Below are positions 1 through 64,000 of a DNA stretch of 64,000 nucleotides, in pieces. Under the pieces are notes generated by a model. That model saw only the letters and a program-made list of their open reading frames with translations. It did no database searches and was not told where the DNA came from. Within the stretch, counting starts at the first letter, position 1. The number at the start of each line of letters is the position of its first letter. This stretch comes from Candidatus Methylophosphatis haderslevensis (GTDB lineage Bacteria > Pseudomonadota > Gammaproteobacteria > Burkholderiales > Rhodocyclaceae). The stretch spans positions 18,087-82,086 of the forward strand of contig JADJSA010000007.1 in assembly GCA_016711925.1 (NCBI GenBank), written 5' to 3'. The position numbers were made by a program, and so were the translations under genes.

Positions 1-80
1 TGCGAACACGCGGATTTCAGGTGCCCGATGGTGACCGGAATTGCCGCTTTTTGTTGCACGGTATCACTACCCCCGCCCGT

Positions 81-94
81 TTGATCCACGTCAA
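81..94 (+). promoter_or_regulatory. FNR/Anr-type box TTGATCCACGTCAA upstream of hemN
   Basis: TTGAT-N4-GTCAA matches the consensus TTGAT-N4-ATCAA at 9 of 10 positions. It is centred about 60 nt upstream of the hemN ATG at 148. hemN is a classical Fnr/Anr target. Confidence 0.55.
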
Positions 95-147
95 CGTGCC
101 CGCTGCCCGGTTCTGCGAATCTGCCGCACTATTGGCGCTTCCTTGAC

Positions 148-1556
148 ATGACATCTGAGACAACGCAACAAAGCCCGCAGGATCTGGTTTTCGATCCCCA
201 GCTCATCAGACGCTTCGACGTCAACGGCCCGCGTTATACCTCGTATCCTACGGCAGACCGGTTCGTCGAAGCTTTTGACGCCAGGCCCTCGGCGCATGGC
301 TAGGCAAGCGGTCGGTCGGAGGCCTCAGCCGACCACTCTCATTATACGTCCATATACCGTTCTGCAACACGATCTGCTACTACTGCGCCTGCAACAAGAT
401 CATTACCAAGGATCACGGGCGCTCGGCCAAGTACCTGACTTATCTGGCAAAAGAGGTCGCCATGCAGGCGGCGCTGCTGGATGGGAGCCGGGACGCCATC
501 CAGCTTCACCTGGGCGGCGGCACACCGACTTTCCTTTCGCACGACGAGATGCGCCAGTTGATCGGCAACCTGCGCGAGCACTTCCGTTTCCTGCCCAACG
601 GCGAGTATTCGATCGAGGTCGACCCGCGCAAGGTGGATTTTGCGACGGTGCAACTGCTGGCCGAACTCGGTTTCAACCGCATGAGCGTCGGCATCCAGGA
701 TTTCGACCCTGACGTGCAGCGCGCGGTCAATCGGGTGCAGAGCATCGAGGAAACCCGCGCGGTGATCGATGCTGCGCGCGCCAACGGATTCAAGTCGGTC
801 AGCGTCGACCTGATCTACGGTCTGCCCAAGCAGAATGTCATAAGCTTCAATCGCACGCTCGATCAGATGATCGAGATCCTGCCCGACCGCCTGTCCGTCT
901 ACAACTACGCGCACCTGCCCGGCCTGTTCAAGCCGCAACGACGCATCGCCGAGGCAGAGTTGCCGTCTGCCGACACCAAGCTGCAGATTCTGTCGCTGGC
1001 GATACGCCGGCTGACCGAGGCCGGCTACGTGTATATCGGGATGGATCACTTCGCGCGGCCGGACGACGAACTGGCGGTCGCCCAGCGCCAGGGACGCCTG
1101 CACCGGAATTTCCAGGGCTACTCGACCTACGCCGATTGCGATCTGCTGGCTTTCGGGGTTTCGGCCATCGGCAAGGTCGGCCCCTCGTACAGCCAGAATT
1201 TCCGTACCGTCGACGAGTACTACGACGCACTCGATGGCGGCGTGCTGCCGGTGATGCGCGGCATCGAACTGACGGCCGACGACCTGTTGCGCCGCTCGAT
1301 CATTCAGGCGCTGATGTGCCATTTCGAACTGTCGATCGAGGGCATCGAGGTCGCGCACCTGATCGATTTCAACAGCTACTTTGCCGCCGAGCTTGCCGAT
1401 TTGCGCGACATGGAAAGCGCCGGTCTGGTCCGCGTCGACGACCAGTGGATCACCGTGCTGCCGCGTGGCCGCCTGCTGGTGCGCGCCATCGCGATGCTGT
1501 TCGATCGCTTCCTGCGCATCGATCGCGGCAGGGCGCGCTATTCGAAAGTGATCTAG
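148..1556 (+). pseudogene. hemN: oxygen-independent coproporphyrinogen III oxidase HemN (radical SAM), frame broken once near 280-300
   Basis: The ATG at 148 gives [44 protein letters not shown] and stops at 301. Another frame continues with [37 protein letters not shown] (CxxxCxxC motif), GGGTPTF and so on to the stop at 1556. The two parts together are colinear with full-length HemN. Confidence 0.85.
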
Positions 1557-1651
1557 CCGCCGCAGGCGATCCGGCCACGCGCTCCCGCAGCCGCTGCGGC
1601 GCGTGCGCGTAGAATCTGCCGCATGTACCTCGTCGCCGCTCAATTTCGCCA

Positions 1652-2356
1652 ATGCCCGAGACCGGCTACATCGCTGTCTTTCTGATCGGGCTGCTCGGCG
1701 GTACCCACTGCGTCGGCATGTGCGGCGGCATCGTCGGCGCGCTGACCGTCACGCGCCCCGGCAGCAAGCCGGACTGGCAGTTGCACGCCGCCTACAATCT
1801 CGGCCGCATCACCTCGTACACCGCGGCCGGCGCCGCGCTCGGCGCGATCGGCGGCCTGGGCATGGTGCTCAACAACGTGCTGCCGGTGCAGATGGCGCTC
1901 TACGTCGTCGCCAATGTCATGCTGATCGCGCTCGGACTCTATCTGACCGGCATGACCTCGCTGCTGGCGCCGCTGGAGCGGGCCGGCCATCGGGTGTGGA
2001 CGCGGATTCAGCCGCTGACAGCCCGTTTCCTCCCGGCGCGGCGCATCGCGCAGGCCTATCCGCTGGGCCTGCTGTGGGGATTCTTGCCCTGCGGCCTGGT
2101 CTATTCGGTGCTGGCGACGGCGCTGGTGTCCGGTTCGGCGACGCGCGGCGCGGGTCTGCTGCTCGCATTCGGCCTCGGTACCCTGCCCAACCTGATGCTG
2201 GCCGGCATGCTGCTCACGCGCCTGCGCGAGTTCGCGCGACAGAAGTGGCTGCGCGTCGGCTCCGGCGCGCTGGTGCTGGGATTCGGCGTGTTCGGGCTGT
2301 TCAACGCGAGCACGCTCGGCGGCAAGCTGTGGCAGGGTGTGGTTTGCCACGTGTAA
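1652..2356 (+). CDS. DsbD_2/TauE-SafE-like integral membrane protein with HCxxMCGG motif
   Basis: 234-aa multi-TM protein with N-terminal LLGGTHCVGMCGGIVGAL. This family is commonly found beside hemN and cbb3-oxidase maturation genes. Confidence 0.7.
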   Translation: MPETGYIAVFLIGLLGGTHCVGMCGGIVGALTVTRPGSKPDWQLHAAYNLGRITSYTAAGAALGAIGGLGMVLNNVLPVQMALYVVANVMLIALGLYLTGMTSLLAPLERAGHRVWTRIQPLTARFLPARRIAQAYPLGLLWGFLPCGLVYSVLATALVSGSATRGAGLLLAFGLGTLPNLMLAGMLLTRLREFARQKWLRVGSGALVLGFGVFGLFNASTLGGKLWQGVVCHV

Positions 2357-2366
2357 GATTGGCCCC

Positions 2367-2792
2367 ATGAGAATCCTGCTTGCGGTCGATGGTTCCGAGA
2401 TTTCGCATCGTGCGGTGGAGCGCGTGATCGCGCTTGCCGCGGCGTTGAAGACACCGCCCGAGCTGCATCTGCTGTATGTGCATTTGCCGGTGCCGATCGG
2501 ATTCGCCACCCGCCACGTCAGCCACGCCGCCCTCGACGCGTATTACCGCGAAGAAGGCGAGGAGGAACTGGCGCCGGCGCGCGCTCAACTCGAGGCGGCG
2601 GGCATGGCTTTCACGCCGCATGTCCATGTCGGGCAGCCGGGCGAGACGATATGTCATGTCGCCGGTCAGCTCGGATGCGAGTTGATCGCCATGGGAACCC
2701 ACGGGCGGGGGGCGCTTGCCGACATGATGATCGGCTCGGTTGCCCGCAAGGTGCTTCACCTGGCCACCATGCCGGTCGTGTTGTCGAAATAG
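2367..2792 (+). CDS. universal stress protein UspA family
   Basis: MRILLAVDGSEISHRAV... followed by GTHGRGALADMMIGSVARKVLHLATMPVVL, the typical Usp ATP-binding C-terminus. The ATG at 2367 lies just after the upstream stop; the ORF-track start at 2337 overlaps the previous gene. Confidence 0.8.
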   Translation: MRILLAVDGSEISHRAVERVIALAAALKTPPELHLLYVHLPVPIGFATRHVSHAALDAYYREEGEEELAPARAQLEAAGMAFTPHVHVGQPGETICHVAGQLGCELIAMGTHGRGALADMMIGSVARKVLHLATMPVVLSK

Positions 2793-2824
2793 TACCGGTC
2801 AGCGCTGCCCCGGCCGCGCAAGTC

Positions 2825-5212
2825 ATGAACGCTCCCGCCGAACCCAGATTTCAACTCGACCTGCCGATCGAGGGCATGACTTGCGCCGCCTGTGCGGCGC
2901 GCATCGAGCGCGTGCTCAACCGGCTGCCCGATGTCGGCGCCTCGGTGAATTTCGCTGCGGAGCGCGCCAGCATCGCCGTCGGTTCGCAAAGCACGCCGGC
3001 GCAAGTGATCGCGGCAATCGAAGGCGCCGGGTTTTCGGTGCCGCCACGGCGCGTCGAATTCGCGCTGACCGGCATGACCTGCGCGGCGTGCGCGGCGCGT
3101 ATCGAAACCGTGCTCAACCGTCTGCCCGGCGTGCAAGGCGGGGTCAATTTCGCGACCGAGACCGCGGCGGTGCAACTGACGCCGGGGCTTGCCGACGAGC
3201 AGGCGGTGGTCGATGCGGTGCGCGCGGCCGGGTTCGATGCCCGCCTGGCCCTGCCGGCCAACCGCGACGATGACCAGCGCCGGCGTGCCGCCCAGTGGCA
3301 CGCGGAGTTCCGCCGTTTCCTGATTTCGGCGGCATTGACGCTGCCGCTGCTCGCCCAGATGCCGGCGATGTTCGTCGGCGGCGTGCATGACCTGGTGCCG
3401 CGCGGCGTGCAACTGCTGCTCGCCACGCCGGTGCAGTGGTGGGTCGGCTGGCGCTTCTACAACGGGGCGTGGAAGTCGCTGCGCGGCGGCGCCGCCAACA
3501 TGGATGTGCTGGTCGCACTGGGTACCAGCATGGCATACCTGTGGAGCGTGGTCGTCACGCTCGCCGGTCGCCACGACCTGCATGTTTACTTCGAGGCCTC
3601 GGCCACCATCATCACGCTGGTCCTGCTCGGCAAGCTGCTCGAATCGCGCGCCAAGGCGCGTGCCGGCGAGGCGATCGAAGCGTTGATCCGGCTGCAGCCG
3701 CAGACTGCCCGGATCGAGCGCGACGGGCAGGTGGTCGAGGTGCCGGTCGGCGAATTGCGCAGTGGCGATGTCTTCCTGGTGCGGGCCGGCGATGCAATGC
3801 CGGTCGATGGCGTGGTGCTGGACGGCGAATCGAGCGCCAGCGAGGCCATGCTCACCGGCGAGAGCATGCCGGTCGACAAGCGCGCGGGCGACAAGGTATT
3901 CGCCGCCACCATCAACGGCGCCGGACTGCTGCGCTGTCGCGCCAGCGGCGTGGGCGAGGCGACGCTGCTGGCCGGCATCATCCGCATGGTGGCGCAGGCG
4001 CAGGGCTCGAAGGCGCCGGTGCAGCGGCTGGCCGACCGGATCGCTGCGATCTTCGTGCCGACCGTCTGCGCGCTTGCGCTGGCGACGTTCTGCTTCTGGG
4101 CGTGGCGCAGCGGTTTCGAGGTCGCGCTGGTCAATGCGGTCGCCGTGCTGGTGATCGCCTGCCCGTGCGCGCTCGGGTTGGCGGTGCCGACTGCCATCAT
4201 GGTCGGCACCGGCCGCGGCGCGGCGGCCGGCATCCTGGTCAAGAATGCCGAGTCGCTGGAGCGGGCCGAACATGTCAAGGTGCTGGTGGTCGACAAGACC
4301 GGCACGCTCACGGTCGGCCGCCCGCTGGTGACCGATCTGCGCGGTCTGGCGGGCCATGGCGAGGCACAGGTGCTGCGCCTGGCGGCGAGCCTCGAGCAGG
4401 CGAGCGCGCATCCGCTGGCGCTGGCGATTGTCGAACGGGCGCGCCGGCAGGGCCTCGATCTGTCGCTGCCGACAGGTTTGCTGGCGGTCGCGGGCGGCGG
4501 GCTGCGCGGAACCATCGACGGAACCGATTATGTGCTCGGGTCGCCGCGATTCGTGCGCGAGCAGGGCGTGGCGCTCGCCGAGGACGTGACCGGCTCGCTC
4601 GCCGATGCGGGAAAGACGCTGGTCGTGCTCGGCAGCGGCGGCACGGCGATCGGCGTGGTCGCGATCGCCGACGCCTTGCGCGACGGCGCGCGGGCGGCGA
4701 TCGCGCGGCTGCGCGAGGCCGGCGTGCGCGTGGTCATGCTGACCGGCGACAATCCGCAGACGGCGCGCGCGGTTGCGCGCGAGGCGGGCATCGCGGAGTT
4801 CGAGGCCGAACTGCTGCCGGCCGACAAGGCGCGGCGGGTCGAGGCGCTGAAATCGCCGGCCGGTCTGGTCGGCATGGCGGGCGACGGCATCAACGATGCG
4901 CCGGCGCTGGCCGCTGCCGATGTCAGCTTCGCCATCGGCAGCGGCGCCGACGTGGCGATGGAGGCGGCCGACATGACGCTGGTGAAGAGCGATCTGGCGG
5001 GGGTTGCCGATGCGATCGACCTGTCTCGCGCAACCTTGTCGAAGATCCGTCAGAATCTGTTCTTCGCCTTCGTCTACAATGCGTTGGGCATACCGCTGGC
5101 CGCGCTGGGGCTGCTCAATCCGGTGATCGCCGGGGCGGCGATGGCGATGTCGTCGGTGTCGGTAGTGAGCAATTCGCTGCTGCTGCGCCGCTGGAAGCCG
5201 GCCATCCGATAG
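2825..5212 (+). CDS. copA: copper-translocating P1B-type ATPase with two N-terminal HMA domains
   Basis: Two GMTCAACAARIE metal-binding domains, CPC motif (ACPCALGLAVPTAI), DKTGTLT phosphorylation site and GDGINDAPAL hinge. The start is taken at MNAPAEP (2825), because the upstream part of the ORF overlaps uspA. Confidence 0.9.
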   Translation: MNAPAEPRFQLDLPIEGMTCAACAARIERVLNRLPDVGASVNFAAERASIAVGSQSTPAQVIAAIEGAGFSVPPRRVEFALTGMTCAACAARIETVLNRLPGVQGGVNFATETAAVQLTPGLADEQAVVDAVRAAGFDARLALPANRDDDQRRRAAQWHAEFRRFLISAALTLPLLAQMPAMFVGGVHDLVPRGVQLLLATPVQWWVGWRFYNGAWKSLRGGAANMDVLVALGTSMAYLWSVVVTLAGRHDLHVYFEASATIITLVLLGKLLESRAKARAGEAIEALIRLQPQTARIERDGQVVEVPVGELRSGDVFLVRAGDAMPVDGVVLDGESSASEAMLTGESMPVDKRAGDKVFAATINGAGLLRCRASGVGEATLLAGIIRMVAQAQGSKAPVQRLADRIAAIFVPTVCALALATFCFWAWRSGFEVALVNAVAVLVIACPCALGLAVPTAIMVGTGRGAAAGILVKNAESLERAEHVKVLVVDKTGTLTVGRPLVTDLRGLAGHGEAQVLRLAASLEQASAHPLALAIVERARRQGLDLSLPTGLLAVAGGGLRGTIDGTDYVLGSPRFVREQGVALAEDVTGSLADAGKTLVVLGSGGTAIGVVAIADALRDGARAAIARLREAGVRVVMLTGDNPQTARAVAREAGIAEFEAELLPADKARRVEALKSPAGLVGMAGDGINDAPALAAADVSFAIGSGADVAMEAADMTLVKSDLAGVADAIDLSRATLSKIRQNLFFAFVYNALGIPLAALGLLNPVIAGAAMAMSSVSVVSNSLLLRRWKPAIR

Positions 5213-5231
5213 TCATTTTCGAGGAGCAAGC

Positions 5232-5438
5232 ATGGAATCGGCAACCATCAAGATCGGCGGCATGACCTGCATGGGCTGCGTGCGCAGCGTGAGCAACGTG
5301 CTGCAGGCGCTGCCCGGCGTCAGCCGCGCCGAGGTGTCGCTGGAGCGCGGCGAGGCGCATGTCGAGTTCGATTCGGCCAGCGTGTCGACCGCCGCACTCA
5401 AGGCGGCGGTCGAGAAAGCGGGCTTCGCGGCGCCCTGA
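5232..5438 (+). CDS. copZ: CopZ-like heavy-metal-associated copper chaperone
   Basis: 68-aa protein with GMTCMGCV (MxCxxC) in an HMA fold, immediately downstream of the ATPase. Confidence 0.85.
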   Translation: MESATIKIGGMTCMGCVRSVSNVLQALPGVSRAEVSLERGEAHVEFDSASVSTAALKAAVEKAGFAAP

Positions 5439-5553
5439 AGCGGGCGTTCGCGCGGCAGCGTACACCGGCCAGCGTGCCGCGGCCTTGGCCCGACGCCGGG
5501 CGGCTGCCGGGTTGGCGCTATAATCGCGATCCGCTAGCAGGGAGTAAAACTAC

Positions 5554-6102
5554 ATGGGTCTCGATCGCGTTCCATCCGGCAAGAATCTGCCGAACGATTT
5601 CAACGTCGTCATCGAAATTTCGATGCACGCCGATCCGATCAAGTACGAAGTCGACAAGGAATCCGGCGCGATTTTCGTCGACCGCTTCATGGGTACGGCC
5701 ATGCACTATCCGTGCAATTACGGCTACATCCCGCACACCATCGCCGGCGACGGCGATCCGGTCGACGTGCTGGTGGTGTCGCCGTTCGGGCTGCCGCCCG
5801 GCACCGTGGTGCGCTGCCGCCCGGTCGGCATGCTGTCGATGGAAGACGAGGCGGGCGCCGACGCCAAGCTGCTCGCCGTGCCGGTCGACCAATTGACGCC
5901 GATGTACCGCGATATCGAGAGCCCGCGCGATTTTCCGCAGATCATGCTCGACCAGATTTCGCACTTTTTCTCCCACTACAAGGATCTCGAGCGCGGCAAG
6001 TTCGTCAAATTGCGCGGCTGGCTCGGCGCCGAAGAAGCGAAGACTGAAATCATCGAAGGCGTGCAGCGCTTTGCCGACGCGAAGGAGAAGCCGGCGTTCT
6101 AA
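5554..6102 (+). CDS. ppa: inorganic pyrophosphatase
   Basis: 182 aa with YPCNYGYIPHTIAGDGDPVDVLV and other family I PPase signatures. Confidence 0.92.
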   Translation: MGLDRVPSGKNLPNDFNVVIEISMHADPIKYEVDKESGAIFVDRFMGTAMHYPCNYGYIPHTIAGDGDPVDVLVVSPFGLPPGTVVRCRPVGMLSMEDEAGADAKLLAVPVDQLTPMYRDIESPRDFPQIMLDQISHFFSHYKDLERGKFVKLRGWLGAEEAKTEIIEGVQRFADAKEKPAF

Positions 6103-6120
6103 GCCCCGCCTGCCGCAGGC

Positions 6121-6147
6121 AAAAGCCCGCAGAGTGCGGGCTTTTTT
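6121..6147 (+). terminator. rho-independent terminator of ppa
   Basis: GCCCGC-AGAGT-GCGGGC hairpin followed by T6, 19 nt after the ppa stop. Confidence 0.8.
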
Positions 6148-6160
6148 ATTTTGTGGCGGT

Positions 6161-6250
6161 CTGGGAGCCGCATGGAATGGCGCTTTTCGGCATGGCAAGG
6201 CTGAGCGCCTTGCTGCATGCGGGCTCCAGCCTTGCCTGCCATGAAAGTCT
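6161..6250. repeat. REP-like palindromic intergenic element, copy A
   Basis: CTGGGAGCCGCATGGAATGGCGCT...GGCATGGCAAGGCTG...CATGCGGGCTCCAGCCTTGCC with nested inverted repeats. Near-identical to 17516-17605. Confidence 0.8.
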
Positions 6251-6330
6251 TACTGTACAAGGCTCTCCAGGCTGCCGGTTAACGCGGCCCATCAGTGGCG
6301 AGCGGCGCGCCAGCCGTTGCGGTTGTCGGC

Positions 6331-7455
6331 TCAAGAGGTCAGTCGGCGGGCGTTTGCCGCCTCGGCCGGCGGCAGGCGCTTGAGCGGAATGTTGACGTAG
6401 ATGCCGGCGAACAGGTCCGCATCGAGATAGTCGGCCGGCTTCGCAAGGTTGAAGCGCGGCGCGATTTCGTCGATCGCGAGGCGCGTCTTGTCGTCGAGCG
6501 TGCCGGTCGCGGCGAGCGGAAAGCCGAATTCCTTGAGCGTGTTCTGCAGCCACTTGACCTTGGTCGGCGTATCGTTCTTGACGTAGCTGCGCTTGATCGC
6601 ATCCATGACAACCGGGTCGGCCTTGCCGTTCGGAATGCAGCGCCAGTAGGGCACGTTGGTATGACGGCCGAGCACTTCGAGCACCGACAGGTCGACCAGC
6701 AGGCGGATCGCGCTGTGGCGTCCCTGCAGGTAGCGCGTGTTGCTCACCACGCCGAAGGCATTGCCATAGATCGCAAAATCGATGCCGTTCTCGTAAGTCT
6801 GGTTGAGCACCCGGATCGTGTTGGTCGCCTGCACCCGCGGAATCATGGTCTGGGTGCTGAAATCGATCAGGTTCAGATCGAGCGACAGATCGGACAATGT
6901 GGTGGCCGATTTGCGGTCCCAACTCAGGTCGGTCTGGCCGCGCCCGCCGCCGAACACGCCGCGTGCGTTCGCGCCCTTGCCCGCGCTGCCGATGGCGCGG
7001 TCGAATTCGGTGATCGCGCCGGTTATCAAAACGTCCGGCTGGGTCAGTTGAATCTTGGAACCCTGCTGCGCGTGGGCGATCACGTAATCGGGCTGGAACG
7101 GAACATATACGACTCGCTGCCCGACCCGGTTGATCGCGCTGCGCACCATCTCGGTGACGTCGCCGGGAAGTTCGGCGCCGACCAGCGGATGCGAAAGACC
7201 GGTGGCATCGCCGATGCCGCGCGTCTGCACATAGAGCACCTTGCCCGACGGGCGATACTTCTCCAGCAGGTCGCCGAAGCTCTCCAGCGCGCCGCTGTAG
7301 CGCGTGACCAGCGCGGTCGGGCTGCTCGATTCGGCCGTCTTCCTGGCCACCAATTCGCGCGCCGCCTTTTCGGACTCGCCGAGGGTTGCACACCCGCCGC
7401 CGGCCAGGCTGGCGATGGAGAGCAGAGCCAGACAACAGAATTTCGATGTGTTCAT
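6331..7455 (-). CDS. CsgG/HfaB-like outer-membrane lipoprotein with C-terminal peptidoglycan-binding domain
   Basis: Lipobox LAGGGC. Core resembles CsgG (GDATG...DVTEMVRSAINRVG...ITGAITEFD...LDLNLID). The C-terminus VKWLQNTLKEFGFPLAATGTLDDKTRLAIDE matches the PG_binding_1 pattern. Confidence 0.6.
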   Translation of the reverse strand: MNTSKFCCLALLSIASLAGGGCATLGESEKAARELVARKTAESSSPTALVTRYSGALESFGDLLEKYRPSGKVLYVQTRGIGDATGLSHPLVGAELPGDVTEMVRSAINRVGQRVVYVPFQPDYVIAHAQQGSKIQLTQPDVLITGAITEFDRAIGSAGKGANARGVFGGGRGQTDLSWDRKSATTLSDLSLDLNLIDFSTQTMIPRVQATNTIRVLNQTYENGIDFAIYGNAFGVVSNTRYLQGRHSAIRLLVDLSVLEVLGRHTNVPYWRCIPNGKADPVVMDAIKRSYVKNDTPTKVKWLQNTLKEFGFPLAATGTLDDKTRLAIDEIAPRFNLAKPADYLDADLFAGIYVNIPLKRLPPAEAANARRLTS

Positions 7456-7482
7456 GATCTCGTCCCGCCTATGGTTGGAAAT

Positions 7483-7857
7483 CTACTTGCCGCCCACCGT
7501 CGTGATGTTTCCGTTGATCGCGCCCCGTTCGACGATCACCGTGATGTTGCCGCGATTGCCGCCTTCGATATGCGGGCTCGCGATGTTGATGTCGCCGCCG
7601 TTGTCGTCCGGATTCGCCGAGACGGACTGCTTGTTGGCGATGGCGGTACGCACGTTCGACATGGCTTCATGCGTCGCGCGATGAGCCTTGCTGCGTGCCG
7701 CAACCGCGTAGATGCCGATATTCCGAACGTCGATCGGCTCGCGGTCGAGTTGCGCGGCATAGCCCTTGATCGGCGCGTAATACTCCGGGTCGATCGCGTT
7801 GGACACGTTTGCGATCAGGCAGCCCCAAAGTGCCAGGACAATTTTTCGTAGCAGCAT
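7483..7857 (-). CDS. small exported protein (124 aa), Gly/Asn-rich C-terminal repeats
   Basis: ATG at 7857, N-terminal hydrophobic signal MLLRKIVLALWGCLIANVSNA, tail GGDINIASPHIEGGNRGNITVIVERGAINGNITTVGGK. Only the last 124 codons of the 288-aa track ORF look coding. Confidence 0.5.
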   Translation of the reverse strand: MLLRKIVLALWGCLIANVSNAIDPEYYAPIKGYAAQLDREPIDVRNIGIYAVAARSKAHRATHEAMSNVRTAIANKQSVSANPDDNGGDINIASPHIEGGNRGNITVIVERGAINGNITTVGGK

Positions 7858-7913
7858 CTTTGCCTCCGGGCCGGACTGGGGGGCGACCGGGCGTCGCCCC
7901 CCAACGCGATTGA

Positions 7914-8270
7914 TCACTTCAGTACAACGGAATTCACGTTCATCGTGCCGCCACCGAGGTTGTAGACGTCTTCCGCCTTGTTGCCGTCGATCAGTACCGT
8001 CCCGCCGATCTTGCCGCCATTGGAGACCACCAGCGAGTTCACGTTGGTTTCGCCTGCCGCATCGACCTGGACTTTCGCACCCGTGAGCGCCCCGAGAACG
8101 CCGCCCGACTTGACCCCGACGTTCGCGCCGCCGGACATGATCCGGGTCGCCTTGTTGTTGCTTACGGTGACCGATGCGCCCGACATGATCTCCGGTGCGC
8201 CGGCGGCGAGTACGGACATCGACGCGGCAGCCAGCGTGGAAATGACAATCAACTTGGATACGATCTTCAT
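7914..8270 (-). CDS. small secreted repeat protein (118 aa), beta-solenoid/curlin-like periodicity
   Basis: Signal peptide MKIVSKLIVISTLAAASMSVLAAGA. The mature part is Gly/Asn/Val-rich, with a GG...V.V pattern recurring every ~15-17 aa. Confidence 0.6.
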   Translation of the reverse strand: MKIVSKLIVISTLAAASMSVLAAGAPEIMSGASVTVSNNKATRIMSGGANVGVKSGGVLGALTGAKVQVDAAGETNVNSLVVSNGGKIGGTVLIDGNKAEDVYNLGGGTMNVNSVVLK

Positions 8271-8361
8271 GTTGTGACTCCTTCTTGCGATGGTGGATGG
8301 TTGGCCGAAATTCGACCGGGTTGCCGGTGCCGCGCATGTCGCCCGGCACGAACGGAATCAG

Positions 8362-9169
8362 TCAGGCGAGGGCGCGAAACTGCACGCGACGGTTGTAGGC
8401 GCTGTTCGGGTGGGTGCCAGGCAGCGGCTTGGCGGAACCCAGCCCCTTCGCAACCAGCGCCGCTTCCGGGATGGCGTGGCTGGCGATCAGGTAGCGTTTG
8501 ACGGCCTCGGCGCGGAGCCGCGACAGCTTGAGGTTGCCGGCGCTCGAACCTGCGGCATTGGTGTGTCCCTCCACCACCACCTTGCGTTCGAAGCCTGCCA
8601 GCTTGATGCCCTCGGCGATCGAGTCGATCGCGCGCTTGGAGGCATCATTCAACTGCCATGAATTGTTGGCGAACTTGATCGCCAGCGCCAATGCGTCCGC
8701 CTTGCCGGCCGAGGCCGGCCGGGGCGATTCCGTCTGTTGCGCGGCCTTTCGCGCATAGGCGGTCGAAGCCACCGCTTCGCCGCGCAAGCCATCCGCCCGG
8801 GACGGCAGCGCATAGGCGGTCTTCTGCATCGCGCCGCCACTGCCGCGCTGCGCGATCTGGCCGAGTTTTGCGTTCCATGCGCCGACTGCTGCACTCGCGC
8901 TGGCGGCGATCTCGTCTTCGCTGACGGTATGGCCGGCATCCTTGATTTCCTGTTCCACCGCAGCGGGTTCGTCAGGTGTATAGAACAGACCGCGCGTCTT
9001 GGGCAGGCTGGCGAAGCGTGCCGGCGTGGCGCCCAGTATCCGCGCCACCACGCGCGGGTCGGGCACGTCCCCGGCCTGGTACACCCGGATGCTTTCCGCA
9101 CAGGCTGCAGCGCTCACGACAAGGGCGATCGAGCAGGGAGAGGGTCGAGCGGATGATTCGTGCGTTCAT
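8362..9169 (-). CDS. OmpA/MotB-family peptidoglycan-associated protein; signal peptide out of frame by one base
   Basis: C-terminal OmpA_C motif VVVEGHTNAAGSSAGNLKLSRLRAEAVKRYL...NRRVQF. The track ORF starts at GTG 9117 with no signal peptide. An ATG at 9169 with an AAGGAG RBS encodes MNARIIRSTLSL. Dropping one base near 9130-9134 joins it to IALVVSAAACAES. Confidence 0.65.
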
Positions 9170-9222
9170 GATGGCTCCTTCTTCTTCCCGAGGGTCGGCA
9201 ACGTGTGTCGCTGATGTCCCTG

Positions 9223-9250
9223 TGTCGAAGGAGCGATCGCACCGGTTCAA
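9223..9250 (-). promoter_or_regulatory. ECF-type promoter candidate TTGAACC-N16-CGACA upstream of the ompA-like gene
   Basis: The minus strand reads TTGAACC-ggtgcgatcgctcctt-CGACA, in the 150-nt gap between the caspase stop (9320) and the ATG at 9169. Same -35, spacer length and -10 core as the two sites at 15769-15796 and 16156-16183. Confidence 0.55.
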
Positions 9251-9319
9251 TAATTCTTCACGGCAATTTGGCGACGGCGGTCGCGGCGCGCACGCCACCT
9301 GGGCGGTGCGCGCAGTGAA

Positions 9320-12208
9320 TCAGCGAATCGGGCTCGCGATTTGCCCGATCACGCTGTCGCGCAGTGCGACGGGCGAAATCATCTGCGGGGTCTGCGGGCC
9401 GAGCCGCCGGTCGCGCAGGCGATCGACCATCGGCACGGCATGGTCGAACAGTTCGCGCAGAGTGAGCTTGCGGTCGCGATCGGCGTCGGCTGCACCGCTC
9501 AGACCCTCGAGCAGCGCATAGGTGAACAGGCCGTGCCGGCCCGGCGCATATTCTTGCGAATCCTCGCCGCCGCGCGCCGCCACCACCAGGGCGAAGCGCG
9601 AACTGGCCGAGCGTTTGGCGAGATTGTGAGAATCGAAGGTGCCGGCGATGTTCTTTGCCTGGCAGGTGTCGACGATCAATATGCGGCGTCCGGCGACGGC
9701 GCGCAACGCGTCGAAGAAATGCGTCCATGAGAGCAGCGAATCGCCGCCCGGCGGACGGCCCCTGACCAATTGTTCGACGTCTTTCGGATCGGCATCGCGC
9801 GGCACGAAGTAGTAGTTGCCGGCAGCGTCGCTGATGCCGTGCGAGGCGAGGAAGATCACCACCGTGTCGCGTGCGCGCGCTGAGCGCGCGAACTTGAGCG
9901 CGGCGAGGATGCTGGCCTTGTCGGGCTTGCCGGCGCTGGCATCGCTGAGCAGTTTGACGCGTACGTTGGCGAAGAGGCCCTTGCCCGTGCGTTCGAGTGC
10001 GGCGGCCATCTCCTCGGCGTCCTGTGCGGAGAAGTTCAGCCTGAACTTGTCGGCCAGCCGCGGAAAGCTGCCCGCACCGATCGCGAGCAGGTAGAGATCG
10101 CCACGGCCCGCGGCGGGTTCGGCGGCGTCGGAGAATACGACCTGTTCGGCAACGCCGATCGAGACGCCGTTGAACACCTCGACCCGCACCCGATTGATGC
10201 CGCGCGCGAGTTCAAGGTCGAGCTCGCGCGAAAACTGCTCGCTTGCGCCGCCGGAGAGTTCGCGCTCGCTGGCGGCGATCACCGGGACGTTGTTGACGAA
10301 CACCGCGACATCGCGCATCGGCAGGCGCGTGCGCTGCGCGCTCAGCCGAAAACGGGAACGGGATGCACTCTTCTCGCTGCGCCGCAGCCGTTCGAGTTGC
10401 AGCCGGGGCGGGGCCACTTCCGCCAGCCGCGTGACATCGAATCCCTTCTTCCCGTCGATCTCCGGCAACGCGCGACCCTTGCTGGTGAAAAATGCCTGGA
10501 CCATATCCGGCCGGTAGAGCAGCCGGTCGAACTGCGAGGCCAGCACGAAGTCGGGCGCGCTCTCCTTGCCCTGGTTGATAAGCCAGCCGATGTAGTTGTC
10601 GCCCTGCGGCGATGATGTGTAGTAGCCAGCCGGAATCCAGGCGATCCATTCGCGGCTGTGCGCGTGCACGAACAGCGCCAGCACTTCGGCGCCGTCGTCC
10701 ATCCGGTACCAGCGCAGGGTGCCGTCGCCCAGACCGGCGACCACCCATTCGCCATTGCCGCTGATCGTCGCCGCCAGCGCCACCGACGGAAGCGCCTTGC
10801 TCCACGCGATGGCGCCGGCGGAATCGACGCGGTGCAGGTTCCATTCGGTGCCGAGCACGGCGCTGCGCAGGTTCGGCGCGATCGCATGGCAGCGCGACCG
10901 CTCGTAGGGTTCGAGCGCGATGGCCTTGCCGTTGAGCATCGGGCGATAACCGTCGCGGGCGTGTTCGATTCTCCAGCCTGCGGCCGAACGGATCGGCCCT
11001 TGCAGGCCGCGACGCTGTTCGGCCGATGGTTCGCCGTCGGCTTCGGCGAGCGAGAAATACGCCGGGCCACGTGGCGCCGGAAACGACACCAGCGACGCAT
11101 CGGGAGCGAGTTTGAGCGTGGCGTTGATGTACACCGGCAACTCCGACTCATGCACCGCCAACACCTTGCCCTCGCTGTCGATCAGGCCGATGCTCGGATC
11201 GTCGGTGGTGAACGCGATCTCGCCCGACGCCGTGGCGGCGATGTCCCCGAGGCGGGTGCGGGCAACCGGCGTGGCGACCGGCTTGCCGCGCCCGTCTGCG
11301 GGCCAACAGCGGATGTGGTTGGTACCCGCGGCGCGAGCCTCGCCCGCGGCGCAGAGTTTTTTGCCGCGCGCCGCCCAACTCAGCGAATAGAGGTTGACCA
11401 GATTGGCCGCCGCGTCGCGGGCCGAGGCCCAGATTGGCGTCAAGTCCCGGGCCGAGAGGACGGCGATGCGCGGCGTGTCGTAAAAGCCTACGGCTATCCG
11501 CTCGCCGTCCGGTGAATAGCGGATCGACGCCGGTTTGTTCCCGGCGAGCATGCGCTTGCGCAGGCGCAGCCTGGCCTGCTCGTCATAGAGCCGGACCATG
11601 CCGTCGAGCGAACTGACCGCGAGGCGCCCGGCCGCGTCGTAGTCCATCTCGATTATTTTGTCGGCATACTGCGCGTCGCGCCCGGCAATCCGGTAGTCGC
11701 TGCTGTCCAGAACGTAGAGCCCCGAATTGCCAAGCAGGCCGACCGCCAGGTGCTTTCCGTCCGGCGAATAGCCGAGCGCGCCGACCCCTTCGGGAAAGCC
11801 GCCGATCCGGCGCACCAGGCGCCCGCCGTTCATGTCGAACAGATAGACGCTGGCCTTGCCGTCCCAGTCCCAACCGGTCCACCCGGCCACAGCCAGGGTG
11901 GCGCCGTCGGGCGAGAGGGCGGCGGCGTACAACTGGCCTTCGTTTCCGTCGGCGATCGGCACGCGCAAGGTCGCCCGCAACTGCAAGTCGGGCAGGCCCC
12001 AGATGCGTATGGTTTTGTCGTGACCGACCGAAATGATCTGGGAACGCGTGGCGTCGGCCACGATCTTGTGCACGGCGCCGACGTGGGAGCCGGGTTCGAT
12101 CAGAAGAATCGGCGCTGCCGGCGGCCCGTCGATGCGCGCGACCCCCGGCAGGGGACAAGCGAGGCTGGTGGCGGCCAGCAGCGCCGCGAGCCAGCGCCGA
12201 CTACCCAC
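9320..12208 (-). CDS. secreted WD40 beta-propeller / caspase (peptidase C14) fusion protein
   Basis: N-terminal signal peptide (RRWLAALLAATSLA). WD repeats (GHDKTIRIWGL, SLDGMVRLYD, GLGDGTLRWY). C-terminal C14 domain with His in VVIFLASHG and Cys in ILIVDTCQA. Confidence 0.8.
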   Translation of the reverse strand: MGSRRWLAALLAATSLACPLPGVARIDGPPAAPILLIEPGSHVGAVHKIVADATRSQIISVGHDKTIRIWGLPDLQLRATLRVPIADGNEGQLYAAALSPDGATLAVAGWTGWDWDGKASVYLFDMNGGRLVRRIGGFPEGVGALGYSPDGKHLAVGLLGNSGLYVLDSSDYRIAGRDAQYADKIIEMDYDAAGRLAVSSLDGMVRLYDEQARLRLRKRMLAGNKPASIRYSPDGERIAVGFYDTPRIAVLSARDLTPIWASARDAAANLVNLYSLSWAARGKKLCAAGEARAAGTNHIRCWPADGRGKPVATPVARTRLGDIAATASGEIAFTTDDPSIGLIDSEGKVLAVHESELPVYINATLKLAPDASLVSFPAPRGPAYFSLAEADGEPSAEQRRGLQGPIRSAAGWRIEHARDGYRPMLNGKAIALEPYERSRCHAIAPNLRSAVLGTEWNLHRVDSAGAIAWSKALPSVALAATISGNGEWVVAGLGDGTLRWYRMDDGAEVLALFVHAHSREWIAWIPAGYYTSSPQGDNYIGWLINQGKESAPDFVLASQFDRLLYRPDMVQAFFTSKGRALPEIDGKKGFDVTRLAEVAPPRLQLERLRRSEKSASRSRFRLSAQRTRLPMRDVAVFVNNVPVIAASERELSGGASEQFSRELDLELARGINRVRVEVFNGVSIGVAEQVVFSDAAEPAAGRGDLYLLAIGAGSFPRLADKFRLNFSAQDAEEMAAALERTGKGLFANVRVKLLSDASAGKPDKASILAALKFARSARARDTVVIFLASHGISDAAGNYYFVPRDADPKDVEQLVRGRPPGGDSLLSWTHFFDALRAVAGRRILIVDTCQAKNIAGTFDSHNLAKRSASSRFALVVAARGGEDSQEYAPGRHGLFTYALLEGLSGAADADRDRKLTLRELFDHAVPMVDRLRDRRLGPQTPQMISPVALRDSVIGQIASPIR

Positions 12209-12229
12209 GTGGCCGGCCCCGCAGCCTGG

Positions 12230-13978
12230 TCAGGAGCAGGCCGTGGCGCGAGACTGCTCTGCGCGGCGCACTGCCACATGCCGCGCCGGCGCGCGCGCTT
12301 TGCACGCCACCGGCGGCGTCGTTGCCGCGTTGCTCGCGCGGGCGAACACATCTGGGGCGGCGCCATAGGCTGGGGAACTGCGACCCAGATCGGCCGTCTG
12401 CGCGATGCCGCGACCGCTGAGTTCGCCCGGCCGGTGCGGCGCACTGGCCTGCACCGGGTTCTCGGCGACTCGCAGGCCGCGGGTTACCGTGTCGCCCTGC
12501 AGCCGCGCGAGCGCAAACGACGCGCGGGTGACGCGGCCGAAGATCAGCGGTTGGACCGGATTGCCCGGGGCTGCCGCCAAGGTGCGGGTTGTGGCAGCGC
12601 GCGCCTGACGCGGACGGCGGTTGCGCGGCGGGTTGGCGGCGTACTCGTCGTCGCCGGCTTGCGCGACCGCTCGCGAGGCGGCGGCTTTGGCGGCCTGGGT
12701 TTGGCCGGAGGCGCGCCGGGCAGGGAAGTCGGCGGCGGTGTCTTTCGGCGCGGTGGCGGCCGTGGGCCGCGTGGCGTCGAACTCGCCGATGCTGCGATCG
12801 ACGATATCCATGCCCTGGCGCAGCGACTGCGCCGCAGGCGCACCGGCACGGCTCGGATCGGCGCTCGAATCGGGCAACATGACGGTGATGCTGCCGGGGT
12901 CCGGGTTACGCTGTTGCGACGCGGGGCTTTGCGGCACGCTTCCGGCCACCGGGTCGCCCTGCTGCGACGTCGGGCCGTGGGGAACCTGGCCGCGCGGCGT
13001 TTCTCTCCCTCCGACGGCCTTGCCGGTTGATGGATCGATCGCACTGGCACTCGGCGCATAGGCGAGTTTGACCGGTTCGCTCGCGGCCGTGTTGCGTACG
13101 CTGCCTGAACCGGCGCTTTCCCATGCAGCCGGAGCGGGAGCGGAATTGCTGGCAGCGCTGCCCGGTGCGGCTCTGCCCGAGCGCTCGGCCTGTTGCGGGC
13201 GCGACGGTGCCGGCTGGGGCGCGCTGGTCGGTGCGGCCTGCGTTGCGCTGGCATTGGGCGGCGGGAACGCTGCCGGCGACACTGCGGTCTTGAGCAGCGT
13301 TCCGTCCGGGTTGCGGTAGTAGTTGATGGTGATCTCGTGGCCGTCCGATCCCTTGACGTACTCGGTCTTGACCGGGTTGCCGAGCCCGCCACCCGTGCTG
13401 GTCCTGGATGCGCCGGCGGCGGTTTGCGCCGCTGCCGCAGCCGCGGTGGCCGCGGGGCGATCCGCGCCGCCTTGCCCCGTGGCGGAGGCTGGCGCCGGTG
13501 GTGGCGGCGCAGCCGCCGCGCGAGGTGCCGACGAAACCGCTTCTACCGGTTTGGCAGGCTGATCGGGTGCCTTGGTGATGGCGACGGACGGGGTACGGGG
13601 AATCTGCCCGTTCAGGCCGCCGCCGCCGAGCATGGATTTGGCACCGGAGACCGGCGCCGGCTGCGCCGCTGCGGTCTTTGCGGCAGGGGCGACCTTTGCG
13701 GCAACGGCCGCCGCCGCGGACGCCGCGCCCTTTGCAACAGCCGGGACCAGCGGGGGCGGGGCTTTGACGGGCTTGGCGGCGGCGGACGTGGTCGACTGCC
13801 TGGATGCGCTTTGGCTGGTGTTCGGCGGAATGATGCCTCCGCTCGAGAATCTCGCATCGGCCTTGCCGGATGCCAGGACAGAGAAAACGATGCCCAGACA
13901 CAGGGCAGAGATGCGCCGCGTTGGCCCGGTGCACGTCCGGCGGGAATTGTGCCGCGCTGCAGTCGAGATTCGTGTCAT
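12230..13978 (-). CDS. secreted Ala/Pro/Ser/Thr-rich low-complexity protein (582 aa), function unknown
   Basis: GGGGAGA RBS plus ATG at 13978, signal-like segment ISALCLGIVFSVLASGKADA. It is the only frame without an extreme Arg bias. It sits tightly packed between the TpsB-like and caspase genes. Confidence 0.5.
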   Translation of the reverse strand: MTRISTAARHNSRRTCTGPTRRISALCLGIVFSVLASGKADARFSSGGIIPPNTSQSASRQSTTSAAAKPVKAPPPLVPAVAKGAASAAAAVAAKVAPAAKTAAAQPAPVSGAKSMLGGGGLNGQIPRTPSVAITKAPDQPAKPVEAVSSAPRAAAAPPPPAPASATGQGGADRPAATAAAAAAQTAAGASRTSTGGGLGNPVKTEYVKGSDGHEITINYYRNPDGTLLKTAVSPAAFPPPNASATQAAPTSAPQPAPSRPQQAERSGRAAPGSAASNSAPAPAAWESAGSGSVRNTAASEPVKLAYAPSASAIDPSTGKAVGGRETPRGQVPHGPTSQQGDPVAGSVPQSPASQQRNPDPGSITVMLPDSSADPSRAGAPAAQSLRQGMDIVDRSIGEFDATRPTAATAPKDTAADFPARRASGQTQAAKAAASRAVAQAGDDEYAANPPRNRRPRQARAATTRTLAAAPGNPVQPLIFGRVTRASFALARLQGDTVTRGLRVAENPVQASAPHRPGELSGRGIAQTADLGRSSPAYGAAPDVFARASNAATTPPVACKARAPARHVAVRRAEQSRATACS

Positions 13979-14010
13979 CGTGTTCTCCCCTATCGACCGC
14001 CTGCGCGGTC

Positions 14011-15726
14011 TCAGAAGCGGTAGCTGAGTCCAGCGAACAGCCGCGGACGGCGGTTGCCAGGCTCGGACACATCGCGCGTCAGCGGCTGCGCGACTTCCAC
14101 AAACGCGCCGGCGCTGCTGCCCAAATTCATGCGCACTCCCAGGCCCGCGGAGGACGCGGAGTGTGAAGAAACTTCACCGAGATCTTGCCGCGGCGAGCGA
14201 ATCCAGGCCTTGCCGATGTCGTAGAAACCGTAAACCGTGTACGGGCCGGGCAGCGCTTCGGGTTTGCCGCCGCTCAGGCGCAGCTCGAGCTTGAGCGCCA
14301 GGCCGGAATCGCCCACCAGTTCGGCCGCATTGTAGCCCCGCCCGAACTGTTCGCCGCCGAACGCGAACTGCTCCGGCACCAGCAGGCTGTTGGCGGCGAT
14401 CTGGCCATTGATTGCCGCCAGCAGCGACCAGCGCTCGGCGATCGATTGCAGCCGAGCGGCATAAATCGTGGTCTTGAAAAAGTCGTTGCGGCCGTTCTCG
14501 CGCGAACGGTCCGGATCGTCGTTCGACGATGCGCCCAGGCCGCGCAGACCCTTGGACAATTCGACCTCGAGCAGATTCACGCCGCCTAGGGTATCCACCG
14601 AGTCGAGCGTCATTGCCAGCCGCAGCGCGCGAATTCGGTCGCGGGTAACCGGCGAACCGGGCACGTCGGTCTTGCCGTTGTGCGCGGTGTAGGCGCCGCG
14701 CAGATAAACGTTGGCGTCCTGCGTGCGGTAGAGCGGGTAGCTCGCCGAAATTGCCATGCCGCGCGACTGCGTTTCGAGGTTGCTGTTGAAGCCGGGATCG
14801 CTGGCGCGTGAATCGCTGCCATTGACCGAAAGGCCCACCCGCGCGCCGCTCGATCCGATCGGTTCGTCATGGGAAAGGACGAGGTAGTTAAGTTCGCGGT
14901 TGCCGGTGGTCACGGCACGAAACGCAGTCTCGTCGAAGTTCCCGGTAAGCCCGGTTGCGAACACGTCGAAATAGCCGCGCCAGGCACCGGCGGATCGACT
15001 GCCCCGGTTGTCCGCAGCGACCGCGCCGCCGAAGCGGTTGCGCGCGACCTCGATGACCAGCGCATGCGCGCCGGGTTGCCCGGAGATCGGTTCCAACGCG
15101 GAAGAAACGCCGAGGCCGCCGAGATCGTTCATCAGGAACAGATTGCGCTCGAGCACGTTTGCCGTTGCCGGGCGCTCCTGGCGAATCGGCTGGACGAACG
15201 GCTCGAAGGCCGCGAGCGGGATGTCGCCGCCGCCTTGAATCCGCACCTCGGCCACGTAACCCTCGCTGGCGGCAAGACGCACCACGCCGTTGGTCACGCT
15301 TTGCTCGGGCACCGCGACTTCCGACAACAGGTAGCCGTCGCGTCGATAGCGCTGAGTGAGCGTCTCGGCCAGCGCCATCAACTCGGCCTGCGTCACCTTG
15401 CGGCCGAGGTAGGGCGCGAACACCGGTTGCAGATCGTCCTGACGATACACGGTGCTGCCTTCGAGTTGGAAACCCGATACGTCGACGCCTTCGCCCAGCG
15501 GGGGCGGACGGGTTGCGCGTTGGGGCAGGGCCGGCGGGCGCGGTCTCGCGCCACTGCGCGATTGCGGCGGCTTGCGGAATTGCCGTTCGACCTGGCCGCC
15601 GGAATCGATGTCGCCGGCGCCGATTGCGACCGGCACAGAGGTTGCGCAAAGGATGAGAACGGCGAGCGGCCGCCGGGCAATCAGGCAGACGCGGTTACGG
15701 CGTCGATCACTCAAGTTGGGCTGCAT
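14011..15726 (-). CDS. ShlB/FhaC/HecB-family (TpsB) outer-membrane transporter with POTRA domain
   Basis: 571 aa. Signal peptide, POTRA-like FQLEGSTVY...LGRKVTQAELMALAETLTQRYRRDGYLLSEV, and a beta-barrel ending ...RLFAGLSYRF with a terminal aromatic residue. Confidence 0.8.
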   Translation of the reverse strand: MQPNLSDRRRNRVCLIARRPLAVLILCATSVPVAIGAGDIDSGGQVERQFRKPPQSRSGARPRPPALPQRATRPPPLGEGVDVSGFQLEGSTVYRQDDLQPVFAPYLGRKVTQAELMALAETLTQRYRRDGYLLSEVAVPEQSVTNGVVRLAASEGYVAEVRIQGGGDIPLAAFEPFVQPIRQERPATANVLERNLFLMNDLGGLGVSSALEPISGQPGAHALVIEVARNRFGGAVAADNRGSRSAGAWRGYFDVFATGLTGNFDETAFRAVTTGNRELNYLVLSHDEPIGSSGARVGLSVNGSDSRASDPGFNSNLETQSRGMAISASYPLYRTQDANVYLRGAYTAHNGKTDVPGSPVTRDRIRALRLAMTLDSVDTLGGVNLLEVELSKGLRGLGASSNDDPDRSRENGRNDFFKTTIYAARLQSIAERWSLLAAINGQIAANSLLVPEQFAFGGEQFGRGYNAAELVGDSGLALKLELRLSGGKPEALPGPYTVYGFYDIGKAWIRSPRQDLGEVSSHSASSAGLGVRMNLGSSAGAFVEVAQPLTRDVSEPGNRRPRLFAGLSYRF

Positions 15727-15768
15727 TGACGAATTATCGGGCGGTTGGTTTGGGGTTGCTCACGGCTA

Positions 15769-15796
15769 AGTCGAAACCGGCGCCCGCGGGGTTCAA
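15769..15796 (-). promoter_or_regulatory. ECF-type promoter candidate TTGAACC-N16-CGACT upstream of the TpsB-like operon
   Basis: The minus strand reads TTGAACC-ccgcgggcgccggttt-CGACT. The -10 lies about 43 nt upstream of the ATG at 15726. Confidence 0.6.
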
Positions 15797-16155
15797 GAAA
15801 TTTAAGGCGGGCGGGCGAACAATCGGGCTGCGTCCAGCGTCCAAAGTGCCATCGAGCCGGTCGGGCGCGCCGGCAAACGCCGGCCGGCATGATGCTGAAA
15901 TCCGTCTTGCGGCACGCCAGCCGCCGGATCGGGACCAGCCTGCGGGTCGGGACCGGGAGCGCTCCACGCCGATCCGCCACGCAGACGATGGTATCCGACT
16001 CCATTGGCATCGTCCAGATCAAATGCTGTCGCCGCGTGGCGACAGGGAGTGCGTAGCCGATCGTCTCGCACGGGGCTTGCAGCGCGGCCGGTCCGCTGCG
16101 CCCAAGCGCCCATGCAATAATCCGTACCGCTTCTGCCGATGGCGACAAACACAAT

Positions 16156-16183
16156 TTGAACCTGCGCGCGCCTTGCTGCGACT
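16156..16183 (+). promoter_or_regulatory. ECF-type (autoregulatory) promoter candidate TTGAACC-N16-CGACT upstream of the sigma gene
   Basis: The plus strand reads TTGAACC-tgcgcgcgccttgctg-CGACT. The -10 ends 5 nt before the ATG at 16189, which implies a leaderless or near-leaderless mRNA. Confidence 0.55.
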
Positions 16184-16188
16184 CAACA

Positions 16189-16767
16189 ATGACGTCACGA
16201 AACGCCGAGCCGGAAGACCCTCGCATACGGACCCTGCTCGACGCTGTTGAACGCGGCGACGAGGCAGCCATGCAGGATTTGTACCGCTCGTTCAACCGGC
16301 GCGTGTTCGCGTTCGCGATGAACCGTCTGAACGACCATGCGGAGGCCGAAGAAGTGACCATCGATACGCTGCTCGAAGTGTGGAAGCACCCGCAACGATT
16401 CCGTGGCGAATCGCGCTTCAGCACGTGGCTGCTCGGCATCGCGCATCACAAGGCGATCGATCGCCTGCGTTCGCGTCGCAACGATCATGTGCCGGCAGAC
16501 GAGCATCTCGATCTGATCGCCGACCCGGCATTGCGCCCCGACCAGGTGGTCGAAGCGGCCGATCGGCAGCGCATGCTCGCCGAGTGCATGGACAAGCTGC
16601 CCGACGAACAGCGCGAGTGCCTGCACCTGGTGTTGCTCGACGGGCTGTCGCTGGCGGAAGTGTCGCAGGTCCAGGCATGCCCGGAAAACACGGTGAAGAC
16701 GCGGCTCTTCCACGCGCGGCAGAAGATGAAGAACTGCCTCGGGCGGCTCGAAGCCTGGAGTGCCTGA
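16189..16767 (+). CDS. ECF (group 4) RNA polymerase sigma factor
   Basis: Sigma-70 region 2 (DLYRSFNRRVFAFAMNRLNDHAEAEEVTIDTLLEVW) and region 4 (LPDEQRECLHLVLLDGLSLAEVSQVQACPENTVKTRLFHARQKM). The start is taken at ATG 16189. Confidence 0.88.
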   Translation: MTSRNAEPEDPRIRTLLDAVERGDEAAMQDLYRSFNRRVFAFAMNRLNDHAEAEEVTIDTLLEVWKHPQRFRGESRFSTWLLGIAHHKAIDRLRSRRNDHVPADEHLDLIADPALRPDQVVEAADRQRMLAECMDKLPDEQRECLHLVLLDGLSLAEVSQVQACPENTVKTRLFHARQKMKNCLGRLEAWSA

Positions 16768-16768
16768 C

Positions 16769-17452
16769 ATGAGCGAACCGACGACCGAAGCGAACGGCGC
16801 ACGGACTGCCATGATGTTCGCGTATCTGAATGGCGAATTGCCGGCTGACGAACGCGCGCGCTTTGAAGCGACGCTCGACGCCGAGCCGAAGCTTGCCGCC
16901 GAACTGGCCGACTGGCGGCAGCTTCGCGGCGAACTCGAAGTGCGCAGGCAGCAGCGCGCGCCGGAGGCCGGACTGGACGCGTTTTCACGCCAATTGCGGG
17001 GTTTGCGGCAGTCGCGCAAGGCCGGCCTTGCCGCATGGATCGAGGGCGCGATGCGCCCGCTCTATTCACCCCTGCGCTATGCCGCAGCGTTGCTGCTGGT
17101 GGTGGTACAGGCCGGTTTCATCGCCGCCATGTTGCGCGACATGCCGGCGGCCGGGCCGGACGACGCCGGCACGCCGACCGCCCGGGTGCGTTCGATCGAG
17201 AATGCGTCGACGGCCTCGCTGCGCGTGCGCTTCCGGCTCGACGCAACCGCGCGCGAGATCGCCGCCGCCCTGGCGAGCGCCGGTGCGCGCATCGTGGATG
17301 GCCCGGGGCAGGGCGGGTTTTATGCTTTGCGGGTCGCCGAGGGCACGCCTGCCGCCGCGGCCGCCGCGCTGCGTAAGAGTGCGGCCGTCGACGAGATTGT
17401 CGAAGGCCCGAACCCCGAGGCGCCGCCCGCCGATCCGCCGCGCAAGCGCTAG
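16769..17452 (+). CDS. anti-sigma factor, single-pass membrane protein
   Basis: The start overlaps the sigma stop (TGACATG). N-terminal anti-sigma-like helix pattern MMFAYLNGELPADERARFEATLDAEPKLAAELADW without Zn ligands. One TM segment (YAAALLLVVVQAGFIAAML) and a periplasmic C-terminal domain. Confidence 0.7.
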   Translation: MSEPTTEANGARTAMMFAYLNGELPADERARFEATLDAEPKLAAELADWRQLRGELEVRRQQRAPEAGLDAFSRQLRGLRQSRKAGLAAWIEGAMRPLYSPLRYAAALLLVVVQAGFIAAMLRDMPAAGPDDAGTPTARVRSIENASTASLRVRFRLDATAREIAAALASAGARIVDGPGQGGFYALRVAEGTPAAAAAALRKSAAVDEIVEGPNPEAPPADPPRKR

Positions 17453-17515
17453 CAGGACGAACCCGCCGCGCCGGGCAATCGCCGCGGCGGCCGCATGCCT
17501 TTGAATAGGCATGCC

Positions 17516-17605
17516 CTGGGAGCCGCATGGAATGGCGCTCTCCGGCATGGCAAGGCTGCGGGCCTTGCCGCATGCGGCTTCCAGCCTGGCATGGCCTGGA
17601 ACGGC
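17516..17605. repeat. REP-like palindromic intergenic element, copy B
   Basis: CTGGGAGCCGCATGGAATGGCGCTCTCCGGCATGGCAAGGCTGCGGGCCTTGCCGCATGCGGCTTCCAGCC..., nearly identical to copy A. Confidence 0.8.
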
Positions 17606-17631
17606 CGTGTGGTGCGGCTTTCCGGCATGGA

Positions 17632-18897
17632 TCAAGCGCGCGGGCGAAACGGCGCGTGCGCTTCCAGTTCGCTCACATAGTCGGCGATGGCGAGCGATTC
17701 GTGGTCGAGGTGGCGTTCGATCGCATCGGCAAAGCGCGGGTCGCGAATCCAGTGCGCCGAGGCGGTGCGCACCGGCAGCAGCCCGCGGGCCAGCTTGTGC
17801 TCTCCCTGGGCACCGCCTTCGAAGCGGCCGATGCCGTGGTCGATGCACCATTCGATGCCCTGGTAATAGCAGGCCTCGAAGTGCAGCAGCGGCACGTGTT
17901 CCAGTTCGCCCCAGTAGCGGCCGTAGAGCGCCTGCGCGTCGCAGATGTCGAGCGCGGCGGCAATCGGCCGTCCGGCGCGCTCGGCGACGAACAGCAGCAG
18001 GTTCTCGGGCATGCTGCGCGCGAGTTCGAGGAAGAACGCCAGGTTCAGGTATGGCTGCTGGCCGCGCTGGTGATAGGTGTTGCGGTAGCAGCGCAGGAAG
18101 CAATGCCAGTCGGCCTCGCCGATCTGCGGGCCGCGCAAATGGCGGAAGGTGACGCCGGCGTCGCGCACGCGGCGGCGCTCCTGGCGGATCTTCTTGCGCT
18201 TGTCGCGCGCCAGCGAATCGAGAAAACCGTCGAAATCCGGCCAGCCGGCGTTGTGCCAGTGAAACTGCACCGCGTGGCGAATCTGCAGGCCCGCGGCTTC
18301 GAGCAGCGCGGTGTCATTGGCGTCGGCGAACAGGATGTGCAGCGACGACACGTCGGCGTGCCGGGCGAAGCCGGTCAGCGCGCCGACCAGTGTACGGCGG
18401 GCCGGCGGGTCGGGCGCCAGCAGACGCGCGCCCGGTATCGGCGAGAACGGCACGCTGCAGACAAGCTTCGGGTAGTAGCGCTGGCCATGGCGCGCGTAGG
18501 CTTCGGCCCAGGCCCAGTCGAACACGAATTCGCCGCGCGAATGCGATTTCTCATACAGCGGCAGCGCGCCGATCAGCCGATCGTCCTGCCACAGCGTCAG
18601 GTGGCGCGGCCGCCAGCCGGTGCGTGCGCTGGCGCATCCGCTGCTCTCGAGCGCGCGCAAGAAGGCGTGCCGGACGAACGGCTGTCCGCCCGCCAGGGCA
18701 TCCCAGTCGGGGCCGGCTACGTCATCGATCGAATCGAGAATCCGCACGGTGGCGGTGGCTGGCTTGTTCAAGAGCGGTCTCGCAGAGGCATGCGCGATAG
18801 GGATCGGGCGCGAACGGGCGGTTGGCAGGGTGGGGCGAAATCGAACCGGCGCGAACCAGCGCCGGACCGGGACAATGGTACGGCATCCGCTCCGCAC
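17632..18897 (-). CDS. GNAT/FemAB-like acyltransferase fold protein (COG3146/DUF482 family)
   Basis: WDALAGGQPFVRHAFLRALESSGCASARTGW...ALPLYEKSHSRGEFVFDWAWAEAY...YYQGIEWCI... is typical of this family. The true start is probably the GTG at 18747 (VRILDSIDDV), since the upstream 50 codons are Arg/Pro-rich. Confidence 0.65.
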   Translation of the reverse strand: MRSGCRTIVPVRRWFAPVRFRPTLPTARSRPIPIAHASARPLLNKPATATVRILDSIDDVAGPDWDALAGGQPFVRHAFLRALESSGCASARTGWRPRHLTLWQDDRLIGALPLYEKSHSRGEFVFDWAWAEAYARHGQRYYPKLVCSVPFSPIPGARLLAPDPPARRTLVGALTGFARHADVSSLHILFADANDTALLEAAGLQIRHAVQFHWHNAGWPDFDGFLDSLARDKRKKIRQERRRVRDAGVTFRHLRGPQIGEADWHCFLRCYRNTYHQRGQQPYLNLAFFLELARSMPENLLLFVAERAGRPIAAALDICDAQALYGRYWGELEHVPLLHFEACYYQGIEWCIDHGIGRFEGGAQGEHKLARGLLPVRTASAHWIRDPRFADAIERHLDHESLAIADYVSELEAHAPFRPRA

Positions 18898-18941
18898 AGC
18901 CGGCGGCGCACAAGCCGGGCGGGTCGCGTTATAGTTGCCGC

Positions 18942-20564
18942 ATGACTACGTTACCGACTCTGCGCATCGCGATTGCGCAACTCAACTGCGTGCTCGGCGA
19001 TATCGCCGGCAACGCGCGGCGCATCGCCGAGATGTCGCTGCAGGCGCGCGATGCCGGCGCCGACATCGTCGTCACGCCGGAACTCGCGCTGTGCGGCTAT
19101 CCGCCCGAAGACCTGCTGCTGCGGCCGGATTTCTACCGCGCCTGCGCGCGCGAGCTGGTGGCCCTGGCGGCGCGCATCCGCGGCGTGACCCTGGTGGTCG
19201 GTTTTCCCGAGGCCGACGGCGAGCGCCGCTTCAACGCGGCCGCGGTGATCCAGGAAGGGCGCGTGATTGCCGTCTATCGCAAGCATCGCCTGCCCAACTA
19301 CGAAGTGTTCGACGAGGAGCGCTATTTCGACCATGGCACCCGGCCGTGCGTGATCGCGGTCAAGGGTATCGGTTGCGGCATCAACATCTGTGCCGACGTC
19401 TGGGAGGCCGGCGCGGCGGACGCCGCCTACGCTGCCGGCGCCCAGTTGCTGCTGGCGCTCAACGCCTCGCCGTATCACATGAACAAGCAGTCGAGCCGTT
19501 ACGAGGTGCTGCGCAACCGGATCGCCGACACCGCCATGCCGGTGATCTACGCCAACCTGGTCGGCGGGCAGGACGAACTGGTGTTCGACGGGGCGTCGTT
19601 CGCGCTCGATGCGCGCGGCGACCTGGTGTATCAGGCGCCGTCGTTCGAGGAATCGCTCGACATCGTCGAATTCGTCGATGGCGACCTGCAGCGCGGCCGG
19701 GTCGCCGCCGCCCAGCCGCTGGAAGCCGACGTCTATGGTGCGCTGCGCCTCGGGGTGCGCGACTACATCGGCAAGAACGGCTTTCCCGGCGCGATCATCG
19801 GCCTGTCGGGCGGGGTCGATTCCGCGCTCACGCTGACTATCGCGGTCGATGCGCTGGGCCCGGACAAGGTGCGCGCGGTGATGATGCCATCGCCCTACAC
19901 CGCGCAGATGAGCCTCGACGATTCGCGCGAACTGGTGGCCAACCTCGGCATCCGCTACGACGAAATCCCGATCGAACCGGCGATGAAGACCTTCGAGGCG
20001 ATGCTGGCGAAGGAGTTCGCCGGGCGCGCCGCCGACGCCACCGAAGAGAACCTGCAGGCACGCATCCGCGGCATGATCCTCATGGCATTGTCGAACAAGT
20101 TCGGCGCGATCGTGCTGACCACCGGCAACAAGAGCGAAATGGCGGTGGGGTATGCGACCCTCTACGGCGACATGGCCGGCGGCTTCGCGGTGATCAAGGA
20201 CATCTACAAGACCTTCGTCTATCGCCTGTGCGCCTGGCGCAACGGCGTGGCGCCGGTGATTCCGCAGAACATCCTGACACGCGCGCCGTCGGCCGAACTC
20301 AAGCCCGGCCAGACCGACCAGGACACCTTGCCGCCTTACGAGACGCTCGATGCGATCATCCAGTGCTACATGGAGCACGACGAGAGCCCGCGCGAAATGC
20401 TGGCCAAGGGGTTCGGCGAAACCGATGTGCGCCGCATCGTGCAAATGCTCAGGCGCAGCGAATACAAACGCCGCCAGTCGCCGGTTGGCATACGCGTGAC
20501 GCGGCGCGGCTTCGGCAAGGATTGGCGTTATCCGATAACATCGCGCTATGTCGACGAGTGGTGA
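18942..20564 (+). CDS. nadE: glutamine-dependent NAD+ synthetase
   Basis: N-terminal CN-hydrolase domain (LRIAIAQLNCVLGD, TPELALCGYPPEDLL) followed by an NAD synthase domain (GLSGGVDSAL, TTGNKSEMAVGYATLYGDM). Start at MTTLPTL. Confidence 0.92.
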   Translation: MTTLPTLRIAIAQLNCVLGDIAGNARRIAEMSLQARDAGADIVVTPELALCGYPPEDLLLRPDFYRACARELVALAARIRGVTLVVGFPEADGERRFNAAAVIQEGRVIAVYRKHRLPNYEVFDEERYFDHGTRPCVIAVKGIGCGINICADVWEAGAADAAYAAGAQLLLALNASPYHMNKQSSRYEVLRNRIADTAMPVIYANLVGGQDELVFDGASFALDARGDLVYQAPSFEESLDIVEFVDGDLQRGRVAAAQPLEADVYGALRLGVRDYIGKNGFPGAIIGLSGGVDSALTLTIAVDALGPDKVRAVMMPSPYTAQMSLDDSRELVANLGIRYDEIPIEPAMKTFEAMLAKEFAGRAADATEENLQARIRGMILMALSNKFGAIVLTTGNKSEMAVGYATLYGDMAGGFAVIKDIYKTFVYRLCAWRNGVAPVIPQNILTRAPSAELKPGQTDQDTLPPYETLDAIIQCYMEHDESPREMLAKGFGETDVRRIVQMLRRSEYKRRQSPVGIRVTRRGFGKDWRYPITSRYVDEW

Positions 20565-20623
20565 GGCGCCCGGGTATGCGTCTCGCACGGCCAGCGGATC
20601 ATCGGAAACAGCATGGAGCGTAG

Positions 20624-20965
<342 letters not shown>

Positions 20966-20993
20966 ATCTGCTTCGACAACAGGACGGCGCTGC

Positions 20994-22631
<1,638 letters not shown>

Positions 22632-22868
22632 CTATCGCGATCAATTATATCTTGGGCTTCCCCGTGGCCATTCAAGGCCCGGATTTCGTGTGGAAGTTGA
22701 TTTGATTTGTCACGGGTATTGCGCTAATTGCTTGATGACACAATAATCCGTGTCTGGCAGAGAGTGAAATCCGCATTGCCGCATTGCGGCATGCCGCGGT
22801 TTCAGTGGGCACGTCACCCAAGTGGCAGATTGGCCCGTTAGGATACAAGTACAAATCAGGAGTTGCAG

Positions 22869-23537
22869 ATGTCGAATCATCCGGTATCGCTGGCCGCGCT
22901 GAGATCCTTCCAGATGTTCCAGAATTTGCCGGACGATCGGCTTGAGTCGGTTGCCCGATGCGCGATGCTGCGAAATGTCGCGCGTGGCGCCACGGTGGTT
23001 CATGCGGGCGATCGCACGGATTTCGTGTACTTCGTTCTTTCGGGCAACCTCAAGGTTCTGGTGAGCGACGAGGAAGGCCGCGAGGTGATTCTGACCATGC
23101 TCGGCCCGGGCGAGGTGTTCGGCGAAATGGGCGTGCTTGACGAGAATCCGCGTTCGGCGACGGTACTGGCGGTGTCGTCGGCCAACCTGGTGGTGATGTC
23201 CAAGGGCGACTTCAAGCGCGTGCTGCAGGAAAACTTCGAAGTCTCGGTGCAGTTCATGAAGAACCTGATCCAGCGTCTGCGGGTGGCCGACCGCAAGATC
23301 GAGAGCCTCGCGTTGATGGACGTCTATGGCCGGGTGGCGCGCCTGTTGCTGGATATGGCGGAGAACGTTGGCGGCCAGCAGGTGGTGACCAAGAAAATCT
23401 CCAAGCAGGATATTGCCAAGATGATCGGCGCCTCGCGCGAGATGGTGAGCCGGGTGATGAAGGATCTGCAGGTGCAGGGGCTGATCGAGGAGACCGATGG
23501 TAAGGTCATCCTGCGCGAGCGGATCAACTCGATCTGA
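22869..23537 (+). CDS. Crp/Fnr-family transcriptional regulator (cNMP-binding domain plus HTH, no Fe-S Cys cluster)
   Basis: cNMP-binding motif FGEMGVLDENPRSATVLA and C-terminal HTH ISKQDIAKMIGASREMVSRVMKDL. AGGAG RBS lies upstream of ATG 22869. Confidence 0.85.
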   Translation: MSNHPVSLAALRSFQMFQNLPDDRLESVARCAMLRNVARGATVVHAGDRTDFVYFVLSGNLKVLVSDEEGREVILTMLGPGEVFGEMGVLDENPRSATVLAVSSANLVVMSKGDFKRVLQENFEVSVQFMKNLIQRLRVADRKIESLALMDVYGRVARLLLDMAENVGGQQVVTKKISKQDIAKMIGASREMVSRVMKDLQVQGLIEETDGKVILRERINSI

Positions 23538-23659
23538 TTTGCGAGGCGACCGCGCGCGGCGATGCTCGCGGCCCGTCTGTATAATCCGGGCAGAACGGTC
23601 ATTGCCCGATGGCCGAACGGTTGCGCGACCGCCGCCGCGACGCCCGAATCCCGACCTTG

Positions 23660-25957
23660 ATGCTTTCCCGCACTACCGACCGTAACGCTACCCAGCCATT
23701 GCCGGAAAAGATCGCTTCGCTGTTGCAGGAAGCGCGCTGGCTTTTGCTCGGTGTCCTCGCGCTGTATGTCGCGCTGATTCTCGCCGGCTATGACAAGGGC
23801 GATCCCGGCTGGTCTCATGCGTCGGTTGTCGAGCATATCGCCAATCCGGGGGGTCGTTTCGGTGCCTGGGCGGCCGACCTGCTGCTCGCGCTGTTCGGTT
23901 TGTCGGGCTGGTGGTGCGTCGCCTATCTGGTGATTTCCGTCCTTTGGGGGTATCGCCGCGTCAATCGTTTTTTCGTCGCCGATCGGCGGCCGTTCTGGAT
24001 TGCCTTGACCGGCTTTGTCCTGCTGATCGTGGCCAGCAGCGGGACCGAGGCGCTGCGCTTCCACAGCATGACGCGGCCTTTGCCGTTCGGCGCAGGCGGC
24101 ATGATCGGGCAGGAAGTGGCCCGGCTGGTCGGACGCGCATTCGGTTTCACTGGCGGTACCCTGCTGCTTCTGGCGATGTTTGCGGCCAGCATCAGCGTGT
24201 TTTTCGGGGTGTCGTGGCTCACCATTGTCGAGCGTTTCGGCATCCTTATCGAACATGCCTGGGCGATGAGCGTCGGGCAATGGCAGAACTGGCAGGACCG
24301 GCGGGCAGGGCGCGAGCTGGCGGAAAAACGGGAGAAGGAAGTCGAGGTCGGGCGCAAGCGGTATGTCGAAGACGCTGCGCCGCTGCGCATCGAACCGGCG
24401 GTGGTCGAGGTGGCGAAATCCGGCCGCCGCGACAAGGAGCGCCAGCAACCGCTGTTTCGCGAGTTACCCGGCGGGGCGCTGCCGCCGCTCGATCTGCTGG
24501 ACGATCCGGCGCCCGACGCCGAGCCGCCATCGCCCGACACCCTGGAATTCACTTCGCGGCTGATCGAGCGCAAGCTCGGCGATTTCGGTGTCGAAGTCAG
24601 GGTGCTGGCCGCGTATCCGGGGCCGGTGATCACGCGCTACGAGATCGAGCCGGCGGTCGGCGTCAAAGGCAGCCAGATCGTCAATCTGGTCAAGGATCTC
24701 GCGCGCGCCCTGTCGGTGATCAGCATCCGCGTGGTCGAGACGATCCCTGGCAAGTCGTGCATGGGGCTGGAGATCCCGAACGCCAAACGCCAGATGGTGA
24801 GGCTGTCCGAGATTCTCGGCTCGGCGCAATACCACGACATGCACTCGCCGCTGACGCTGGTGCTGGGCAAGGACATCGGCGGCCAGCCCAAGGTGGCCGA
24901 CCTGGCGAAGATGCCGCATCTGCTGGTCGCCGGCACCACCGGGTCCGGCAAGTCGGTCGCCATCAATGCGATGATTCTCTCGTTGCTTTACAAGAGCGAG
25001 CCCGCCAATGTGCGGTTGATACTGGTCGATCCGAAGATGCTCGAGTTGTCGGTGTACGAGGGCATTCCGCATCTGCTGGCGCCGGTGGTCACCGACATGA
25101 AATACGCCGCCAACGCGCTCAACTGGTGCGTCGGCGAGATGGAGCGACGCTACAAGCTGATGGCCACGCTTGGCGTGCGCAATCTGTCCGGCTACAACAA
25201 GCAGGTCGCCGATGCGCAGAAGGCCGGGGCGCCGCTGACCAACCCGTTCTCGATCACGCCCGAATCACCCGAGCCCTTGCAGCACATGCCGTTCATCGTG
25301 GTGGTGATCGACGAACTGGCCGACCTGATGATGGTGGTGGGCAAGAAGGTGGAGGAACTGATCGCGCGGCTGGCGCAGAAAGCGCGCGCGGCCGGCATCC
25401 ACCTGCTGCTCGCCACGCAGCGCCCCAGCGTCGACGTGATCACCGGGCTGATCAAGGCGAATATCCCGACGCGGGTTGCATTCCAGGTTTCGTCCAAGAT
25501 CGATTCGCGCACCATCCTCGACCAGATGGGCGCCGAAGCCCTGCTTGGCCAGGGCGACATGCTCTATCTGGCGCCGGGTACCGGACTGCCGGTGCGCGTT
25601 CACGGCGCCTTCGTCGCCGACGACGAAGTTCACAAGGTGGTCAACTACCTGAAGAGCCTCGGCGAGCCGGACTATGTCGAGGGAATTCTCGAGGCGGCGA
25701 TCGACGGTGATGGCGAGACCGGCGATGCGCCCGGCGGCGCGGGCAATGGCGATGGCGAGGCCGATCCGCTGTACGACCAGGCGGTCGAAATCGTGATCAA
25801 AACGCGCCGTCCGTCGATTTCGCTGGTGCAGCGCCATCTGCGCATCGGCTACAACCGCTCGGCCCGACTCATCGAGCAGATGGAGCGGGCCGGCCTCGTC
25901 TCGCCGATGGGCAGCAACGGCAATCGCGAGGTGCTGGTGCCGGCCAAGGTCGAATGA
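23660..25957 (+). CDS. ftsK: DNA translocase FtsK
   Basis: N-terminal TM segments, Walker [42 protein letters not shown], and a gamma domain ([38 protein letters not shown]). Confidence 0.92.
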
Positions 25958-26021
25958 TCCACGCCAACCCGGGCGTGACATCGCGCGTTGACCGTCTGTC
26001 GACATCGATTGCACAGCGCCC

Positions 26022-26648
26022 ATGAAAAATATCCGTCTTGCCGGACTGGCGTTTCTTGCCCTGGCCATTGCGCTTTCATCGACTGCGCATGCGGCCGGCA
26101 TCGATCAGCTACGCATATTCATCGAGAATACACGCGGCGCGAAGGCCGAGTTTACCCAGACGGTGAGCGCCAAGTCTGGTCGCAAGCCGCAGACATCGAG
26201 CGGAACCTTTGCCTTCTCGCGTCCCGGGAAATTCCGCTGGATCTATGACAGACCCTACTACCAGTTGCTGGTGAGCGATGGCGAGAAACTGTGGATCCAC
26301 GACCGCGACCTGAACCAGGTCACCGTCAAGCGCGTGGGCAAGGCGCTCGGCAGCAGCCCGGCGGCGCTGCTGGCGGGGGACAATGCGTTCGAGAAGAACT
26401 TCAGCGTCAAGAATGCGGAAAGCGCGGACGGACTGGAATGGATCGAGGCGACGCCGAATCAACCGGACAGCAGCTTCGAGTCGGTGCGGATAGGCTTTCA
26501 CGAAAATTTGCCGCGGGCCATGGAACTGCGCGACAGCTTTGGCCAGACGACGCGGCTCGCGTTTGGCGCGCTGCAGGCCAACCCGGCGCTGGATGCCGGT
26601 CAGTTTCGCTTTACGCCGCCGCCCGGTGCCGACGTGGTCAGCGAGTAG
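26022..26648 (+). CDS. lolA: outer-membrane lipoprotein carrier protein LolA
   Basis: Signal peptide followed by AEFTQTV...SSGTFAFSRPGKFRW, and its position between ftsK and rarA. Confidence 0.88.
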   Translation: MKNIRLAGLAFLALAIALSSTAHAAGIDQLRIFIENTRGAKAEFTQTVSAKSGRKPQTSSGTFAFSRPGKFRWIYDRPYYQLLVSDGEKLWIHDRDLNQVTVKRVGKALGSSPAALLAGDNAFEKNFSVKNAESADGLEWIEATPNQPDSSFESVRIGFHENLPRAMELRDSFGQTTRLAFGALQANPALDAGQFRFTPPPGADVVSE

Positions 26649-26654
26649 CGCAAC

Positions 26655-27965
26655 GTGAGCGACCTGTTTTCGCCGACCGGGAGCCACGCACCGCTGGCAG
26701 AGTTGCTGCGTCCGAAATCGCCGGACGAGATCGTCGGGCAGGCGCACCTGCTGGCGCCAGGCAAGCCGCTGCGGCTGGCATTCGATTCGGGCAAGCCGCA
26801 TTCGATGATCCTCTGGGGGCCGCCCGGCGTTGGCAAGACCACGCTGGCCCGGATCATGTCGGACGCATTCGATGCCGAGTTCATTGCGCTGTCGGCGGTG
26901 TTCTCTGGCGTCAAGGACATTCGCGAAGCGATCAGCAGGGCGGAGCTGACCCTGGCGCAGAGCGGCCGCAGAACCATCCTGTTCGTCGATGAGGTTCACC
27001 GCTTCAACAAGGCGCAGCAGGATGCATTTTTGCCCTATGTCGAATCGGGGCTGCTGACCTTCATCGGCGCAACTACCGAGAATCCGTCGTTCGAGGTCAA
27101 TTCGGCTCTGCTTTCGCGCGCTTCTGTCTACGTGCTGAAAAGTCTTACCGAAGATGAACTCGGCGAGCTTTTCGCTCGCGCGCACAAGATAGCGGTGCCG
27201 GACCTGACCTTCGACAACGATGCCCGGGCACGGCTGATCGGTTTCGCCGACGGCGACGCGCGGCGCCTGCTCAATCTGCTGGAACAGATCCGAACCGCCG
27301 CACATACGGCTGGCCGCACCACTGTGGATGCCGAATTCCTCGGCGACACGCTGTCGCGCAGCCTGCGCCGGTTCGACAAGGGCGGCGATGCCTTCTACGA
27401 TCAGATCAGCGCCCTTCACAAGTCCGTGCGCGGGTCGAATCCCGACGCGTCCTTGTACTGGCTGGTGCGCATGCTCGACGGCGGGGCGGATCCGCTCTAT
27501 CTGGGCCGACGCATCGTTCGCATGGCCATTGAGGACATTGGCCTGGCCGATCCGCGCGCTCTCGAAATCGCGCTCAACGCCTGCGCCACCTACGAGCGGC
27601 TCGGCTCACCCGAGGGTGAACTGGCGCTGGCGCAAGCCGTGGTTTTTCTCGCCTGTGCGGCGAAGTCGAACGCCGTCTACGTCGCTTTCAACGCAGCGCG
27701 CAAATTTGTGTCGGAGGACGGCTCCCGGCCAGTGCCGGACCACCTGCGCGATGCACCGACACGCCTGATGAAAGACATGGGTCTGGGCAAGCAATACCGC
27801 TATGCGCACGACGAGGCCGAAGCCTACGCCGCCGGTGAAAGGTACTTTCCCGACGCCATGCCAAAGGTATCGTGGTATGCGCCGAGCGGCCGCGGCATGG
27901 AGGCGAAGATTGCGGAAAAGCTCGCCCATTTGCGCGAACTCGACCGCAAGGCAGGCAAGTCCTGA
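26655..27965 (+). CDS. rarA: replication-associated recombination protein A (MgsA/RarA AAA+ ATPase)
   Basis: LRPKSPDEIVGQAHL, Walker A GPPGVGKTTLA, ILFVDEVHRFNKAQQD and C-terminal MgsA domain motifs (YDQISALHKSVRGS). Confidence 0.92.
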   Translation: MSDLFSPTGSHAPLAELLRPKSPDEIVGQAHLLAPGKPLRLAFDSGKPHSMILWGPPGVGKTTLARIMSDAFDAEFIALSAVFSGVKDIREAISRAELTLAQSGRRTILFVDEVHRFNKAQQDAFLPYVESGLLTFIGATTENPSFEVNSALLSRASVYVLKSLTEDELGELFARAHKIAVPDLTFDNDARARLIGFADGDARRLLNLLEQIRTAAHTAGRTTVDAEFLGDTLSRSLRRFDKGGDAFYDQISALHKSVRGSNPDASLYWLVRMLDGGADPLYLGRRIVRMAIEDIGLADPRALEIALNACATYERLGSPEGELALAQAVVFLACAAKSNAVYVAFNAARKFVSEDGSRPVPDHLRDAPTRLMKDMGLGKQYRYAHDEAEAYAAGERYFPDAMPKVSWYAPSGRGMEAKIAEKLAHLRELDRKAGKS

Positions 27966-28019
27966 CGTGTCAGCGTGTTCATCGCCGAAACGCGCCGGCG
28001 GTGAAGATCGTGTCCCCTG

Positions 28020-28196
28020 TCAGGCGCGTTGGTCGCTATGGCGCGCTACCAGGCACGCGTCGTTCGAACATGACTGCTTCAACAAGTGCGCGAGTTGGGC
28101 GGCAATGATTGGCGGAACGCTCTCGCTGCGCGAGATCGTTGCGACCTCGGCTTCGGTGAGATCGCAATAGTCGAGAAAGTCTCTCAAAGTCAGCAT
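28020..28196 (-). CDS. small hypothetical protein (58 aa)
   Basis: ATG at 28196 preceded by an AAGGA RBS. MLTLRDFLDYCDLTEAEVATISRSESVPPIIAAQLAHLL. No recognisable family. Confidence 0.3.
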   Translation of the reverse strand: MLTLRDFLDYCDLTEAEVATISRSESVPPIIAAQLAHLLKQSCSNDACLVARHSDQRA

Positions 28197-28443
28197 GTTT
28201 GTTTGTCCTTGGGTTGAATGTGTCGCCGTTCCGGCTTTGAACAAGCAGGACGGAGATCGTTTTGAGAAGCGCGGCAGTATATAGTTTGCAGTCATAGGCG
28301 ACAAGAACTATTTCACACTTCGAAGAATTTTGGCGGGCATCCGGGTGCCGGATTGCGGTCAGGCGCCGCTGGGCTTTCAGCCGGCACCGCGATTTGTTGT
28401 TTCACAATCCGGGATAATCGGGAATCTTTACTGGAAGGTTTGA

Positions 28444-29745
<1,302 letters not shown>

Positions 29746-29800
29746 TCTTTTGCCGCTACACCGGTAAATTAGCGATTCATGAAATGCTGCTGGAGGTGTC

Positions 29801-30169
29801 GTGTCGAAGTCATTCGTTGAAATCACACAGGAAGTCTCGCGGGCGCTGGACGTTCTGCGGGCCGATGCGCCAGAAGCCATGCAGGGGGTCGGCGCGATGT
29901 CGCGCGGTGCCCTCAAGGACGGCGCGCTGAGCAAGCTGCACAAGGAACTGATCGCGTTGGCGGTGGGCGTGGCCGCGCGCTGCGACGCCTGCATCGGCTT
30001 CCACGTCAAGGAATTGATCCGCCTCGGTGTGACGCGGGAGCAGTTCATGGAAACTCTTGCCGTGGCGGTTTACATGGGAGGCGGACCGAACCTGATGTAT
30101 GCGGCGGAAGCGATTCGCGCCTACGACGAGTTCACTGCCCGTCTCGGTGCACCGAAGGGCGCTGGATGA
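29801..30169 (+). CDS. carboxymuconolactone decarboxylase / AhpD-like family protein
   Basis: 122 aa with the CxxC-containing motif AARCDACIGFHV. GGAGG RBS upstream of the GTG start. Confidence 0.75.
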   Translation: MSKSFVEITQEVSRALDVLRADAPEAMQGVGAMSRGALKDGALSKLHKELIALAVGVAARCDACIGFHVKELIRLGVTREQFMETLAVAVYMGGGPNLMYAAEAIRAYDEFTARLGAPKGAG

Positions 30170-30261
30170 GTCGCTGCCGCGACCATGAGTGCTGACCAGA
30201 GAAGGGGAAGTCGGTATAATTCTCGCCTCAATCGCCGGGGTCTTCCCACCCCGGATTCACC

Positions 30262-30351
30262 GGAGAGGTGCCAGAGCGGTTGAATGGGCCGGTCTCGAAA
30301 ACCGGAATAGGGGCAACTCTATCGTGGGTTCGAATCCCACCCTCTCCGCCA
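30262..30351 (+). tRNA. tRNA-Ser (anticodon CGA)
   Basis: 90 nt. Acceptor stem GGAGAGG/CCTCTCC, anticodon loop CTCGAAA, long variable arm, T-arm GGGTTCGAATCCC, encoded CCA. Confidence 0.92.
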
Positions 30352-30703
30352 AAAGACTCTATATCGCATTGATAATTATAGAGCTTTAGCAGGTTTCAAC
30401 GTCTCGCCCCCCCTTTTCACCGTCATTGAATTCCGGATTGTCGTGGTTTTCGTTGGCCTTCCGTGGATACTGCCGCCGCAGATTTCGACACTGCTTGCCC
30501 GATGACTTCGGGAACGGCGGTGCTGGCTACGGGTCCTGAGCCGGTACCGAATCGTTGGCGCATCGGTTTGGTGTAGTCAAAGAGAACGCGGCCTCTCGAT
30601 TCTTCGATCGTGAGGCCGTGAAATTGCCGGGGTAGAATTGCTGAGCCAGTCAATTCAGGAACCCTTGCAATTGCCCTGCAGCACCATGCGGATTCTGCGA
30701 ACC

Positions 30704-31789
30704 CTATGGAGACGGTACCGCGACGCGGTTGGCGGGAACTATCTGCGGCTGATAGGCGAAGACTTCGCGGCTCGACGGATCGACCAGCACCTTCAGCCAC
30801 TGTGTGTCGTTGGTGCCATTGGCTTGGTTGTCGCCGAAGGTCTCGACCCGCGTGAAGTTTTCCAGACGCCGCCCGGCTGCGTCAAGCAGCGGCCTGTCGA
30901 TGCGGAAGTAGTGCGAATCGCCATGCACGTAGGCTACCGGTTTGCGAAACGCGATGACCTGGTCGCGCAACGCCTTCAAGTAATCCTGGAAACCGTCTGG
31001 AAAGCCATCAGTTTCGGCCAGAGTCTTTGCGTCGCGCAGCGGTGCGCGATTGGGATCGTTGGCATCCCAGCCCGGATTGGCCTGCGCGATCAGCATGACC
31101 GCGACCGAGCCGCGCGCCGTTGCCTGTGCAAAGGTTTCCTTCAGCCACTGGATGTTGGCGGCATTGCGCGCGGCATACTCGGCGGCATTCGGCAGGGTGT
31201 CGCACAAGTTGTTGCACGAGCCTTGCACATTTAACGTTGCGTAGGTCACGCGGCCTACCGTCCAGCGGCGGTTCTCGCTGCAAGCGACCAGCGCGCCTTC
31301 GGCGCCCAGGCACAGTGGATCGGTTTGCACTTGCTGGCGCAACGGGTGGCGGCCGAGCGAAAAAGGCGTCCGGAAGAACAACTCGCGCTCCTTGTCGAGT
31401 TGGACCAGCGAGTTGTAGGCAGCGTTGCGATCACAGTCCACCCAGTCGTTGTCGCCCGGCGTAAACATCGCGGCGGCTTCGAGCGAGTTGAAGAACTCGA
31501 GCGCCATCGAATAGACGCTATCCGTGCATTCGCTGCTGCCCGATTTCAAGTCGCCGTCATGTACGGTGAACGCCAGTCGCTGCGAGTTCATGTCCTTGAT
31601 CAGGTTGGTCACGCCGACCACCTGGGCAGCCGAGTAGGGCAGGTCGCCCCACAGGCCGATGGCGTAGGAATGGCCGTCACGGTCGTCGCTCGTTTCGCCC
31701 TGGGCATGGGCCAGCCCGATCGCTGCGCAGGCGAGGAACGGAAAGGCAAATGTCCGCAGGCGAGTTTTTCGGGATTGTTGTTGTTTCAT
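30704..31789 (-). CDS. secreted calcineurin-like metallophosphoesterase
   Basis: Signal peptide (FAFPFLACAAIGLAHA). Motifs GLWGDLPY, HDGDLK, GDNDW, HGDSHY. Confidence 0.75.
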   Translation of the reverse strand: MKQQQSRKTRLRTFAFPFLACAAIGLAHAQGETSDDRDGHSYAIGLWGDLPYSAAQVVGVTNLIKDMNSQRLAFTVHDGDLKSGSSECTDSVYSMALEFFNSLEAAAMFTPGDNDWVDCDRNAAYNSLVQLDKERELFFRTPFSLGRHPLRQQVQTDPLCLGAEGALVACSENRRWTVGRVTYATLNVQGSCNNLCDTLPNAAEYAARNAANIQWLKETFAQATARGSVAVMLIAQANPGWDANDPNRAPLRDAKTLAETDGFPDGFQDYLKALRDQVIAFRKPVAYVHGDSHYFRIDRPLLDAAGRRLENFTRVETFGDNQANGTNDTQWLKVLVDPSSREVFAYQPQIVPANRVAVPSP

Positions 31790-31985
31790 GACTACCTCCT
31801 GAAAGTTGAGCGCAGATGGGGAATGTCGAGGGCTAAACTAGCAGGCGCAGATTGCAGACTGGTTACATCTGCAGGCAAGGGTTACGGAATTTGGCGCGCG
31901 GCGCAGCGTGATACTGACCATCGGCGTTCGATGTTTGCAATGGGTCGGACGCGGAGAGTTGCCGCGAGACGCGGAGCACGGACAT

Positions 31986-32003
31986 CCGTCATTGCGCCGT
32001 CAC
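31986..32003 (+). promoter_or_regulatory. Pho-box-like direct repeat CCGTCAT-tgcg-CCGTCAC upstream of glpQ
   Basis: Two 7-mers at 11-bp periodicity, each matching CTGTCAT at 6 of 7 positions. They end 50 nt upstream of the glpQ ATG. Confidence 0.45.
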
Positions 32004-32052
32004 ATCCAGGCACTAGCCTCCAAGGTCTTCTCACCCCCGGAGGATCACGACC

Positions 32053-33294
32053 ATGGAATTCACCTTGAAGACTATTGTCTCCGCGCTGGTCGCTGGCAGC
32101 CTGAGCCTGAGCCCGGCCGGACCGGCTGCAGCAAACGACGGACACGGTGGCGCCGCACAAGGGTCGCCGCTGGTGATCGGACATCGCGGTACCGCCGGCT
32201 ATCTGCCTGACCACACGCTGGAAGGCTATGCGCTGGCGATTGAACTCGGCGCCGACTACATCGAGCCGGATCTGGTGTCGACCAAGGACGGCGTACTGAT
32301 CGCGCGCCACGAACCGAACATCGTCGCAACCACCGACGTGGCGGATCATCCGGAGTTTGCATCGCGAAGGCGCGACGCGCTGGTGGATGGCGTTCTGGAG
32401 AACGGCTTCTTCGTATCCGACTTCACGCTCGCGGAAATCAAGACGCTGCACGCAAAACAGCCGATCCCGCAGGACAGGCCGAGGCAATTCGACGGGAAGT
32501 TCGAGATTCCCACCTTCGATGAAATCATCGATCTGGCCAAACGCAAGTCTCGCGAAACCGGCCGCACTATCGGCATCTACGCCGAAACCAAGCACCCGAC
32601 CTACCATCAATCGCTGAACCTGCCGCTGGAGCACAAGCTACTTGCCGCACTCACCAAGGCCGGCTGGAACCACCGCAGCGCGCCTGTGTTCATCCAGAGC
32701 TTCGAGCAAGGCAACCTAAAGGCGCTGCACAAGAAAACCAGCGTGCGTCTGATCCAACTCGTGGACGCCGACGATGTGAATGCCGACGGGACGCTGGCCT
32801 ACAACCCGCCGTTCGACCGTCCGTATGACTGGACGATCTCCGGCAAGCCGGAATTGCTGGCACGCACGTTCGGCTGGTTCGCCACCGACGCGGGGCTCGA
32901 CGACGTGGCCTCCTACGCCTATGGCATCGGTCCGTGGAAACGCTACATCGTGAGTACCCTGGCCGACCCGAATGGCAGCGGCCCTGGTGAAGCGGCGCGC
33001 AAGCTCGCACCGCCAAACGACCTGATCGCCCGCGCCCACGCGCGTGGCCTGAAGGTGCACACATGGACCTTCCGCAATGAACAGCGCCGGCTGGCGGGCG
33101 ACTACGGCGACAACCCGGTAAATGAGTACCTCCAGTTCTACCGCCTCGGTATCGATGGCGTGTTCTCCGATTTCGCTGATACCGCGGTGGCCGCGCGCAT
33201 GCTCTATCGCCTGGAGCAGGACGGTTACAACAAATGCTTCACTGGAAATGACTTGTCGCGGGCCGAGCAGCGCGCCTGTGAAGTAGAAAACTAA
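32053..33294 (+). CDS. glpQ: periplasmic glycerophosphodiester phosphodiesterase
   Basis: Signal peptide followed by [47 protein letters not shown], the GDPD catalytic motif. Confidence 0.85.
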
Positions 33295-33675
33295 GCACGT
33301 GATCGCCGGGACGATCTGCGACTTGGTCCCGGCGCGACGAATACGACGCGGCCAAGTGTTTGGAGACGTGCTGCCACTGACGCCCTGACTACATCGCGAC
33401 ACGCCAGCCGGCAACGTCGAGGAATTCGGAAGCCGGTGATGTTGCCTAACGTCTGACGCCGCCGGGCGTTGGTCTGCAGCCTGAAAGAAGGTTGTTGGTC
33501 GAAGCGCTGGCGAGTGCGCAAAACCGTGTGAGATGGCGACACGAGGCGCTTTACAGTGGACGAGGAAGCAATCGCTCGGACACTACTACGATTGTTTTCG
33601 TTTTCCAATGGCGACGGCGGCAGAATCCACGGTTATTGCGCGCTTTCGATCTCTGCCGGCCGTCTTGATACTGCA

Positions 33676-34506
33676 ATGGTCTCGACACGCAGATGCAACG
33701 GACGCTTGAGAGCATCCGTAGCCGTGCCGTGCGTCAGATCCCTATTCCTCTCGGACATTCATCTCGGAACCCGTGCCTGCCAGGCCGACCGGTTGCTCGA
33801 CTTCCTTCGCGAGTACTCGGCCGAGCGCCTGTTCCTCATCGGCGACATCGTCGACTTCTGGTCGATGAGCCGTGGCATCCACTGGAGTCGGGAGCAGAAC
33901 GTGGTTGTGCAGAAGCTGCTGCGACGCGCCCGGCACGGCGAACAGATCATCTTCATCCCGGGCAATCACGACGAGGTGTTGCGGGAATACTGCGGAACGG
34001 TCTTTGGCGACATTCGTGTCGAGCAGGAGTGGATCCACACGACCGCGGATGGCCGCCGTTTTCTGTTGGTCCATGGTGACGAATTCGATCAGGTTACACG
34101 TCACCATCGCTGGGTCGCCATACTCGGCGATGTCTCCTACAACCTGCTGGTGCGGATCAACGTCTGGCTGTCCTGGCTGCGGCGCCGGCTGGGCCGCTCC
34201 GGCTACTGGTCGTTGGCCGGATACGCAAAACGTCGCATCAAGCATGCGCTGCAGTTCATCTTCGACTTTGAGGAGTCTGTCTTGCACGCTGCCCGCTTGC
34301 GCGGCGTTGACGGGGTCGTTTGCGGCCACATCCATTGGGCCAGGATCAGCGAGGTTGGTGGACTCACCTACGTCAACTGCGGCGACTGGGTGGATTCGTG
34401 TACCGGGATCGTCGAGCACTTCGACGGCAGACTGGAGATCGTGGAATGGACGGCGCATTGCGTTGCGCCGGTTCTTGCAAGCAGGCCGCTGGAGGAAGCC
34501 GCATGA
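33676..34506 (+). CDS. LpxH-family metallophosphoesterase, PlcP-like (candidate phospholipase C for lipid remodelling)
   Basis: LFLSDIHLG, LIGDIVDFW, IPGNHD, LVHGDEFD, VCGHIH. The stop overlaps the start of the downstream glycosyltransferase (ATGA). Confidence 0.7.
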   Translation: MVSTRRCNGRLRASVAVPCVRSLFLSDIHLGTRACQADRLLDFLREYSAERLFLIGDIVDFWSMSRGIHWSREQNVVVQKLLRRARHGEQIIFIPGNHDEVLREYCGTVFGDIRVEQEWIHTTADGRRFLLVHGDEFDQVTRHHRWVAILGDVSYNLLVRINVWLSWLRRRLGRSGYWSLAGYAKRRIKHALQFIFDFEESVLHAARLRGVDGVVCGHIHWARISEVGGLTYVNCGDWVDSCTGIVEHFDGRLEIVEWTAHCVAPVLASRPLEEAA

Positions 34507-35711
34507 AGGTCCTGATGGTGACCGACGTTGCATTGCCACGCGTCAACGGCGTGTCGACGGCGATCGCCACGTATCGCAATGGTCTGGGCACCCACGGAAT
34601 CAAGACCCGACTGATCGCCCCGCGTTACGGCAACGAGCCATGCGAGTCGGACACGACGCGCCTCTCCGGTTGGCGCGTGCCGTTCGACCCGGAGGACCGC
34701 CTGGTTCTGCCGGCCCGGCTGCGGCGGGCCGCCATCGATGCGGCGCGCGATGCGGATCTCATACACATCCACACGCCGTTTGCCGCGCACTACGCGGGTC
34801 TTGCTGCTGCGCGGCGTTTCAATCCGCCGGTAGTGGCGACCTACCACACGTTGTTTGAAGAGTATCTGCACCTGTATGCAAGTGCACTACCGGAACGCGC
34901 GATGCGGGCGTCAGCGCGCACGGTGTCCCGTGCGCAGTGCAACACTTTGTCGGCGAGCATCGTTCCTTCGCAGGCGATGGCGCAACGCCTGCGTGAATAC
35001 GGCATCCGCACACCGATACACGTGGTTCCGACCGGTGTGCCGGTCGAACAATTCGCGGTGGTCGACCGGGCCGAGTGCCGCGCCCGCTTTCGCGCCTGCC
35101 ACGACATACCGCTGGAGCGGCCGGTGGCGCTGTTTGTTGGACGTGCCGCACATGAAAAGAACATCGAGTACCTGATCGAAGCACTCGGCTACGCGCACGC
35201 AAGCGCACCGGATTTGCTGTTGCTGATCGCTGGCGACGGACCGGCGATCTCGCACCTGCAGCGCCAGGCACAGCGATTTGGGCACGCGGACAGCATTCGG
35301 TTCATCGGCTACCTTGATCGTGCGGCGCAACTACCCGAGTGTTATGCCGCAGCCGACTTCTTCGTCTTCGCCTCGCGGACCGAAACCCAGGGACTGGTGC
35401 TGATCGAGGCCATGGCGAGCGGCCTTCCGGTCGTGGCACTGGCGGCAATGGGAACCTGCGATCTGCTGGAAAGCCGCCGCGGCGCGTTGGTGCCCGCGGA
35501 TGACGTCGAGGCCTTCGGTGCGGCAATGGCGCATCTGGCCAATCACGACAAGCAGCGCCACCGTCTCGGCAACGAGGCGCGCCTGCTGGCTGCCGAATGG
35601 TCCGATCGCGCCCTGACCGCGCGGTTGGCTGCCTTGTATCGGCACATCTTAGCCGAGCATCGAATGACCGTCCGAGCCCTGACTGCGGCGGGCGACGCTG
35701 GTTGCGCCTGA
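34503..35711 (+). CDS. GT4-family glycosyltransferase (Agt-like)
   Basis: MKVLMVTDVALPRVNGVSTAI... and the GT-B C-terminal E-x7-E region FVFASRTETQGLVLIEAMASGLPVVA. Confidence 0.8.
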   Translation: MKVLMVTDVALPRVNGVSTAIATYRNGLGTHGIKTRLIAPRYGNEPCESDTTRLSGWRVPFDPEDRLVLPARLRRAAIDAARDADLIHIHTPFAAHYAGLAAARRFNPPVVATYHTLFEEYLHLYASALPERAMRASARTVSRAQCNTLSASIVPSQAMAQRLREYGIRTPIHVVPTGVPVEQFAVVDRAECRARFRACHDIPLERPVALFVGRAAHEKNIEYLIEALGYAHASAPDLLLLIAGDGPAISHLQRQAQRFGHADSIRFIGYLDRAAQLPECYAAADFFVFASRTETQGLVLIEAMASGLPVVALAAMGTCDLLESRRGALVPADDVEAFGAAMAHLANHDKQRHRLGNEARLLAAEWSDRALTARLAALYRHILAEHRMTVRALTAAGDAGCA

Positions 35712-35929
35712 GCCCCACCACACGCCACCACACGCCGCCCAAATGGATTGTCGGTTTGAAGGTGCAGGCTCAAGGCTGGCCCGCCGACAATTGGCGACCA
35801 GTTGACTGGCATAACTGCGACAGGTCGCACGTCGCATTGGACTGGGTTCGGTGTGTCGGTGGCACCTACTCCCGAAGACAGCGGCCTGCCGTTCGCCAGG
35901 GCGATGTAGCGAACGAGTCGCTCCCGGCA

Positions 35930-35947
35930 CTGTAACAAGCGCGTCAT
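35930..35947 (+). promoter_or_regulatory. weaker Pho-box-like repeat CTGTAAC-aagc-GCGTCAT upstream of pit
   Basis: Two 7-mers at 11-bp periodicity, each matching CTGTCAT at 5 of 7 positions. They end 46 nt upstream of ATG 35993, the same geometry as the glpQ site. Confidence 0.3.
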
Positions 35948-35992
35948 CTGCCTCGAATACAGTCGGAAACCTACTCATCCCGGAGCGCCACC

Positions 35993-36760
35993 ATGAACAC
36001 AGCGGCTACTGCAGTGCCGGCGTCCGCCGCGTCGCGGCCTCACCTCGATCACAAACCCGGTCCGGTGACTGCCATCATCTTTTTCGGGATGCTCGCGATT
36101 GGTCTGTTGTTCGCCGGATACAGCCTTGTAACGGATATCAGTGATGCGGGTGGCCGCGCGGTCACCTTGGTGCCCTATATCCTGCTCGGGGTGGCACTCT
36201 TGATCGCCCTTGGGTTCGAGTTTGTCAACGGGTTCCACGACACGGCCAACGCGGTGGCAACGGTGATCTACACTCATTCGCTGCCTCCGAACTTCGCTGT
36301 CGTCTGGTCCGGCCTGTTCAACTTCGTCGGTGTGCTGGTTTCGAGCGGCGCCGTCGCGTTCGGCATCATCTCGCTGCTACCGGTTGAACTGATCCTTCAG
36401 GTCGGGTCCGGTGCAGGCTTCGCAATGGTCTTTGCCTTGCTGATCGCTGCAATCATCTGGAATCTGGGAACCTGGTGGCTGGGTTTGCCGGCATCGTCGT
36501 CCCACACGCTGATCGGTTCGATCATTGGCGTTGGCGTTGCGAATGCGCTCATGCATGGTCGCGACGGGACGAGTGGCGTCGACTGGGCGCAGGCCACCAA
36601 GGTCGGCTATTCGCTACTGCTTTCGCCCCTGGTTGGATTTGGCTGCGCCGCGCTTCTGTTGCTGACTCTGCGGGCCTTGGTTAAGAATCGGGAACTCTAC
36701 GAGGAACCCAAGGGCAACAAGCCGCCGCCCTTGTGGATTCGCGTGTCGGCGCGCGTTTAA
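35993..36760 (+). pseudogene. pit: PiT-family inorganic phosphate transporter, 3' half removed at the IS21 junction
   Basis: GFEFVNGFHDTANAVATVIYT and SSSHTLIGSIIG motifs. Homology stops at ...KGNKPPPLWIR, where E. coli PitA continues for about 250 more residues. The last 5 codons and the stop come from the IS end. Confidence 0.8.
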
Positions 36761-36969
36761 TAATACCCAGGGGTGCGCGTTGAATTTTACCCAGGGGCTT
36801 TAGCTGCCCATCATAGGGCGATCTGTGGATAAGTTTAGCGTATTCACAAGGTGTGGGGCACCTCCAATCATTGCGGTTGTCTTCTTGTGACGTAATCAGA
36901 AGGTCCTCGGTTGCGCGGGGAAGCCGCGTAGGGCGTAGCCCGGAGCGGATTTCCCCGCGCGGCCGCGAC

Positions 36970-37772
36970 TCAAATGGGCGTCTCCTCGGTGGTTGGTCTG
37001 GGGCGCTTGCTCTGCTCTCTGGCCTTGATGCGCGACTTTGCCGTCGCGCTGCTATGGCGAAACCGGTAGGACTCGTTGCCTGTCTCCACGATATGACAGT
37101 GATGCGTCAGGCGGTCCAGCAGCGCCGTCGTCATCTTCGCATCGCCAAACACGCTGGCCCACTCGCCGAAGGTCAGGTTCGTCGTGATCATCACGCTGGT
37201 GTGCTCATAGAGCTTGGACAGCAGGTGGAACAGCAAGGCGCCGCCGGCCTGACTGAAGGGCAGATAGCCCAGTTCGTCCAGAATCACCAGGTCCATGCGC
37301 AACAGGGCAAAGGCCAGTTCCCGGCCTTGCCGGCCGCCTTTCTTGCTCCAGTAGGTTCACCAGATCGACCGTCGAGTAGAAGCGCACCCGCTTGCCGTGG
37401 CCGGTGATGCCGGAGATGCCAAGCGCTGTGGCCAGATGCGTCTTGCCCGTTCCGGTCCCACCGATGAACACGACGTTGTGGGCTGCCTCCGCGAAGGAGA
37501 GCTCGGACAGCTCCGTGATCAGGCCACGATCCACCTTCGACTGCTCGAATTCGAATCCGGCGAGATCGCGATGCACCGGAAACTTGGCGGTGTGCAACTG
37601 GTAACTGATCGAGCGTATGGCCCGATCCGCGTGCTCGGTGTCCAGTAGATGCTCGATTAGCCAACGGGCGGACTGAAGCCCTGCCGAGTTGCCCTGAGCA
37701 ACGAGCTTCCTCCCATGCGCCGGCCATCCCATACAGGCGCAATGCCTTGAGTTGCGCAGCGACATCACGCAT
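36970..37772 (-). pseudogene. istB: IS21 helper ATPase IstB, at least three frame breaks
   Basis: MRDVAAQLKALRLYGMAGAWEE, then LVAQGNSAGLQ...FIGGTGTGKTHLATALG...[10 protein letters not shown], then KAAGKAG, then [31 protein letters not shown]...[21 protein letters not shown]. These pieces are spread over three frames. Confidence 0.8.
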
Positions 37773-39269
37773 GGCTCATCTCCCCGCGCAGGCGGTCATA
37801 GCGCCCGGTATCGGCAATGGGCGCCTCGGCAACCTCCAGACTGGTCTCCACGCACTCGGGCGGGGCTGCCGCCTTGAGCCGATTGAGCACATTCTCGACA
37901 TGCTCGGCACTCGGGTTTCCCTGACTCCAGCACCAGTTCCACGGCGACCAGCACGGCCTCAAGCCCGGACTTGGGTACCGCGGCCAGCACCTTCGCCATG
38001 ACGCGGTCGCCGCCTTCGCGCTTGAGCAACAAGCCGCGCAGGCGCAGCAGTGGCTCGGGCATGTCGGCAAACGGCGCGCCATTTCGAAGTGCTCCAGGTT
38101 TCCTCTCGATCAGCGGGATGTAGTGCTGCCAGTCGTAGCGGATCTGGTTGCGCTCGAAGCAACGCACATGGCTGGCCATCACCGCATCGTGGGCAACCAG
38201 TTCCGATGCGCTCCGGGTAGATCCGAATGCTGACCATCTGCCCGACCAGTTCGCACGGTGCCGAGTAACGATTGCGATCCTCGATGACCAAGCATGTGCT
38301 GAGACCTTGCCCAAGGTTTCCACGTAACCGTCGAAGGGCGTGACCATCGGCATCAGACTGGGCTGTTCGTGTTCGAGCATTTCGGCAATGCTCAGGTTCT
38401 CGTACTCCGTGTGGCGCAGTTCCTGCCACAGTGCCCGACAGCGCGCCAGCAGCCAGACATTGAGTTCGGCAAAGCAGCCAAATCGTTCCTGAGCAGCCTC
38501 CTGCCAAATACGCCGCCGGCTGTCCTGCACGTTCTTCTCGACGACGCCTTTCTCCCATCCGCTGGCAACATTGCAGAAGTCGGCATCGAACAGGTAGTGC
38601 GAGGCCATGGCGGCAAAGCGCGTATTGACGATTCGCCCCTTGCCCTTCTTGACCTTGTCGACGGCGGTCTTCATGTTGTCGTAGATGCCACGACGCGGTA
38701 TGCCGCCCAGCGTGGTGAAGGCCCGCGTATGCGCATCGAACAGCATCTCATGGCTCTGCGTCGGGTACGCCTGTACGACGAAAGCCCGGCTGGCACAGAG
38801 TTTCAGGTGAGAGGCCAGAATCTTGCGCCAGACGCCGCCGATTACCAGCCGTTCTTCGCTCCAGTCGAACTGAAACGCTTCGCCCAGTTCGAATCTCAGC
38901 GGAACATAGGCTTTGGCCAGCGCCTGCCCACCGGCCTCGCGCCAGCGCCGAACAAACTCGGTGACCCGGCAGTAGTCGCCGTCAAAGCCGGCAGTCTGAA
39001 TCTCGCGAAACAGTTTCAGCGCGGTGCGCCGGTCGCGCTTGGGGCGGCGCCCATCAATCTCCAGGGCTTTGGTCAGATGCTCCGCGAAGGGCGCAATCTT
39101 GGTGTCCTCGGCGGGGCGCCGTCGATACACCGGTTCCGTCCCTTCCGCCGCCTTCAGCCAGCCCCTCACAGTCTTGCGCGTGAGGCCCGTACGTCTCTAT
39201 CTCCGATAACGACAGACCATCACGGTAATACAAGCGTCGAACTCTTCCCAATTGCTTCATGGTGATCAT
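37765..39269 (-). pseudogene. istA: IS21 transposase IstA, at least four frame breaks
   Basis: HTH part MITMKQLGRVRRLYYRDGLSLSEIE, then RGWLKAAEGTEP...DWSEERLVIGGVWRKI...(DDE core)...ETLGKVS, then STCLVIEDRNRYSAPCELVGQMVSIRIYPERI, then ELVAHDAVMASH...VLESG, then NPSAEHVENVLNRLKAA...RLRGEMSHA. The pieces lie in alternating frames. Confidence 0.8.
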
Positions 39270-39717
39270 CTCCTTTATCCCTGCTCAACAAATGAGCAGC
39301 GAAGGTAAATCACCCTGGGTAATTTCCAACGCGCACCACCTTACAAAACTGGGTACTTTCGCTCGCGCGTCAACAGCGTATGCAGACGGAAAGCTGCGTT
39401 GACACTCGTTTGAGCCTCTTGCTTAGCAGGCCCAACAAGTGCTGACGCAGTTTTGAATAATGCTAGCAAGCCATGACCAATACGGAAGAGACAGGCTACC
39501 ATCAGGTACTTGGTGAGGAAATCTACGTAGTACGGATCAAACGTATCTTCTGCGAGAAGCAACTGGGTAGATCTTCTAGGTCAGAGTTATTGTTCTGCTT
39601 GTGGCTCACGTAAATTGACTGATGTGGCGCTGGAGGTGAGCCCATCCGGCGCAATGCGCTGCGCTTATTGCGCCCTACAAAGTCCTGAACGGGCGAACGG
39701 TTGTGCGCACGTGACGC

Positions 39718-39800
39718 CAGGAGCCGCATGCACGCGTGCTCTCACGGCATGCCAGGCCAGGAGCGCCATTTCATGCGCCTTCCAGCCTTGCCTGTCTGAA
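39718..39800. repeat. REP-like element, copy D (rearranged/inverted halves)
   Basis: CCAGGAGCCGCATG...CGGCATGCC...GCGCCATTTCATGCGCCTTCCAGCCTTGCCTG shares the GAGCCGCATG, CGGCATG and CCAGCCTTGCC blocks of copies A and B. An 8-bp-stem hairpin GGCGCAAT...ATTGCGCC lies at 39646-39672. Confidence 0.6.
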
Positions 39801-39830
39801 GAACGCCATCCCGCCTGGTCTGCAGGGCAG

Positions 39831-41711
<1,881 letters not shown>

Positions 41712-41781
41712 GAGTTTGCCTCGCAGGTTCCGTGGATCGGTGATGCGGGTACTTCGATTTCCGGCTACTGAGGCGATGGGG

Positions 41782-42105
41782 TCAGATCTGGAAACTCTCG
41801 CCGCAGCCGCACTGGTCCTTGACGTTGGGATTGTTGAACTTGAAACCCTCGTTGAGGCCCTCGCGCACGTAGTCGAGTTCAGTGCCGTCGAGGAACGCCA
41901 GGCTCTTCGGATCGACGAACACGATGACGCCCTTGCTCTCGAAGCTGAAGTCGTCGGGCGTCGCCTCGTCGGCGAATTCCAGCGCGTAGGCCAGTCCGGA
42001 ACAGCCGCTGGTCTTCACCGCGAGGCGCAGGCCGACGCCCTTGCCGCGGCGATCGATGTACTTGCGTACGTGGTTTGCAGCCATATCCGTCAAGGTGATG
42101 CTCAT
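41782..42105 (-). CDS. iscA: A-type Fe-S carrier IscA
   Basis: [13 protein letters not shown]...[16 protein letters not shown]...[23 protein letters not shown] is almost colinear with E. coli IscA. Confidence 0.92.
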
Positions 42106-42131
42106 TGCAAGCTCCCGTCTGTGCCGCCCGA

Positions 42132-42518
42132 TTACACCGAGAACGAACTGCCGCAGCCGCAGGTGCTGGAGGCGTTCGGGTTGCTGATCTTGAAGCGCGA
42201 GCCTTCGAGGCCTTCCTCGTAGTCGATCCGGGCGCCGACCAGGTACTGGAAACTCATCGCATCGACCAGCAACGTAACGCCGTTCTTCTCGACCTTCATG
42301 TCATCTTCATTGACCGACTCGTCGAAGGCGAAGCCGTACTCGAAGCCGGAGCAGCCGCCGCCGGAAACAAAGATGCGCAACTTGAGCAGCGGATTGTCTT
42401 CCCCGTCGATCATCTCCTTCACCTTCGCGGCAGCGGCGTCGCTGAAGATCACCGGCACATCGAAGGCAGCGGGTGTGGTGGCGGCGGGTGTGGTTTCCGC
42501 TGCGGCGGCCTGGCTCAT
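42132..42518 (-). CDS. erpA: A-type Fe-S carrier, ErpA-like
   Basis: Own AGGAGA RBS and ATG at 42518. [43 protein letters not shown]...[27 protein letters not shown] closely parallels E. coli ErpA. Confidence 0.85.
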
Positions 42519-42977
42519 TTGAGGTCTCCTGTCTCGCTTCTGCGTGGGTGGGCAGGCCGCGGCCGCGGGCGCGCACGCGGTGTAGTCCTTCTCCGAGACT
42601 TCGTGTTTGGCCCGGTAGTCGGCGACCGCTGCCTTGATCGCATCTTCGGCGAGGATCGAACAATGGATCTTCACTGGCGGCAGCGCCAGTTCTTCGGCGA
42701 TGGCCGTGTTCTTGATGGCGAGCGCCTGATCTAGCGTCTTGCCCTTGACCCATTCGGTCACCAGCGAGCTGGAGGCGATGGCCGAGCCGCAGCCGTAGGT
42801 CTTGAACTTGGCGTCTTCGATCACGCCGTCCTTGCTCACCTTGATCTGCAGTTTCATTACGTCGCCGCACGCCGGCGCGCCGACCATGCCGGTGCCCACG
42901 CCGGCATCGGTCGTGTCCAGACTGCCGACATTGCGCGGGTTTTCGTAGTGCTCGATCACTTGTTCGCTGTAGCTCAT
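42515..42977 (-). CDS. iscU: Fe-S scaffold IscU; as sequenced it has no stop and reads through into erpA
   Basis: [19 protein letters not shown]...[13 protein letters not shown]...[11 protein letters not shown]...[13 protein letters not shown]. After ADYRAKHEV the frame continues through GC-rich sequence into erpA. The +1 frame ends at a TGA overlapping the erpA ATG (ATGA), so an indel in 42519-42600 is likely. Confidence 0.8.
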
Positions 42978-42996
42978 GTCGGTTCTCCCGTTGGGG

Positions 42997-44241
42997 TCAG
43001 GGGGCGGAGTACTGGGTGGCGGCCGCAGTACAATGCGCGGCCCATTGCACGGTGTCGAGGTCGATGCCGGCGACATGCATGTCCCATAGCGGCGAGAGTT
43101 CGCGCAGCTTGGCTACGGTCTCGCGCACCAGGGCGATCACGGCGTCGACTTCCTCGACTGTAGAGAAGCGGCCAACGGAAAAGCGGATCGAGCTGTGCGC
43201 CAGCTCGTCGGAGCGGCCGAGCGCGCGCAGCACGTAGCTCGGCTCCAGGCTGGCCGAGGTGCAGGCCGAGCCGCTGGACACGGCGACATTCTTGATGCCC
43301 ATCAGCAGCGATTCGCCTTCGACGAAGTTGAAGCTGATGTTGAGGTTGTGCGGCACGCGCTGTTCGAGGTCGCCATTGACGAAGACTTCGCCCATGTCGG
43401 CGAAGCCGGCGAGGAGCCGGTCGCGCAGCATGCGGATGCGCTCGTTCTCGATCTGCATGCCCTCGCGGGCGATCCGGTAAGCCTCGCCCATGCCGACGAT
43501 CTGGTGCGTCGCCAGGGTGCCCGAGCGCAGGCCTCGTTCGTGTCCGCCGCCATGGATCAGCGCTTCGAGGCGCACCCGCGGTTTGCGCCGCACGTAGAGC
43601 GCACCGATGCCCTTGGGGCCGTAGGTCTTGTGCGCCGAGAAGGACATCAGGTCGACCGGCAGCGATTGCAGATCGATGCCGATCTTGCCGGTGGCCTGCG
43701 CCGCATCGACATGCAGCAGCACGCCCTTTTCGCGGCAGATGGCGCCGATTGCGGCGATGTCCTGGATCACGCCGATCTCGTTATTCACATACATCACCGA
43801 GGCGAGGATGGTGTCGGGCTGCAGCGCGGCGCGGAATTCGTCGAGATCGAGCAGGCCGTTTTCCCGCACGTCGAGGTAGGTCACGGCGTAGCCGACGCGC
43901 TCGAGTTCGCGCATGGTATCGAGCACCGACTTGTGTTCGGTGCGCAGGGTGACCACATGCTTGCCCTTGCGCTGGTGGAACTGCGCTGCGCCCTTGATGG
44001 CGAGATTGTTCGATTCCGTGGCGCCCGAGGTCCAGACAATTTCCTTCGGGTCGGCGCCGACGAGCGCGGCGACCTGCTCGCGCGCCACTTCGACGGCCTC
44101 TTCCGCCGCCCAGCCGTAGGCGTGCGACCGCGACGCCGGATTGCCGAAATGCTCATGGAGGTAGGGGATCATCTTCGCCGCCACGCGCGGATCGACAGGC
44201 GTTGTTGCGGCGTAGTCGAAATAGATCGGGCGGTTCTTCAT
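42997..44241 (-). CDS. iscS: cysteine desulfurase IscS
   Basis: [51 protein letters not shown] (PLP Lys), [21 protein letters not shown] (active-site Cys). Confidence 0.93.
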
Positions 44242-44412
44242 GGACTCTCCGTCGCTCGAGTGTCGGGCCGTGCAGGCCCGCATTCCCGTTGAGCAAGGAG
44301 GATGCCATTTGCCGAAATTGTGCTAACTCGCTGTCTTTGCGACGATTGCGCAAGCTGAGCAGGTCGGAATATCTTGTAGGTTTTGTGCGGTGTCCGACAC
44401 GTTTGCCTTCCC

Positions 44413-45494
44413 TCGGGACAGTTCCCCAATCGGCTTGTGCTCCGCAACTATCCAATCTGCAGTGGCTGGCAGGCGTTTATAGATTCAATTGATTGTTGAT
44501 GGTGGCGTTGTCGGAACTGGAGTCACCGACCGGAAAGTCTTGCTGCAATGGCATCTTCTCGAAAAGCGTGACCGACAATATCTGTAGCAAAGTGTAGAGC
44601 GAGGCGTCCAGGTCGAGGCGCTTCTTGACGATGGCGACGACGACGAGCGTCTTGCCAGTCTCGGGGTCGTTGAATCGAACACGGCGCAGATGCGTGGGGT
44701 AGTCCTGCTTCGTGCAGAAGCCATCGAGCGCGATCGTCTGATCGCAAATGATGCCGACGTCGCGATCGGTCTTCGCCGAGTTGACGCGATGGAAGTCCAT
44801 GTTCGACTTGGTCTGCGTGACGAAGAAAGCGCTGGCCAGATGCAGGGTGTGGAGCCGCCCAAAATCGACGTAGCCGCGATCCATGACGTAGATGGCACCG
44901 GATTCGGGCACCAACAGATCGAGAGCATGAACGTCGTGCAGCTTGCCGTCGGAGACATGAATGAAGCTCGGGATGTTGCCGCGCAGATCGAGCAGGGTGT
45001 GCATCTTCACGGCGGCCTTGGTCGTGCGAAAGTGCGCCCACGGGAAGACCGACAGACACAGGTCGATGGTCGTGGAGTCCAGTGCATAGACCGTATTCGA
45101 CAATTCCAGCCCCAGCTCCTCGCTGGAGTACAGCGCTCTGGCCTGGCCAATCAGCCGTTGCGCGAAGTCGGCATGGATACGCCAGTCGCGCAACTCGTTG
45201 GCATCGGCCAACGTCGAGCGCCGAATCGGCTCGCGAAAACCCATGTGGTAGAGCTTGGCCTCCTGGACGGACAGGCACACTTCGATGTCGCGCAGGCTCT
45301 CGCGGTAGGTCAGTTGGGCGAAGGCCATGACCCGGAACTGCTCCGCGCAGGTCAACGTGCGAACGCCCTTGTCGCCTTCTTAGCGCGCAACGTACCGGGC
45401 GAAGGTCGTCCAGGGCAGGAAATCCATGAGTTGGGCGTACAGTGTCTTGCCGGTGTTCATGGCAGCCTGCCCTCGACCCATTTATCTGTCCCGA
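44413..45494 (-). mobile_element. IS4/IS5-superfamily insertion sequence remnant (boundaries tentative)
   Basis: A DDE transposase gene flanked by a 9-bp inverted repeat: TCGGGACAG at 44413-44421 and CTGTCCCGA at 45486-45494. No target duplication was found. Confidence 0.4.
44477..45460 (-). pseudogene. IS4-family DDE transposase with in-frame TAA at codon 27 (45380-45382)
   Basis: MNTGKTLYAQLMDFLPWTTFARYVAR-stop-EGDKGVRTLTCAEQFRVMAFAQLTYRESLRDIE...ALDSTTIDLC...YVMDRGYVDF. The stop sits where homologues have Tyr. Confidence 0.75.
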
Positions 45495-45495
45495 T

Positions 45496-46650
45496 TCATC
45501 GAACAGCCGACTTCTCCAGAAATCCGCGCACGGTGCGCACCTCGTCCGCAAATGCCTCGTCGTTCTGCGGTGGAGGCAGGTAGATGTCCGGCGCGATTCC
45601 CGCCGCATCGACTGGAAAGTGCGGGAGCCGGAATGAACGCGATGTGGCGTACCACAGCATCCGGCTTCCCGAAGGAAGAGCTTGCGGGCGCAAGTTTGAG
45701 TAGTCGAGAACGCCGGAGGTTCGGCGACCGAAAAGCTTGACGTTATAGCTCTGCCTGACCGAGAGCAGGAATTGCTCACACGAACTCGCGCAGTGCTGGT
45801 CGATCAGCACCGCCACCCGGCGAGGTGCTCGGCCTGCCGGACGGTGCGCGGAGACTTTCATAACCGGGTCATCCATTCCCGGTGGCTTGACGAATGAGCC
45901 GGTATCCCCCGCTCGCATGGCCTTTGTGAGTTGCCCAATCTGCACTTTGCAGCTTTGTGAGTGCGGTGCGTAGATGGCGCAGACTCTCTCGGTGTTCGCA
46001 ATGTTGGCCGGCGTTGAAAGAAAGCCTGCGCCGATCTCCTGACGGGGGTTGATGACGATCAGGTCGAGCAATGCCGAGTAGGTAGAGTCGGAGCCACCGC
46101 TGTTTTGGCGTATATCTATCATCCAGTTGGGCGTGGCAGCGAGCTTCTTTCGACGATGATTGAGCAATTCGTCCAGCGGGGCCTTTGCGTCGTCGGAGAA
46201 CGACGGAATCGTTAGCAGCGCGGTGGAGGATGAGAGCCAGCGCAGCCTGGGCGGTTGCGCCGACACTGATGCGGCGCGCCCTGACTTGTTCCGGCGTTTC
46301 AACTCTGACGGCTCATCGCCGATCATCGGGGTTGCCCACAGGTGCCCCGGTCACCAAGTCTTGAGGTAGTCATTGATGATGTCCAAACAAGACTGGTCGC
46401 TTTCTGTCGATTCTGCTTTCTTACTGGCGTCTGCTAGGGCCTGTTCCAGCGCCTTGTTGCCAATTTGCGCAAGGCGATCACGGGCTCCGGCATCGTTCGT
46501 GACCAAGAAGCCTGGTATGAAATCCAGGTCGGACACACAGTGCGGGGCGAGGAGCGGATGGCTGGCCGGGGACGCATGCGCCTGCAGCGGCAGCATAGTC
46601 ATCATGGCGCCAAGGGCTGAAGCAATTGCATCAATCGCGGAGAGTTTCAT
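45496..46650 (-). pseudogene. secreted S41-family peptidase with in-frame TGA (46351-46353)
   Basis: Track ORFs 46351..46650 (signal peptide, ...IINDYLKTW) and 45496..46326 are in the same frame, separated only by a TGA (KTW-stop-PGHLWATPMIGDE). S41 motifs IDIRQNSGGSDS and VLIDQHCASSCEQF. GC is visibly lower. Confidence 0.65.
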
Positions 46651-46855
46651 GGTCGCGTCTCGGAGCGGAATATGATGTGCGGCAAATCCAATGCGAACGA
46701 GTCTGTAGTGCCATTGCTGTGCGCCGAAGCGCCGGATTCATCCGATGAATTGCGAGTTCCTTTTGCTGCCAGAATATGACACTAATCGCGACCGAGCAGG
46801 TTAGTGTTGCCTGGCGCAGTGCCCCGCCAGCGGTTTCCAGGATTCGCCGCCTGCA

Positions 46856-47293
46856 TCACCCCGGTTTGCATTCGTTGGCCAGCGGCTGACCTGAACGGCC
46901 GTCCAGCAGCAGACCTTTCCACGGCAACACCACCCAGACCAGTTTGCTGACGCTGTCTTCGTAGCGCGGCAGGCCGGAATACGAGTCGTGCCGTGTGAGT
47001 GTGTAGCGCTGGCCTTGCCAGCCGACGTCGATGCGCGTTGCATCGCGCGCGTCCGGCGTGACGTCGACGCGGGCGTTTTCGTCGCAGCGGTAGGTGCCGC
47101 TGGCGACGGGAATCGCCAATTGGGGATTGACCGATTTCGAAGTTGTCGCGCGGGGCGAATTCGCCCGTGCGGGCGTTTCGGCCCGCGGTTCCACCGGCTG
47201 CGACGAACAGCCCGCGATCGACATCGCTGCAAGCGCCACGATTGCGAGGTCGCCTCGCGGGAATGGATGTACAGCGATGAACGGCGCGATCAT
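46856..47293 (-). CDS. MliC-like (C-type lysozyme inhibitor family) lipoprotein
   Basis: ATG at 47293, lipobox MSIAGC. YRCDENARVDV...WQGQRYTLTRHDSYSGLPRYED...LVWVVLPWKGLLLDG...ANEC resembles the MliC fold pattern. The upstream 180 codons of the track ORF are Arg/Pro-rich and were rejected. Confidence 0.45.
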   Translation of the reverse strand: MIAPFIAVHPFPRGDLAIVALAAMSIAGCSSQPVEPRAETPARANSPRATTSKSVNPQLAIPVASGTYRCDENARVDVTPDARDATRIDVGWQGQRYTLTRHDSYSGLPRYEDSVSKLVWVVLPWKGLLLDGRSGQPLANECKPG

Positions 47294-47325
47294 TTGCCCT
47301 CCCCCGGCGGACCGGGCGAGCGGCC

Positions 47326-47946
47326 TCAGCCGAGTTTCCAGCGGCTCTGTGCCGGGATGTGACGGGCGAGAAAATCCATCTGGTCGGCAAGGATGCTGCG
47401 ATTGCAGAGGATCAGGTACTCGGCTTTGTTGGGGACGTAGGGCGCGTAGAGCAGCATCATGTGCGCCTGCTCCGGCGTGCGGCCGCTCTTGGATTGATTG
47501 CAGGCGCGGCAGGCGGTGACCACGTTCATCCAGGTGTCCTGGCCACCCTGCGAGACCGGGCGGACGTGGTCGCGTGTCAGGCGCGAGCCGGAGAAATCGT
47601 TGCCGCAATAGGCGCAGATATGCCGGTCGCGATGGAACAGTTCGCGGTTGTTGAGCGGGGGCACCTGGATCATCGACTTGCTGGCGAGCGCCTTGCCACG
47701 GATGGCGATGATGCTGTTGGCGCAGATTGCCGAGCGCTCGCCGGAAACCCGCGAGGTGCCGCCATAGAAGGTGAAATTGTGATCGCCGGCCTGCCAGGCG
47801 ACCAGATCCTTGGCGTAGTAAAAGACCGCGTGCTGCCACGACACCCAGCGGTGCGGCAGTCCATGGACGTCGAGCGTGAGGATCAGCGGATGGGCCGTTG
47901 CGGTCCGCGATCGGGGCGCTGCACTGGTGGCGACGATGGATTGCAT
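47326..47946 (-). CDS. HNH endonuclease family protein
   Basis: ATG at 47946. HRDRHICAYCGNDFSGSRLTRDHVRPVSQGGQDTWMNVVTACRACNQSK is an HNH motif with two CxxC pairs. Confidence 0.75.
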   Translation of the reverse strand: MQSIVATSAAPRSRTATAHPLILTLDVHGLPHRWVSWQHAVFYYAKDLVAWQAGDHNFTFYGGTSRVSGERSAICANSIIAIRGKALASKSMIQVPPLNNRELFHRDRHICAYCGNDFSGSRLTRDHVRPVSQGGQDTWMNVVTACRACNQSKSGRTPEQAHMMLLYAPYVPNKAEYLILCNRSILADQMDFLARHIPAQSRWKLG

Positions 47947-47990
47947 CTCGGATGTAGAATCAAAAAGTTGGCGAAGCGTAGCAAAGCCCC

Positions 47991-48677
47991 GTGGATTTGC
48001 AAACCCATTCCGCGTCTTCCGGTCCCGTTGGCAGCCGCTTCCCGCGGTCGCTGGCGTGGGGCATGGCGATTTCGCTGTTCGCCCATGTCGCGTTGCTTTG
48101 GCCGTCCGCGACGCGGACGGTGCGGCCATTGTTGCACGCATCGCTGCGGCCCGGCCCGGTTTCGCTGGCGGCTGTTTCTGCGCCAGCGCCGCCACTGGTT
48201 TCTCCGCAGCCAGTGCTGCCGCCGCGCGTGGTGCCGGTCGTGCCGGCTGTGCCGACCACACTCGCCCGGCGTATGCCGCAGCGGCCCAAGGCGCCGCCCG
48301 AGGCACTGCCGCCGGCGGCCTCGGCCGTTCCTGCCGCGCCTCCGGTTGCGCCGCCCGATACGCCGGCTGCCGTCGATGCCGAGGGTCTGCGCAGCTATCG
48401 GCTGGCACTGGCGCTCAACGCCAGGCGCTTCCATCAATACCCGCCGCATGCTGTCGAAGACGGACTGGCGGGCACCGCGCAGGTGCGGGTGGCGGTGGCG
48501 TCGAACGGGTTGCCGGGCCGGGTCGATCTGCTGCGCTCGTCCGGCCACGACGCGCTCGATCGCGAAGCCCGCGAAATGCTCGCGCGGGCTGCACAGGTGA
48601 CCCGCCTCCCCGATACGCTGCGCGGGCAGGCGTTCGCCGTCGACCTGCCGGTCGAATTTTCGCTGCCGGCGCGCTGA
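47991..48677 (+). CDS. TonB-family energy transducer
   Basis: N-terminal TM (WGMAISLFAHVALLW), Pro-rich spacer, TonB_C domain (YPPHAVEDGLAGTAQVRVAVASNGLPGRVDLLRSSGHDALDREAREML). Confidence 0.75.
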   Translation: MDLQTHSASSGPVGSRFPRSLAWGMAISLFAHVALLWPSATRTVRPLLHASLRPGPVSLAAVSAPAPPLVSPQPVLPPRVVPVVPAVPTTLARRMPQRPKAPPEALPPAASAVPAAPPVAPPDTPAAVDAEGLRSYRLALALNARRFHQYPPHAVEDGLAGTAQVRVAVASNGLPGRVDLLRSSGHDALDREAREMLARAAQVTRLPDTLRGQAFAVDLPVEFSLPAR

Positions 48678-48712
48678 CCGGTTGATTGGCGCGCCTGCGT
48701 TGACGTGCCACT

Positions 48713-48830
48713 CTGCAGGCCGCATGGATAGGCGTTCTTCGGGCATGCCATGCCGAAAGCCGCGTGCAATGGCGCTCAGCGGGCGGGGGTGCCGGAGAAC
48801 GCCTGTTCATGAGCCTTACGGGCATGGTGC
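48713..48830. repeat. REP-like element, copy E (two degenerate tandem units)
   Basis: GGCCGCATGGATAGGCG and CCGCGTGCAATGGCGCT both resemble the GAGCCGCATGGAATGGCGCT core. GGCATGCC palindromes are present. Confidence 0.5.
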
Positions 48831-48854
48831 CCGGGCAGCATGTCGGGCCGGGCG

Positions 48855-48884
48855 AAAAAAAGCCGCACCCCGAAGGATGCGGCT
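48855..48884 (-). terminator. rho-independent terminator of aceA
   Basis: The minus strand reads GCCGCATCC-TTCG-GGGTGCGGC followed by T7, about 55 nt after the aceA stop. Confidence 0.75.
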
Positions 48885-48939
48885 TCCCGGCTTTGCCCGA
48901 GGACCTTGCAGCCCGGGCAGAAACGCGACTACCCGAGGA

Positions 48940-50235
48940 TCAGTGGAACTGCTCTTCCTCGGTTGAACCGGTCAGCGCGGTTACCGACGAGGCGCCGCCC
49001 TGGATTGTGGTGGTGACGTCGTCGAAGTAGCCGGTGCCGACTTCCTGCTGGTGCGAGACGAAGCTGTAGCCACGGTCGCGCGCGGCGAACTCGGGCTCCT
49101 GCACCTTCTCGACGTAGGCGGTCATGCCGCGAGCAACGTAGTCTTGCGCCAGATCGAACATGTTGTACCACATGTTGTGGATGCCGGCGAGGGTGATGAA
49201 CTGGTACTTGTAGCCCATGGCGCCCAACTCGCGCTGGAACTTGGCGATGGTGGCATCGTCGAGGTTCTTCTTCCAGTTGAACGAGGGCGAGCAGTTGTAG
49301 GCCAGCAGCTTGCCGGGGTACTTGGCGCGCACCGCTTCGGCAAACTTGCGCGCGAACTCGAGATCCGGCGTGCCGGTTTCGCACCATACCATGTCGGCAT
49401 AGGGAGCGTAGGCGATGCCGCGGCTGATCGCCTGCTCGAGGCCCTTCTTGGTCTTGTAGAAGCCTTCGGCGGTGCGCTCGCCGGTGACGAACGGCTTGTC
49501 GTTGGCATCGCAGTCGCTGGTCAGCAGGTCGGCCGCTTCGGCATCGGTGCGGGCGAGGATCAGCGTCGGCACGCCGAGCACATCGGAGGCCAGACGCGCG
49601 GCAATCAGCTTCTGCACCGCGTCCTGCGTCGGCACCAGCACCTTGCCGCCCATGTGGCCGCACTTCTTGACCGACGCGAGCTGGTCCTCGAAGTGAACGC
49701 CACCTGCACCGGCGCGGATCATCGCCTTCATCAGCTCATAGGCGTTGAGCACGCCGCCGAAACCGGCTTCGGCATCGGCCACGATCGGCGCGAAGTAGTC
49801 GATGTAGCCGGGGTCGCCGGCATTGACGCCTTTTGCATGCTGGATCTGGTCCGCGCGCTGGAACGAATTGTTGATGCGCTCGACCACCGCCGGAACCGAA
49901 TCGACCGGGTAGAGCGACTGGTCGGGGTACATCGCCATGTAGGTGTTGTTGTCGGCGGCAACCTGCCAGCCCGACAGGTAGATCGCCTTGATGCCGGCCT
50001 TCACCTGCTGCATGGCCTGGCCCCCGGTCAGTGCGCCGAGGCAATTGACGTAGGGCGTGTTATTGACCAGATCCCACAGCTTCTCGGCGCCGCGACGGGC
50101 CAGCGTGTGTTCGATATGCAGCGAGCCGCGCAGGCGCACCACGTCTTCGGCGGTGTAGCCACGCTTGATCCCGGCCCAGCGCGGATTCTCGGCCCATTCT
50201 TTCTTGAGTTTTGCGACTTCGGCTTCACGCGTCAT
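48940..50235 (-). CDS. aceA: isocitrate lyase
   Basis: 431 aa with [14 protein letters not shown], the ICL signature K-[KR]-C-G-H-[LMQR]. Full-length colinearity with AceA. Confidence 0.95.
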
Positions 50236-50638
50236 TTCGATGCCTTCCTAAGTTAAACGATGTAGAAGAGTGAAACATCACGGTTGCGCCGGGCCGGAAC
50301 CCGGACGCACCCGAAAAATGCCTGCCGCTGCGCCCTGCTGGCGCAGTTCGCGGCAATTTGCCCGGGACCGCCAGGGATCCTGTCTGACAGGCCATGCAGC
50401 CGACGCGGATTGGGTGCCGATCGCACAGCACGCGCCGCAAAACCTCGTTCGCAGCGTTTTCGTGACGGTGAAAGTATAAGGAGAATCGTGCAAAGCAGCA
50501 ACAAGTCTTATATAAGATATAAGAATCTTTATTGCTGTTTAGGATCAATTACATAGAAAAGTTGTTTCGTATGGTGAAACCCTCTTCACGCCATTGAAAC
50601 GAATTTGTGCTGCCCCGCACTAATTTCGTGCCGTTGAC

Positions 50639-51136
50639 TCACAATAACGGTGCGGGTGCGACCACGATACCGTCTTCGTCGGCGTAAAGATGTTCGCCCG
50701 GCGCAAAGCTCACAGCGCCGAAACTGACCGCGATTTCCGCTTCCCCGACGCCTTTCTTGATGCTTTTGAGCGGATGGGTGTCGAGCGCGCGCAGCCCGAT
50801 ATCCATGGCCGCCATGGCCGCCGAATCGCGGATGCAGCCGTACACCACGATGCCGGCCCAGCCATTCCTGACGCCGAGAAGCGCGAGTTGATCGCCGACC
50901 AGCGCACAGCGTTTGCTGCCCCCGCCATCGATTACCAGCACCCGGCCATTTCCCGGCGCTTCGAGCGCCTTGCGCACCAGCGAGTTGTCTTCGAACACCT
51001 TGAGCGTGCTGATCGCGCCGTGAAAGCGTCGGCGGCCGCCAAAATGCTTGAACATCGGCTCGACCACGCGCACGCGGCCCGCGCGCGCGGCCTCTTCATG
51101 TTGATCGAGCAGGTCGGCGGTCTGAAAATCGGTCAT
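50639..51136 (-). CDS. rraA: RraA family protein (RNase E regulator / HMG aldolase fold)
   Basis: MTDFQTADLLDQHE...LKVFEDNSLVRKALE..GNGRVLVIDGGGS.RCALVGDQLA. GGAGA RBS upstream of ATG 51136. Confidence 0.88.
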   Translation of the reverse strand: MTDFQTADLLDQHEEAARAGRVRVVEPMFKHFGGRRRFHGAISTLKVFEDNSLVRKALEAPGNGRVLVIDGGGSKRCALVGDQLALLGVRNGWAGIVVYGCIRDSAAMAAMDIGLRALDTHPLKSIKKGVGEAEIAVSFGAVSFAPGEHLYADEDGIVVAPAPLL

Positions 51137-51153
51137 CGTGTTCTCCACAAATG

Positions 51154-51180
51154 AAAAGCGGCGGGGACCGCCCGCCGCTT
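51154..51180 (-). terminator. rho-independent terminator of clpA
   Basis: The minus strand reads GCGGCGGG-CGGT-CCCCGCCGC followed by TTTT, between clpA and rraA. Confidence 0.6.
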
Positions 51181-51198
51181 GAATTGTGCCATGCCGGT

Positions 51199-53478
<2,280 letters not shown>

Positions 53479-53479
53479 T

Positions 53480-53788
53480 TCAGTTTTCCTCCATCACGCA
53501 CGCGAGCGGGTGCTGATGCTGCCGTGCATAGCTGCTGACCTGTTCCACTTTCGTCGCGGCGACATCCCGCGGAAAAACACCACAAACGCCCATTCCTTCC
53601 CGATGCACCTTGAGCATCACCTGCGTCGCCTGCTCACGCGTCATGTTGAAGAACTTTTGCAGCACGAGCACCACAAAGTCCATCGGCGTGAAGTCGTCGT
53701 TCAGCAGCAGAACCTTGAACATCGGCGGCGGCTTGACCTTCGACTTCTGTACTTCAAGAACAGAGTCGCTCTGCTTGTGCGTAGCCAT
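53480..53788 (-). CDS. clpS: Clp protease adaptor ClpS
   Basis: [27 protein letters not shown]...[21 protein letters not shown]. Confidence 0.95.
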
Positions 53789-54017
53789 GGACCAATTCTA
53801 AACACAAACCCCAAATTCGCAATACGACAAACAGCGCATGCAATCGCTGCCATCCATGCACTACCTTGGCCACCCGAAACTCAGATTGGTGCATCGCCGA
53901 TTCGTTCGATGCCCGGTTCGATCATTTCATGTCAAAGAATGGGGCCGCGGCCCGTCCGATTCAAGCGAATCCTGCGCCAGGCGCTGCCGGGCAACATTGA
54001 CCCCTGAAACAAAATGC

Positions 54018-54046
54018 TTGACTCATAGTAGTGTGCAGCGTAAAAC
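54018..54046 (+). promoter_or_regulatory. sigma-70 promoter candidate for cspA-family gene (TTGACT-17-TAAAAC)
   Basis: -35 TTGACT at 54018-54023, 17-nt spacer, -10 TAAAAC at 54041-54046. This predicts a ~147-nt 5' UTR, the length class known for cold-shock cspA mRNAs. Confidence 0.45.
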
Positions 54047-54199
54047 CAGCTTCGTGGAGTGTCTGGTAAGCCAAATCCGCCGCAGTTCGGCGATCAGTTC
54101 GTCTGAAACACATCAATCCCGTTCCAGAATAGAACCTTGCCGCAGTCCATTCGGCCTGCAAGGGCCGAACATCGATGTTCATTTTTGAGGAATTGATTC

Positions 54200-54403
54200 A
54201 TGGCAACAGGTACAGTCAAGTGGTTCAACGACGCCAAGGGCTTTGGTTTCATCACGCCGGACGACGGCAGTGAAGATCTCTTTGCCCACTTCTCGGCGAT
54301 CAACATGAGTGGTTTCAAGAGCCTCAAGGAAGGCCAGAAGGTTTCGTTTGAGGTGACTCAGGGTCCGAAAGGTAAGCAGGCGTCGAACATCCAGGCTGCC
54401 TGA
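54200..54403 (+). CDS. cspA: cold-shock protein, CspA family
   Basis: [34 protein letters not shown] contains the RNP1 and RNP2 motifs. 67 aa. Confidence 0.95.
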
Positions 54404-54444
54404 TCGAATGCGCACCGGGCGGCCAGGTCGCCCGGTTCGGCAGG

Positions 54445-54468
54445 AAGCCCGCCCCGTGCGGGCTTTTT
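54445..54468 (+). terminator. rho-independent terminator of cspA
   Basis: GCCCGC-CCCGT-GCGGGC hairpin followed by T5. Confidence 0.75.
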
Positions 54469-54494
54469 GTTGGCCGAAATTCCGCTGTTGAGCC

Positions 54495-55058
54495 ATGTCC
54501 AGGCAAATCCTGTTCAACAAGCCCTACGGCGTGCTCTGCCAGTTCACGCCGCAGCCGGGCCGACAGACGCTTGCCGGGTTCATCGACCTGCCTGGCGTTT
54601 ACCCTGCCGGCCGGCTCGATGCCGACAGCGAAGGGTTGCTGCTTCTGACCGACGACGGCCGATTGCAGGCACGCGTCGCCGACCCGCGCCACAAGCTTGC
54701 CAAGACCTACTGGGCGCAGGTCGAGGGTGAGACCGACGATCGCGCACTGGCGCGGCTGCAGGCGGGGATCGATCTCGCGGACTTTCAAACGCTACCCTGC
54801 GCGGCACGCCGCATCGCCGAGCCGGCCGCGCTGTGGCCGCGCGACCCGCCGATCCGTGTCCGCCGGGCAATTCCGACCAGTTGGCTCGAGCTGATTCTGC
54901 GCGAGGGCAAGAACCGGCAGGTGCGGCGCATGACGGCGCACGTCGGCTTGCCCACCTTGCGCCTCATCCGCAGCGCGATCGGCCCGTGGCAGCTTGACGG
55001 CCTTGCGCCGGGAAGCTGGCGCCATCTCGACACGCAACGGTTGCGCGTCCTGGCGTAG
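54495..55058 (+). CDS. rluE: 23S rRNA pseudouridine synthase RluE
   Basis: ILFNKPYGVLCQF...GVYPAGRLDADSEGLLLLTDDG...KTYWAQVEGE...GKNRQVRRMTAHVG. Confidence 0.88.
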   Translation: MSRQILFNKPYGVLCQFTPQPGRQTLAGFIDLPGVYPAGRLDADSEGLLLLTDDGRLQARVADPRHKLAKTYWAQVEGETDDRALARLQAGIDLADFQTLPCAARRIAEPAALWPRDPPIRVRRAIPTSWLELILREGKNRQVRRMTAHVGLPTLRLIRSAIGPWQLDGLAPGSWRHLDTQRLRVLA

Positions 55059-55111
55059 CAGCATTCGCGCTTACGCCTGACCGCGGAACGGCGCAATCTT
55101 GTAGTCCCGGG

Positions 55112-55633
55112 TTGCGAGGCGTTTATGATGGCGCCTTTGGTTCCCGCTTGATTTCCGTGACGACAATCCTTTCCTGCCGCAATGGTGCTTTTGCCGTACT
55201 CGGCCTGCTGCTCGCAGCGATCGGTTGCCCGGCAATCGCCGAGCCGCCGGTGCCGCGCGTCGAACTGTCGGCCGGCATCCATCGCATCGAAGCCGAAGTG
55301 GCGAGCGATTTTGCCTCGCGTGCCCAAGGGCTGATGCACCGGCGGCAACTGCCGCCCAACGGTGGCATGCTGTTTGTTTTCGACCACACGACCCGCCATT
55401 GCATGTGGATGCGCAACACGCTGATCCCGCTTGCGGTCGCGTTCATCGACGAACACGGCACAATTCTCAATATCGAGGAAATGGCGCCCGAAACCGAAAC
55501 CAATCATTGTGCCGCTGGGCCCGCGCGCTATGCGCTCGAAATGAATGCGGGCTGGTTCGGCCGGCGCAAGCTTGCGCCCGGCTCGCGCATCGGCGGCATC
55601 GGAGACTTGCGAGGGACGGCCGGCGCCCGGTAA
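55112..55633 (+). CDS. DUF192 (COG1430) family secreted protein
   Basis: GLMHRRQLPPNGGMLFVFD...MWMRNTLIPLAVAFIDEHGTILNIEEM...YALEMNAGWF. The start is uncertain (TTG 55112 or GTG 55157). Confidence 0.7.
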   Translation: MRGVYDGAFGSRLISVTTILSCRNGAFAVLGLLLAAIGCPAIAEPPVPRVELSAGIHRIEAEVASDFASRAQGLMHRRQLPPNGGMLFVFDHTTRHCMWMRNTLIPLAVAFIDEHGTILNIEEMAPETETNHCAAGPARYALEMNAGWFGRRKLAPGSRIGGIGDLRGTAGAR

Positions 55634-55683
55634 GCGGACCAGCCAAAAGAAAACGCGGGTCCGGTTCGGGCCCGCGCCTTTGC

Positions 55684-56196
55684 TCAGCGCCAGCGGTAGC
55701 CTTGATCGTGGCGGTACCGATCGCCATCGCGCCCGTCACGATCGTCACGATCGTCGCGGTATTCGCGATAGTGTTCGGGCACGTGCCGCCGGTGATCGTA
55801 GCGCTCGCGCCAATCGCGGTGCCAACGTGGCGGGTAGGCGATCCGCTCCACCACCACCGGACGGCGTTCGACTACCGTCACGCCCGGGTAGTAGCTTGAC
55901 TGCGGCACCTCCGGGTAATAGCCCGACCGCGCGGGCGGCGGGTAGTATTCGCGCGGGGCTTCGTTATGAGTGCGCTCGTAGCGGCCCTCGGCGTGGGCGA
56001 TCGAGGCGCCCGTCACCGCACCGACCGCGCCGCCGATGACCGCGCCGCGGTCGCCGCCGACACTGTGACCGATCACCGCGCCGACGCCCGCGCCAAGCAG
56101 CGCGCCGATCACCGAATCGTCACCGGCAAGCGCCGGGGTGGCGGTAGCACCGGCGGCGCCGATCAACGCCGCCATCGCAAACATCTTCTTCAGCAT
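55684..56196 (-). CDS. glycine-zipper (Gly-zipper_2TM) outer-membrane protein with charged Arg/Asp/Tyr-rich tail
   Basis: Signal peptide, GALLGAGVGAVIGHSVGGDRGAVIGGAVGAVTGASIA, and a C-terminal RDDRDDRDGRDGDRYRHDQGYRWR low-complexity tail. Confidence 0.7.
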   Translation of the reverse strand: MLKKMFAMAALIGAAGATATPALAGDDSVIGALLGAGVGAVIGHSVGGDRGAVIGGAVGAVTGASIAHAEGRYERTHNEAPREYYPPPARSGYYPEVPQSSYYPGVTVVERRPVVVERIAYPPRWHRDWRERYDHRRHVPEHYREYRDDRDDRDGRDGDRYRHDQGYRWR

Positions 56197-56332
56197 CTGG
56201 TAACCCTCCGGGTGTATCGCCTCGCCAAACGGCGCTGCGTACCGACATTAACGTCGGCCGGAGCGGGTCGAGGACTGCTGAAACGCCCGCTTACAATGTC
56301 TTACCACGGCTTGACGATGCTGCTTCCCCCGC

Positions 56333-58777
56333 TCAACGAATCACGAAGTCGAATCGCAGCGGTGCTACCAGATTGGAAAACTCCTTGTACACCGCGCTAC
56401 CCAGTTGCGGCACCGCCAGCCTGCCGGACCAGCCCTTCAGTCGGCTGCACGCATAGGCACCGCTCGAATTGGTGACGGAGCAAAGCGCGTCGCCGGCCTT
56501 GACCGCGACACCGGCTCTGGCCCTGCCCTTCACGGTTACGCGCCCGCTGATCCCGATCGCCGGCCGAGTACCGCTGAAGTTCGCGGTCAACCGGGCAACG
56601 ATGTTGTTGAAGGCAATGCTCGCCGGCGAGAACGTGGTGCCGAGGAACGATGCGCTGACTGTGCCGCTGCCATGACTCATCAGGTTGCAGCTGTAGCCGC
56701 CCGCCGCATTGGTGAGCGAGCAGGTGGCGCCGGTCGCCGTGACCTTGACGCCGGCAACCGGCACGCCGTTGATCCGCACCACGCCGCCGATGGTCACCGG
56801 CGCCGCGGTCGAGACACCTGCGAAATTGCGCGCTTCGGATGACTGCAGGTTGTTGTAGCTTGCCGACTGCGGGGCGAACGTAACCGCGCCTGCCGATGCC
56901 GAAATGGTGCCGCTCCAGCCGCTGTCGAAGCTGCAGGCGTACATGCCGGTTGAATTGCTGGTGGCGCAGGTTGCACCGTTGGCGAGCACGCCGACGTTTG
57001 CCGCTGCCTTGCCGTCGATGGTGATCACCCCGGCGATGCTGACCCGGCCCGCCGTGGTGGTGGCCCGGAATGCCGAGAACGGTGCGCGTGTGATGCCCAG
57101 CGCCCGGGCGTTGTCCGCGCTGCTGGCAGCGTCGCTGCTGGAGACGCCGCACGCCGTGCCGTTGCACGACATGTCGAGCGGATTGGAGAAGCGCACCACC
57201 ACCGGATAGATGTAGCTCATGATGGTGCCGAACTGGCCCGACTTGCCGTAGCCGTATGCATAGGGCAGGGCGCCGCTGCCGCCGCCTTGTCGCGCCACGG
57301 TTTCGCGGTCGTGCATCAGGCCCATGTTGTGGCCGAGTTCATGGGCGAAGGTGGTGTCGGTGCAGTAATACGACTGGCCCTTGACGTCCTTGCCTTCCGA
57401 GACCACCGCGTAGGCGTAGTCGGCGTAGGCGCTCATCGGGGTGCCGCCGTAGCCGCCGACGTAGCCGACGCCGCAGTTGCCGCCCTGGCCGTTCATGTCG
57501 AACGGCCGCACCAGCAGTACGCCATCGGCGCCGGTGGAATTGCGCAGCGCCGGAATCGACGCGAATGCGCCGCTGCCGCTGCGCAGTTGGCCGAGGGTCG
57601 TGCTGTTGCTGGTGTTGTCGGCGATGTCGACCCGCTGCAGCCCGACCCGCCGCAGGGTGATGCCGACGTTGCCGTTGCTGTAGGCCTGGTTCGCCAGCGA
57701 GATGAAGTAGTCGATGCGGTTGGCCGCGCCGGCTTCGCCGCCATAGCGGCTGACCAGACCGGGCGTATAGAGCACGAGCACATCGACCACCGTGTTGCCG
57801 GTCGACGTGTCCGCGCTCGCGGTTGGCGTACCGGCGCTGCCGGTTGCCGCCGTCGCGCCGGCGGCGAACGCCTCGGCATGGCCGGCAGCGGTGGGGGGGG
57901 CCACCGCGTCGTCATCCTTGGCGGTCGGGTTGTGGCGCAGCCCCGACGAGGCGGTGTCGATCAGCCAGGTTTCGCCCGGCTTGCCGGAAACCAGCCATTC
58001 GCCGGTCGGTCCCTGGATGGCGCCGGTCGTGCTGCCGTCGACGCTGTAGGTCAGCACCACCGGATAGTCGCGGCCGTACTGGGTCAGGTAGCCGATCCAG
58101 GTCGAGGTGCCGGTCGGCGAAACCAGCGTCTTTTCGTAGGTCACGTTCTGCTGCAGCCCGGGCAGCGCCAGATCGACTTGTCCGCCCGGTTCGACGGCGG
58201 CCAGATCCGCCAGGTTGAGCGCGACCGGATAGGCCACATCGGCCGGTTTCCCCGCAAAAGCCGGCTCGCCCGGGCGCGTCCGGTCTGCATCGGAGGACTT
58301 CACGCCAGCGGCAGCGCCACTGTCGGTCGCCGTTTCGCGCAGCACAAACAACGGCGGCGGGATATCGGCCAGTTCGGCCTGAAGCTGTTCCGCCGGAGTG
58401 TCGAGCAGCCATTGCACGCCGTCTACCAGCCCGAGCCGCAGCGGGCGACCGGGCAGGTCGAGCAATCCGGTGGCGCCTTCGGGGCGAATCTGGAAACTCA
58501 GTTTGTGTCCGGCGCTGCCGGCCACATGACCGTCCCAGTGCCGCACGCCGGGGGCCACGACCATGCGGTCACAGGTGATCCGGTAGGGCTGCTGGCCGAG
58601 AATCAGTTCGAGCTCGCCGCATTGCGCGAAGCCTTGCGTCGAAACGCTTGCCCGCTGGGCGCCTGCGGCATCGCCGGCCTGCAGTGCCGGCGCCTGCGCC
58701 GCGTGCGCGCGGTCGCCGAGGCAGAAGAAGAATGGCAGGCACAGGATCGTGCGCCGGAGTCTCGAAGGCAAGTCCAT
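56333..58777 (-). CDS. secreted metzincin (reprolysin/M12B-like) zinc metalloprotease with three C-terminal ~80-aa tandem domains
   Basis: Start at MDLPSRLRRTILCLPFFF (58777). HELGHNMGLMHD (HExxHxxGxxHD). Three repeats of the pattern G.V...G.....V.V.A.GA.C...N..G.Y.C....GWSG. Confidence 0.8.
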   Translation of the reverse strand: MDLPSRLRRTILCLPFFFCLGDRAHAAQAPALQAGDAAGAQRASVSTQGFAQCGELELILGQQPYRITCDRMVVAPGVRHWDGHVAGSAGHKLSFQIRPEGATGLLDLPGRPLRLGLVDGVQWLLDTPAEQLQAELADIPPPLFVLRETATDSGAAAGVKSSDADRTRPGEPAFAGKPADVAYPVALNLADLAAVEPGGQVDLALPGLQQNVTYEKTLVSPTGTSTWIGYLTQYGRDYPVVLTYSVDGSTTGAIQGPTGEWLVSGKPGETWLIDTASSGLRHNPTAKDDDAVAPPTAAGHAEAFAAGATAATGSAGTPTASADTSTGNTVVDVLVLYTPGLVSRYGGEAGAANRIDYFISLANQAYSNGNVGITLRRVGLQRVDIADNTSNSTTLGQLRSGSGAFASIPALRNSTGADGVLLVRPFDMNGQGGNCGVGYVGGYGGTPMSAYADYAYAVVSEGKDVKGQSYYCTDTTFAHELGHNMGLMHDRETVARQGGGSGALPYAYGYGKSGQFGTIMSYIYPVVVRFSNPLDMSCNGTACGVSSSDAASSADNARALGITRAPFSAFRATTTAGRVSIAGVITIDGKAAANVGVLANGATCATSNSTGMYACSFDSGWSGTISASAGAVTFAPQSASYNNLQSSEARNFAGVSTAAPVTIGGVVRINGVPVAGVKVTATGATCSLTNAAGGYSCNLMSHGSGTVSASFLGTTFSPASIAFNNIVARLTANFSGTRPAIGISGRVTVKGRARAGVAVKAGDALCSVTNSSGAYACSRLKGWSGRLAVPQLGSAVYKEFSNLVAPLRFDFVIR

Positions 58778-59097
58778 CTGAATCCCCTGTTGGTTCGCAA
58801 ATCGATCACAAGGCGACGCAGCGTGGAACTCGCGCGCAGGCGCGATGCGGGCAGTGACGGACCCGTTCCGACGGCCCCGCTGCCGTGCGTCCGGGACGAA
58901 CCTGCGCGCTTGCACCGCGGTTCGCCCGGCCGTGTAGGCCGGAAGCTTTGCGTCTCCGGGCTTTCGCCCGGGTTGCCCTTTGTGTGCAGTACGATTTCAG
59001 CCAGCGCCGGCATCGACTACACGTTGGGATGACCTACGGCGGATGCGCGGCGGACTTGAGGGGTGGGGCCGTGATATTGATCACGCCCGGTTGCCGA

Positions 59098-60015
59098 TCA
59101 GCCGAGATCGCGGCAGTCGCGCCCGCCGAAGGTGCGCGAGAAGCCGCCGCCGCCCGCGCCGGCGCGGGCCGGCAGAATGCAGATCTGGAACGACAGCGAA
59201 TCGTTGTTGCGGCGGATGTCCGGCGGAAAGGCGGCAAAGGGCGCCGCCCGTTCGACTACGCGGCGCACGTAGTCGATCTCGGATTGCTGGTCGGCGGCGC
59301 TGAGGATGCGATAGCGGCGCAGCGTGCCGTCGGCATTGAGCTGCACCTGCACCACCGCCACGTCAGCTCCATGCTCGCGCCGGTCTTTGGAGACGAAGGT
59401 CGCGCTGCGATTGAGCTTCTGCACGAAGGCTTCGAAATACAGCTCCATCGACAGCGGATTCCCGCCGTCCTCGTTGCGCGCCGCGCGCGGCGTGCGGAAC
59501 GGCGCCTCGCGTCGGTTGTCGGCCGCTTCGTCGGCGCTGCCGCGGGCGAGGTTGCGCGCCATCGCCAGCGCCTGCTGCGACAAGTCGGTAGCGGGCGGTT
59601 GCGGCAGCGGCCGGATCTCCTCGAGGAAGCGCGCCGTTGCTTCCCGCCGCGCCTGCACTTCGGCCTGGGTCGGCTGCTCGATCGCCGGGCGGTTGGGCGC
59701 GGGCGGCGCGGTCAGCCGGTCCGGCCGGCTGGCGGTCGAGCGCAACGGCTTGCGGCGCGGCGCCGTCGGGGGCGGGGCCGGCGCTGCGCTGGCGACCGGC
59801 GGCGCACGCGGTGCGGCAGGCGGTGCGAGCGTCACATCCAGTCGTTCGCTGCGCTCGTCGCCGAGCGAGCGCGGCCGTTCCACCGGCGCCGCCCCGCGCA
59901 GCAGCAGCAAGCCGGCGTGCAGGCAAAGCGAAATCGCCAGCGCCACCGCGATGCGTCGATCGGTGTGCAGGATGGCGGGACGCTTGAGCGAGACGGAATC
60001 GAGATAGGACGTCAC
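59098..60015 (-). CDS. TonB_C-like domain membrane protein with Pro-rich linker
   Basis: TM segment (IAVALAISLCLHAGLLLL), Pro/Ala-rich spacer, and a C-terminal ~90 aa with a TonB_C-like pattern (VAVVQVQLNADGTLRRYRILSAADQQSEIDYVRRVVERAAPFAAFP). Confidence 0.55.
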   Translation of the reverse strand: MTSYLDSVSLKRPAILHTDRRIAVALAISLCLHAGLLLLRGAAPVERPRSLGDERSERLDVTLAPPAAPRAPPVASAAPAPPPTAPRRKPLRSTASRPDRLTAPPAPNRPAIEQPTQAEVQARREATARFLEEIRPLPQPPATDLSQQALAMARNLARGSADEAADNRREAPFRTPRAARNEDGGNPLSMELYFEAFVQKLNRSATFVSKDRREHGADVAVVQVQLNADGTLRRYRILSAADQQSEIDYVRRVVERAAPFAAFPPDIRRNNDSLSFQICILPARAGAGGGGFSRTFGGRDCRDLG

Positions 60016-60103
60016 GGCGGGTCGAGGGCTGGGTGGGTGTGCGGACAGGCGGGCAACTGCGAGTGCGAGAGGTTACCGCAAAGCCGGCGACATCCGCGCC
60101 CGG

Positions 60104-60175
60104 CCAGGAGCCGCATGGAATGGCGGTCTACGCCTGTCGATGGCCGGAGAGAGCCTGTCCATGCGGCTCTCGGCG
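60104..60175. repeat. REP-like element, copy C
   Basis: CCAGGAGCCGCATGGAATGGCGGT...CCATGCGGCTCTCGG has the same core and closing inverted repeat as copies A and B. Confidence 0.65.
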
Positions 60176-60188
60176 ATGTGCCTTCGTG

Positions 60189-61178
60189 ATGTCGGTATTT
60201 GTGGCAATTGCAAGAGCTTGCCATAATGCCGGGATCGTCGACGGTTCGTCATTGTCATGGAAAAGGCGCACGTTCTTGAAGCCATCTGAGTTGCGGCGCA
60301 CCTTGCGCACTGCCTTTCTGTCCTTGATCGCCGCTGCGGCGCTGCCGGCATCGGCGGCTGCGCCGGCCGATTTCAAGGGCTGGTGCGAGTCCCTGGCGCA
60401 ACGTCTGCCATCGATCAGCACGGCGCGTTGTACCGGCGCGGCGCTGCGCCAGGGCGATGGCCGTTCGGTGCAGGGGGTGCCGCTGTGGCATCACGACATC
60501 ACGCCGCGGGTGCAGCCGGCGCTGCTCAAGGTGCTGGTGCTCGGCGGCATCCACGGCGACGAGGGCGCGTCGGTTTCGCTGGTGTTCGACTGGATCGCGC
60601 GGGCGAGCGATACCGACGTCGACCGCGTGCAATGGCGCATGGTGCCGCTGGTCAATCCGGACGGTTTTCTGCGCCGCCCGGCAACGCGGGTCAACTCGCG
60701 CGGCGTCGACCTCAACCGCAACTTCCCCACCACCGACTGGACCAGCAATGCGCAGCGCTACTGGGTCGAACGCACCGGACGCGACCCGCGGCGCTTTCCC
60801 GGCCAGCGCGCGATGTCCGAGCCGGAAACGCAATGGGTGCACAAGCAGATCGAACAGTTCAAGCCCGACCTGATCGTTTCGGTGCATGCGCCTTACGGCG
60901 TGCTCGACTTCGACGGTCCGCCGCCGGCACCGGAAAAACTCGGCAGCCTTTTCCTCGACCAGGTCGGCATCTACCCGGGATCGCTGGGCAACTACGGCGG
61001 CGTCGGCAAGGGCGTGCCGGTGGTCACCATCGAACTCAAGCATGCGCTCAAGCTGCCGGGTAGCGAAATGGCCTCGATGTGGGCCGATCTGCAGGACTGG
61101 ATCGACCGTCGCCTGCTGCGCCTGGCGCGCGCGGCGGAAGCGGAACCGGCGGCACGACACCACGCGCGTCATGATTGA
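60189..61178 (+). CDS. M14-family zinc carboxypeptidase (MpaA-like murein peptide amidase)
   Basis: GGIHGDEGAS (HxxE Zn ligands), VPLVNPDG, SRGVDLNRNF, SVHAPYGVLDFDG. The start is uncertain because the upstream part of the track ORF runs through REP copy C. Confidence 0.75.
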   Translation: MSVFVAIARACHNAGIVDGSSLSWKRRTFLKPSELRRTLRTAFLSLIAAAALPASAAAPADFKGWCESLAQRLPSISTARCTGAALRQGDGRSVQGVPLWHHDITPRVQPALLKVLVLGGIHGDEGASVSLVFDWIARASDTDVDRVQWRMVPLVNPDGFLRRPATRVNSRGVDLNRNFPTTDWTSNAQRYWVERTGRDPRRFPGQRAMSEPETQWVHKQIEQFKPDLIVSVHAPYGVLDFDGPPPAPEKLGSLFLDQVGIYPGSLGNYGGVGKGVPVVTIELKHALKLPGSEMASMWADLQDWIDRRLLRLARAAEAEPAARHHARHD

Positions 61179-61824
61179 GCGATCCGCCCGCCTGGCCGCC
61201 GCCGTGGTCCTGGCGCTGCTGGTGCCGCTGCTGATCGCCGGCAAGGCTAAAGCCGGCGGCGAGTTGTTCGATGGCTGCGTCGACGCGCGCGCCCGGCCGG
61301 TTCAGAGCACGATCGACTACGGCCTGCCGCAACTCGCGCACGCGGCGATGGAAAATGGCAGAGCCGTCGTGCGTTACAACCCGGCCCTGATGCCCGACCT
61401 GCCCACGCGCGCCCGGCTGTTCTTCTTCGCCCACGAGTGTGCCCGCGTGGCGCTTGGGCAGCCGCTGGGTGCCGAGTGCTCGCTGCAACAAGCGCGGCAG
61501 GCCGATTGCTGGGCGCTGGCGACGCTGCAACGGTCCGGCGAAGCGGACGCAAGCCTCGCGGCCGACCTGGCGGCTCCCGAAATCGACTGGGCTGCCTTGC
61601 CCGGTCCGGCGCGAACCGTCGATCTCGCGGCCTGCGCCAAACCCGCTGGTGCGCTGCGGCTGCCCGACAGTGCGCCGCCGTCGGTCACCCAGTCGCGCCA
61701 GAATCGTTGCGTGCACGCCTGCGGCGATCGGCTGTGGCAATGCCAGAACCGCTGCCGTGACGAAGCCTGTCGCGGCCAATGTCTGGGCCACTACGGTTCC
61801 TGCGAGTCGGCATGCGGCGGCTGA
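61171..61824 (+). CDS. secreted Cys-rich hypothetical protein
   Basis: The ATG overlaps the M14 stop (ATGATTGA). Signal peptide AAAVVLALLVPLLIAGKAKA, FFFAHECARVALG segment, C-terminal CVHACGDRLWQCQNRCRDEACRGQCLGHYGSCESACGG. Confidence 0.55.
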   Translation: MIERSARLAAAVVLALLVPLLIAGKAKAGGELFDGCVDARARPVQSTIDYGLPQLAHAAMENGRAVVRYNPALMPDLPTRARLFFFAHECARVALGQPLGAECSLQQARQADCWALATLQRSGEADASLAADLAAPEIDWAALPGPARTVDLAACAKPAGALRLPDSAPPSVTQSRQNRCVHACGDRLWQCQNRCRDEACRGQCLGHYGSCESACGG

Positions 61825-61907
61825 TCCCGGGCAGGATTTGCGCCGGCCGAGAAACTTCGCTGGCGCCGGGCGCTCCAATCCTGCGAGCCCGACGATGGAG
61901 AGGCAAA

Positions 61908-62186
61908 ATGTCAATGCGTGCGATTGCGCTGCTTGGCGCGCTGGCTTTGCTGGCCGCTTGCGCAACTCCCGCCGAACGCGCGGCACAGATGGAGCGCGAG
62001 GTGGAGGGGATGGTCCGGATCTACGGCCCGGCCTGCACCAAGCTCGGCTACAAGCCGGACACCGATCCGTGGCGCGACTGCGTGCTTAATCTCAACGATC
62101 AGGAGAATACGCGGCGCTATTCGACCCGGCCGATGAGCACCACCTGCTTCGGCCATCGCGGGTTCTACCACTGTTCGGCGTTCTGA
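61908..62186 (+). CDS. small lipoprotein (92 aa)
   Basis: GGAGAGG RBS, MSMRAIALLGALALLAAC lipobox. Confidence 0.6.
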   Translation: MSMRAIALLGALALLAACATPAERAAQMEREVEGMVRIYGPACTKLGYKPDTDPWRDCVLNLNDQENTRRYSTRPMSTTCFGHRGFYHCSAF

Positions 62187-62237
62187 ACCCGGCTTCGACC
62201 TTCACGCGCTACACTTGCGCCGGTGCGTAGCGGCCGG

Positions 62238-63902
62238 TCAGCGCTTAGGCGGCGCCAGCCACAGCTCGTAGTGACGCGCCACGGCTGCCGCTTCGTGGCC
62301 GGTGATCTGCCTGACCCGCAAACCCGATACGCCGAGCTTGCCCAGCGCCCGCGCGAGGTAATTCGCTTCATCGCGTTCGCCGCCACGGAAGTAGCGCAGG
62401 TCGGCCTGGGTCGGTCCGCTCTCGTCGACGCCGATGCCCGAGACCACGATGCCCTGGCGCGCCAGACCGCTGGCAACGCTGCGGGCCTGTGCGCGTTGCG
62501 ATTCGCTGCGGATGTGGATGAACAGCATCGGGTCGTTCTCCGCGTTGGCCACTGCGCGCACTTTTTTTGCCGCTAGCGGCGGGCCGGGCGGCGCATCGAC
62601 CTTGAAGGCCGGCGGCGAATCGGCCTTCGCCGCGACGGTCGGCGGCGCGAGGGCGATTTTCGCCAGTTTGGTCGCTGGCGTCAGCGATGTCCCGGGCCGG
62701 CCGGCTGGCGTTTCCGCCAGGGTCGGCGCGGGCGGCATCGCGCCGGGCGGCGTCGCTGCGCTGGCCTCGGCCGGCGGCGACGGCTGCGACGGTGCTTGAG
62801 ATGGTGGCTGTGGCATCGCTTGGGTTGCGGTTGACGCAGATGGCGCCGGCCCGGATTGTGCAGTAGCCGCCGGTGCGGCAGGCGGGGCCGGCGCTGGCCC
62901 CGCTGACTGCGATCTTTCGGCGATATTCGCCGGTTCGGGCGCGGGCGGCGGGCCGGGTGGTGGCGCCACTGTGGTCGGCGGCGGCGCCGGATCGAGCGCA
63001 CGCGCCAGCCGCTCGCCCGGGTCGGGCGCCTGGTAATGCCGGAACAGTGCGATGCCCGCGCCCAGCGCGATCACCAGTGCCGCCGCGACCGCGCCGTTGC
63101 GCCAGCGTGCGATGGCCTCGCGGCGTGCCCGGCGGCGCAGTATGGCCTCGGTCGCCGAACTGTCGATCTGCTCGTCGGCGAGGGCGGAGAAACCCTCGGG
63201 CAGCGGCTCCTCGGCGGTTGCGCCCGGCGAGAATGCTGCCTGCGCCGGCTCTTCCTCGCGAGCCGGCTCGACCGATGTCTCTGGCATAGCGGCGAGCCGA
63301 ACCACACTGCTGCAGGCACCACCGATGCGCGCCGTCAGCCGCACCAGCAACGTTTCGCTCGAGTCGCTGACCACCACCAGAAACCGGCTGTGGGGCGGAC
63401 TTTCGACGACGGCTTCGGCCAACTGCTCGGCGAACCGCGCGTTTCGCGCGTCCAGCGGTTCGGCTGCGAGATTGCGCTCGTATTGATCGAGCACGATGAT
63501 GAAGTTGGCGCCGAACTGGTCGGCCCAGTGCGCCAGCGTCCGGGCCAGCGTGCGCCGGCCCGAACGCGCGGGCGAAATCACCGTGCCGGTGGCGCTGCTC
63601 AGCGCGGCGGCGATCGCCTCGCCCAGCGCCAGCAGCGGATCGCCCGACCACTGGTCGAACAGCACGACAACGTCGCCGCACCCGCCGCCAGGTGGCCGTT
63701 CGCGCAATCCGGCGCAGGCGATCGCCGCTGCGCGTGCGAACTGCGAGGTGGCCGCGCCGCGGGAGCCGATCAGCAGGGTCAGCGGCGATATCAGCATCAT
63801 CTGAACCAGGTCGCCGAAAGGGTCGGCCGGCGCTTCACCGCCAGCCGGTCCGCAATCCGCTGCCTGGCGGTTTTCTGTCTCCGGTTCGATTGCGCCATTC
63901 AT
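62238..63902 (-). CDS. membrane-anchored protein: degenerate NTPase-like N-domain, TM, Pro-rich linker, LytR_C-like C-domain
   Basis: N-terminal LLIGSRGAATSQF (P-loop position without GK[ST]) and IIVLDQYE (Walker-B-like). TM segment AVAAALVIALGAGIALF. ~170-aa Pro/Ala linker. C-terminus LFIHIRSESQRAQARSVASGLARQGIVVSGIG...ADLRYFRGGERDEANYLARALG. Confidence 0.55.
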   Translation of the reverse strand: MNGAIEPETENRQAADCGPAGGEAPADPFGDLVQMMLISPLTLLIGSRGAATSQFARAAAIACAGLRERPPGGGCGDVVVLFDQWSGDPLLALGEAIAAALSSATGTVISPARSGRRTLARTLAHWADQFGANFIIVLDQYERNLAAEPLDARNARFAEQLAEAVVESPPHSRFLVVVSDSSETLLVRLTARIGGACSSVVRLAAMPETSVEPAREEEPAQAAFSPGATAEEPLPEGFSALADEQIDSSATEAILRRRARREAIARWRNGAVAAALVIALGAGIALFRHYQAPDPGERLARALDPAPPPTTVAPPPGPPPAPEPANIAERSQSAGPAPAPPAAPAATAQSGPAPSASTATQAMPQPPSQAPSQPSPPAEASAATPPGAMPPAPTLAETPAGRPGTSLTPATKLAKIALAPPTVAAKADSPPAFKVDAPPGPPLAAKKVRAVANAENDPMLFIHIRSESQRAQARSVASGLARQGIVVSGIGVDESGPTQADLRYFRGGERDEANYLARALGKLGVSGLRVRQITGHEAAAVARHYELWLAPPKR

Positions 63903-64000
63903 GTCGAATCCCTGCCGCGCGGGCCGGCAACTGCGCCAGCCCGCAAATCCCGTGAGGATGGCTTCGCCCGCGCTTCGATCAGGCGCCGCGCCGCAGCGAT

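Follow-up and report, generated by a model that had tools for sequence, protein, structure and literature searches.

In the Bordetella two-partner secretion system FhaC/FhaB, the processing of FhaB uses serine proteases of the DegP/CtpA/SphB1 type. The TpsB transporters of such systems are recognized by an L6 loop, (V/I)RG(Y/F), and by a barrel motif, (F/G)xDxG. PorU and GPI8 are clan CD enzymes that act on C-terminal signals, while the DegS protease couples C-termini of OMPs, bound by its PDZ domain, to the anti-sigma factor RseA. The two TpsB motif definitions also follow the TPS review (PMC5422565), which together with PMC4542190 describes periplasmic retention and proteolysis for the FhaB prodomain. 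In Caulobacter, the CsgG-like lipoprotein HfaB is required for the surface placement of small curlin-like and large adhesin-like proteins (PMC6707917).

Here, a gene set from Candidatus Methylophosphatis haderslevensis is compared to these systems. It was analyzed within a window of 64,000 nucleotides (64 kb), the whole stretch of DNA under study, and positions are counted from its first letter. These genes make up a genuine cell-envelope system of bacteria, recurrent and uncharacterized, and form a conserved functional unit. A protease of the caspase type, predicted to be periplasmic, a transporter of the outer membrane and a cassette for curli-like fibre export all appear to be turned on by a sigma factor of their own.

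Organization of the locus and its promoters

All nine predicted ORFs were recovered at their given coordinates in an ORF listing of the window. Seven genes on the minus strand, separated by 32, 21, 150, 91, 56 and 27 nt, lie opposite an ECF sigma/anti-sigma pair. Across the locus, signal peptides and lipobox were assigned by eye. A bidirectional terminator-like hairpin (6121..6145) is located 3' of the CsgG-like gene and is common to the convergent ppa gene. With the exception of the OmpA-like gene, all genes (eight) are intact, with a GC3 of 0.78-0.84.

The ECF sigma factor (192 aa, 16189..16767, plus strand) contains sigma regions 2 and 4 only (PF04542 Sigma70_r2, 62 bits; PF08281 r4_2, 50.9 bits) and passes the ECF superfamily model TIGR02937 with 109.9 bits (cut-off 42.9). 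Its true start is most likely ATG 16189, 6 nt past the -10 element, rather than TTG 16156 as in the ORF listing. With the ATG this close to the promoter, the sigma mRNA is probably leaderless. The gene overlaps by 8 nt with that of the membrane anti-sigma factor (230 aa, 16760..17452, plus strand). From the family alignment, the latter consists of a putative N-terminal anti-sigma domain, a single hydrophobic TM helix and a conserved periplasmic domain, and it scores under the cut-off of both zf-HC2 (21.0 bits vs 22.2) and NF052375 (38.6 bits vs 100). The juxtamembrane Arg144-Ser145 is invariant: an Arg in the context [VT]-R-[SGT], 15-20 residues past the TM helix, was found in 15/15 anti-sigma factors that are mutually only 27-64% identical.

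The motif TGAACC-N16-CGAC has only five exact matches in the whole window. It precedes the sigma gene (16157..16182, plus strand), where motif and ATG spacing are alike in L003, L004, L007 and L092, and fits there a predicted autoregulatory ECF-type promoter (-35 GAAC-like, -10 CGxC-like). It is also found before the TpsB gene (15770..15795, minus strand) and before the OmpA-like gene (9224..9249, minus strand), the latter site being kept too in the context-C loci L090 and L097. All three positions are conserved in L003, L004, L007, L088 and L092, and differently organized loci likewise have the motif upstream of their ECF and OmpA genes. The original prediction, made from the window's sequence, had noted this motif in front of the sigma gene and of two segments of the operon, as well as gaps of 21-150 nt between the seven genes facing the ECF pair, and both observations were reproduced. 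Its single 9.4-kb operon has to be revised to at least two ECF-type transcription units, one from TpsB to the caspase and one, starting with the promoter before the OmpA-like gene, from OmpA to the CsgG-like gene.

TpsB and the protein in the TpsA slot

The TpsB-type Omp85 transporter (571 aa, 14011..15726, minus strand) combines POTRA_2 (PF08479, 71.7 bits, cut-off 24) with a ShlB barrel (PF03865, 81.9 bits, cut-off 22.7). An L6 motif FGRGY at residue 463 and an FYDIG motif at residue 501 can be read from its sequence. The TpsA slot is occupied by an Ala/Pro-rich secreted protein (582 aa, 12230..13978, minus strand) that has no match in Pfam or NCBIfam and no TPS domain (PF05860). Pfam searches did not reveal any TPS-domain partner for TpsB in the window. 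The corresponding slot carries a TPS domain in 47 of 55 related loci, and the 582-aa protein is a TPS-less derivative (relic) of the family's TpsA. A TPS-domain fragment is retained in L071, an intermediate in the loss of the domain.

What the 582-aa protein has kept is the family's C-terminal motif (consensus GGRGxAQxxDLGR), present as SGRGIAQTADLGRSS (12374..12418, minus strand) at 47 residues from the C-terminus; it is the only strongly conserved part of the protein. A motif HMM, seeded from the very loci that were then searched, matched 43 TpsA-slot proteins, always at 0-64 residues from the C-terminus, and nothing elsewhere in six-frame translations. In about a dozen WD40-caspase loci (Acidobacteriota, some Variovorax), however, the TpsA proteins are devoid of the motif. 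The partner protein of the Variovorax type is motif-less too, so that the motif cannot be the sole substrate determinant.

The WD40-caspase

The next gene encodes a protein of 962 aa (9320..12208, minus strand) with a signal peptide, a WD40 propeller and a Peptidase_C14 domain (PF00656, residues 708-945, 41.2 bits, cut-off 21.4). Export of the protein is putative. The catalytic residues His790 (ASHG, 9839-9841) and Cys849 (VDTCQA, 9662-9664), both encoded on the minus strand, are invariant among 20 homologues at 40-74% identity. The VD-T-C and SHG motifs resemble those of the Arg/Lys-specific metacaspases and orthocaspases, and for orthocaspases an Arg/Lys specificity is given in PMC6426788. 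For the protein of this locus, cleavage after Arg or Lys may be suggested by an Asp at position -2 relative to the catalytic Cys, a feature shared with metacaspases. The family comprises at least 400 proteins.

The CsgG-like cassette and the OmpA-like protein

The last gene codes for a CsgG-fold outer-membrane lipoprotein (6331..7455, minus strand) with a helical PG_binding_1-like domain at the C-terminus. Its lipobox Cys22 is invariant in the family alignment, and some family members are named 'CsgG/HfaB family' by NCBI. The Pfam match is weak (PF03783, 22.6 bits vs 20.8, spanning just 84 residues) and a search of the sequence profile against the PDB did not retrieve CsgG. In contrast, the top 25 PDB matches of the AlphaFold model (pLDDT 71) in Foldseek are all CsgG (E 1.5e-10 to 6l7a/4uv3; TM 0.47-0.56 on target), so that the assignment, weak by sequence, is confirmed by the modelled fold.

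Directly upstream of this gene lies that of a secreted 124-aa protein (s124, 7483..7857, minus strand), a candidate channel accessory or nucleator, preceded by that of a secreted 118-aa protein (s118, 7914..8270, minus strand) with two repeats NNKA...GG..NVNSVV, a candidate fibre subunit. Neither protein matches any Pfam family, the curlin repeat included. An hhalign comparison of s118 to E. coli CsgA, the latter as an approximate sequence, gave a probability of 0.4%, and the structural model of s118 has no structural match. CsgE and CsgF were not matched by any locus protein in Pfam or NCBIfam. The three genes form a separate, invariable cassette, as the CsgG-like gene is always preceded by s124-type and s118-type genes (about 45 loci). 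About 35 cassette loci also encode a protein of 1,000-1,200 aa made of s118 repeats, which would be the obvious cargo there. A surface polymer is suggested by the predicted CsgG fold and the homologous cassettes.

The second transcription unit opens with an OmpA-like peptidoglycan-binding protein (8362..9169, minus strand, start ATG 9169; PF00691, 64.8 bits, cut-off 27.2). As assembled, the gene is frameshifted: compared to four orthologues, an extra base in a GGG run (9136-9138, +1) puts the signal peptide out of frame. Repair yields a product of 268 aa, signal peptide included. The extra base sits in a homopolymer and may be an assembly error.

Recurrence in other genomes

L003, L004/5, L007, L076, L088 and L092 contain the complete gene set, and rearranged versions of it are present in L043, L060 and L071 as well as in Variovorax, Hydrogenophaga and Polaromonas. 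Co-occurrence extends over related and distant genomes, with three distinct gene orders. Elsewhere, the cassette stands alone or together with other periplasmic caspases, an autotransporter barrel, ECF/anti-sigma and OmpA. In the CsgG-like clade at least 55% identical to that of the window, all members with flanking sequence occur together with periplasmic caspases (of three architectures), and the nearest cassette clade is associated as well with two different T5SS-type barrels.

Overall, the predicted assignments (TpsB-like, OmpA-like, CsgG-like, and a caspase with an intact His/Cys dyad fused to a propeller) have stood, as have co-occurrence and promoter. The two-partner secretion reading holds for the transporter but lacks its TPS-domain cargo in the window, and that of a curli-type channel with small repeat proteins holds for the fold, the small proteins showing no detectable curlin homology. 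The literature searched contains no description of a sigma factor combined with a caspase, a TpsB and a CsgG-like protein, in agreement with the original prediction, which knew of no characterized system of this composition.

Proposed mechanism and alternatives

The explanation tentatively preferred here, which we consider quite possible, is that the block is a single regulon of the dedicated ECF sigma factor, joining fibre or anchor export to the proteolytic processing of a motif-bearing protein. Starting from the observed gene content, folds, promoters, co-occurrence and motif, we infer localization, substrates and the direction of each proteolytic step as follows. TGAACC-N16-CGAC would drive three units: sigma/anti-sigma, TpsB/TpsA-relic/WD40-caspase and OmpA/118-aa/124-aa/CsgG-like. 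A periplasmic signal would inactivate the membrane anti-sigma factor, and the freed sigma factor would induce an export cassette similar to that of curli or holdfast anchors. The CsgG-fold lipoprotein would be the outer-membrane channel and the 124-aa protein its accessory, while the 118-aa repeat protein would be exported as the subunit of a fibre or anchor. The machine would be fastened to peptidoglycan by the OmpA-like protein and by the channel's PG-binding tail. The same signal would induce the periplasmic caspase-fold protease, probably Arg-specific, whose WD40 propeller may recognize, and whose protease domain may process, the C-terminal GGRG...DLGR motif. In most relatives this motif ends a full TpsA, which TpsB would export, whereas here it is found on the TPS-less Ala/Pro-rich protein. 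The target of the protease could be the TpsA relic, the anti-sigma factor or both.

The one-regulon explanation draws on the three correctly oriented intergenic promoter sites, kept at orthologous sites in at least five loci, and on the recurrence of the gene set, intact and rearranged. It also draws on the CsgG fold, on the s118-repeat cargo in about 35 loci and on the periplasmic caspases found with the CsgG-like clade of the window. The WD40-caspase gene following TpsB and TpsA in 47 of 55 loci, the confinement of HMM matches to C-termini, the intermediate L071 and the metacaspase-like motifs speak for it as well. The explanation is weakened by the motif-less TpsA proteins, the seeding of the HMM, the lack of a structural match or curlin homology for s118 and the frameshifted OmpA-like gene. 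The conservation of TpsB in a locus without TPS-domain cargo also counts against it.

Signalling of the DegS type is rather unlikely, but several observations speak for it. Site-1 cleavage of the anti-sigma factor would then be carried out by the WD40-caspase or, in other genomes, by a small caspase. The propeller would sense the GGRG...DLGR C-terminus, either on the TpsA relic in the periplasm or on a stalled TpsA, and cleavage at the invariant juxtamembrane Arg would free the ECF sigma factor and induce the fibre cassette. A further precedent is the caspase-like Csx29, which controls its ECF sigma partner (PMC10028731). In context-C loci, the small periplasmic caspase gene begins within the anti-sigma gene, in L019, L031, L035, L040, L063 and L065 the ECF/anti-sigma pair comes immediately after the gene of the WD40-caspase, and both the post-TM Arg and the motif of the TPS-less protein are conserved in otherwise divergent sequences. 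However, that Arg may be structural, and about 45 of 55 WD40-caspase loci have no ECF/anti-sigma genes inside 10 kb, so that anti-sigma cleavage cannot be the ancestral role. It is less likely again that a TPS/caspase module in decay and a fibre cassette of the CsgG type are mere neighbours under a common regulator, with protease and cassette mechanistically uncoupled. TpsB-TpsA-caspase does occur without the cassette in most loci, the cassette without a caspase in about 35, and each module has a separate promoter. Yet the nearest cassette clade pairs with caspases of three architectures and two T5SS-type barrels, and content is kept while gene order varies, which argues for selection on the combination.

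That the locus is a non-functional remnant, decaying in this genome, is improbable. The absent TPS domain, the frameshift and the fast divergence of the Ala/Pro-rich protein (41-51% identity vs 74-89% for its neighbours) would fit such decay, but at least six genomes, with caspase identities as low as 50%, maintain this architecture without a TPS domain, and do so with intact ORFs and conserved sequence islands and promoters. The remaining eight genes are intact, and the single extra base may not be real. A caspase-using polymorphic-toxin or CDI-like, programmed-cell-death or anti-phage defence system is very improbable. Caspase-like peptidases process polymorphic toxins, some of which are T5SS-delivered (PMC3482391), and the EACC1-associated caspase model NF047832 matches weakly (58.4 bits, cut-off 140). 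Against this, the TpsA-slot proteins contain no toxin or immunity domain (only TPS in Pfam), PADLOC matches are limited to generic MotB/ZorB on the OmpA domain, the caspase is a separate signal-peptide protein rather than an internal releasing domain, and every partner is an envelope protein.

Comparison with known systems

The preferred single regulon shares features with several described systems. As in FhaC/FhaB, the TpsB combines POTRA_2 and a ShlB barrel with an intact L6 RGY motif, and the large TPS-domain TpsA of most relatives has a conserved extreme C-terminus, a candidate for periplasmic retention and proteolysis like the FhaB prodomain (PMC4542190; PMC5422565). The dedicated protease, in contrast, is a trans-encoded WD40-caspase (clan CD), and the cargo in this window is wholly without a TPS domain.

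With curli (type VIII) secretion, the locus has in common an outer-membrane lipoprotein of the CsgG fold, whose gene comes right behind those of small secreted proteins, including one built of Asn/Gly-rich strand repeats. It differs in that no curlin repeat, CsgE or CsgF signature or CsgA profile similarity was found, in the extra PG-binding-like domain of the channel and in the link to an ECF sigma factor, OmpA and caspases. The context-B set, in which a CsgG-like channel is combined with an s118-type protein and a repeat protein of 1,000-1,200 aa, is reminiscent of HfaA/HfaB/HfaD. However, the HfaB model NF037935 reaches just 24 bits (cut-off 300), HfaA and HfaD have no NCBIfam match at the locus, and no holdfast polysaccharide genes lie nearby.

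Like the DegS-RseA-sigmaE pathway, the locus has an ECF sigma factor, a predicted single-pass anti-sigma factor and a putative periplasmic protease joined to a domain for peptide binding, whose ligand may be a conserved C-terminal motif. A caspase fold and a WD40 propeller replace here the trypsin fold and PDZ domain, and the protease is connected to the anti-sigma factor by gene order and the invariant Arg only. Finally, PorU (T9SS), the GPI transamidase and the caspase-like peptidases that release polymorphic toxins in cis (PMC3482391) also pair a caspase-fold Cys protease with a secreted protein bearing a conserved C-terminal signal. The protease of this locus belongs to family C14 rather than C25 or C13, is encoded in trans, carries a WD40 propeller and is paired with a T5b transporter.

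Organization of the locus

The block comprises nine genes, bordered by the pyrophosphatase gene ppa (5554-6102, convergent with the block) and a FemAB-like gene (17632-18897), according to the ORF listing of the window. Next to ppa lies a bidirectional hairpin (6121-6145). On the minus strand follow the genes for a 374-aa CsgG-like lipoprotein (6331-7455), a 124-aa protein (7483-7857), a 118-aa protein (7914-8270), an OmpA-like protein (8362-9169), a 962-aa WD40-caspase (9320-12208), a 582-aa Ala/Pro-rich protein (12230-13978) and TpsB (14011-15726). The genes for the ECF sigma factor (16189-16767) and the anti-sigma factor (16760-17452) occupy the plus strand. The gaps between the minus-strand genes, starting from TpsB, are 32, 21, 150, 91, 56 and 27 nt, and the GC3 is 0.78-0.84 for every gene of the block. 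Pfam/NCBIfam matches above threshold were obtained for POTRA_2 and ShlB, WD40 and Peptidase_C14, OmpA and the ECF sigma factor. The originally predicted arrangement of seven closely spaced minus-strand genes facing a sigma/anti-sigma pair and the TpsB and caspase assignments (POTRA_2 with ShlB and Peptidase_C14, respectively) were thus confirmed, with corrections of start sites and frame; the interpretation as a whole was supported in part and could be sharpened.

One of these corrections concerns the OmpA-like gene, which starts with an ATG at 9169. Compared to loci fetched from relatives (L092, with about 90% nucleotide identity, L007, L003 and L004), an extra base is present in the GGG run at 9136-9138, a G/C homopolymer, so that the signal peptide is out of frame with the rest of the ORF. 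When the extra base is removed, a 268-aa OmpA-like protein with the N-terminus MNARIIRSTLSCSIALVVSAAACA is obtained. Either the extra base arose in the assembly, or the frame is truly broken by mutation.

Candidatus Methylophosphatis roskildensis (Sterolibacteriaceae) is the closest relative, with a caspase identity of 78%. In its locus L007, the ECF and TpsB promoters are separated by an inserted gene for a 422-aa IS-type transposase (4272-5540). An 83-nt direct repeat (6161-6243 and 17516-17598) flanks the whole 11.3-kb block of the window. Its copies share 87% identity, contain internal inverted repeats (fold z = -2.4) and are the only two in the 64-kb window; Rfam gave no match in the locus or in these repeats. 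The ppa, FemAB-like and NadE genes of the window's flanks are missing beside the block in L003, L004, L007 and L076, and the ppa side is common to the window and L092. The block may have been inserted here; alternatively, the 83-nt repeats may be REP-like elements. The window also contains a c-di-GMP-I riboswitch (58867-58987, minus strand, 42.5 bits) and a tRNA gene (30262-30348, plus strand), both unconnected with the finding.

Promoters and the start of the sigma gene

ECF promoters combine a GAAC-like -35 element with a CGxC-like -10 element. Within the 64 kb, the specific motif TGAACC-N16-CGAC is matched exactly at no more than five sites. Three of these are intergenic and face the sigma gene (16157-16182, plus strand), the TpsB gene (15795-15770, minus strand) and the OmpA-like gene (9249-9224, minus strand), respectively. 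By phylogenetic footprinting, the motif was found at the three equivalent positions in L003, L007, L088 and L092, and with one mismatch in L004. In L063 and L065 it also lies 5' of the ECF gene, in L065 of the TpsA gene as well, and in the differently organised L090 and L097 of both the ECF and OmpA genes. The recurring promoter-like motif of the original prediction is thus a conserved one, and its footprint before the three genes indicates autoregulation of the sigma factor and at least two target transcription units. The remaining two exact matches are probably due to chance: one lies inside a Crp-family gene (22977-23002), the other is without a clear gene (61279-61304). A search with the generic GAAC-N14-19-CGTC showed no enrichment; TGAACC-N16-CGAC is the real motif. 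A sigma-70 promoter scan found no promoter.

The sigma gene most likely starts at ATG 16189; the alternative TTG 16156 falls within the -35 element. In five loci this ATG follows the CGAC at a distance of 6 nt, which suggests a leaderless sigma mRNA. Between the divergent ECF-type promoters, about 360 nt (15796-16156) are without assignment; they contain a perfect 8-bp GC-rich hairpin (16026-16045), followed on the minus strand by a T-rich stretch.

The WD40-caspase and its TpsA partner

The WD40-caspase has a signal peptide, and an Asp is found at position -2 of the catalytic Cys, as in the Arg/Lys-specific metacaspases. His790 and Cys849 are invariant in 20 homologues (40-74% identity). At least 400 full-length homologues exist, spread over Betaproteobacteria, Gammaproteobacteria, Acidobacteriota, Desulfobacterota and Planctomycetes; isolates among the carriers include Thauera sp. 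2A1, Variovorax paradoxus and Methylobacter. Against PDB sequences, the caspase domain alone gave no match and the full-length profile retrieved WD40 proteins only.

For the gene neighbourhood, 86 WD40-caspase loci were fetched (82 distinct), and those with 7 kb or more of upstream sequence were counted, 55 distinct loci in all. In 47 of these 55, same-strand genes for TpsB and a TPS-domain TpsA (about 800-3,100 aa) precede the caspase gene. The TpsA proteins of this family share the motif [FY]-[SA]-G-G-R-G-x-[AG]-Q-x-x-D-[LF]-G-R. Its HMM, which was seeded from the same loci, matched 43 stop-to-stop segments, all from the TpsA slot (the position between TpsB and the WD40-caspase) and 0-64 residues from the C-terminus, and nothing elsewhere in the six-frame translations of all loci and the window. 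One locus from a Rhodocyclaceae member (L021, 378-9876) carries two tandem TpsA genes, each with the C-terminal GGRG...DLGR, 5' of a single WD40-caspase gene.

In the window, the slot is filled by the 582-aa protein, which has no TPS domain in Pfam. The motif is kept nonetheless (SGRGIAQTADLGRSS, 12374-12418, 47 residues from the end). In an alignment of six orthologues, which share 41-51% identity otherwise, no other stretch is as well conserved. Intermediates also occur: TpsA proteins of about 830-900 aa with a TPS domain and a Cys-pair C-terminal extension (L019, L043, L065), and a 739-aa protein in which the TPS domain is reduced to a fragment (L071). From the retained motif and these intermediates, the Ala/Pro-rich protein is read as a TPS-less derivative of the family TpsA and not as an unrelated gene or a spurious ORF. 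TpsB itself is conserved and apparently intact, with its FGRGY and FYDIG motifs. The transporter of the proposed two-partner secretion is present, but a TPS-domain cargo was not found in the window.

The CsgG-like cassette and its three contexts

The CsgG Pfam score of the lipoprotein is marginal (22.6 bits over 84 residues), and its family profile retrieved nothing relevant, and no CsgG, from PDB sequences. It was the fold that upheld the CsgG assignment: the 25 best PDB matches of an AlphaFold model (32 homologues, pLDDT 71) are all CsgG (E 1.5e-10, probability 1.0). The lipobox Cys22 is invariant. The lipoprotein family has at least 223 members. An s124-type gene (the family of the 124-aa secreted protein) always precedes the CsgG-like gene, with s118-type genes (the family of the 118-aa two-repeat protein) further upstream. 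Members of the s124 family are rarely found: a search of 1.84 billion representatives gave 15 clusters. The AlphaFold model of s118 (pLDDT 71) consists entirely of short strands and has no PDB match; a beta-solenoid would be plausible. An hhalign comparison of s118 with CsgA was negative.

The cassette occurs in three contexts. Context A, with the gene set of the window, is found in the window, L003, L004/5, L007, L076, L088 and L092. Context B comprises about 35 loci from Comamonadaceae and others, including an isolate of Diaphorobacter aerolatus, and contains neither a caspase nor an ECF gene; the order is s118-like, a 1,000-1,200-aa protein of s118 repeats, s124-like and CsgG-like. In context C (L090, L091, L093, L094, L096-L098 and L138; e.g. 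L090 5183-12713 and L091 4751-13883), the genes for ECF, anti-sigma and a 257-260-aa periplasmic caspase come first, followed by an autotransporter-type barrel with an Ala/Pro-rich Cys-pair passenger of about 80 aa, OmpA, s118, s124, the CsgG-like protein and finally a Sel1-caspase lipoprotein. Variovorax sp. PCZ-1 (L035; L031 and L040 are similar) possesses TpsB, a 456-aa partner, the WD40-caspase, ECF and anti-sigma, as well as a second small caspase, OmpA, repeat proteins, a CsgG-like protein fused to PG_binding_1 and DUF4384, and DUF2807. The ECF/anti-sigma pair, periplasmic caspase(s), a T5SS-type barrel, OmpA and the cassette are kept across contexts A, C and PCZ-1. Since this content is constant while gene order and protease architecture vary, the neighbourhood pattern is that of a functional unit.

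A separate, uncharacterised operon, represented by L087 (5333-13224) and L089 (5849-12501) from Diaphorobacter aerolatus and a metagenome, is found in many Comamonadaceae. Besides a CsgG-like lipoprotein and other small proteins, it encodes an s118-like protein, a 1,065-1,198-aa protein built of the same Asn/Gly repeats and an s124-like protein; no Pfam domain was detected in any of the products. It appears to be an adhesin or fibre system that depends on CsgG but is not curli.

Proposed mechanism and substrates of the caspase

The proposed mechanism starts from the observed folds and families, conserved promoters, co-occurrence and C-terminal motif. The anti-sigma factor would hold the sigma factor until a periplasmic event occurs, upon which the sigma factor would induce the fibre/anchor cassette. 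By analogy with HfaB and HfaA/D (PMC6707917), beside CsgG and CsgA/B, the s118-type repeat protein would be exported through the CsgG-fold lipoprotein, for which s124 would serve as an accessory or as a nucleator. Anchoring would be provided by the OmpA-like protein together with the PG-binding-like tail of the channel. The Arg-containing C-terminal motif would be bound and processed by the WD40-caspase, with GGRGIAQTADLGRSS as the candidate peptide for cleavage. PMC6426788 describes orthocaspase specificity for Arg/Lys, and the logic would resemble that of the processing of the FhaB prodomain in the periplasm (PMC4542190).

The anti-sigma factor is the other candidate substrate. DegS is the periplasmic protease of the sigma-E pathway, and the caspase could play a similar part by cutting the anti-sigma factor, a rival role that is possibly complementary to motif processing. 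All 15 of 15 anti-sigma factors encoded beside caspase systems share a juxtamembrane Arg ([VT]-R-[SGT]), although these factors are only 27-64% identical; in the window, an Arg-specific protease might cut at Arg144-Ser145 (17189-17194). In context C, the gene for the anti-sigma factor overlaps that for the small caspase (by 4 nt in L090 and L091), and ECF/anti-sigma genes lie directly 3' of the WD40-caspase gene in nine loci. In most loci, however, ECF genes are not near the WD40-caspase, which counts against such a role as the ancestral one. A Fervidolysin-prodomain in the periplasmic domain of the anti-sigma factor was rejected, as the weak match appeared in only one of seven family members.

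In its fullest form, the DegS-like role would be one chain: a WD40 (or Sel1) sensor would read the conserved C-terminal GGRG...DLGR tag of the TpsA-derived protein, the caspase would cut the anti-sigma factor at the juxtamembrane Arg, and the freed ECF sigma factor would turn on a non-curli CsgG-dependent (type VIII-like) fibre/anchor. We consider it unlikely that this full chain holds. If true, it would represent an envelope signalling and secretion device of a new kind with periplasmic caspase-fold proteases in the part of DegS and the first periplasmic caspase-gated ECF pathway, and a caspase homologue acting outside the bacterial cytoplasm would have been assigned a physiological role for the first time.

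To our knowledge, bacterial caspase homologues are abundant and nearly all are without a known substrate or role. A large family (at least 400 members) now gains concrete, testable partners, namely TpsB and a TpsA that bears the family's own C-terminal motif, joined in a subset by a CsgG-type export cassette and an ECF/anti-sigma pair whose promoter is defined. Candidate substrates can be named (the C-terminal motif and the invariant anti-sigma Arg), a regulon is predicted for the ECF sigma factor, and cultured hosts for testing are available in Variovorax sp. PCZ-1, V. paradoxus and Thauera sp. 2A1. The concept of type VIII secretion would be widened by a secretion cassette that depends on CsgG, is not curli and occurs in many Comamonadaceae.

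Comparison with known systems

The block differs from a canonical TPS system, as it lacks TPS cargo, and from the curli system, as curlin repeats, CsgE and CsgF were not found in it. It is not an Hfa system either, since the score of 24 bits with the HfaB model stays below the cut-off of 300. PADLOC showed no relation to defence, and the block is not of the polymorphic toxin type with a cis releasing caspase (PMC3482391). The original prediction knew of no characterised system of such composition. In agreement with this, the full-text literature searched gave no account of TPS with a trans caspase or of ECF with caspase and CsgG, and that on CHAT with TPS and on DUF4384 gave no description of the system; coverage was incomplete and absence is not proof. 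The parts are of known kinds (ECF signalling, T5b transporter, CsgG-type channel and C14 protease), while their assembly is recurrent and, as far as found, undescribed. Two of its features are new: the C-terminal TpsA motif that is tied to the WD40-caspase, and the non-curli CsgG cassette.

Follow-up and report, generated by a model that had tools for sequence, protein, structure and literature searches.

To our knowledge, curli and the Caulobacter holdfast anchor are the only CsgG-type systems that have been studied in depth. Small subunits that form multimers are the cargo of the channel in both of these characterised systems, curli and HfaABD (PMC6707917). A cluster of three lipoproteins, comprising CsgG, DUF799 (GNA1162) and DUF4810 proteins, is found in Acinetobacter, Neisseria and Vibrio. 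This cluster is uncharacterised, has been termed 'curli-like' and is linked to the extracellular matrix (bioRxiv 10.1101/2021.05.19.444899).

The four-gene unit described here comes from Candidatus Methylophosphatis haderslevensis and lies on the minus strand of the window, which is the whole 64,000-nt stretch of DNA that was analysed. In order from the promoter, the genes encode an OmpA-like wall-binding protein of 251 aa (8362..9169, with an intact open reading frame at 8362-9117), a 118-aa secreted repeat protein that is the candidate exported subunit (7914..8270), a 124-aa secreted protein referred to as IASP (7483..7857, with its ATG at 7857) and a 374-aa lipoprotein of the outer membrane that is predicted to adopt the CsgG fold (6331..7455). 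All four genes that an earlier sequence-only reading of the window had proposed are present.

As in curli, a lipoprotein with a CsgG fold, predicted in this case, is encoded alongside a small Sec-dependent repeat subunit rich in Gly and Asn, and the gene for a small accessory secreted protein directly precedes the channel gene, as csgF precedes csgG. Other elements differ from curli. The subunit repeat is NxA...GG...NVNS with rungs of ~30 residues rather than the curlin repeat, and systems related to the one in the window include covalent giant concatemers of the subunit. The window channel adds an N-terminal helical extension, a PG_binding_1-like C-terminal domain and an OmpA-like partner, and its constriction loop has another sequence. 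Probable control by an ECF sigma factor takes the place of CsgD. Finally, the genome has no homologue of CsgA, CsgB, CsgC, CsgE or CsgF. The Pfam models Curlin_rpt, CsgF and CsgE find no match in the whole genome, with a positive E. coli control, which agrees with the absence of CsgA, B, E and F asserted from the sequence alone. Comparison by hhalign of the subunit and IASP profiles with E. coli CsgA, CsgB, CsgF and CsgE returns only signal-peptide matches or short, non-significant ones.

The Caulobacter HfaA/HfaB/HfaD system likewise requires a CsgG-like lipoprotein to display small multimer-forming proteins (PMC6707917), and some homologues of the window lipoprotein are labelled 'CsgG/HfaB family' by NCBI. 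However, the window lipoprotein was rejected as an HfaB orthologue, as it scores 24 bits against the NCBIfam HfaB equivalog NF037935, for which the cut-off is 300. NCBIfam also places neither of the small proteins in any family, and window-type loci are without holdfast polysaccharide genes, belong to another taxon (Burkholderiales) and are differently regulated. The three-lipoprotein cluster resembles the unit in being centred on a CsgG/HfaB family lipoprotein without curlin genes, but its partners are two lipoproteins instead of a repeat subunit, an IASP protein and an OmpA-like protein. Its GNA1162 component appears as a weak match (E 0.07) in the fold search with the window lipoprotein.

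A lipoprotein with a predicted CsgG fold

Similarity of the 374-aa lipoprotein to CsgG is marginal at the sequence level. Its score against Pfam CsgG (PF03783) is 22.6 bits, compared with a gathering score of 20.8, and 6 of 31 close homologues match this model at E<0.01. A sequence-profile search of the PDB with the lipoprotein returns no CsgG match. Alignment to E. coli CsgG by hhalign is weak but in register (probability 19%, E 1.2e-3), pairing residues 75-215 with CsgG 48-195 across a span that takes in a Gly-rich stretch where CsgG has its first membrane hairpin.

The protein is nevertheless predicted to have the three-dimensional fold of CsgG. When its AlphaFold2 model (pLDDT 71.6, pTM 0.66) is compared with the PDB by Foldseek, ranks 1-25 are all occupied by CsgG chains (6l7a, 4uv3, 4q79, 6si7 and others), with E-values from 2e-10 to 4e-6, a probability of 1.0 and target-normalised TM-scores of 0.35-0.55. 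The first match to another protein is FlgT, at E 2.5e-4. A structure unlike CsgG had been named beforehand as the outcome that would speak against the sequence-only reading; the model matches CsgG at E 2e-10.

The model comprises a helical N-terminal extension, the CsgG fold (~70-270) and a helical PG_binding_1-like C-terminal domain (~275-355). By sequence, the protein carries an N-terminal lipoprotein signal with a Cys predicted to be lipidated. This residue, Cys22, does not vary among 31 sequences, most of which have L-x-G/A just before it, and the lipobox of the window protein reads LAGGGC followed by Ala. Insertions at ~155-186 and ~214-247 occupy both membrane-hairpin positions of CsgG, the first being Gly-rich like TM1. 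In the model, both form long hairpins, although at low confidence (pLDDT 32-55), and the alternating hydrophobic pattern in these putative membrane hairpins is moderate.

The constriction loop of E. coli CsgG contains Tyr, Asn and Phe residues and corresponds to the stretch PYPASNFSTAVP in the hhalign alignment. The aligned loop of the lipoprotein, LSHPLVGAELPGD, is four residues shorter, and the Tyr/Asn/Phe arrangement is not found in it. Across the lipoprotein family this loop reads LSxPLVGAE(L/I)PGD, with S88, P90, G93, E95, P97 and D99 invariant. A conserved but different loop is therefore present.

The peptidoglycan-binding domain that had been proposed at the C terminus is likely, although its score against PG_binding_1 (PF01471) of 19.4 bits falls below the gathering score of 23. 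Five of the 31 homologues match this model at E<0.01. PG_binding_1 proteins (4xxt, endolysin 7rum, 4nso and AmpDh2) come first when a profile of the domain is compared with the PDB (E 0.06-0.3), and AlphaFold2 confidently builds the region as a helical bundle (pLDDT 84-92). A domain of this kind on the channel, which curli CsgG does not have, could point to a structural rather than a transport role.

A repeat module found singly and in concatemers

The 118-aa protein consists of a signal peptide and ~96 residues, of which 19% are Gly, 16% Val and 10% Asn. It is the sole member of its family in the genome, which contains no giant repeat protein. The period of 15-17 residues ascribed to it earlier gives way to two NxA...GG...NVNS units, with NKA at 39 and 97 and NVNS at 76 and 111, which are modelled as about three rungs of ~30 residues. 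In an alignment of subunits (A4), P26, N39, N76, N78, N97, N111 and N113 are invariant, and the invariant Asn sits at matching positions in both units. BLASTP does not detect an internal repeat, and searches of Pfam and NCBIfam yield no family match.

AlphaFold2 predicts an all-beta structure of ~11 short strands for this protein (mean pLDDT 73, rising to 83-92 in the C-terminal half). This rung-like model is compatible with the beta-solenoid that had been suggested from the sequence. A structure search of the PDB with the model finds no structural neighbour, and the term 'solenoid' therefore describes solely the secondary-structure pattern given by AlphaFold2. Two small repeat proteins had originally been envisaged. 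The 118-aa protein is one, but the 124-aa protein represents a separate family.

The Asn-ladder module of ~80 residues also occurs in 8-13 tandem copies in Comamonadaceae proteins of 1050-1285 aa. A profile made from the small subunits only recovers 8-10 tandem full-length copies in 48 of 48 giant proteins, with E-values from 1e-59 to 1e-66. A whole-library search shows that long proteins contain 5-13 copies and proteins of 105-130 aa just one, and the family as a whole amounts to 73 clusters among 1.84 billion proteins. Because tandem copies are joined in the giant Comamonadaceae proteins, the module is probably a stackable unit.

Candidate accessory proteins

The IASP protein has a signal peptide, a conserved N-terminal stretch that contains Tyr and the C-terminal motif INIASPxIxGxxRGN(I/V)T(V)xVE. 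Residues Y33, A93, S94, P95, I97 and G103 are invariant in alignment A5. Its gene is closely spaced with the channel gene, from an overlap of 4 nt in locus L012 to 27 nt of separation in the window. Comparisons with CsgF, CsgE and the subunit reveal no similarity, and all of its homologues are named 'hypothetical' in the databases. IASP is a candidate accessory protein rather than a repeat subunit, and may serve the channel as adaptor, gate or nucleator.

The OmpA-like protein matches Pfam OmpA (PF00691) at residues 149-239 with 64.8 bits (cut-off 27.2), in keeping with the anchor role claimed for it. The protein combines a Sec signal peptide, a conserved N-terminal domain (IRVYxxGxVPDPxVVAxILG) and a C-terminal OmpA_C domain. 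The ATG at 9169 and the OmpA-like reading frame, which had been treated as continuous, lie in different frames. DNA alignment with the 87%-identical orthologous locus L018 shows that the CCC run at 9136-9138 is longer by one C in the window, and the gene is frameshifted by one base in this assembly. The L018 gene encodes an intact signal peptide (MNKKFIRSTLACSIALFTSAAIHA, followed by ESIRLY). A PADLOC search with the four proteins and their neighbours assigns no defence system; its only matches are of the MotB/OmpA_C type, between the OmpA-like protein and ZorB models.

Related loci and a paralogous module

Among 54 related loci, the channel gene is immediately preceded by the IASP gene in 53 and has a repeat gene upstream in 52; an OmpA-like gene is present in 46. 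Carriers include relatives of Candidatus Methylophosphatis, Acidovorax, Variovorax, Ottowia and other Comamonadaceae. Such bacteria are frequent in activated sludge and on the roots of plants. In Comamonadaceae, the genes form part of a conserved ten-gene island that encodes the Sec-dependent giant repeat proteins, and no gene of this island besides the channel is recognised as an outer-membrane transporter.

The same genome contains a paralogous module (G000, contig C1, ~542431-547030), which has relatives in loci L005 and L010. Its gene order is likewise OmpA-like protein, repeat subunit, small secreted protein and CsgG-like lipoprotein with a PG_binding_1-like domain, and its channel and OmpA-like proteins are homologues of their window counterparts (phmmer 5.8e-29 for the latter). 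The subunits, however, are unlike. That of the paralogous module has four curlin-like VKQSGALN(S/T)QxVxIGNA repeats, rich in Q/N and in register with the CsgA repeats. In addition, its small protein is unrelated in sequence to IASP, its channel carries an extra DUF4384 domain (58.8 bits), and a DUF2807 protein comes next.

Promoter and transcript architecture

A promoter had been expected ahead of the unit, and an ECF-sigma-type motif, TTGAACC-N16-CGAC, is found at 9224..9250 on the minus strand, ~55 nt upstream of the ATG at 9169. Three exact copies occur in the window, each at the start of one of three transcription units. The other two, at 15770-15796 and 16156-16182, precede a TpsB operon and an ECF sigma factor gene (16189-16767, plus strand; Pfam Sigma70_r2, Sigma70_r4_2 and Sigma70_ECF), respectively. 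With one mismatch allowed, the window contains 5 matches, compared with 1.15 expected by chance. The sigma gene is followed on the same strand by a zf-HC2 anti-sigma factor gene (16760-17452; Pfam zf-HC2).

This arrangement is conserved. In loci L018, L019, L012 and L022, the motif lies 75-105 nt 5' of the OmpA-like gene and also precedes the ECF sigma gene, and the ECF/anti-sigma pair is present in every locus of the window arrangement with flanks that are long enough. The sigma gene and the four-gene unit, with a motif common to both and retained in orthologous loci, form an ECF regulon as judged by their putative promoters. The ECF sigma factor and its zf-HC2 anti-sigma factor are probable regulators of the unit.

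Two hairpins may shape the transcript. A GC-rich stem-loop with a 12-bp stem (7876..7904, minus strand, from a fold of 7850-7925) directly follows the stop codon of the 118-aa gene. Hairpins of unrelated sequence occupy the equivalent site in L002, L019, L012, L021, L022 and L011, so that, with the window, seven loci have a hairpin 3' of the subunit gene. It is possibly an attenuator or mRNA stabiliser that raises subunit mRNA over that of the downstream genes. A palindromic hairpin at 6121..6145, between the channel gene and the convergent ppa gene, was found by a terminator scan of the plus strand. Since its A/T flanks are symmetric, it would serve the minus strand as well and is the probable end of the four-gene unit.

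A model for export and its alternatives

The interpretation that we favour, by a little over an even chance, is that the unit, under ECF control and anchored to peptidoglycan, exports a new kind of beta-solenoid surface subunit by a CsgG-dependent (type VIII-like) route. Much the same had been suggested by the sequence-only reading, which envisaged a CsgG-like channel, small repeat subunits and wall anchors in the absence of CsgA, B, E and F. Fold and synteny back this interpretation, as do the concatenated module, the all-beta subunit model and the curlin-like paralogue. We regard the four genes as belonging to an undescribed, rare family of CsgG-type systems, and we infer export, polymerisation and amyloid character of the small proteins.

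In this model, the ECF sigma factor, once freed from its anti-sigma factor, would activate the putative promoter at 9224-9250. All four products, whose sequences show signal peptides, would cross the inner membrane by the Sec pathway. The 374-aa protein would receive its lipid at Cys22 and be targeted to the outer membrane. There, an oligomer with the predicted fold may form a CsgG-type beta-barrel channel with a presumed pore. The PG_binding_1-like domain and the OmpA-like partner would fasten the channel complex to the cell wall. The 118-aa protein would thread the channel unfolded and then fold outside as a short Asn-ladder beta-solenoid. These solenoids may stack end to end to form a fibre or surface layer, a step suggested by the Comamonadaceae giants because they join 8-13 copies of the module covalently. 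IASP, although unrelated in sequence to CsgF, CsgE or CsgB, may resemble them in serving the channel as adaptor, gate or nucleator. The hairpin that follows the subunit gene would shift the mRNA balance towards the subunit and away from the machinery genes.

An unlikely alternative is that the unit staples the envelope. In this case, a non-conducting lipoprotein ring of the FlgT/PelC type would act with the OmpA-like protein to tie the outer membrane to peptidoglycan under stress, and the small proteins would remain in the periplasm, unexported, as spacers or regulators. The two wall-binding parts, the OmpA_C domain and the PG_binding_1-like domain, are suited to such a function, ECF control is typical of envelope stress responses, and the membrane hairpins of the lipoprotein are poorly modelled. 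The fold search also returns non-channel ring relatives further down its ranking, including GNA1162 and, at ranks 26-38, Vibrio FlgT, HpaA and PelC, which share the core fold and a place under the outer membrane. However, these three score at E 2.5e-4 and worse, the E-values of CsgG are better than those of the ring proteins by about six orders of magnitude, and no flagellar or Pel genes lie near the unit. The lipoprotein also has insertions at both membrane-hairpin sites of CsgG. The Comamonadaceae islands argue further against stapling, as their Sec-dependent repeat proteins of ~1200 aa have no other recognised outer-membrane exporter among the conserved genes, and proteins of this kind are typical of surface fibres, not of periplasmic spacers. 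The curlin-like subunit of the paralogous module is a final point against it.

Quite unlikely, too, is an anchor of the HfaABD type, in which the exported small proteins would assemble on the channel into a short multimeric plug, with no free-standing fibres, and hold another surface polymer to the cell. The tethered polymer could be a polysaccharide or the neighbouring Ala/Pro-rich protein exported by TpsB. The single-module subunit of this genome, with no giant repeat protein, fits such a plug, as does a channel firmly anchored to the wall, and the promoter motif common to the unit and the TpsB/Ala-Pro-rich neighbours indicates co-regulation. HfaA and HfaD, which depend on HfaB, act in this way (PMC6707917). 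However, the lipoprotein falls far below the HfaB cut-off, the TpsB/Ala-Pro-rich pair is found in only three related loci and is wholly absent from Comamonadaceae, and no polysaccharide genes are seen in the conserved islands.

All loci of the window arrangement with enough flank contain one or two Peptidase_C14 genes (a WD40-caspase in the window, L018 and L019; a short caspase and a Sel1-caspase in L012, L021 and L022), and the DUF4384 domain of the paralogous channel is noted elsewhere as an accessory domain of bacterial orthocaspases (PMC7475262). It is nonetheless improbable that the four genes serve these neighbouring periplasmic C14 peptidases, for example with the small proteins as substrates or inhibitors of the caspases and the channel as an outlet for the cleavage products, because the repeat-IASP-channel core occurs with no caspase or ECF gene in the fetched flanks of ~46 giant-protein loci, and caspases are therefore not needed for core function.

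Implications

The preferred export model can be extended to an unrecognised CsgG-dependent branch, which we consider plausible at somewhat less than an even chance. The ~80-residue module would be exported through a wall-anchored channel with a dedicated IASP protein and would build surface fibres by either of two routes. In this genome, single-module subunits would stack non-covalently; in Comamonadaceae, the fibres would come from concatemers in which 8-13 modules are already joined covalently. The occurrence of one module both as a single-unit protein and as a giant concatemer makes non-covalent and covalent stacking directly comparable.

CsgG is a working nanopore in sequencing devices, and divergent channels with another constriction loop may therefore interest pore engineers. 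A third CsgG system with unrelated subunits and accessories would separate the general parts, which are the channel fold and an unfolded repeat substrate, from interchangeable ones, namely the substrate repeat, adaptor, wall anchoring and regulation. If the branch is real, then together with the paralogous module it would make the set of OmpA-like protein, subunit, adaptor and CsgG-like channel bearing a peptidoglycan-binding domain a general cassette in which the subunit has been swapped several times in evolution. In the habitats of its carriers, surface fibres shape flocs and biofilms.

Gene organization and putative promoters

The module that the sequence-only reading had described is confirmed at that site, with corrections, by the coordinates and Pfam matches of four minus-strand genes. 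The first gene encodes an OmpA-like protein (ORF 8362-9117, with an ATG at 9169 that has a good ribosome-binding site; Pfam OmpA, 64.8 bits). It is followed by genes for a 118-aa repeat protein, the candidate exported subunit (7914-8270), and a secreted 124-aa protein (7483-7857), which have no Pfam match, and then by the gene for a 374-aa CsgG-like lipoprotein (6331-7455), the putative channel, whose Pfam CsgG score is 22.6 bits against a cut-off of 20.8. The successive intergenic gaps are 91, 56 and 27 nt. On the upstream side the window encodes a WD40-caspase, an Ala/Pro-rich protein and a TpsB transporter.

An ECF promoter motif, TTGAACC-N16-CGAC, is located at 9224-9250, about 55 nt 5' of the ATG at 9169. 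Two further exact copies precede the TpsB operon (15770-15796) and the divergent ECF sigma factor gene (16156-16182). This sigma factor gene (16189-16767) and the adjacent gene for a zf-HC2 anti-sigma factor (16760-17452) are both confirmed by Pfam. The ECF promoter motif recurs in four related loci from other genomes (L012, L018, L019 and L022), where it stands 75-105 nt 5' of the OmpA-like gene and also precedes the sigma gene. A 242-aa minus-strand ORF (15711-16439) that overlaps the start of TpsB as well as the ECF sigma gene was set down as probably spurious, because its only 'homologues' in other loci are antisense to ECF sigma genes.

The OmpA-like gene is interrupted in the available sequence. 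The frame that begins at the ATG at 9169 reads MNARIIRSTLSLL, and the OmpA-like ORF goes on as IALVVSAAACAESIRVYQ in a different frame. An intact signal peptide, MNKKFIRSTLACSIALFTSAAIHA followed by ESIRLY, is found in the orthologous locus L018 from Candidatus Methylophosphatis roskildensis, whose channel protein is 87% identical. In a DNA alignment with L018, the window carries one surplus C in the CCC run at 9136-9138 that splits the signal peptide from the ORF. This extra C is at least as likely to be a homopolymer error of a metagenome-type assembly as the mark of a real pseudogene.

The putative channel lipoprotein

A protein collection search yields 223 homologues of the 374-aa protein with lengths of 360-420 aa. 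Nearly all are unnamed or 'hypothetical', and a few are labelled 'CsgG/HfaB family'. In an alignment of 31 channel homologues, the lipobox Cys22 and the loop LSxPLVGAE(L/I)PGDITEM are invariant. No CsgG is among the PDB matches of the family's sequence profile; of the PDB searches, only the one by fold brought up CsgG. Direct comparison with E. coli CsgG by hhalign gives a weak match (probability 19%, E 1.2e-3), in a register that pairs channel residues 75-215 with CsgG residues 48-195 and places a Gly-rich stretch at the position of the first CsgG membrane hairpin. When the AlphaFold2 model (pLDDT 71.6, pTM 0.66) is used to search the PDB for similar folds, ranks 1-25 are all CsgG chains (E 2e-10 to 4e-6, probability 1.0), and FlgT, HpaA, PelC and GNA1162 rank next with E values of 2.5e-4 or worse. 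The CsgG-like lipoprotein proposed earlier thus agrees with the predicted structure, and the CsgG fold is decided as far as a prediction can decide it.

Insertions are present at both CsgG membrane-hairpin positions. They alternate in hydrophobicity to a moderate degree, and the low confidence with which they are modelled is what one would expect of a monomer model. It is conceivable, if unlikely, that the lipoprotein does not conduct at all and forms a ring that staples the envelope.

The C-terminal 90 residues of the channel are confidently modelled as a helical bundle. For this region the sequence-only reading had proposed an appended peptidoglycan-binding domain. The Pfam PG_binding_1 score of 19.4 bits is below the cut-off of 23. 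Proteins containing PG_binding_1 (an amidase, an endolysin, a type VI effector and AmpDh2) are the first PDB matches of a profile of the C-terminal domain. Since these profile matches come first with E values of only 0.06-0.3, a wall-binding domain is likely but not proven.

The candidate repeat subunit and giant concatemers of its module

The mature subunit has about 96 residues, of which 19% are Gly, 16% Val and 10% Asn, and it contains no Cys. P26 and six asparagines are invariant in 34 small homologues. The asparagines make two NxA...GG...NVNS(V) units, the first of which carries a variable insert; the two halves of the protein give no alignment with each other by BLASTP. The AlphaFold2 model is all-beta. 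Its short strands, about 11 in number, fall into three groups, and the mean pLDDT of 73 rises to 83-92 over the C-terminal half. A fold search with this model finds no match in the PDB and no meaningful match in a viral library, so no named solenoid class can be assigned.

The strongest argument for a stackable subunit module comes from tandem copies in giant Comamonadaceae proteins (1050-1285 aa). A full-module profile built from small subunits alone matches 48 of 48 giants (E 1e-59 to 1e-66) and locates 8-10 full-length tandem copies in each. In the Diaphorobacter giant, for example, copies lie at residues 55-139, 151-223 and onward to 748-821. The copies are followed by simpler 28-29-residue repeats with the consensus DNSGSIAGSQITILGNQGSARGGGTVNSV; a profile of the 29-residue unit from the giants' C-termini gives no significant score on the small subunit proteins. 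Because evolution has repeatedly fused the module head to tail, the module probably stacks, and the 118-aa protein is probably one such module. A rival and much less probable reading of the module is that the four genes serve to anchor a different surface polymer.

The family to which the subunit belongs is small. A search of 1.84 billion representative proteins, the whole library, finds only 73 members. Some have a single module and a length of 105-130 aa, and the others carry 5-13 copies; NCBI names them 'hypothetical' or 'beta strand repeat-containing'. The window's genome encodes exactly one member. A GC-rich 12-bp hairpin is located 3' of the subunit stop codon (7876-7904), and hairpins of unrelated sequence occur at the corresponding site in six other loci. 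Such a hairpin would fit a structural gene whose mRNA is needed in larger amounts than those of the machinery genes.

The 124-aa IASP protein

The 124-aa protein, which we name IASP for its C-terminal motif, has a signal peptide and, close to the N-terminus of the mature part, the invariant Y33. Its middle is variable, and its C-terminus is conserved as (I/L)(N/R)IASPxIxGxVxGN(V/I)T(L/V)xV(E/D). All of its 272 relatives are unnamed. Comparison by hhalign of the IASP profile with CsgF, CsgE and the subunit reveals no detectable similarity. The IASP gene lies directly before the channel gene, with spacing that ranges from a 4-nt overlap (L012, gene calls) up to the 27-nt gap of the window, and this suggests a protein that acts at the channel. 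By analogy with CsgF, CsgE or CsgB it might be an adaptor, a gate or a nucleator; of all steps in the model, this role is the least secure.

Distribution and arrangements

A scan of species-representative genomes found 55 related loci, almost all from Burkholderiales going by their records. Carriers include Acidovorax, Variovorax, Xylophilus, Xenophilus, Ottowia, Pseudacidovorax, Diaphorobacter, Vandammella, Methylibium, Rhizobacter, Aquabacterium and Methylophosphatis. Gene content was established from ORF calls and from iterated HMMs seeded with the window's proteins. A channel ORF is present in 54 loci; among these, the IASP gene is immediately 5' of the channel in 53, a repeat-family gene is upstream of it in 52 and an OmpA-like gene is present in 46. 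One exception is a contig of 3.4 kb, and the other is a divergent locus from Methylococcaceae. The module is patchy in the window's own family (two of three genomes of the genus, none of 22 other genera sampled) and occurs in 4 of 401 genomes of its order.

Two arrangements are found. Arrangement A is a Comamonadaceae ten-gene island with varying flanks, represented by L011 (5333-14181) and by about 45 further loci, among them L063, L027 and L035. It contains genes for a divergent lipoprotein, an approximately 119-aa subunit, a giant repeat protein (1050-1285 aa), IASP and the channel. Its remaining genes encode two small proteins, the second of which matches Sel1 weakly, as well as a two-cysteine repeat protein, a DUF4352 protein, an OmpA-like protein and a zinc-ribbon protein. 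This conserved set yielded no further outer-membrane transporter and neither an ECF sigma factor nor a caspase. Arrangement B, with the order OmpA-like, subunit (107-123 aa), IASP and channel, is that of the window, L018, L019, L012/L020, L021, L022 and L017. Wherever the flank suffices, an ECF/anti-sigma pair and one or two C14 peptidases come before it, accompanied by an outer-membrane barrel. The barrel of the window, like that of L018 and L019, is a TpsB, and that of L012, L021 and L022 is of the autotransporter type.

Upstream of the L012 module lie a short C14 peptidase and an autotransporter-type barrel, and on its downstream side a Sel1-caspase lipoprotein is encoded (flanking features at 6381-8318 and 11070-12713). 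L021 and L022 share this context; the hosts of such loci are Rhizobacter, Methylibium and an uncultured Burkholderiales bacterium. The window counterpart is the WD40-caspase with TpsB, so a C14 peptidase with a barrel is a recurring accompaniment of the module; that the module is itself an accessory of the adjacent caspases is improbable. A second WD40-caspase paralogue is encoded on contig C6 of the same genome (108829-111657, E 1e-182); the WD40-caspase HMM comprises the window caspase and its two orthologues.

Two other loci are worth describing. L071 (8810-13232), from a Methylococcaceae MAG, is a divergent relative (34% identity) with genes for an OmpA-like protein, a 95-aa two-cysteine secreted protein, a 520-aa CsgG-like protein, a 102-aa lipoprotein, a second OmpA-like protein and a DUF2807 protein; neither type of repeat subunit was recognised in it. 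L026, titled Sphingomonas sp. NCPPB 2930, has an island of the Comamonadaceae type. Its channel and the one from Xylophilus ampelinus are almost identical (P0059 versus P0061, few differing positions in alignment A1). The organism label of L026 may be wrong.

A paralogous module elsewhere in the genome

The channel HMM also found a paralogue outside the window, on contig C1 (approximately 542431-547030), in a neighbourhood that keeps the gene order of the module. Its OmpA-like protein shares the N-terminal motif of the window protein (phmmer 5.8e-29). Next come a 147-aa protein with four curlin-like VKQSGALN(S/T)QxVxIGNA repeats, a secreted 107-aa protein and a CsgG-like lipoprotein of 517 aa, as counted from a chosen internal start in a longest ORF of 549 aa (PG_binding_1, 22.2 bits; DUF4384, 58.8 bits). 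Genes for a 111-aa protein and then a DUF2807 protein follow on the 3' side. This order recurs in two loci of other genomes (L005 and L010), and channel paralogues of similar size (open frames of about 430-630 aa) occur in 10 of 41 related genomes searched. A channel gene followed by a DUF2807 gene is also found in L019 and L017.

The repeats of the 147-aa protein align in register with CsgA repeats by BLASTP, with an E value (0.18) that is not significant. By hhalign, the small proteins of the paralogous module have no homology to the window families past the signal peptides. The channel and the OmpA-like protein are kept between modules whose small proteins are unrelated, and by these sequence comparisons the cassette seems to retain its channel and wall anchor while swapping subunit and adaptor.

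Relation to known systems

In its presumed mode of working the module resembles curli and the Caulobacter HfaABD system, in which a CsgG-type lipoprotein is required to display small multimer-forming proteins on the surface (PMC6707917), yet it belongs to neither. The lack of recognisable CsgA, CsgB, CsgE and CsgF noted earlier is borne out: Curlin_rpt, CsgE and CsgF have no match in the whole genome, and when the subunit and IASP profiles are compared by hhalign with E. coli CsgA, CsgB, CsgF and CsgE, or with each other, the only matches are to signal peptides or are short and non-significant. The 374-aa protein is also far below the NCBIfam cut-off for HfaB (24 bits versus 300). The module differs as well from the three-lipoprotein CsgG/DUF799/DUF4810 cluster studied in Acinetobacter (bioRxiv 10.1101/2021.05.19.444899). 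PADLOC assigns it to no defence system. Literature searches on CsgG with the carrier genera, on CsgG-like or type VIII secretion and on DUF4384 with CsgG returned no description of this system.

The hedged curli- or holdfast-anchor-like reading is supported as far as computation allows. On balance we lean towards an ECF-controlled, wall-anchored, CsgG-dependent module that would export a new beta-solenoid subunit, and all of its components are unannotated.

Follow-up and report, generated by a model that had tools for sequence, protein, structure and literature searches.

Three copies of one bipartite element in the 64-kb window (the whole stretch of DNA that was analysed) are very probably promoters that RNA polymerase recognises when loaded with the ECF sigma factor of 16189–16767, a reading that we base on sequence comparison. 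The sites were located at 16156–16183 (+), 15769–15796 (−) and 9223–9250 (−) by a first-pass annotation, and pattern searching found an exact match to TTGAACC-N16-CGAC(T/A) at each of these coordinates and strands. The same annotation had placed them before the sigma gene, a TpsB gene and an ompA-like gene, with which the domain matches and the start-codon positions agree; the sites are referred to below as P_sig, P_tpsB and P_ompA, respectively.

The motif within the 64-kb window

The whole 64 kb was searched on both strands for TTGAACC-N16-CGACW, where CGACW is CGAC(T/A), and exactly 3 matches were obtained; dinucleotide-preserving shuffles of the window gave a mean of 0.03 chance matches, and 0 of 100 shuffles gave 3. 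The earlier statement that no further copy was present thus holds for the full motif over the 64 kb, but not for the looser TGAACC-N16-CGAC, which has 2 matches beyond the three: one at 22977–23002 (−), antisense within a Crp/Fnr-family gene, and one at 61279–61304 (−), directed back into the 3' end of a Peptidase_M14 gene. Each of these scored no more than 8 bits on a weight matrix prepared from the sigma-upstream sites of orthologous loci in relatives; by the same matrix P_sig scored 33.6, P_ompA 21.6 and P_tpsB 20.7 bits, and no other site in the window exceeded 8.3. P_tpsB and P_ompA fall about 12 bits below P_sig and have a T before CGAC instead of the consensus G; they may be weak promoters, or they may need additional factors.

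All three sites are intergenic and each is directed at the next gene. An A/T-rich stretch lies 5' of the -35 element at every site, and an A is found three bases past CGAC in all three (CGACTCA, CGACTTA and CGACACA). The fuller motif consists of an A-rich stretch, then TTGAACC-N14-(t)G-CGAC-N-N-A, and the -10 element is better written as (t)G-CGAC-N-N-A. Spacers and flanks are unrelated from one copy to the next, and the three copies are therefore not duplicated segments.

The sigma/anti-sigma operon and its upstream region

P_sig, the predicted autoregulatory ECF-type promoter (16156–16185, +), has its -35 TTGAACC at 16156–16162, a 16-nt spacer and the -10 CGACTCA at 16179–16185. The 192-aa product of the gene that follows (16189–16767, +) contains sigma-70 regions 2 and 4 only (Pfam Sigma70_r2 and Sigma70_r4_2; TIGR02937 110.2 bits against a cut-off of 42.9), placing it among the ECF (group 4) sigma factors, and is identical to MBK8336809.1 of Ca. 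Methylophosphatis haderslevensis. Four cysteines are conserved; in an alignment of 32 homologues C133 and C183 never vary, and C144 and C164 hardly do. The region 4 helix, like the -35 element, is invariant in the family alignment. The adjoining gene for a 230-aa anti-sigma factor (16760–17452, +) overlaps the sigma stop codon; its product has a weak zf-HC2 match, a match to the NCBIfam 'antisigma' model at E = 1e-9 that lies under that model's cut-off, and a single predicted membrane helix, AALLLVVVQAGFIAAML (single-pass), and it is kept adjacent to sigma in 36 loci.

The ATG of the sigma gene (16189) stands 6 nt past the CGAC of P_sig. A site of the P_sig type is found immediately 5' of the sigma gene in 27 loci, also in the syntenic relatives, and the ATG lies 5–7 nt past CGAC in the window and in 12 other loci. 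Since residues L16 and L17 are conserved, no alternative sigma start codon is available; a transcript from P_sig must then start no more than 7 nt past CGAC, which would make the mRNA leaderless or nearly leaderless, and from this spacing we regard it as probably leaderless. In the promoter geometry of E. coli sigma-E, the C lies at -10 and the A at -7. With that geometry the start would fall 2–3 nt inside or past the ATG, so that the leaderless reading needs a shorter distance from the -10 element to the start.

The divergent intergenic region between the sigma and TpsB genes has other conserved parts. The conserved sequence TGCAATAAT (16113–16121, +), about 35 nt 5' of the ECF -35, resembles an extended -10 as read by the housekeeping sigma and may serve the sigma gene as a basal promoter; in the alignment of four syntenic loci the block CATGCAATAATCC hardly varies, a single base differing in L082. 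A conserved inverted repeat, CTGTCGCC-gcgt-GGCGACAG, occupies 16026–16045 (without strand). The conserved TGCAATAAT and this hairpin point to further regulation, and because of the inverted repeat and the conserved blocks other regulators probably act in the region.

The two minus-strand units

The predicted promoter P_tpsB (15767–15796, −) has its -35 TTGAACC at 15796–15790 and its -10 CGACTTA at 15773–15767, and the TpsB ATG at 15726 is 43 nt past CGAC. This first gene of the unit (14011–15726, −) encodes a TpsB-type outer-membrane transporter, identified as a two-partner transporter by its ShlB and POTRA_2 domains (PF03865, 81.9 bits; PF08479, 71.7 bits). A 582-aa low-complexity protein rich in Ala, Pro and Ser, with a hydrophobic segment at its N-terminus, follows (12230–13978, −), which is without a family match in Pfam or NCBIfam and is poorly conserved (41% identity in L001), and then a 962-aa exported protein (9320–12208, −) with a signal peptide, a WD40 beta-propeller and a caspase-like (Peptidase_C14) domain. 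Searches of Pfam and NCBIfam gave no TpsA-type N-terminal TPS (haemagglutination activity) domain in either the 582-aa protein or the WD40-caspase. The operon of TpsB and WD40-caspase is an addition specific to one clade.

The predicted promoter P_ompA (9221–9250, −) has its -35 TTGAACC at 9250–9244 and its -10 CGACACA at 9227–9221; the OmpA-like ATG at 9169 is 54 nt past CGAC and is preceded by a Shine-Dalgarno sequence, AAGGAG, at 9180–9175. The first gene of this unit (8362–9169, −) encodes an OmpA-like peptidoglycan-binding lipoprotein (Pfam OmpA), the frame of which, by alignment with three relatives, is broken in this assembly by one extra base at about 9138–9139 in the signal-peptide region; the orthologue in L081 is intact (268 aa). 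Two small secreted proteins come next. The 118-aa protein (7914–8270, −) is Gly/Asn-rich and repetitive, with NVNS..V..NGG motifs, and its AlphaFold model is all-beta (pLDDT 71.5), for which a structure search gave no significant PDB match; the 124-aa protein (7483–7857, −) has no family assigned, and its gene is also called in L081, L082 and L084. The last gene (6331–7455, −) encodes a 374-aa CsgG/HfaB-like lipoprotein with a possible peptidoglycan-binding domain; its PF03783 match only just exceeds the cut-off (22.6 bits against 20.8, covering 84 residues) and its match to NCBIfam HfaB is weak and far under the cut-off. Such a CsgG-like gene is linked to sigma homologues in 32 loci. A bidirectional terminator-like hairpin (6121–6145, without strand) between ppa and the CsgG-like gene is the probable end of the minus-strand transcription unit.

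The first-pass annotation had taken the site at 9223–9250 for an internal promoter that splits an operon in two. A promoter before ompA is supported; P_ompA is less a divider of one operon than the head of a separate and much more widely conserved core module, consisting of the OmpA-like lipoprotein, the small secreted proteins and the CsgG/HfaB-like lipoprotein, which happens to follow the TpsB-caspase operon. Terminator prediction gave none between operon and module, and read-through from P_tpsB into the ompA unit is possible.

Conservation of the sites in relatives

Six syntenic loci (L081, L082, L084, L001, L006 and L002) contain exactly three sites each, at the sigma, TpsB and OmpA positions, and when all three intergenic regions were aligned across the six loci, TTGAAC and GAC..A were the only long invariant blocks, the spacers and flanks having diverged. 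A larger set comprised 80 loci around sigma homologues (1.27 Mb), with the reversed sequences serving as control. TGAAC[CT]-N16-C[GA]AC occurred 180 times in this set as compared to 10 in the control, an 18-fold enrichment that rose to 90-fold with the weight matrix, and the 16-nt spacing was present in 175 distinct sites. Positions left free in the search were conserved as well: 72% of the sites have T ahead of TGAACC, 79% have G ahead of the -10 core and 89% have A at the third base past it, where the base background is 34% for G and 16% for either A or T. A co-oriented site was found within 200 nt 5' of the sigma gene in 46 of the 80 loci, and on the opposite strand in 0; most of the remaining 34 sigma genes are immediately downstream of an OmpA-like gene. 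Co-oriented sites also precede 47 of 58 OmpA-like genes and 3 of 5 TpsB genes in the set.

The -10 core varies across the family (CGAC, CAAC, TGAC, AAAC), and is nearly uniform inside a locus, e.g., CAAC at 7/7 sites in L058, CGAC at 6/6 in L016 and TGAC at 3/3 in L002. On the sigma tree, loci with the same variant group into clades. The alignment columns of sigma in which CGAC and CAAC loci differ most clearly are all within region 2, the -10-binding part; this covariation between sigma residues and the -10 core comprises only about 2 independent changes. The GAAC/CGT-type architecture proposed earlier is borne out in the ECF-type -35 and -10; 'CGT-type' does not apply strictly, since CGAC alternates with CAAC in the family. 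The tie between the sigma factor and the sites, also proposed there, is supported by the conservation in six relatives, the 18- to 90-fold enrichment, the co-orientation, and the -10 variants that track sigma phylogeny.

Other readings of the sites

The sites could be genuine ECF-type promoters read mainly by a paralogous ECF sigma encoded elsewhere, in a cascade or by cross-talk and not by autoregulation. Promoter recognition can overlap among ECF sigmas whose -35 and -10 elements are similar (PMC5758882), cascades from one sigma to another have been suggested (PMC3817407), and the part of the genome inspected is 64 kb; we consider this improbable given that a site stands directly before the sigma gene in more than half of the 80 loci, that the -10 variants shift with the clade of the adjacent sigma at all sites of a locus, and that the 64-kb window encodes just one ECF sigma. 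Still less probable is that the repeated element is no promoter but is bound by a conventional transcription factor or some other DNA-binding protein, a reading to which the inverted repeat and other conserved blocks of the divergent intergenic region might lend some weight: the element consists of two blocks, is neither a palindrome nor a direct repeat, strictly keeps the length of its 16-nt spacer while the spacer sequence varies, is strictly oriented towards the downstream gene with its sites tens of nucleotides 5' of start codons, and has the 'AAC' in the -35 and the CGAC -10 that match known ECF promoters (PMC4598750, PMC5758882). That the three matches arose by chance, or are remnants of duplicated or mobile sequence, is very improbable in view of the shuffling result, the unrelated spacers and flanks, and site positions conserved across genera.

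Proposed circuit

Under the preferred reading, in which the adjacent sigma factor reads all three promoters, region 4 would read the -35 TTGAACC and region 2 the -10 (G)CGAC-N-N-A, 16 nt downstream, probably assisted by the A/T-rich stretch 5' of the -35. At rest, the membrane anti-sigma would keep sigma inactive, until an envelope signal, possibly redox-related, frees it. Free sigma would then transcribe three units. The first is its own sigma/anti-sigma operon, as positive feedback, the transcript of which probably begins at the ATG or one base before; the second comprises the TpsB transporter, the disordered 582-aa protein and the exported WD40-caspase; and the third runs from the OmpA-like lipoprotein through the two small secreted proteins and the CsgG/HfaB-like lipoprotein to the hairpin at 6121–6145. 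The third unit would represent the conserved core regulon of the sigma family, to which the second was added in one clade. Autoregulation from a promoter 5' of the sigma gene is usual among ECF sigmas (PMC3817407, PMC7826278), and the 'AAC' motif is typical of ECF -35 elements (PMC4598750). As a control circuit it would be of an ordinary bacterial kind, acting on uncharacterised target genes.

Comparison with known systems

The autoregulated ECF promoters of E. coli rpoE and B. subtilis sigW and sigX are likewise bipartite, with 'AAC' in the -35 and a 16-nt spacer, and likewise lie directly 5' of the sigma/anti-sigma operon and are repeated before neighbouring target genes. The autoregulatory promoter of B. 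subtilis sigX has precisely CGAC as its -10 (PMC5758882). The present motif differs from these in its -35 (TTGAACC, as compared to tGtAAC/TGAAAC for sigX/sigW), in the extra conserved A three bases past the -10 core, and in a sigma start codon only 6 nt past the -10.

A near letter-for-letter likeness was seen to the 'hrp box' read by HrpL in plant pathogens, with the consensus GGAACC-Nx-CCACNNA (PMC8809351), in xGAACC, a spacer of about 16 nt, and CxAC-N-N-A with its A three bases past the core. The hrp box -35 starts with G, whereas the motif here starts with T (the T before GAAC being imposed by the family search), and the second base of the -10 core is C in the hrp box and G or A here. When tried as a candidate, the HrpL hrp-box promoter (ECF32) was rejected; TTGAACC/CGAC departs from its consensus, and the trailing N-N-A was the only part scored as shared. 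HrpL-type sigmas (ECF32) are reported not to be autoregulated (PMC7826278); unlike HrpL, the sigma here has a site before its own gene. HrpL governs type III secretion, and the best relatives found for the present sigma are SigK-like.

No experimentally studied member of the betaproteobacterial sigma family was found in the literature. The closest solved relative is M. tuberculosis SigK (ECF18/ECF19/ECF214 clade), the best PDB match (4NQW, E = 1e-23), with the cysteines of which C133, C144 and C183 align, in agreement with the conserved region 4 cysteine pair of that clade. ECF18/19 members are described as being under the control of a redox-sensitive cysteine pair besides the anti-sigma (PMC7826278). 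Unlike the SigK system, the anti-sigma here gave no match to the RskA domain in Pfam, and the sigma protein scored 120 bits with NCBIfam SigK (PRK09646), under the cut-off of 226. The gene neighbourhood (OmpA-like, CsgG-like, caspase, TpsB) is also not the one known for SigK.

Curli (CsgEFG) and the Caulobacter holdfast anchor (HfaABD) export modules have an outer-membrane lipoprotein to which the CsgG/HfaB-like one here bears a marginal likeness; the latter is encoded behind two small secreted proteins, of which the 118-aa one is repetitive and rich in Gly and Asn. Pfam gave no family match to CsgA, CsgB, CsgE, CsgF or HfaA for the 118-aa and 124-aa proteins or for the repeat proteins of the other loci, and the comparison may be taken as a lead, not as a classification. 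We suggest, tentatively, that the sigma/anti-sigma pair and its motif represent an unstudied and widespread envelope system of betaproteobacteria and Xanthomonadales, in which a SigK-like, cysteine-bearing sigma, with a leaderless mRNA in many members, would switch on an OmpA-like lipoprotein anchored to peptidoglycan, a channel of the CsgG/HfaB type together with repeat proteins rich in Gly, Asn and Gln that may form a secreted fibre, and exported caspase-like proteases, accompanied here by a TpsB without a canonical TpsA. If this is so, promoter specificity could be studied in the family as in a natural experiment, the -10 core changing from CGAC to CAAC between clades with the -35 and region 4 fixed, and R46, R76, H87 and D91 of region 2 being the candidate determinants. 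Elsewhere in the homologous loci, larger Gln/Asn/Gly-rich repeat proteins follow the same promoter motif.

Three motif sites and the genes that they precede

We searched the whole window for the pattern TTGAACC-N16-CGACW and found exactly three matches in 64 kb, at 9223-9250 (minus strand), 15769-15796 (minus strand) and 16156-16183 (plus strand), as the first-pass annotation had read them; dinucleotide-preserving shuffles gave a mean of 0.03 matches, and three were reached in 0 of 100 shuffles. The sites had also been said to precede the sigma, TpsB and OmpA-like genes, in agreement with distances of 6, 43 and 54 nt, respectively, between the CGAC end and the start codon. The statement that no further copy exists held for the full motif and failed for the looser TGAACC-N16-CGAC, which has two additional matches, at 22977 (antisense within a Crp/Fnr-family gene) and 61279 (facing back into a Peptidase_M14 gene). 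Both were treated as chance because they score 8 bits or less on a weight matrix built from sigma-upstream sites; the three window sites score 33.6, 21.6 and 20.7 bits, and the next best in the window 8.3.

The ECF sigma gene (16189-16767, plus strand; Sigma70_r2 and r4_2 domains; TIGR02937 110 bits vs a cut-off of 42.9) encodes a protein identical to MBK8336809.1 from a metagenome-assembled genome of Candidatus Methylophosphatis haderslevensis, and is followed by the gene for a single-pass anti-sigma factor (16760-17452, plus strand), assigned from domain matches and translation. A convergent FemAB-like gene on the minus strand and then NAD synthase come next, so that the sigma operon consists of these two genes only; plus-strand ORFs at 17527-18945 and 18935-20623 were wrong calls over the minus-strand FemAB-like gene and NAD synthase. 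On the minus strand, the genes for a TpsB transporter (14011-15726; ShlB and POTRA_2 domains), an Ala/Pro/Ser-rich protein of 582 aa without family match (12230-13978) and an exported WD40 and caspase-domain protein of 962 aa (9320-12208) are followed by a gap of 150 nt that holds the third site, the OmpA-like lipoprotein gene (8362-9169, ATG at 9169, Shine-Dalgarno AAGGAG), genes for secreted proteins of 118 aa and 124 aa, a CsgG/HfaB-like lipoprotein gene (6331-7455, 374 aa) and a bidirectional terminator-like hairpin (6121-6145).

Three of these genes call for comment. The 582-aa protein, encoded between TpsB and the caspase protein, has a second-codon-position GC of 0.69 and shows little conservation, at 41% identity to its counterpart in a relative with an 81%-identical sigma; it might be the TpsB substrate, though it has no TPS domain. 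The OmpA-like gene has one extra base (TC at 9139-9138, a single G in three relatives) that causes a frameshift within the signal peptide of the lipoprotein (MNARIIRSTLSLL / IALVVSAAAC); in locus L081 the orthologue is intact at 268 aa, and the frameshift (9130-9145) represents either an assembly error or a pseudogene. The 118-aa repeat protein has just 19 homologues and an AlphaFold model of moderate confidence, a structure search against the PDB returned no significant match, and "curlin-like" is an impression.

Recurrence of the motif at homologous loci

The comparison set held 80 genomic loci around sigma homologues of 45-81% identity, and five more loci were added from close relatives. 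Most of the 80 belong to Burkholderiales and Rhodocyclales-type bacteria, a few to Xanthomonadales. Relatives that can be cultured and have the locus include Variovorax ureilyticus, Aquabacterium humicola and Azohydromonas. The pattern [TC]GAAC[CT]-N16-CGAC stands directly 5' of the sigma start codon in 27 loci, window included, and the weight matrix derived from these 27 sites found 180 sites of at least 14 bits in 1.27 Mb vs 2 in reversed sequences. A core-only search with TGAAC[CT]-N16-C[GA]AC gave 180 matches vs 10 in the control, and positions that it did not select were conserved as well: T before TGAACC in 72% of sites (background 16%), A at 32-51% from -9 to -5 (background 16%), G before the -10 core in 79% (background 34%), and A three bases past that core in 89% (background 16%). 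The fuller motif thus consists of an A-rich stretch followed by TTGAACC-N14-(t)G-C[G/A]AC-N-N-A, and can serve as a search pattern with which to delimit the regulon of Candidatus Methylophosphatis and of many Burkholderiales; T at -1 and A at +3 are present in all three window sites.

The gene caller was crude (GC3-based) and over-extends ORFs at the 5' end, so that the "inside gene" class (47 of the 180 sites) is mostly artefact, and distances to homologous genes were used instead. A co-oriented site lies 200 nt or less upstream of the matched sigma segment in 46 of 80 sigma genes, with none there on the opposite strand; most of the remaining 34 sigma genes are directly 3' of a same-strand OmpA-like gene. 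Co-oriented sites also lie upstream of 47/58 OmpA-like genes and 3/5 TpsB genes. The gene order of the window is common to six relatives (L081, L082, L084, L001, L006 and L002), and in each of them the sites number exactly three and stand before sigma, TpsB and OmpA. When each of these regions was aligned, the only long blocks without change were TTGAAC and GAC..A; spacers and flanks diverge, a clear phylogenetic footprint. The observation of three sites is thereby confirmed, and their earlier reading as promoters is supported, with refinements, by the comparison across related loci; what is said here of promoters, start sites and sigma dependence is computational.

Link between the sites and the adjacent sigma

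The -10 variant is uniform or nearly so across the sites of one locus (CAAC 7/7 in L058, CGAC 6/6 in L016, TGAC 3/3 in L002), and in the sigma protein tree the CGAC, CAAC, TGAC and AAAC variants fall into separate groups, one for each, and only about two changes account for the G/A difference. All clades share one -35 element, and the region 4 recognition helix is invariant; CGAC and CAAC loci are best told apart by alignment columns (R46, R76, H87, D91) that all belong to region 2, which reads the -10. These patterns support co-evolution of sigma and promoter, and since the G/A switch occurred only once or twice, specific residues cannot be assigned. The 64-kb window holds no second ECF sigma gene. 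Single -10 bases are known to discriminate between ECF sigmas (PMC5758882), and a clade-specific -10 change with an unchanged -35 provides a small natural data set on this discrimination.

Start of the sigma mRNA and the sigma-upstream region

The sigma family conserves residues L16 and L17, and the stretch from the ATG at 16189 to these residues holds no other start codon, so a transcript from the sigma-upstream site must start at or before 16189, 7 nt or less from CGAC. The window and 12 further loci have the sigma ATG 5-7 nt past CGAC, and the sigma-upstream alignment revealed no Shine-Dalgarno sequence before it. On this evidence we lean towards a sigma mRNA that would be leaderless or carry a one-base leader. 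If the geometry of the E. coli sigma-E promoter applied (C at -10, A at -7; PMC4598750), transcription would begin 2-3 nt farther downstream.

The region upstream has further conserved elements. A block, CATGCAATAATCC, at 16111-16123 (plus strand) is near-invariant in four syntenic loci, with one base different in L082; within it, some 35 nt before the ECF -35, TGCAATAAT (16113-16121) may be a candidate housekeeping extended -10 of a second promoter for basal sigma expression. A consensus scan of 6000-17700 found no sigma-70-type promoter, and TGCAATAAT was likewise not flagged. In the CAAC-type clade (L003-L015, L021, L026, L029, L031-L032 and similar loci), a conserved housekeeping -10-like GCTATATT lies downstream of the ECF-type site and about 35 nt ahead of the sigma ATG; a comparable position holds a conserved TACCATG in another clade. 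Midway through the divergent intergenic region (15980-16045), a conserved block GATGGTATCC.ACTCCA.TGGCATCGTCCAGATCAAAT precedes a conserved inverted repeat, CTGTCGCC-gcgt-GGCGACAG, at 16026-16045. One stem pair of the repeat changes compensatorily in L084 (C-G to T-A); the same pair is changed in L082, but two other stem pairs are lost there. A binding site for a regulator, a terminator and an RNA element are all possible roles for the repeat.

The predicted regulon and its modules

When the first genes downstream of sites were clustered, the clusters comprised OmpA-like lipoproteins (47), sigma genes (39), Gly/Asn/Gln-rich repeat proteins (two clusters, 10 and 7), Sel1 plus caspase proteins (8), proteins of 75-83 aa (8), Ser/Thr kinases with DUF4384 (7) and TpsB (3). 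The conserved core is the OmpA-like gene with a CsgG/HfaB-like lipoprotein nearby, and the TpsB-WD40-caspase operon is confined to the window's clade in the 80-locus comparison. The ompA site had been taken as an internal promoter that splits one operon in two: the site stands, and with a widespread core next to a clade-only operon it reads less as a divider of one operon than as the promoter of an independent, older module. The terminator scan predicted none between the caspase and ompA genes, so read-through is possible, and the OmpA-like module may also receive transcripts from the TpsB promoter.

Site-downstream genes in L079, L058, L074, L026 and other loci encode secreted Gln/Asn/Gly-rich proteins with many repeats of about 22 residues (e.g., NATQSQSGG..N.Q..TIG.ASG) and no Pfam family; they recall fibre subunits of the curlin type, and the CsgG/HfaB-like lipoprotein gene is nearby. 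Further motif targets, Sel1-repeat plus caspase-domain proteins and Ser/Thr kinases with a C-terminal DUF4384, occur about 2.5 kb upstream or 1 kb downstream of sigma in L020, L024, L027, L016, L022 and L025, and also in L054, L058, L062 and L065; caspase-like proteins thus recur in the regulon with different partner domains. The shared motif shows exported caspase-like proteins, a TpsB without recognisable TpsA partner and the CsgG/HfaB-like module as putatively co-regulated envelope functions, a starting point for the role of bacterial caspase homologues outside the cytoplasm, and it links an otherwise unannotated sigma to a defined target gene set.

Comparison with known ECF systems

The arrangement reads as a textbook ECF circuit. 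An ECF sigma usually drives its own operon through a promoter ahead of it, and motifs are conserved within groups (PMC3817407, PMC7826278); AAC occurs in the -35 of two-thirds of ECF promoters (PMC4598750), and the autoregulatory promoter of B. subtilis sigX has CGAC as its -10 (PMC5758882). The hrp box of HrpL, GGAACC-Nx-CCACNNA (PMC8809351), closely resembles the family motif, with one base different in each block; HrpL-type sigmas reportedly lack autoregulation (PMC7826278). The analysis extends a known principle of ECF regulation to a new family and leaves the understanding of that regulation unchanged; its interest lies mainly in an uncharacterised conserved envelope regulon, a probable leaderless sigma mRNA and a clade-specific -10 switch. 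In the literature we found no description of an ECF sigma that has this motif or this set of neighbouring genes, and the main text of the ECF reclassification paper has no mention of caspase, CsgG, OmpA or CHAT.

Closest by sequence to the window sigma is M. tuberculosis SigK (4NQW, E = 1e-23). A domain search found no RskA match in the anti-sigma, and the sigma scores below the cut-off of the curated SigK model, two results that do not fit membership in ECF19. It has four conserved region 4 cysteines (C133, C144, C164, C183), of which C133 and C183 are invariant in the family and C133, C144 and C183 align with cysteines of SigK. ECF18/19 members have been described with a redox-sensitive cysteine pair and disulphide regulation (PMC7826278), and the likeness hints at a second, anti-sigma-independent redox input to the sigma.

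An Rfam scan found nothing in the locus and, elsewhere in the window, only a tRNA gene (30262-30348, plus strand) and a c-di-GMP-I riboswitch (58867-58987, minus strand; 42.5 bits vs a gathering score of 35), both unrelated to the promoter finding.

Follow-up and report, generated by a model that had tools for sequence, protein, structure and literature searches.

The window analysed here, a stretch of 64,000 nucleotides of Candidatus Methylophosphatis haderslevensis DNA, carries a gene for a WD40-caspase protein in an island whose features are collected in Table 1. The neighbours named in the sequence-only reading, a TpsB transporter, a 582-aa ORF and an ECF sigma factor, were all found, the sigma gene lying on the strand opposite to the caspase gene. 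Intergenic gaps within the module of tpsB, the 582-aa ORF and the caspase gene were only 32 and 21 bp, and the GC3 of the caspase gene (0.84) was comparable with that of the adjacent genes.

Table 1. Features of the island in the window (coordinates in nucleotides of the window; aa, residues of the encoded protein)
Feature	Coordinates	Strand	Remarks
CsgG/HfaB-like lipoprotein	6331..7455	-	lipobox LAGGGC; weak peptidoglycan-binding domain match
Second small signal-peptide protein	7483..7857	-	124 aa; internal Met start (MLLRKIVLALWGC...)
Small Gly/Asn-rich repeat protein	7914..8270	-	118 aa; signal peptide
OmpA/Pal-like protein	8362..9117	-	peptidoglycan-binding domain
ECF-type motif	9224..9249	-	between caspase stop codon and OmpA-like gene
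WD40-caspase gene	9320..12208	-	962 aa, GTG start
Signal peptide of caspase protein	about 12137-12208	-	aa 1-24
Tandem beta-propellers of caspase protein	about 10529-12112	-	aa 33-560
Ig-like beta-sandwich of caspase protein	about 10130-10411	-	aa 600-693
C14 caspase domain	about 9341-10096	-	aa 705-956
Catalytic His790 codon	9839..9841	-	in FLASHG
Catalytic Cys849 codon	9662..9664	-	in IVDTCQA; Asp847 at Cys-2
EF-hand-like loop of caspase domain	9449..9499	-	DADRDRKLTLRE; possible Ca2+ site
Cargo-like protein, predicted to be exported	12230..13978	-	582 aa, Ala/Pro-rich; signal peptide aa about 1-42
Conserved cargo C-terminal motif	12341..12418	-	aa 521-546; SGRGIAQTADLGRSSPAYGAAPDVFA
TpsB (Omp85-family) transporter	14011..15726	-	POTRA_2 71.7 bits, ShlB 81.9 bits
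ECF-type motif TGAACC-N16-CGAC	15770..15795	-	44 bp upstream of tpsB ATG
ECF-type motif	16157..16182	+	just before sigma ATG 16189; position expected for autoregulation
ECF sigma factor	16189..16767	+	mechanical ORF start 16156
Anti-sigma factor, single-pass	16760..17452	+	hydrophobic segment LRYAAALLLVVVQAGFIAAML

The peptides GHDKTIRIWGL, DGMVRLYD, GDGTLRWY, FLASHG and IVDTCQA were all present in the translation of the caspase gene. WD-type repeats and a C14 domain had been claimed earlier, and both were borne out by Pfam, where WD40 (PF00400) reached 48.6 bits (cut-off 27) and Peptidase_C14 (PF00656) matched residues 708-945 (E 2e-10, 41.2 bits, cut-off 21.4). The structure-prediction check suggested with that reading gave the same picture, as the full-length AlphaFold2 model (mean pLDDT 84, pTM 0.77) consisted of tandem propellers at about residues 33-560, a beta-sandwich at about 600-693 and a caspase-type alpha/beta domain at 705-956. 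The propeller region matched WD40 designs and RACK1 among PDB sequences by phmmer, and the best Foldseek matches of the full-length model were tandem propellers (2ymu, Aip1 (1nr0) and EML1). Weak TolB matches at residues 93-175 scored far under the family cut-offs.

A phmmer search of the caspase domain against PDB sequences returned no relevant match, as the solved C14 structures are too dissimilar in sequence, and comparison at the level of the fold was therefore needed. As Foldseek results for the full-length model were dominated by the propellers, a model of the caspase domain alone (pLDDT 86.5) was used, which retrieved metacaspase 9 (AtMC9), MALT1, GSU0716 and caspase-7 with E-values of 1e-10 to 1e-8 and TM scores of 0.55-0.65. 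In the AlphaFold2 structure His790 directly follows the strand 782-789 and Cys849 directly follows the strand 841-848, and this location at strand ends corresponds to the canonical caspase positions. A profile built from 13 caspase sequences weakly matched Arabidopsis metacaspase 4 (AtMC4; E 0.22), and the weak alignment set His790 on SGHG and Asp730 on the Asp of CVND. The catalytic dyad had been described as intact, and the alignment check agreed with this, His790 and Cys849 being invariant in 25 homologues of 40-80% identity; the ASHG motif was present in 120/120 homologues and the [VI][DN]TC motif in 118/120. The protein is thus inferred, from conservation and the predicted fold, to be a catalytically competent C14 cysteine protease of the metacaspase/paracaspase-like type.

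Acidic residues of the domain were also conserved in the 25-sequence alignment, where D730, E882 and E886 were invariant and D847 was conserved in at least 90% of sequences. The conservation of Asp730, Asp847, Glu882 and Glu886 suggests a preference for a basic P1 residue (Arg or Lys); these are the residues that we take to form the S1 pocket, an assignment made from the sequence pattern and known MALT1 and metacaspase structures rather than by superposition. An EF-hand pattern, D-x-[DN]-x-[DN]-G-x-[ILV]-x3-E, was found in 69 of 115 homologues, and a calcium-binding protein was weakly matched by the caspase profile. In caspase-family enzymes, autoprocessing occurs in the loop region after the catalytic Cys, and in this family an invariant KRS lies just past the low-confidence loop 851-861 that follows Cys849.

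Signal peptides were called with a simple heuristic of our own rather than a dedicated predictor. The signal peptide claimed for the caspase protein was recovered in this way, the N-terminus (MGSRRWLAALLAATSLACPLPGVA, with R as the next residue) having the n, h and c regions, a maximal 10-residue hydropathy of 2.09, two basic residues before this segment and a predicted cleavage site between GVA and R. The heuristic was passed by 84 of the 96 homologues with a full N-terminus, the remaining ones appearing incomplete at the start, and AxA-type sites accompany the conserved signal peptide in the family. The signal peptide was not taken for that of a lipoprotein or a Tat substrate, because neither its Cys nor its RR pair is conserved in the closest homologues, and since the RR pair is not kept, export by the Sec route is plausible. 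A periplasmic location of the caspase protein is predicted from these sequence features.

Context was counted in 57 related loci in which the sequence upstream of the caspase gene extended for at least 5 kb. In 53 of these loci a TpsB gene preceded the caspase gene on the same strand, an upstream cargo gene (TPS-type, or of the type designated X) was present in 47, and the cargo carried a TPS domain in 44. The order TpsB, TPS-domain protein, caspase was seen in Thauera and in a Syntrophales contig, an S8 subtilase gene lay between TpsA and the caspase gene in some loci, and the middle gene of the Polaromonas/Variovorax loci fitted neither the TPS-domain nor the window-type profile. As the family is almost always encoded directly after TpsB and its cargo, the caspase is probably a dedicated helper protease of the TpsB secretion system rather than a cell-death enzyme. 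The remaining four of the 57 loci, which have no upstream TpsB gene, count against a three-component reading.

The 582-aa protein encoded between tpsB and the caspase gene gave no Pfam match of any kind at E <0.1 and none to a custom TPS profile, so its export by TpsB is uncertain; the only likeness to the beginning of a TPS domain is a short GG[IT][IV] stretch past its signal peptide. A protein search with its 110-aa C-terminal module returned no matches. The module is defined by the consensus (G)GRG-x-[AG]-Q-xx-D-[LF]-G-R, which was found in 31 of 54 cargo ORFs (the strict motif being missing in the other 23) versus 3 of 981 control ORFs. Every one of the 15 strict matches fell in the ORF directly upstream of a caspase gene, 2-56 aa from its C-terminus. 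With a motif HMM, 38 of 39 matches lay on the caspase strand and 37 of 39 within 64 aa of the C-terminus of an ORF. This C-terminal placement persisted in loci with the order TpsA-OmpA-TpsB-caspase, and the cargo of one locus (L049) combined a true TPS domain with the window-type C-terminal module. An independent scan of metagenome contigs with the back-translated motif gave 39 matches, mostly out-of-frame Arg/Gly-rich noise from GC-rich DNA, and is a weak unbiased test; a caspase gene was directly downstream of all four of its genuine in-frame matches. Cargos differed at their C-termini. The 582-aa protein has two Cys past it (aa 558 and aa 581), acidobacterial cargos have a different, Cys-containing C-terminus, and several deltaproteobacterial cargos end only two residues after the motif. 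In these last proteins a cut inside the motif would be pointless, and the motif is therefore more likely to be a docking tag than a cleavage site.

The sigma gene exceeded the cut-offs of Sigma70_r2, Sigma70_r4_2 and Sigma70_ECF. The adjoining gene matched an anti-sigma NCBIfam model (E 1e-9), with zf-HC2 just below threshold (21.0 versus 22.2) and one transmembrane segment, and its C-terminal domain of about 100 aa is taken to be periplasmic. A protease-prodomain-like match (Fervidolysin_NPro) in the anti-sigma factor was discarded, as it recurred in 1 of 10 orthologues, there at E 0.064. The motif TGAACC-N16-CGAC occurred six times (0.62 expected), three times at promoter positions, and these three were conserved in position in the orthologous loci L003, L004 and L005. 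The other copies (23002, 48964 and 61304) lie in or beside housekeeping genes and are probably due to chance. As the motif before the sigma gene overlaps the ORF start at 16156, the ATG at 16189 is more likely to be the start of the sigma factor. The island was also scanned for sigma-70 promoters, with none detected versus 1.0 expected, an uninformative result. The ECF control proposed earlier for the island is supported at the sequence level by the placement of the motif before the sigma gene, tpsB and the OmpA-like gene. Among the remaining genes of the island, that at 6331-7455 matched part of the CsgG model (22.6 bits versus 20.8) and reached 24 bits versus 300 for HfaB. ECF/anti-sigma, OmpA-like and CsgG-like genes were present in 13, 22 and 13 of the 57 related loci, respectively, in varying orders.

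The caspase subfamily comprises 599 clusters at 50% identity, from Beta-, Gamma- and Deltaproteobacteria, Acidobacteriota and PVC bacteria, including the cultured strains Thauera sp. 2A1, Variovorax paradoxus NBRC 15149 and Variovorax sp. PCZ-1, and is already labelled 'caspase family protein' at NCBI. A survey published in 2012 had recorded metacaspases with probable signal peptides and had found that prokaryotic C14 proteins are most often combined with WD40 (PMC3501461). Neighbours or fusions with OmpA, sigma-factor, POTRA_2 and haemagglutinin (TPS-type) domains are given in its operon tables and supplement, among them metacaspase genes adjoining a filamentous haemagglutinin or POTRA_2 (TpsB-type) gene and fusions of TPS domains to C14 (PMC3501461). 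No description of a TpsB-cargo-caspase module was found in the literature on TPS with caspase, metacaspase or CHAT, and the conserved module is apparently new to the literature. The arrangement had been called unusual by the sequence-only reading; this holds for the conserved module and does not hold for the protein itself, which belongs to a large, already named family.

That the caspase could process neighbouring secreted proteins had also been suggested, and this is the best supported reading because of the conserved synteny and the C-terminal motif of the cargo. In its best form, we infer a periplasmic protease, probably specific for Arg or Lys, that docks on the C-terminus of the cargo and processes it. 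Following Sec export, the caspase protein would be retained in the periplasm, since its folded propellers could not traverse the TpsB barrel. The tandem propellers, the Ig-like domain or both would bind the conserved C-terminal module of the cargo, which would remain periplasmic as the N-terminus is threaded through TpsB. Cleavage after Arg or Lys by the caspase domain would then mature, release or clear the cargo. Ca2+ may regulate the enzyme through the EF-hand-like loop, and an envelope signal would turn on the entire island through the ECF sigma/anti-sigma pair. That the exported C14 protease acts as a dedicated third component in a two-partner (type Vb) secretion module is put forward tentatively, with a confidence just short of even. 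A broader proposal is held with more reserve but may be considered: a widespread three-partner type Vb variant in which the periplasmic propeller-caspase reads the (G)GRG-x-AQ-xx-D[LF]GR tag and then cleaves or possibly transfers the exoprotein, as a sortase or PorU might, so that it is anchored, released or destroyed.

The protein shares the caspase-haemoglobinase fold with orthocaspases (Geobacter GSU0716, PDB 3bij; Microcystis MaOC1), plant metacaspases and MALT1, together with the dyad at strand ends, the Asp at Cys-2, further acidic residues and a single-chain p20+p10-like unit. It differs from them in its signal peptide, in the position of the caspase domain C-terminal to two propellers and an Ig-like domain, in the EF-hand-like loop and in its genomic tie to a TpsB/TpsA pair. 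Caspase-fold proteases that recognise or process secreted cargo at a C-terminal signal or an internal site include PorU, which acts in type IX secretion, and the C80 domains found in MARTX and large clostridial toxins; PorU (C25-like) and C80 belong to other families and other secretion systems, and the likeness is one of analogy, not of membership. TolB and other periplasmic propellers bind short disordered peptides such as the TolB box of colicins. The present protein would resemble TolB in being a (predicted) periplasmic propeller with a short Gly/Asp-rich disordered motif as possible ligand, and differs from it in having two propellers and a fused protease. The TpsB transporter is shared with the FhaB/FhaC system of Bordetella, where maturation involves serine proteases (DegP and CtpA in the periplasm, SphB1 at the surface), whereas the protease here is of clan CD, family C14, and is encoded inside the operon. 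The cargo here ends in a short conserved tag, compared with the FhaB prodomain of about 1200 aa, and that of the window, unlike FhaB, has lost the TPS domain. Processing of FhaB, a large exoprotein, takes place in the periplasm, where its C-terminus stays until it is removed by regulated proteolysis (PMC8263021). The Metacaspase-NACHT-WD40 proteins (Asplund-Samuelsson et al. 2012, PMC3501461) also have a WD40 partner, with an N-terminal caspase and an NTPase, whereas here the order is reversed, the NTPase is lacking and a signal peptide is present.

An unlikely but still appreciable alternative is that the protein serves as a periplasmic anchor, plug or chaperone, the propellers tethering the cargo tag and the protease only processing itself or acting as a rarely used release switch. 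The motif at the extreme C-terminus of some cargos is a better fit to such a binding tag, over half of the caspase protein is protein-binding propeller, and the invariant KRS lies where caspase-family enzymes autoprocess. In a pure anchor, however, the dyad and the acidic pocket would be dispensable, and their invariance across distant phyla argues for selection on catalysis. The substrates might also be other products of the island in place of the 582-aa protein, namely the OmpA-like protein, the small Gly/Asn-rich proteins secreted via the CsgG/HfaB-like channel, or the anti-sigma factor, which the caspase would cut as a site-1 protease activating the ECF sigma factor. We consider this somewhat less probable still. 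The genes concerned do recur with the caspase in the proportions given above, they share one promoter motif in the clade of the window, and some ECF groups are known to have protease neighbours (PMC8999054), but most loci lack these genes, in contrast to TpsB and cargo, which are nearly universal, and the weak protease-prodomain-like match in the anti-sigma factor was not reproduced in orthologues.

Delivery of the caspase as an effector that is displayed at the cell surface, or shed from it, together with the TpsA fibre and attacks other cells or the matrix would make the locus a split version of a TpsA-C14 protein such as AZL_d04860 of Azospirillum B510, in which a haemagglutinin-type (TPS) domain is fused to C14 (supplement of PMC3501461). 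This seems improbable, as the caspase protein has no TPS domain by Pfam, carries a signal peptide of its own and contains two large propellers that, when folded, could not pass TpsB. A check of the five longest relatives among the top 150 of the subfamily revealed additional WD40 propellers and no TPS-caspase fusion. Many bacterial caspase and CHAT proteins act in the cytoplasm in cell death or anti-phage defence, and such a role here, with the hydrophobic N-terminus not being a signal peptide, is very improbable. It could draw on a sub-threshold NCBIfam match to the EACC1-associated caspase, but this match (NF047832) reached 58.4 bits against a cut-off of 140, and PADLOC gave no match for the caspase, the cargo or TpsB. 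The conserved signal peptide with its AxA-type sites, the fact that all conserved neighbours are envelope proteins, and the lack of an NTPase or sensor domain in the caspase protein also speak against it.

What bacterial caspase homologues do has long been an unsettled question, and a substrate is known for very few of them. In this family a candidate substrate is fixed by the genomic context, and a recognisable motif, a defined compartment and a candidate regulator come with it, so that the question becomes directly testable here. Two-partner secretion is usually taught as a two-protein system; if the processing of cargo by the caspase is true, an accessory protease dedicated to this pathway and a tag at the C-terminus of the cargo would have to be added. 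The module is common in Betaproteobacteria of wastewater, groundwater and soil, and this abundance raises the speculative possibility that it has a bearing on surface adhesion or on floc or biofilm formation. Bacterial caspase homologues would, on the same premise, gain a defined non-death function in the envelope with a cognate substrate.

The WD40-caspase of the window was compared with its relatives in protein and genome searches. At least 400 full-length relatives were found (930-1010 aa, 40-48% identity, 94-100% coverage), the closest among the matches listed being 93% identical, and a caspase-domain profile search gave 599 clusters at 50% identity (E <=1e-30). Most cluster members were 930-1030 aa long and had a C-terminal caspase domain, and each of the five longest relatives looked at carried additional propellers. 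Of 140 loci confirmed in a genome scan, 80 were kept (~40 in Betaproteobacteria, 12 in Gammaproteobacteria, 10 in Deltaproteobacteria/Desulfobacterota, 6 in Acidobacteriota and 2 in PVC bacteria); the nearest genome in the scan was that of Candidatus Methylophosphatis roskildensis (78% identity). A 5.6-kb contig (CAYFIY010000046.1) with a full WD40-caspase gene and an OmpA-like gene downstream was binned as 'Candidatus Hadarchaeota archaeon'. As every other match is bacterial, this contig is probably a binning contaminant. By sequence comparison the WD40-caspase is an ordinary member of a large family, named but uncharacterised, as its relatives are many and already titled 'caspase family protein' (NCBI) or 'WD40 repeat protein' (JGI). 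The sequence-only reading had regarded an envelope caspase beside a TpsB transporter as unusual; this is overstated for the protein itself. The family is tied to type Vb secretion by synteny and by a tag on the cargo.

In annotated contigs of Thauera sp. 2A1 and a Syntrophales bacterium, the gene order was TpsB (POTRA_2+ShlB), a TPS-domain protein of 1399-1548 aa and the WD40-caspase. Small HMMs made from the proteins of these two contigs and of the window were scanned against six-frame ORFs of all loci, and neighbours were counted in the 57 loci having at least 5 kb upstream. A same-strand TpsB gene was upstream of the caspase gene in 53 of the 57, and a TPS-domain protein in 44. The short cargo of the window type was present in 4/57 and either cargo type in 47/57, so that one locus has both. 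ECF sigma factor (13/57), OmpA-like (22/57) and CsgG-like (13/57) genes were less constant, and their orders vary. Some related loci have a gene between TpsA and the caspase, which recalls the subtilisin-type SphB1 that matures FHA: in L079 it encodes a clear Peptidase_S8 subtilase (8327-9859), and the L041 candidate (8235-9884) was sub-threshold. The possible intervening ORFs of L018 (6590-8002) and L078 (6862-8445) had no Pfam match. Two tandem TpsA genes were seen in L020 (378-9876), with a strong C-terminal motif in the caspase-proximal one and a weaker match in the distal one; a second caspase paralogue was downstream in L029 (14654-16813) and L054 (2449-4725), and in the Syntrophales locus the caspase is closely followed by genes for a CHASE2-guanylate cyclase and for a CHAT-domain protein (12942-19741). 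Together, these four loci suggest a wider link of TPS systems with clan-CD proteases.

The cargo gene of the window is preceded by a Shine-Dalgarno sequence and encodes a 582-aa protein with a signal peptide. Its GC3 is 0.78, and the richness of the protein in Ala and Pro accounts for the high GC2. From its sequence this ORF is a real gene, because the last 237 residues are conserved in the orthologue of the related locus L003 (50% identity, E 3e-55). No TPS domain was found in the protein with Pfam or a TPS profile HMM. Its C-terminus matched that of the Thauera TpsA (GRGIAQTADLGRSSPAYGAAPDVFA vs GRGLAQSVDLGRSGAFGSPSVVYA). Since a 941-aa protein of L049 joins a true Pfam TPS domain (126 bits) to a C-terminal module of the window type, the most fitting reading is that the 582-aa protein derives from this TpsA subfamily and lacks its TPS domain. 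The 582-aa and caspase genes share one reading frame, with no more than a TGA stop and seven codons between them; this is probably coincidence, since the arrangement is shared by L003 but not by L004.

The C-terminal module, (G)GRG-x-[AG]-Q-xx-D-[LF]-G-R, was matched as a strict regular expression in 15 ORFs, all directly upstream of a caspase gene, their motif lying 2-56 residues before the C-terminal end. A motif HMM gave 39 matches, 38 of them on the caspase strand and 37 within 64 residues of an ORF's C-terminus, nearly all of the latter in ORFs labelled as cargo. These matches included loci ordered TpsA-OmpA-TpsB-caspase, with the variant GGPGVGQxADLGRSG; other variants were GGRGDARERDFGRG...RVRP and SIGQSVDLGRGS. 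The motif was within the last 80 residues of 31/54 cargo ORFs, compared with 3/981 control ORFs from the same loci. Acidobacterial cargos have in its place a common tail, CGEE...D-x-GL...C-P-P. A DNA-pattern scan of metagenome contigs returned mostly noise, and four genuine in-frame matches, each with a caspase gene immediately downstream. In the window clade (made up of the window, L003, L004, L005, L060 and, in part, L006) the motif is followed by two cysteines. A cysteine 1-2 residues from the C-terminal end is shared by this clade and several further cargos (L050, L055, L057, L059, L075). The pair fits an oxidising compartment, and the recurrence points to a C-terminal loop closed by a disulphide. 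Some cargos stop two residues past the motif, which makes it a likelier docking tag than scissile site.

The caspase gene was correctly placed and read by the sequence-only reading. It has 962 codons from a GTG start, and the peptides quoted in that reading were all found in the translation. Codon-position GC (0.68/0.51/0.84) was like that of the adjoining genes. Pfam matches bore out the WD repeats and the C14 domain, with WD40/beta-propeller models over residues ~40-330 and Peptidase_C14 over residues 708-945 (41.2 bits vs a cut-off of 21.4); the NCBIfam EACC1-type caspase model was sub-threshold (58 bits vs 140). The full-length AlphaFold2 model, built on a 25-sequence alignment (mean pLDDT 84, pTM 0.77), has a low-confidence N-terminal helix that is the signal peptide, propeller blades from residue 33 to ~560, a beta-sandwich at ~600-693 and an alpha/beta domain at 705-956. 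The blades were aligned by Foldseek to the tandem-propeller proteins 2ymu, Aip1 (1nr0) and EML1 over 550-760 columns. The last 268 residues were also modelled separately (pLDDT 86.5, pTM 0.87); the caspase-domain model matched Arabidopsis metacaspase 9, MALT1, Geobacter GSU0716, caspase-7, CED-3 and legumain (E 1e-10 to 1e-7, TM ~0.55-0.65).

Loss of the catalytic dyad in a proper alignment, which had been named as evidence against an active caspase, was looked for and both residues were found to be kept. His790, after strand 782-789, and Cys849, after strand 841-848, were invariant in 25/25 aligned homologues (40-80% identity); the His motif was present in 120/120 homologues and the Cys motif in 118/120. 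Asp730, Glu882 and Glu886 were also invariant in the 25-homologue alignment, Asp847 (Cys-2) was at least 90% conserved, and a weak profile alignment paired Asp730 with the Asp in the CVND motif of metacaspase 4. Acidic residues at such positions form an Arg/Lys-binding S1 pocket in MALT1 and metacaspases, from which we infer a basic P1 preference. The EF-hand-like loop of the domain was canonical (D-x-[DN]-x-[DN]-G-x-[ILV]-x3-E) in 69/115 homologues, with Arg replacing the position-6 Gly in the window; it is a possible Ca2+ switch of an extracytoplasmic protease.

Export of the WD40-caspase is well supported by its sequence. Its leader has a putative cut before RIDG (MGSRRWLAALLAATSLACPLPGVA|RIDG), and in the family alignment variable hydrophobic leaders end in AxA-type sites, directly followed by the conserved mature start P-x-L-R-[VI]-E-x-G-x-H-T. 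By a simple heuristic, 84/96 complete N-termini were signal-peptide-like, and the failing ones appear truncated at the start. The claim of Sec export is plausible, and the final compartment is a prediction. The Sec and signal peptidase I route appears more likely than Tat or lipoprotein export, as the RR pair and the Cys of the window's leader are not conserved features of the closest homologues.

Alignment of the divergent intergenic regions gave TGAACC-N16-CGAC on both sides. The window has six copies, compared with 0.62 expected, and none of 100 shuffles reached six. The claim of ECF control is supported by sequence: the motif occupies three promoter positions, and L003, L004 and L005 have it at the same three. 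Such a layout would suit three transcription units under one autoregulated ECF sigma factor, on which they presumably depend. As the motif overlaps the region from the TTG of the mechanical sigma factor ORF, the true start is probably the downstream ATG (192 aa). In the window clade, anti-sigma and ECF sigma genes are divergent from tpsB, which is followed by the short Ala/Pro-rich protein, the caspase, the OmpA-like gene, two small secreted proteins and the CsgG-like gene. The small proteins and CsgG-like set are also in L003, L004, L005 and L060. The CsgG-like lipoprotein had weak matches to the holdfast anchor HfaB and to a peptidoglycan-binding domain, and the set has the appearance of a secretion unit of the curli or holdfast-anchor type that shares in the regulation by this ECF-type promoter motif. 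The ~11 kb island is flanked by housekeeping genes (ppa and a copper ATPase gene at one end; FemAB-like, NAD synthetase and FtsK genes at the other).

Features of the caspase island and its edge (window positions)
Feature	Position	Strand	Remark
Pyrophosphatase gene	5554-6102	+	
Terminator-like hairpin	6121-6145		strong, bidirectional, 11 bp stem, A and T runs at flanks; separates pyrophosphatase gene from end of CsgG-like gene; one edge of island
Two small signal-peptide proteins, then CsgG-like lipoprotein	6331-8270	-	downstream of OmpA-like gene
Gly/Asn-repeat-rich small protein, signal peptide	7914-8270	-	one of the two small proteins
ECF-type promoter motif	9224-9249	-	between caspase stop codon and OmpA-like gene
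WD40-caspase gene	9320-12208	-	
EF-hand-like loop DADRDRKLTLRE	9449-9499 (aa 904-920)	-	after HGLFT motif, between two caspase-domain helices
IVDTCQA codons	9656-9676	-	
FLASHG codons	9833-9853	-	
Interval between 582-aa and caspase genes	12209-12232	-	
582-aa cargo gene	12230-13978	-	
Motif 26-mer SGRGIAQTADLGRSSPAYGAAPDVFA	C-terminal module of 582-aa cargo	-	candidate propeller ligand
VACK ... ATACS-stop	12233-12331 (aa 550-582)	-	cysteines after motif
ECF-type promoter motif	15770-15795	-	44 bp upstream of tpsB
ECF sigma ORF, TTG	16156	+	mechanical start
ECF-type promoter motif	16157-16182	+	ends 6 bp before sigma gene ATG
ECF sigma gene, ATG	16189	+	

In prokaryotic metacaspases, WD40 is the commonest partner domain, the N-terminal helices probably represent signal peptides, and 30 sequences were assigned to an extracellular class; OmpA occurs in 14 metacaspase operons, and sigma factors are found as well (Asplund-Samuelsson et al. 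2012, PMC3501461). The supplement of that study contains an Azospirillum B510 protein in which a haemagglutinin domain is fused to C14, and metacaspases of Paracoccus and Hahella that adjoin a filamentous haemagglutinin and a POTRA_2 protein, respectively; these cases are not treated there as a system. CHAT and subtilase neighbours have been noted for ECF54 (PMC8999054). No account of a TpsB-cargo-caspase module was found in literature linking caspases, metacaspases or CHAT proteins to TpsA or two-partner secretion; the kinds of component are known, and the conserved three-gene module with its cargo tag appears undescribed.

The reading tentatively preferred, somewhat short of probable, is that the WD40-caspase is the third component of the TPS module: a protease retained in the periplasm, probably Arg/Lys-specific and possibly Ca2+-regulated, which would recognise the cargo by its conserved C-terminal module and process it. 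This builds on the fold, the dyad, the signal peptide, the synteny and the cargo and promoter motifs as observed here, and the interpretation given in the sequence-only reading is supported in part. There is a precedent in FhaB, whose C-terminal prodomain stays periplasmic; DegP and CtpA degrade it step by step before SphB1 acts at the surface (PMC8263021). A propeller docked on the tag would also serve a protein that anchors or plugs the cargo, which we consider unlikely; the dyad is kept throughout the aligned homologues. Cleavage of other island targets, including the anti-sigma factor, is distinctly unlikely, the genes for these targets being absent from most loci. Delivery of the caspase protein itself as an effector is improbable. 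A cytoplasmic death or defence enzyme is very improbable given the leaders of the family.

What is new and testable is the fixed partnership of a caspase family with type Vb secretion, together with the tag carried by its cargo.
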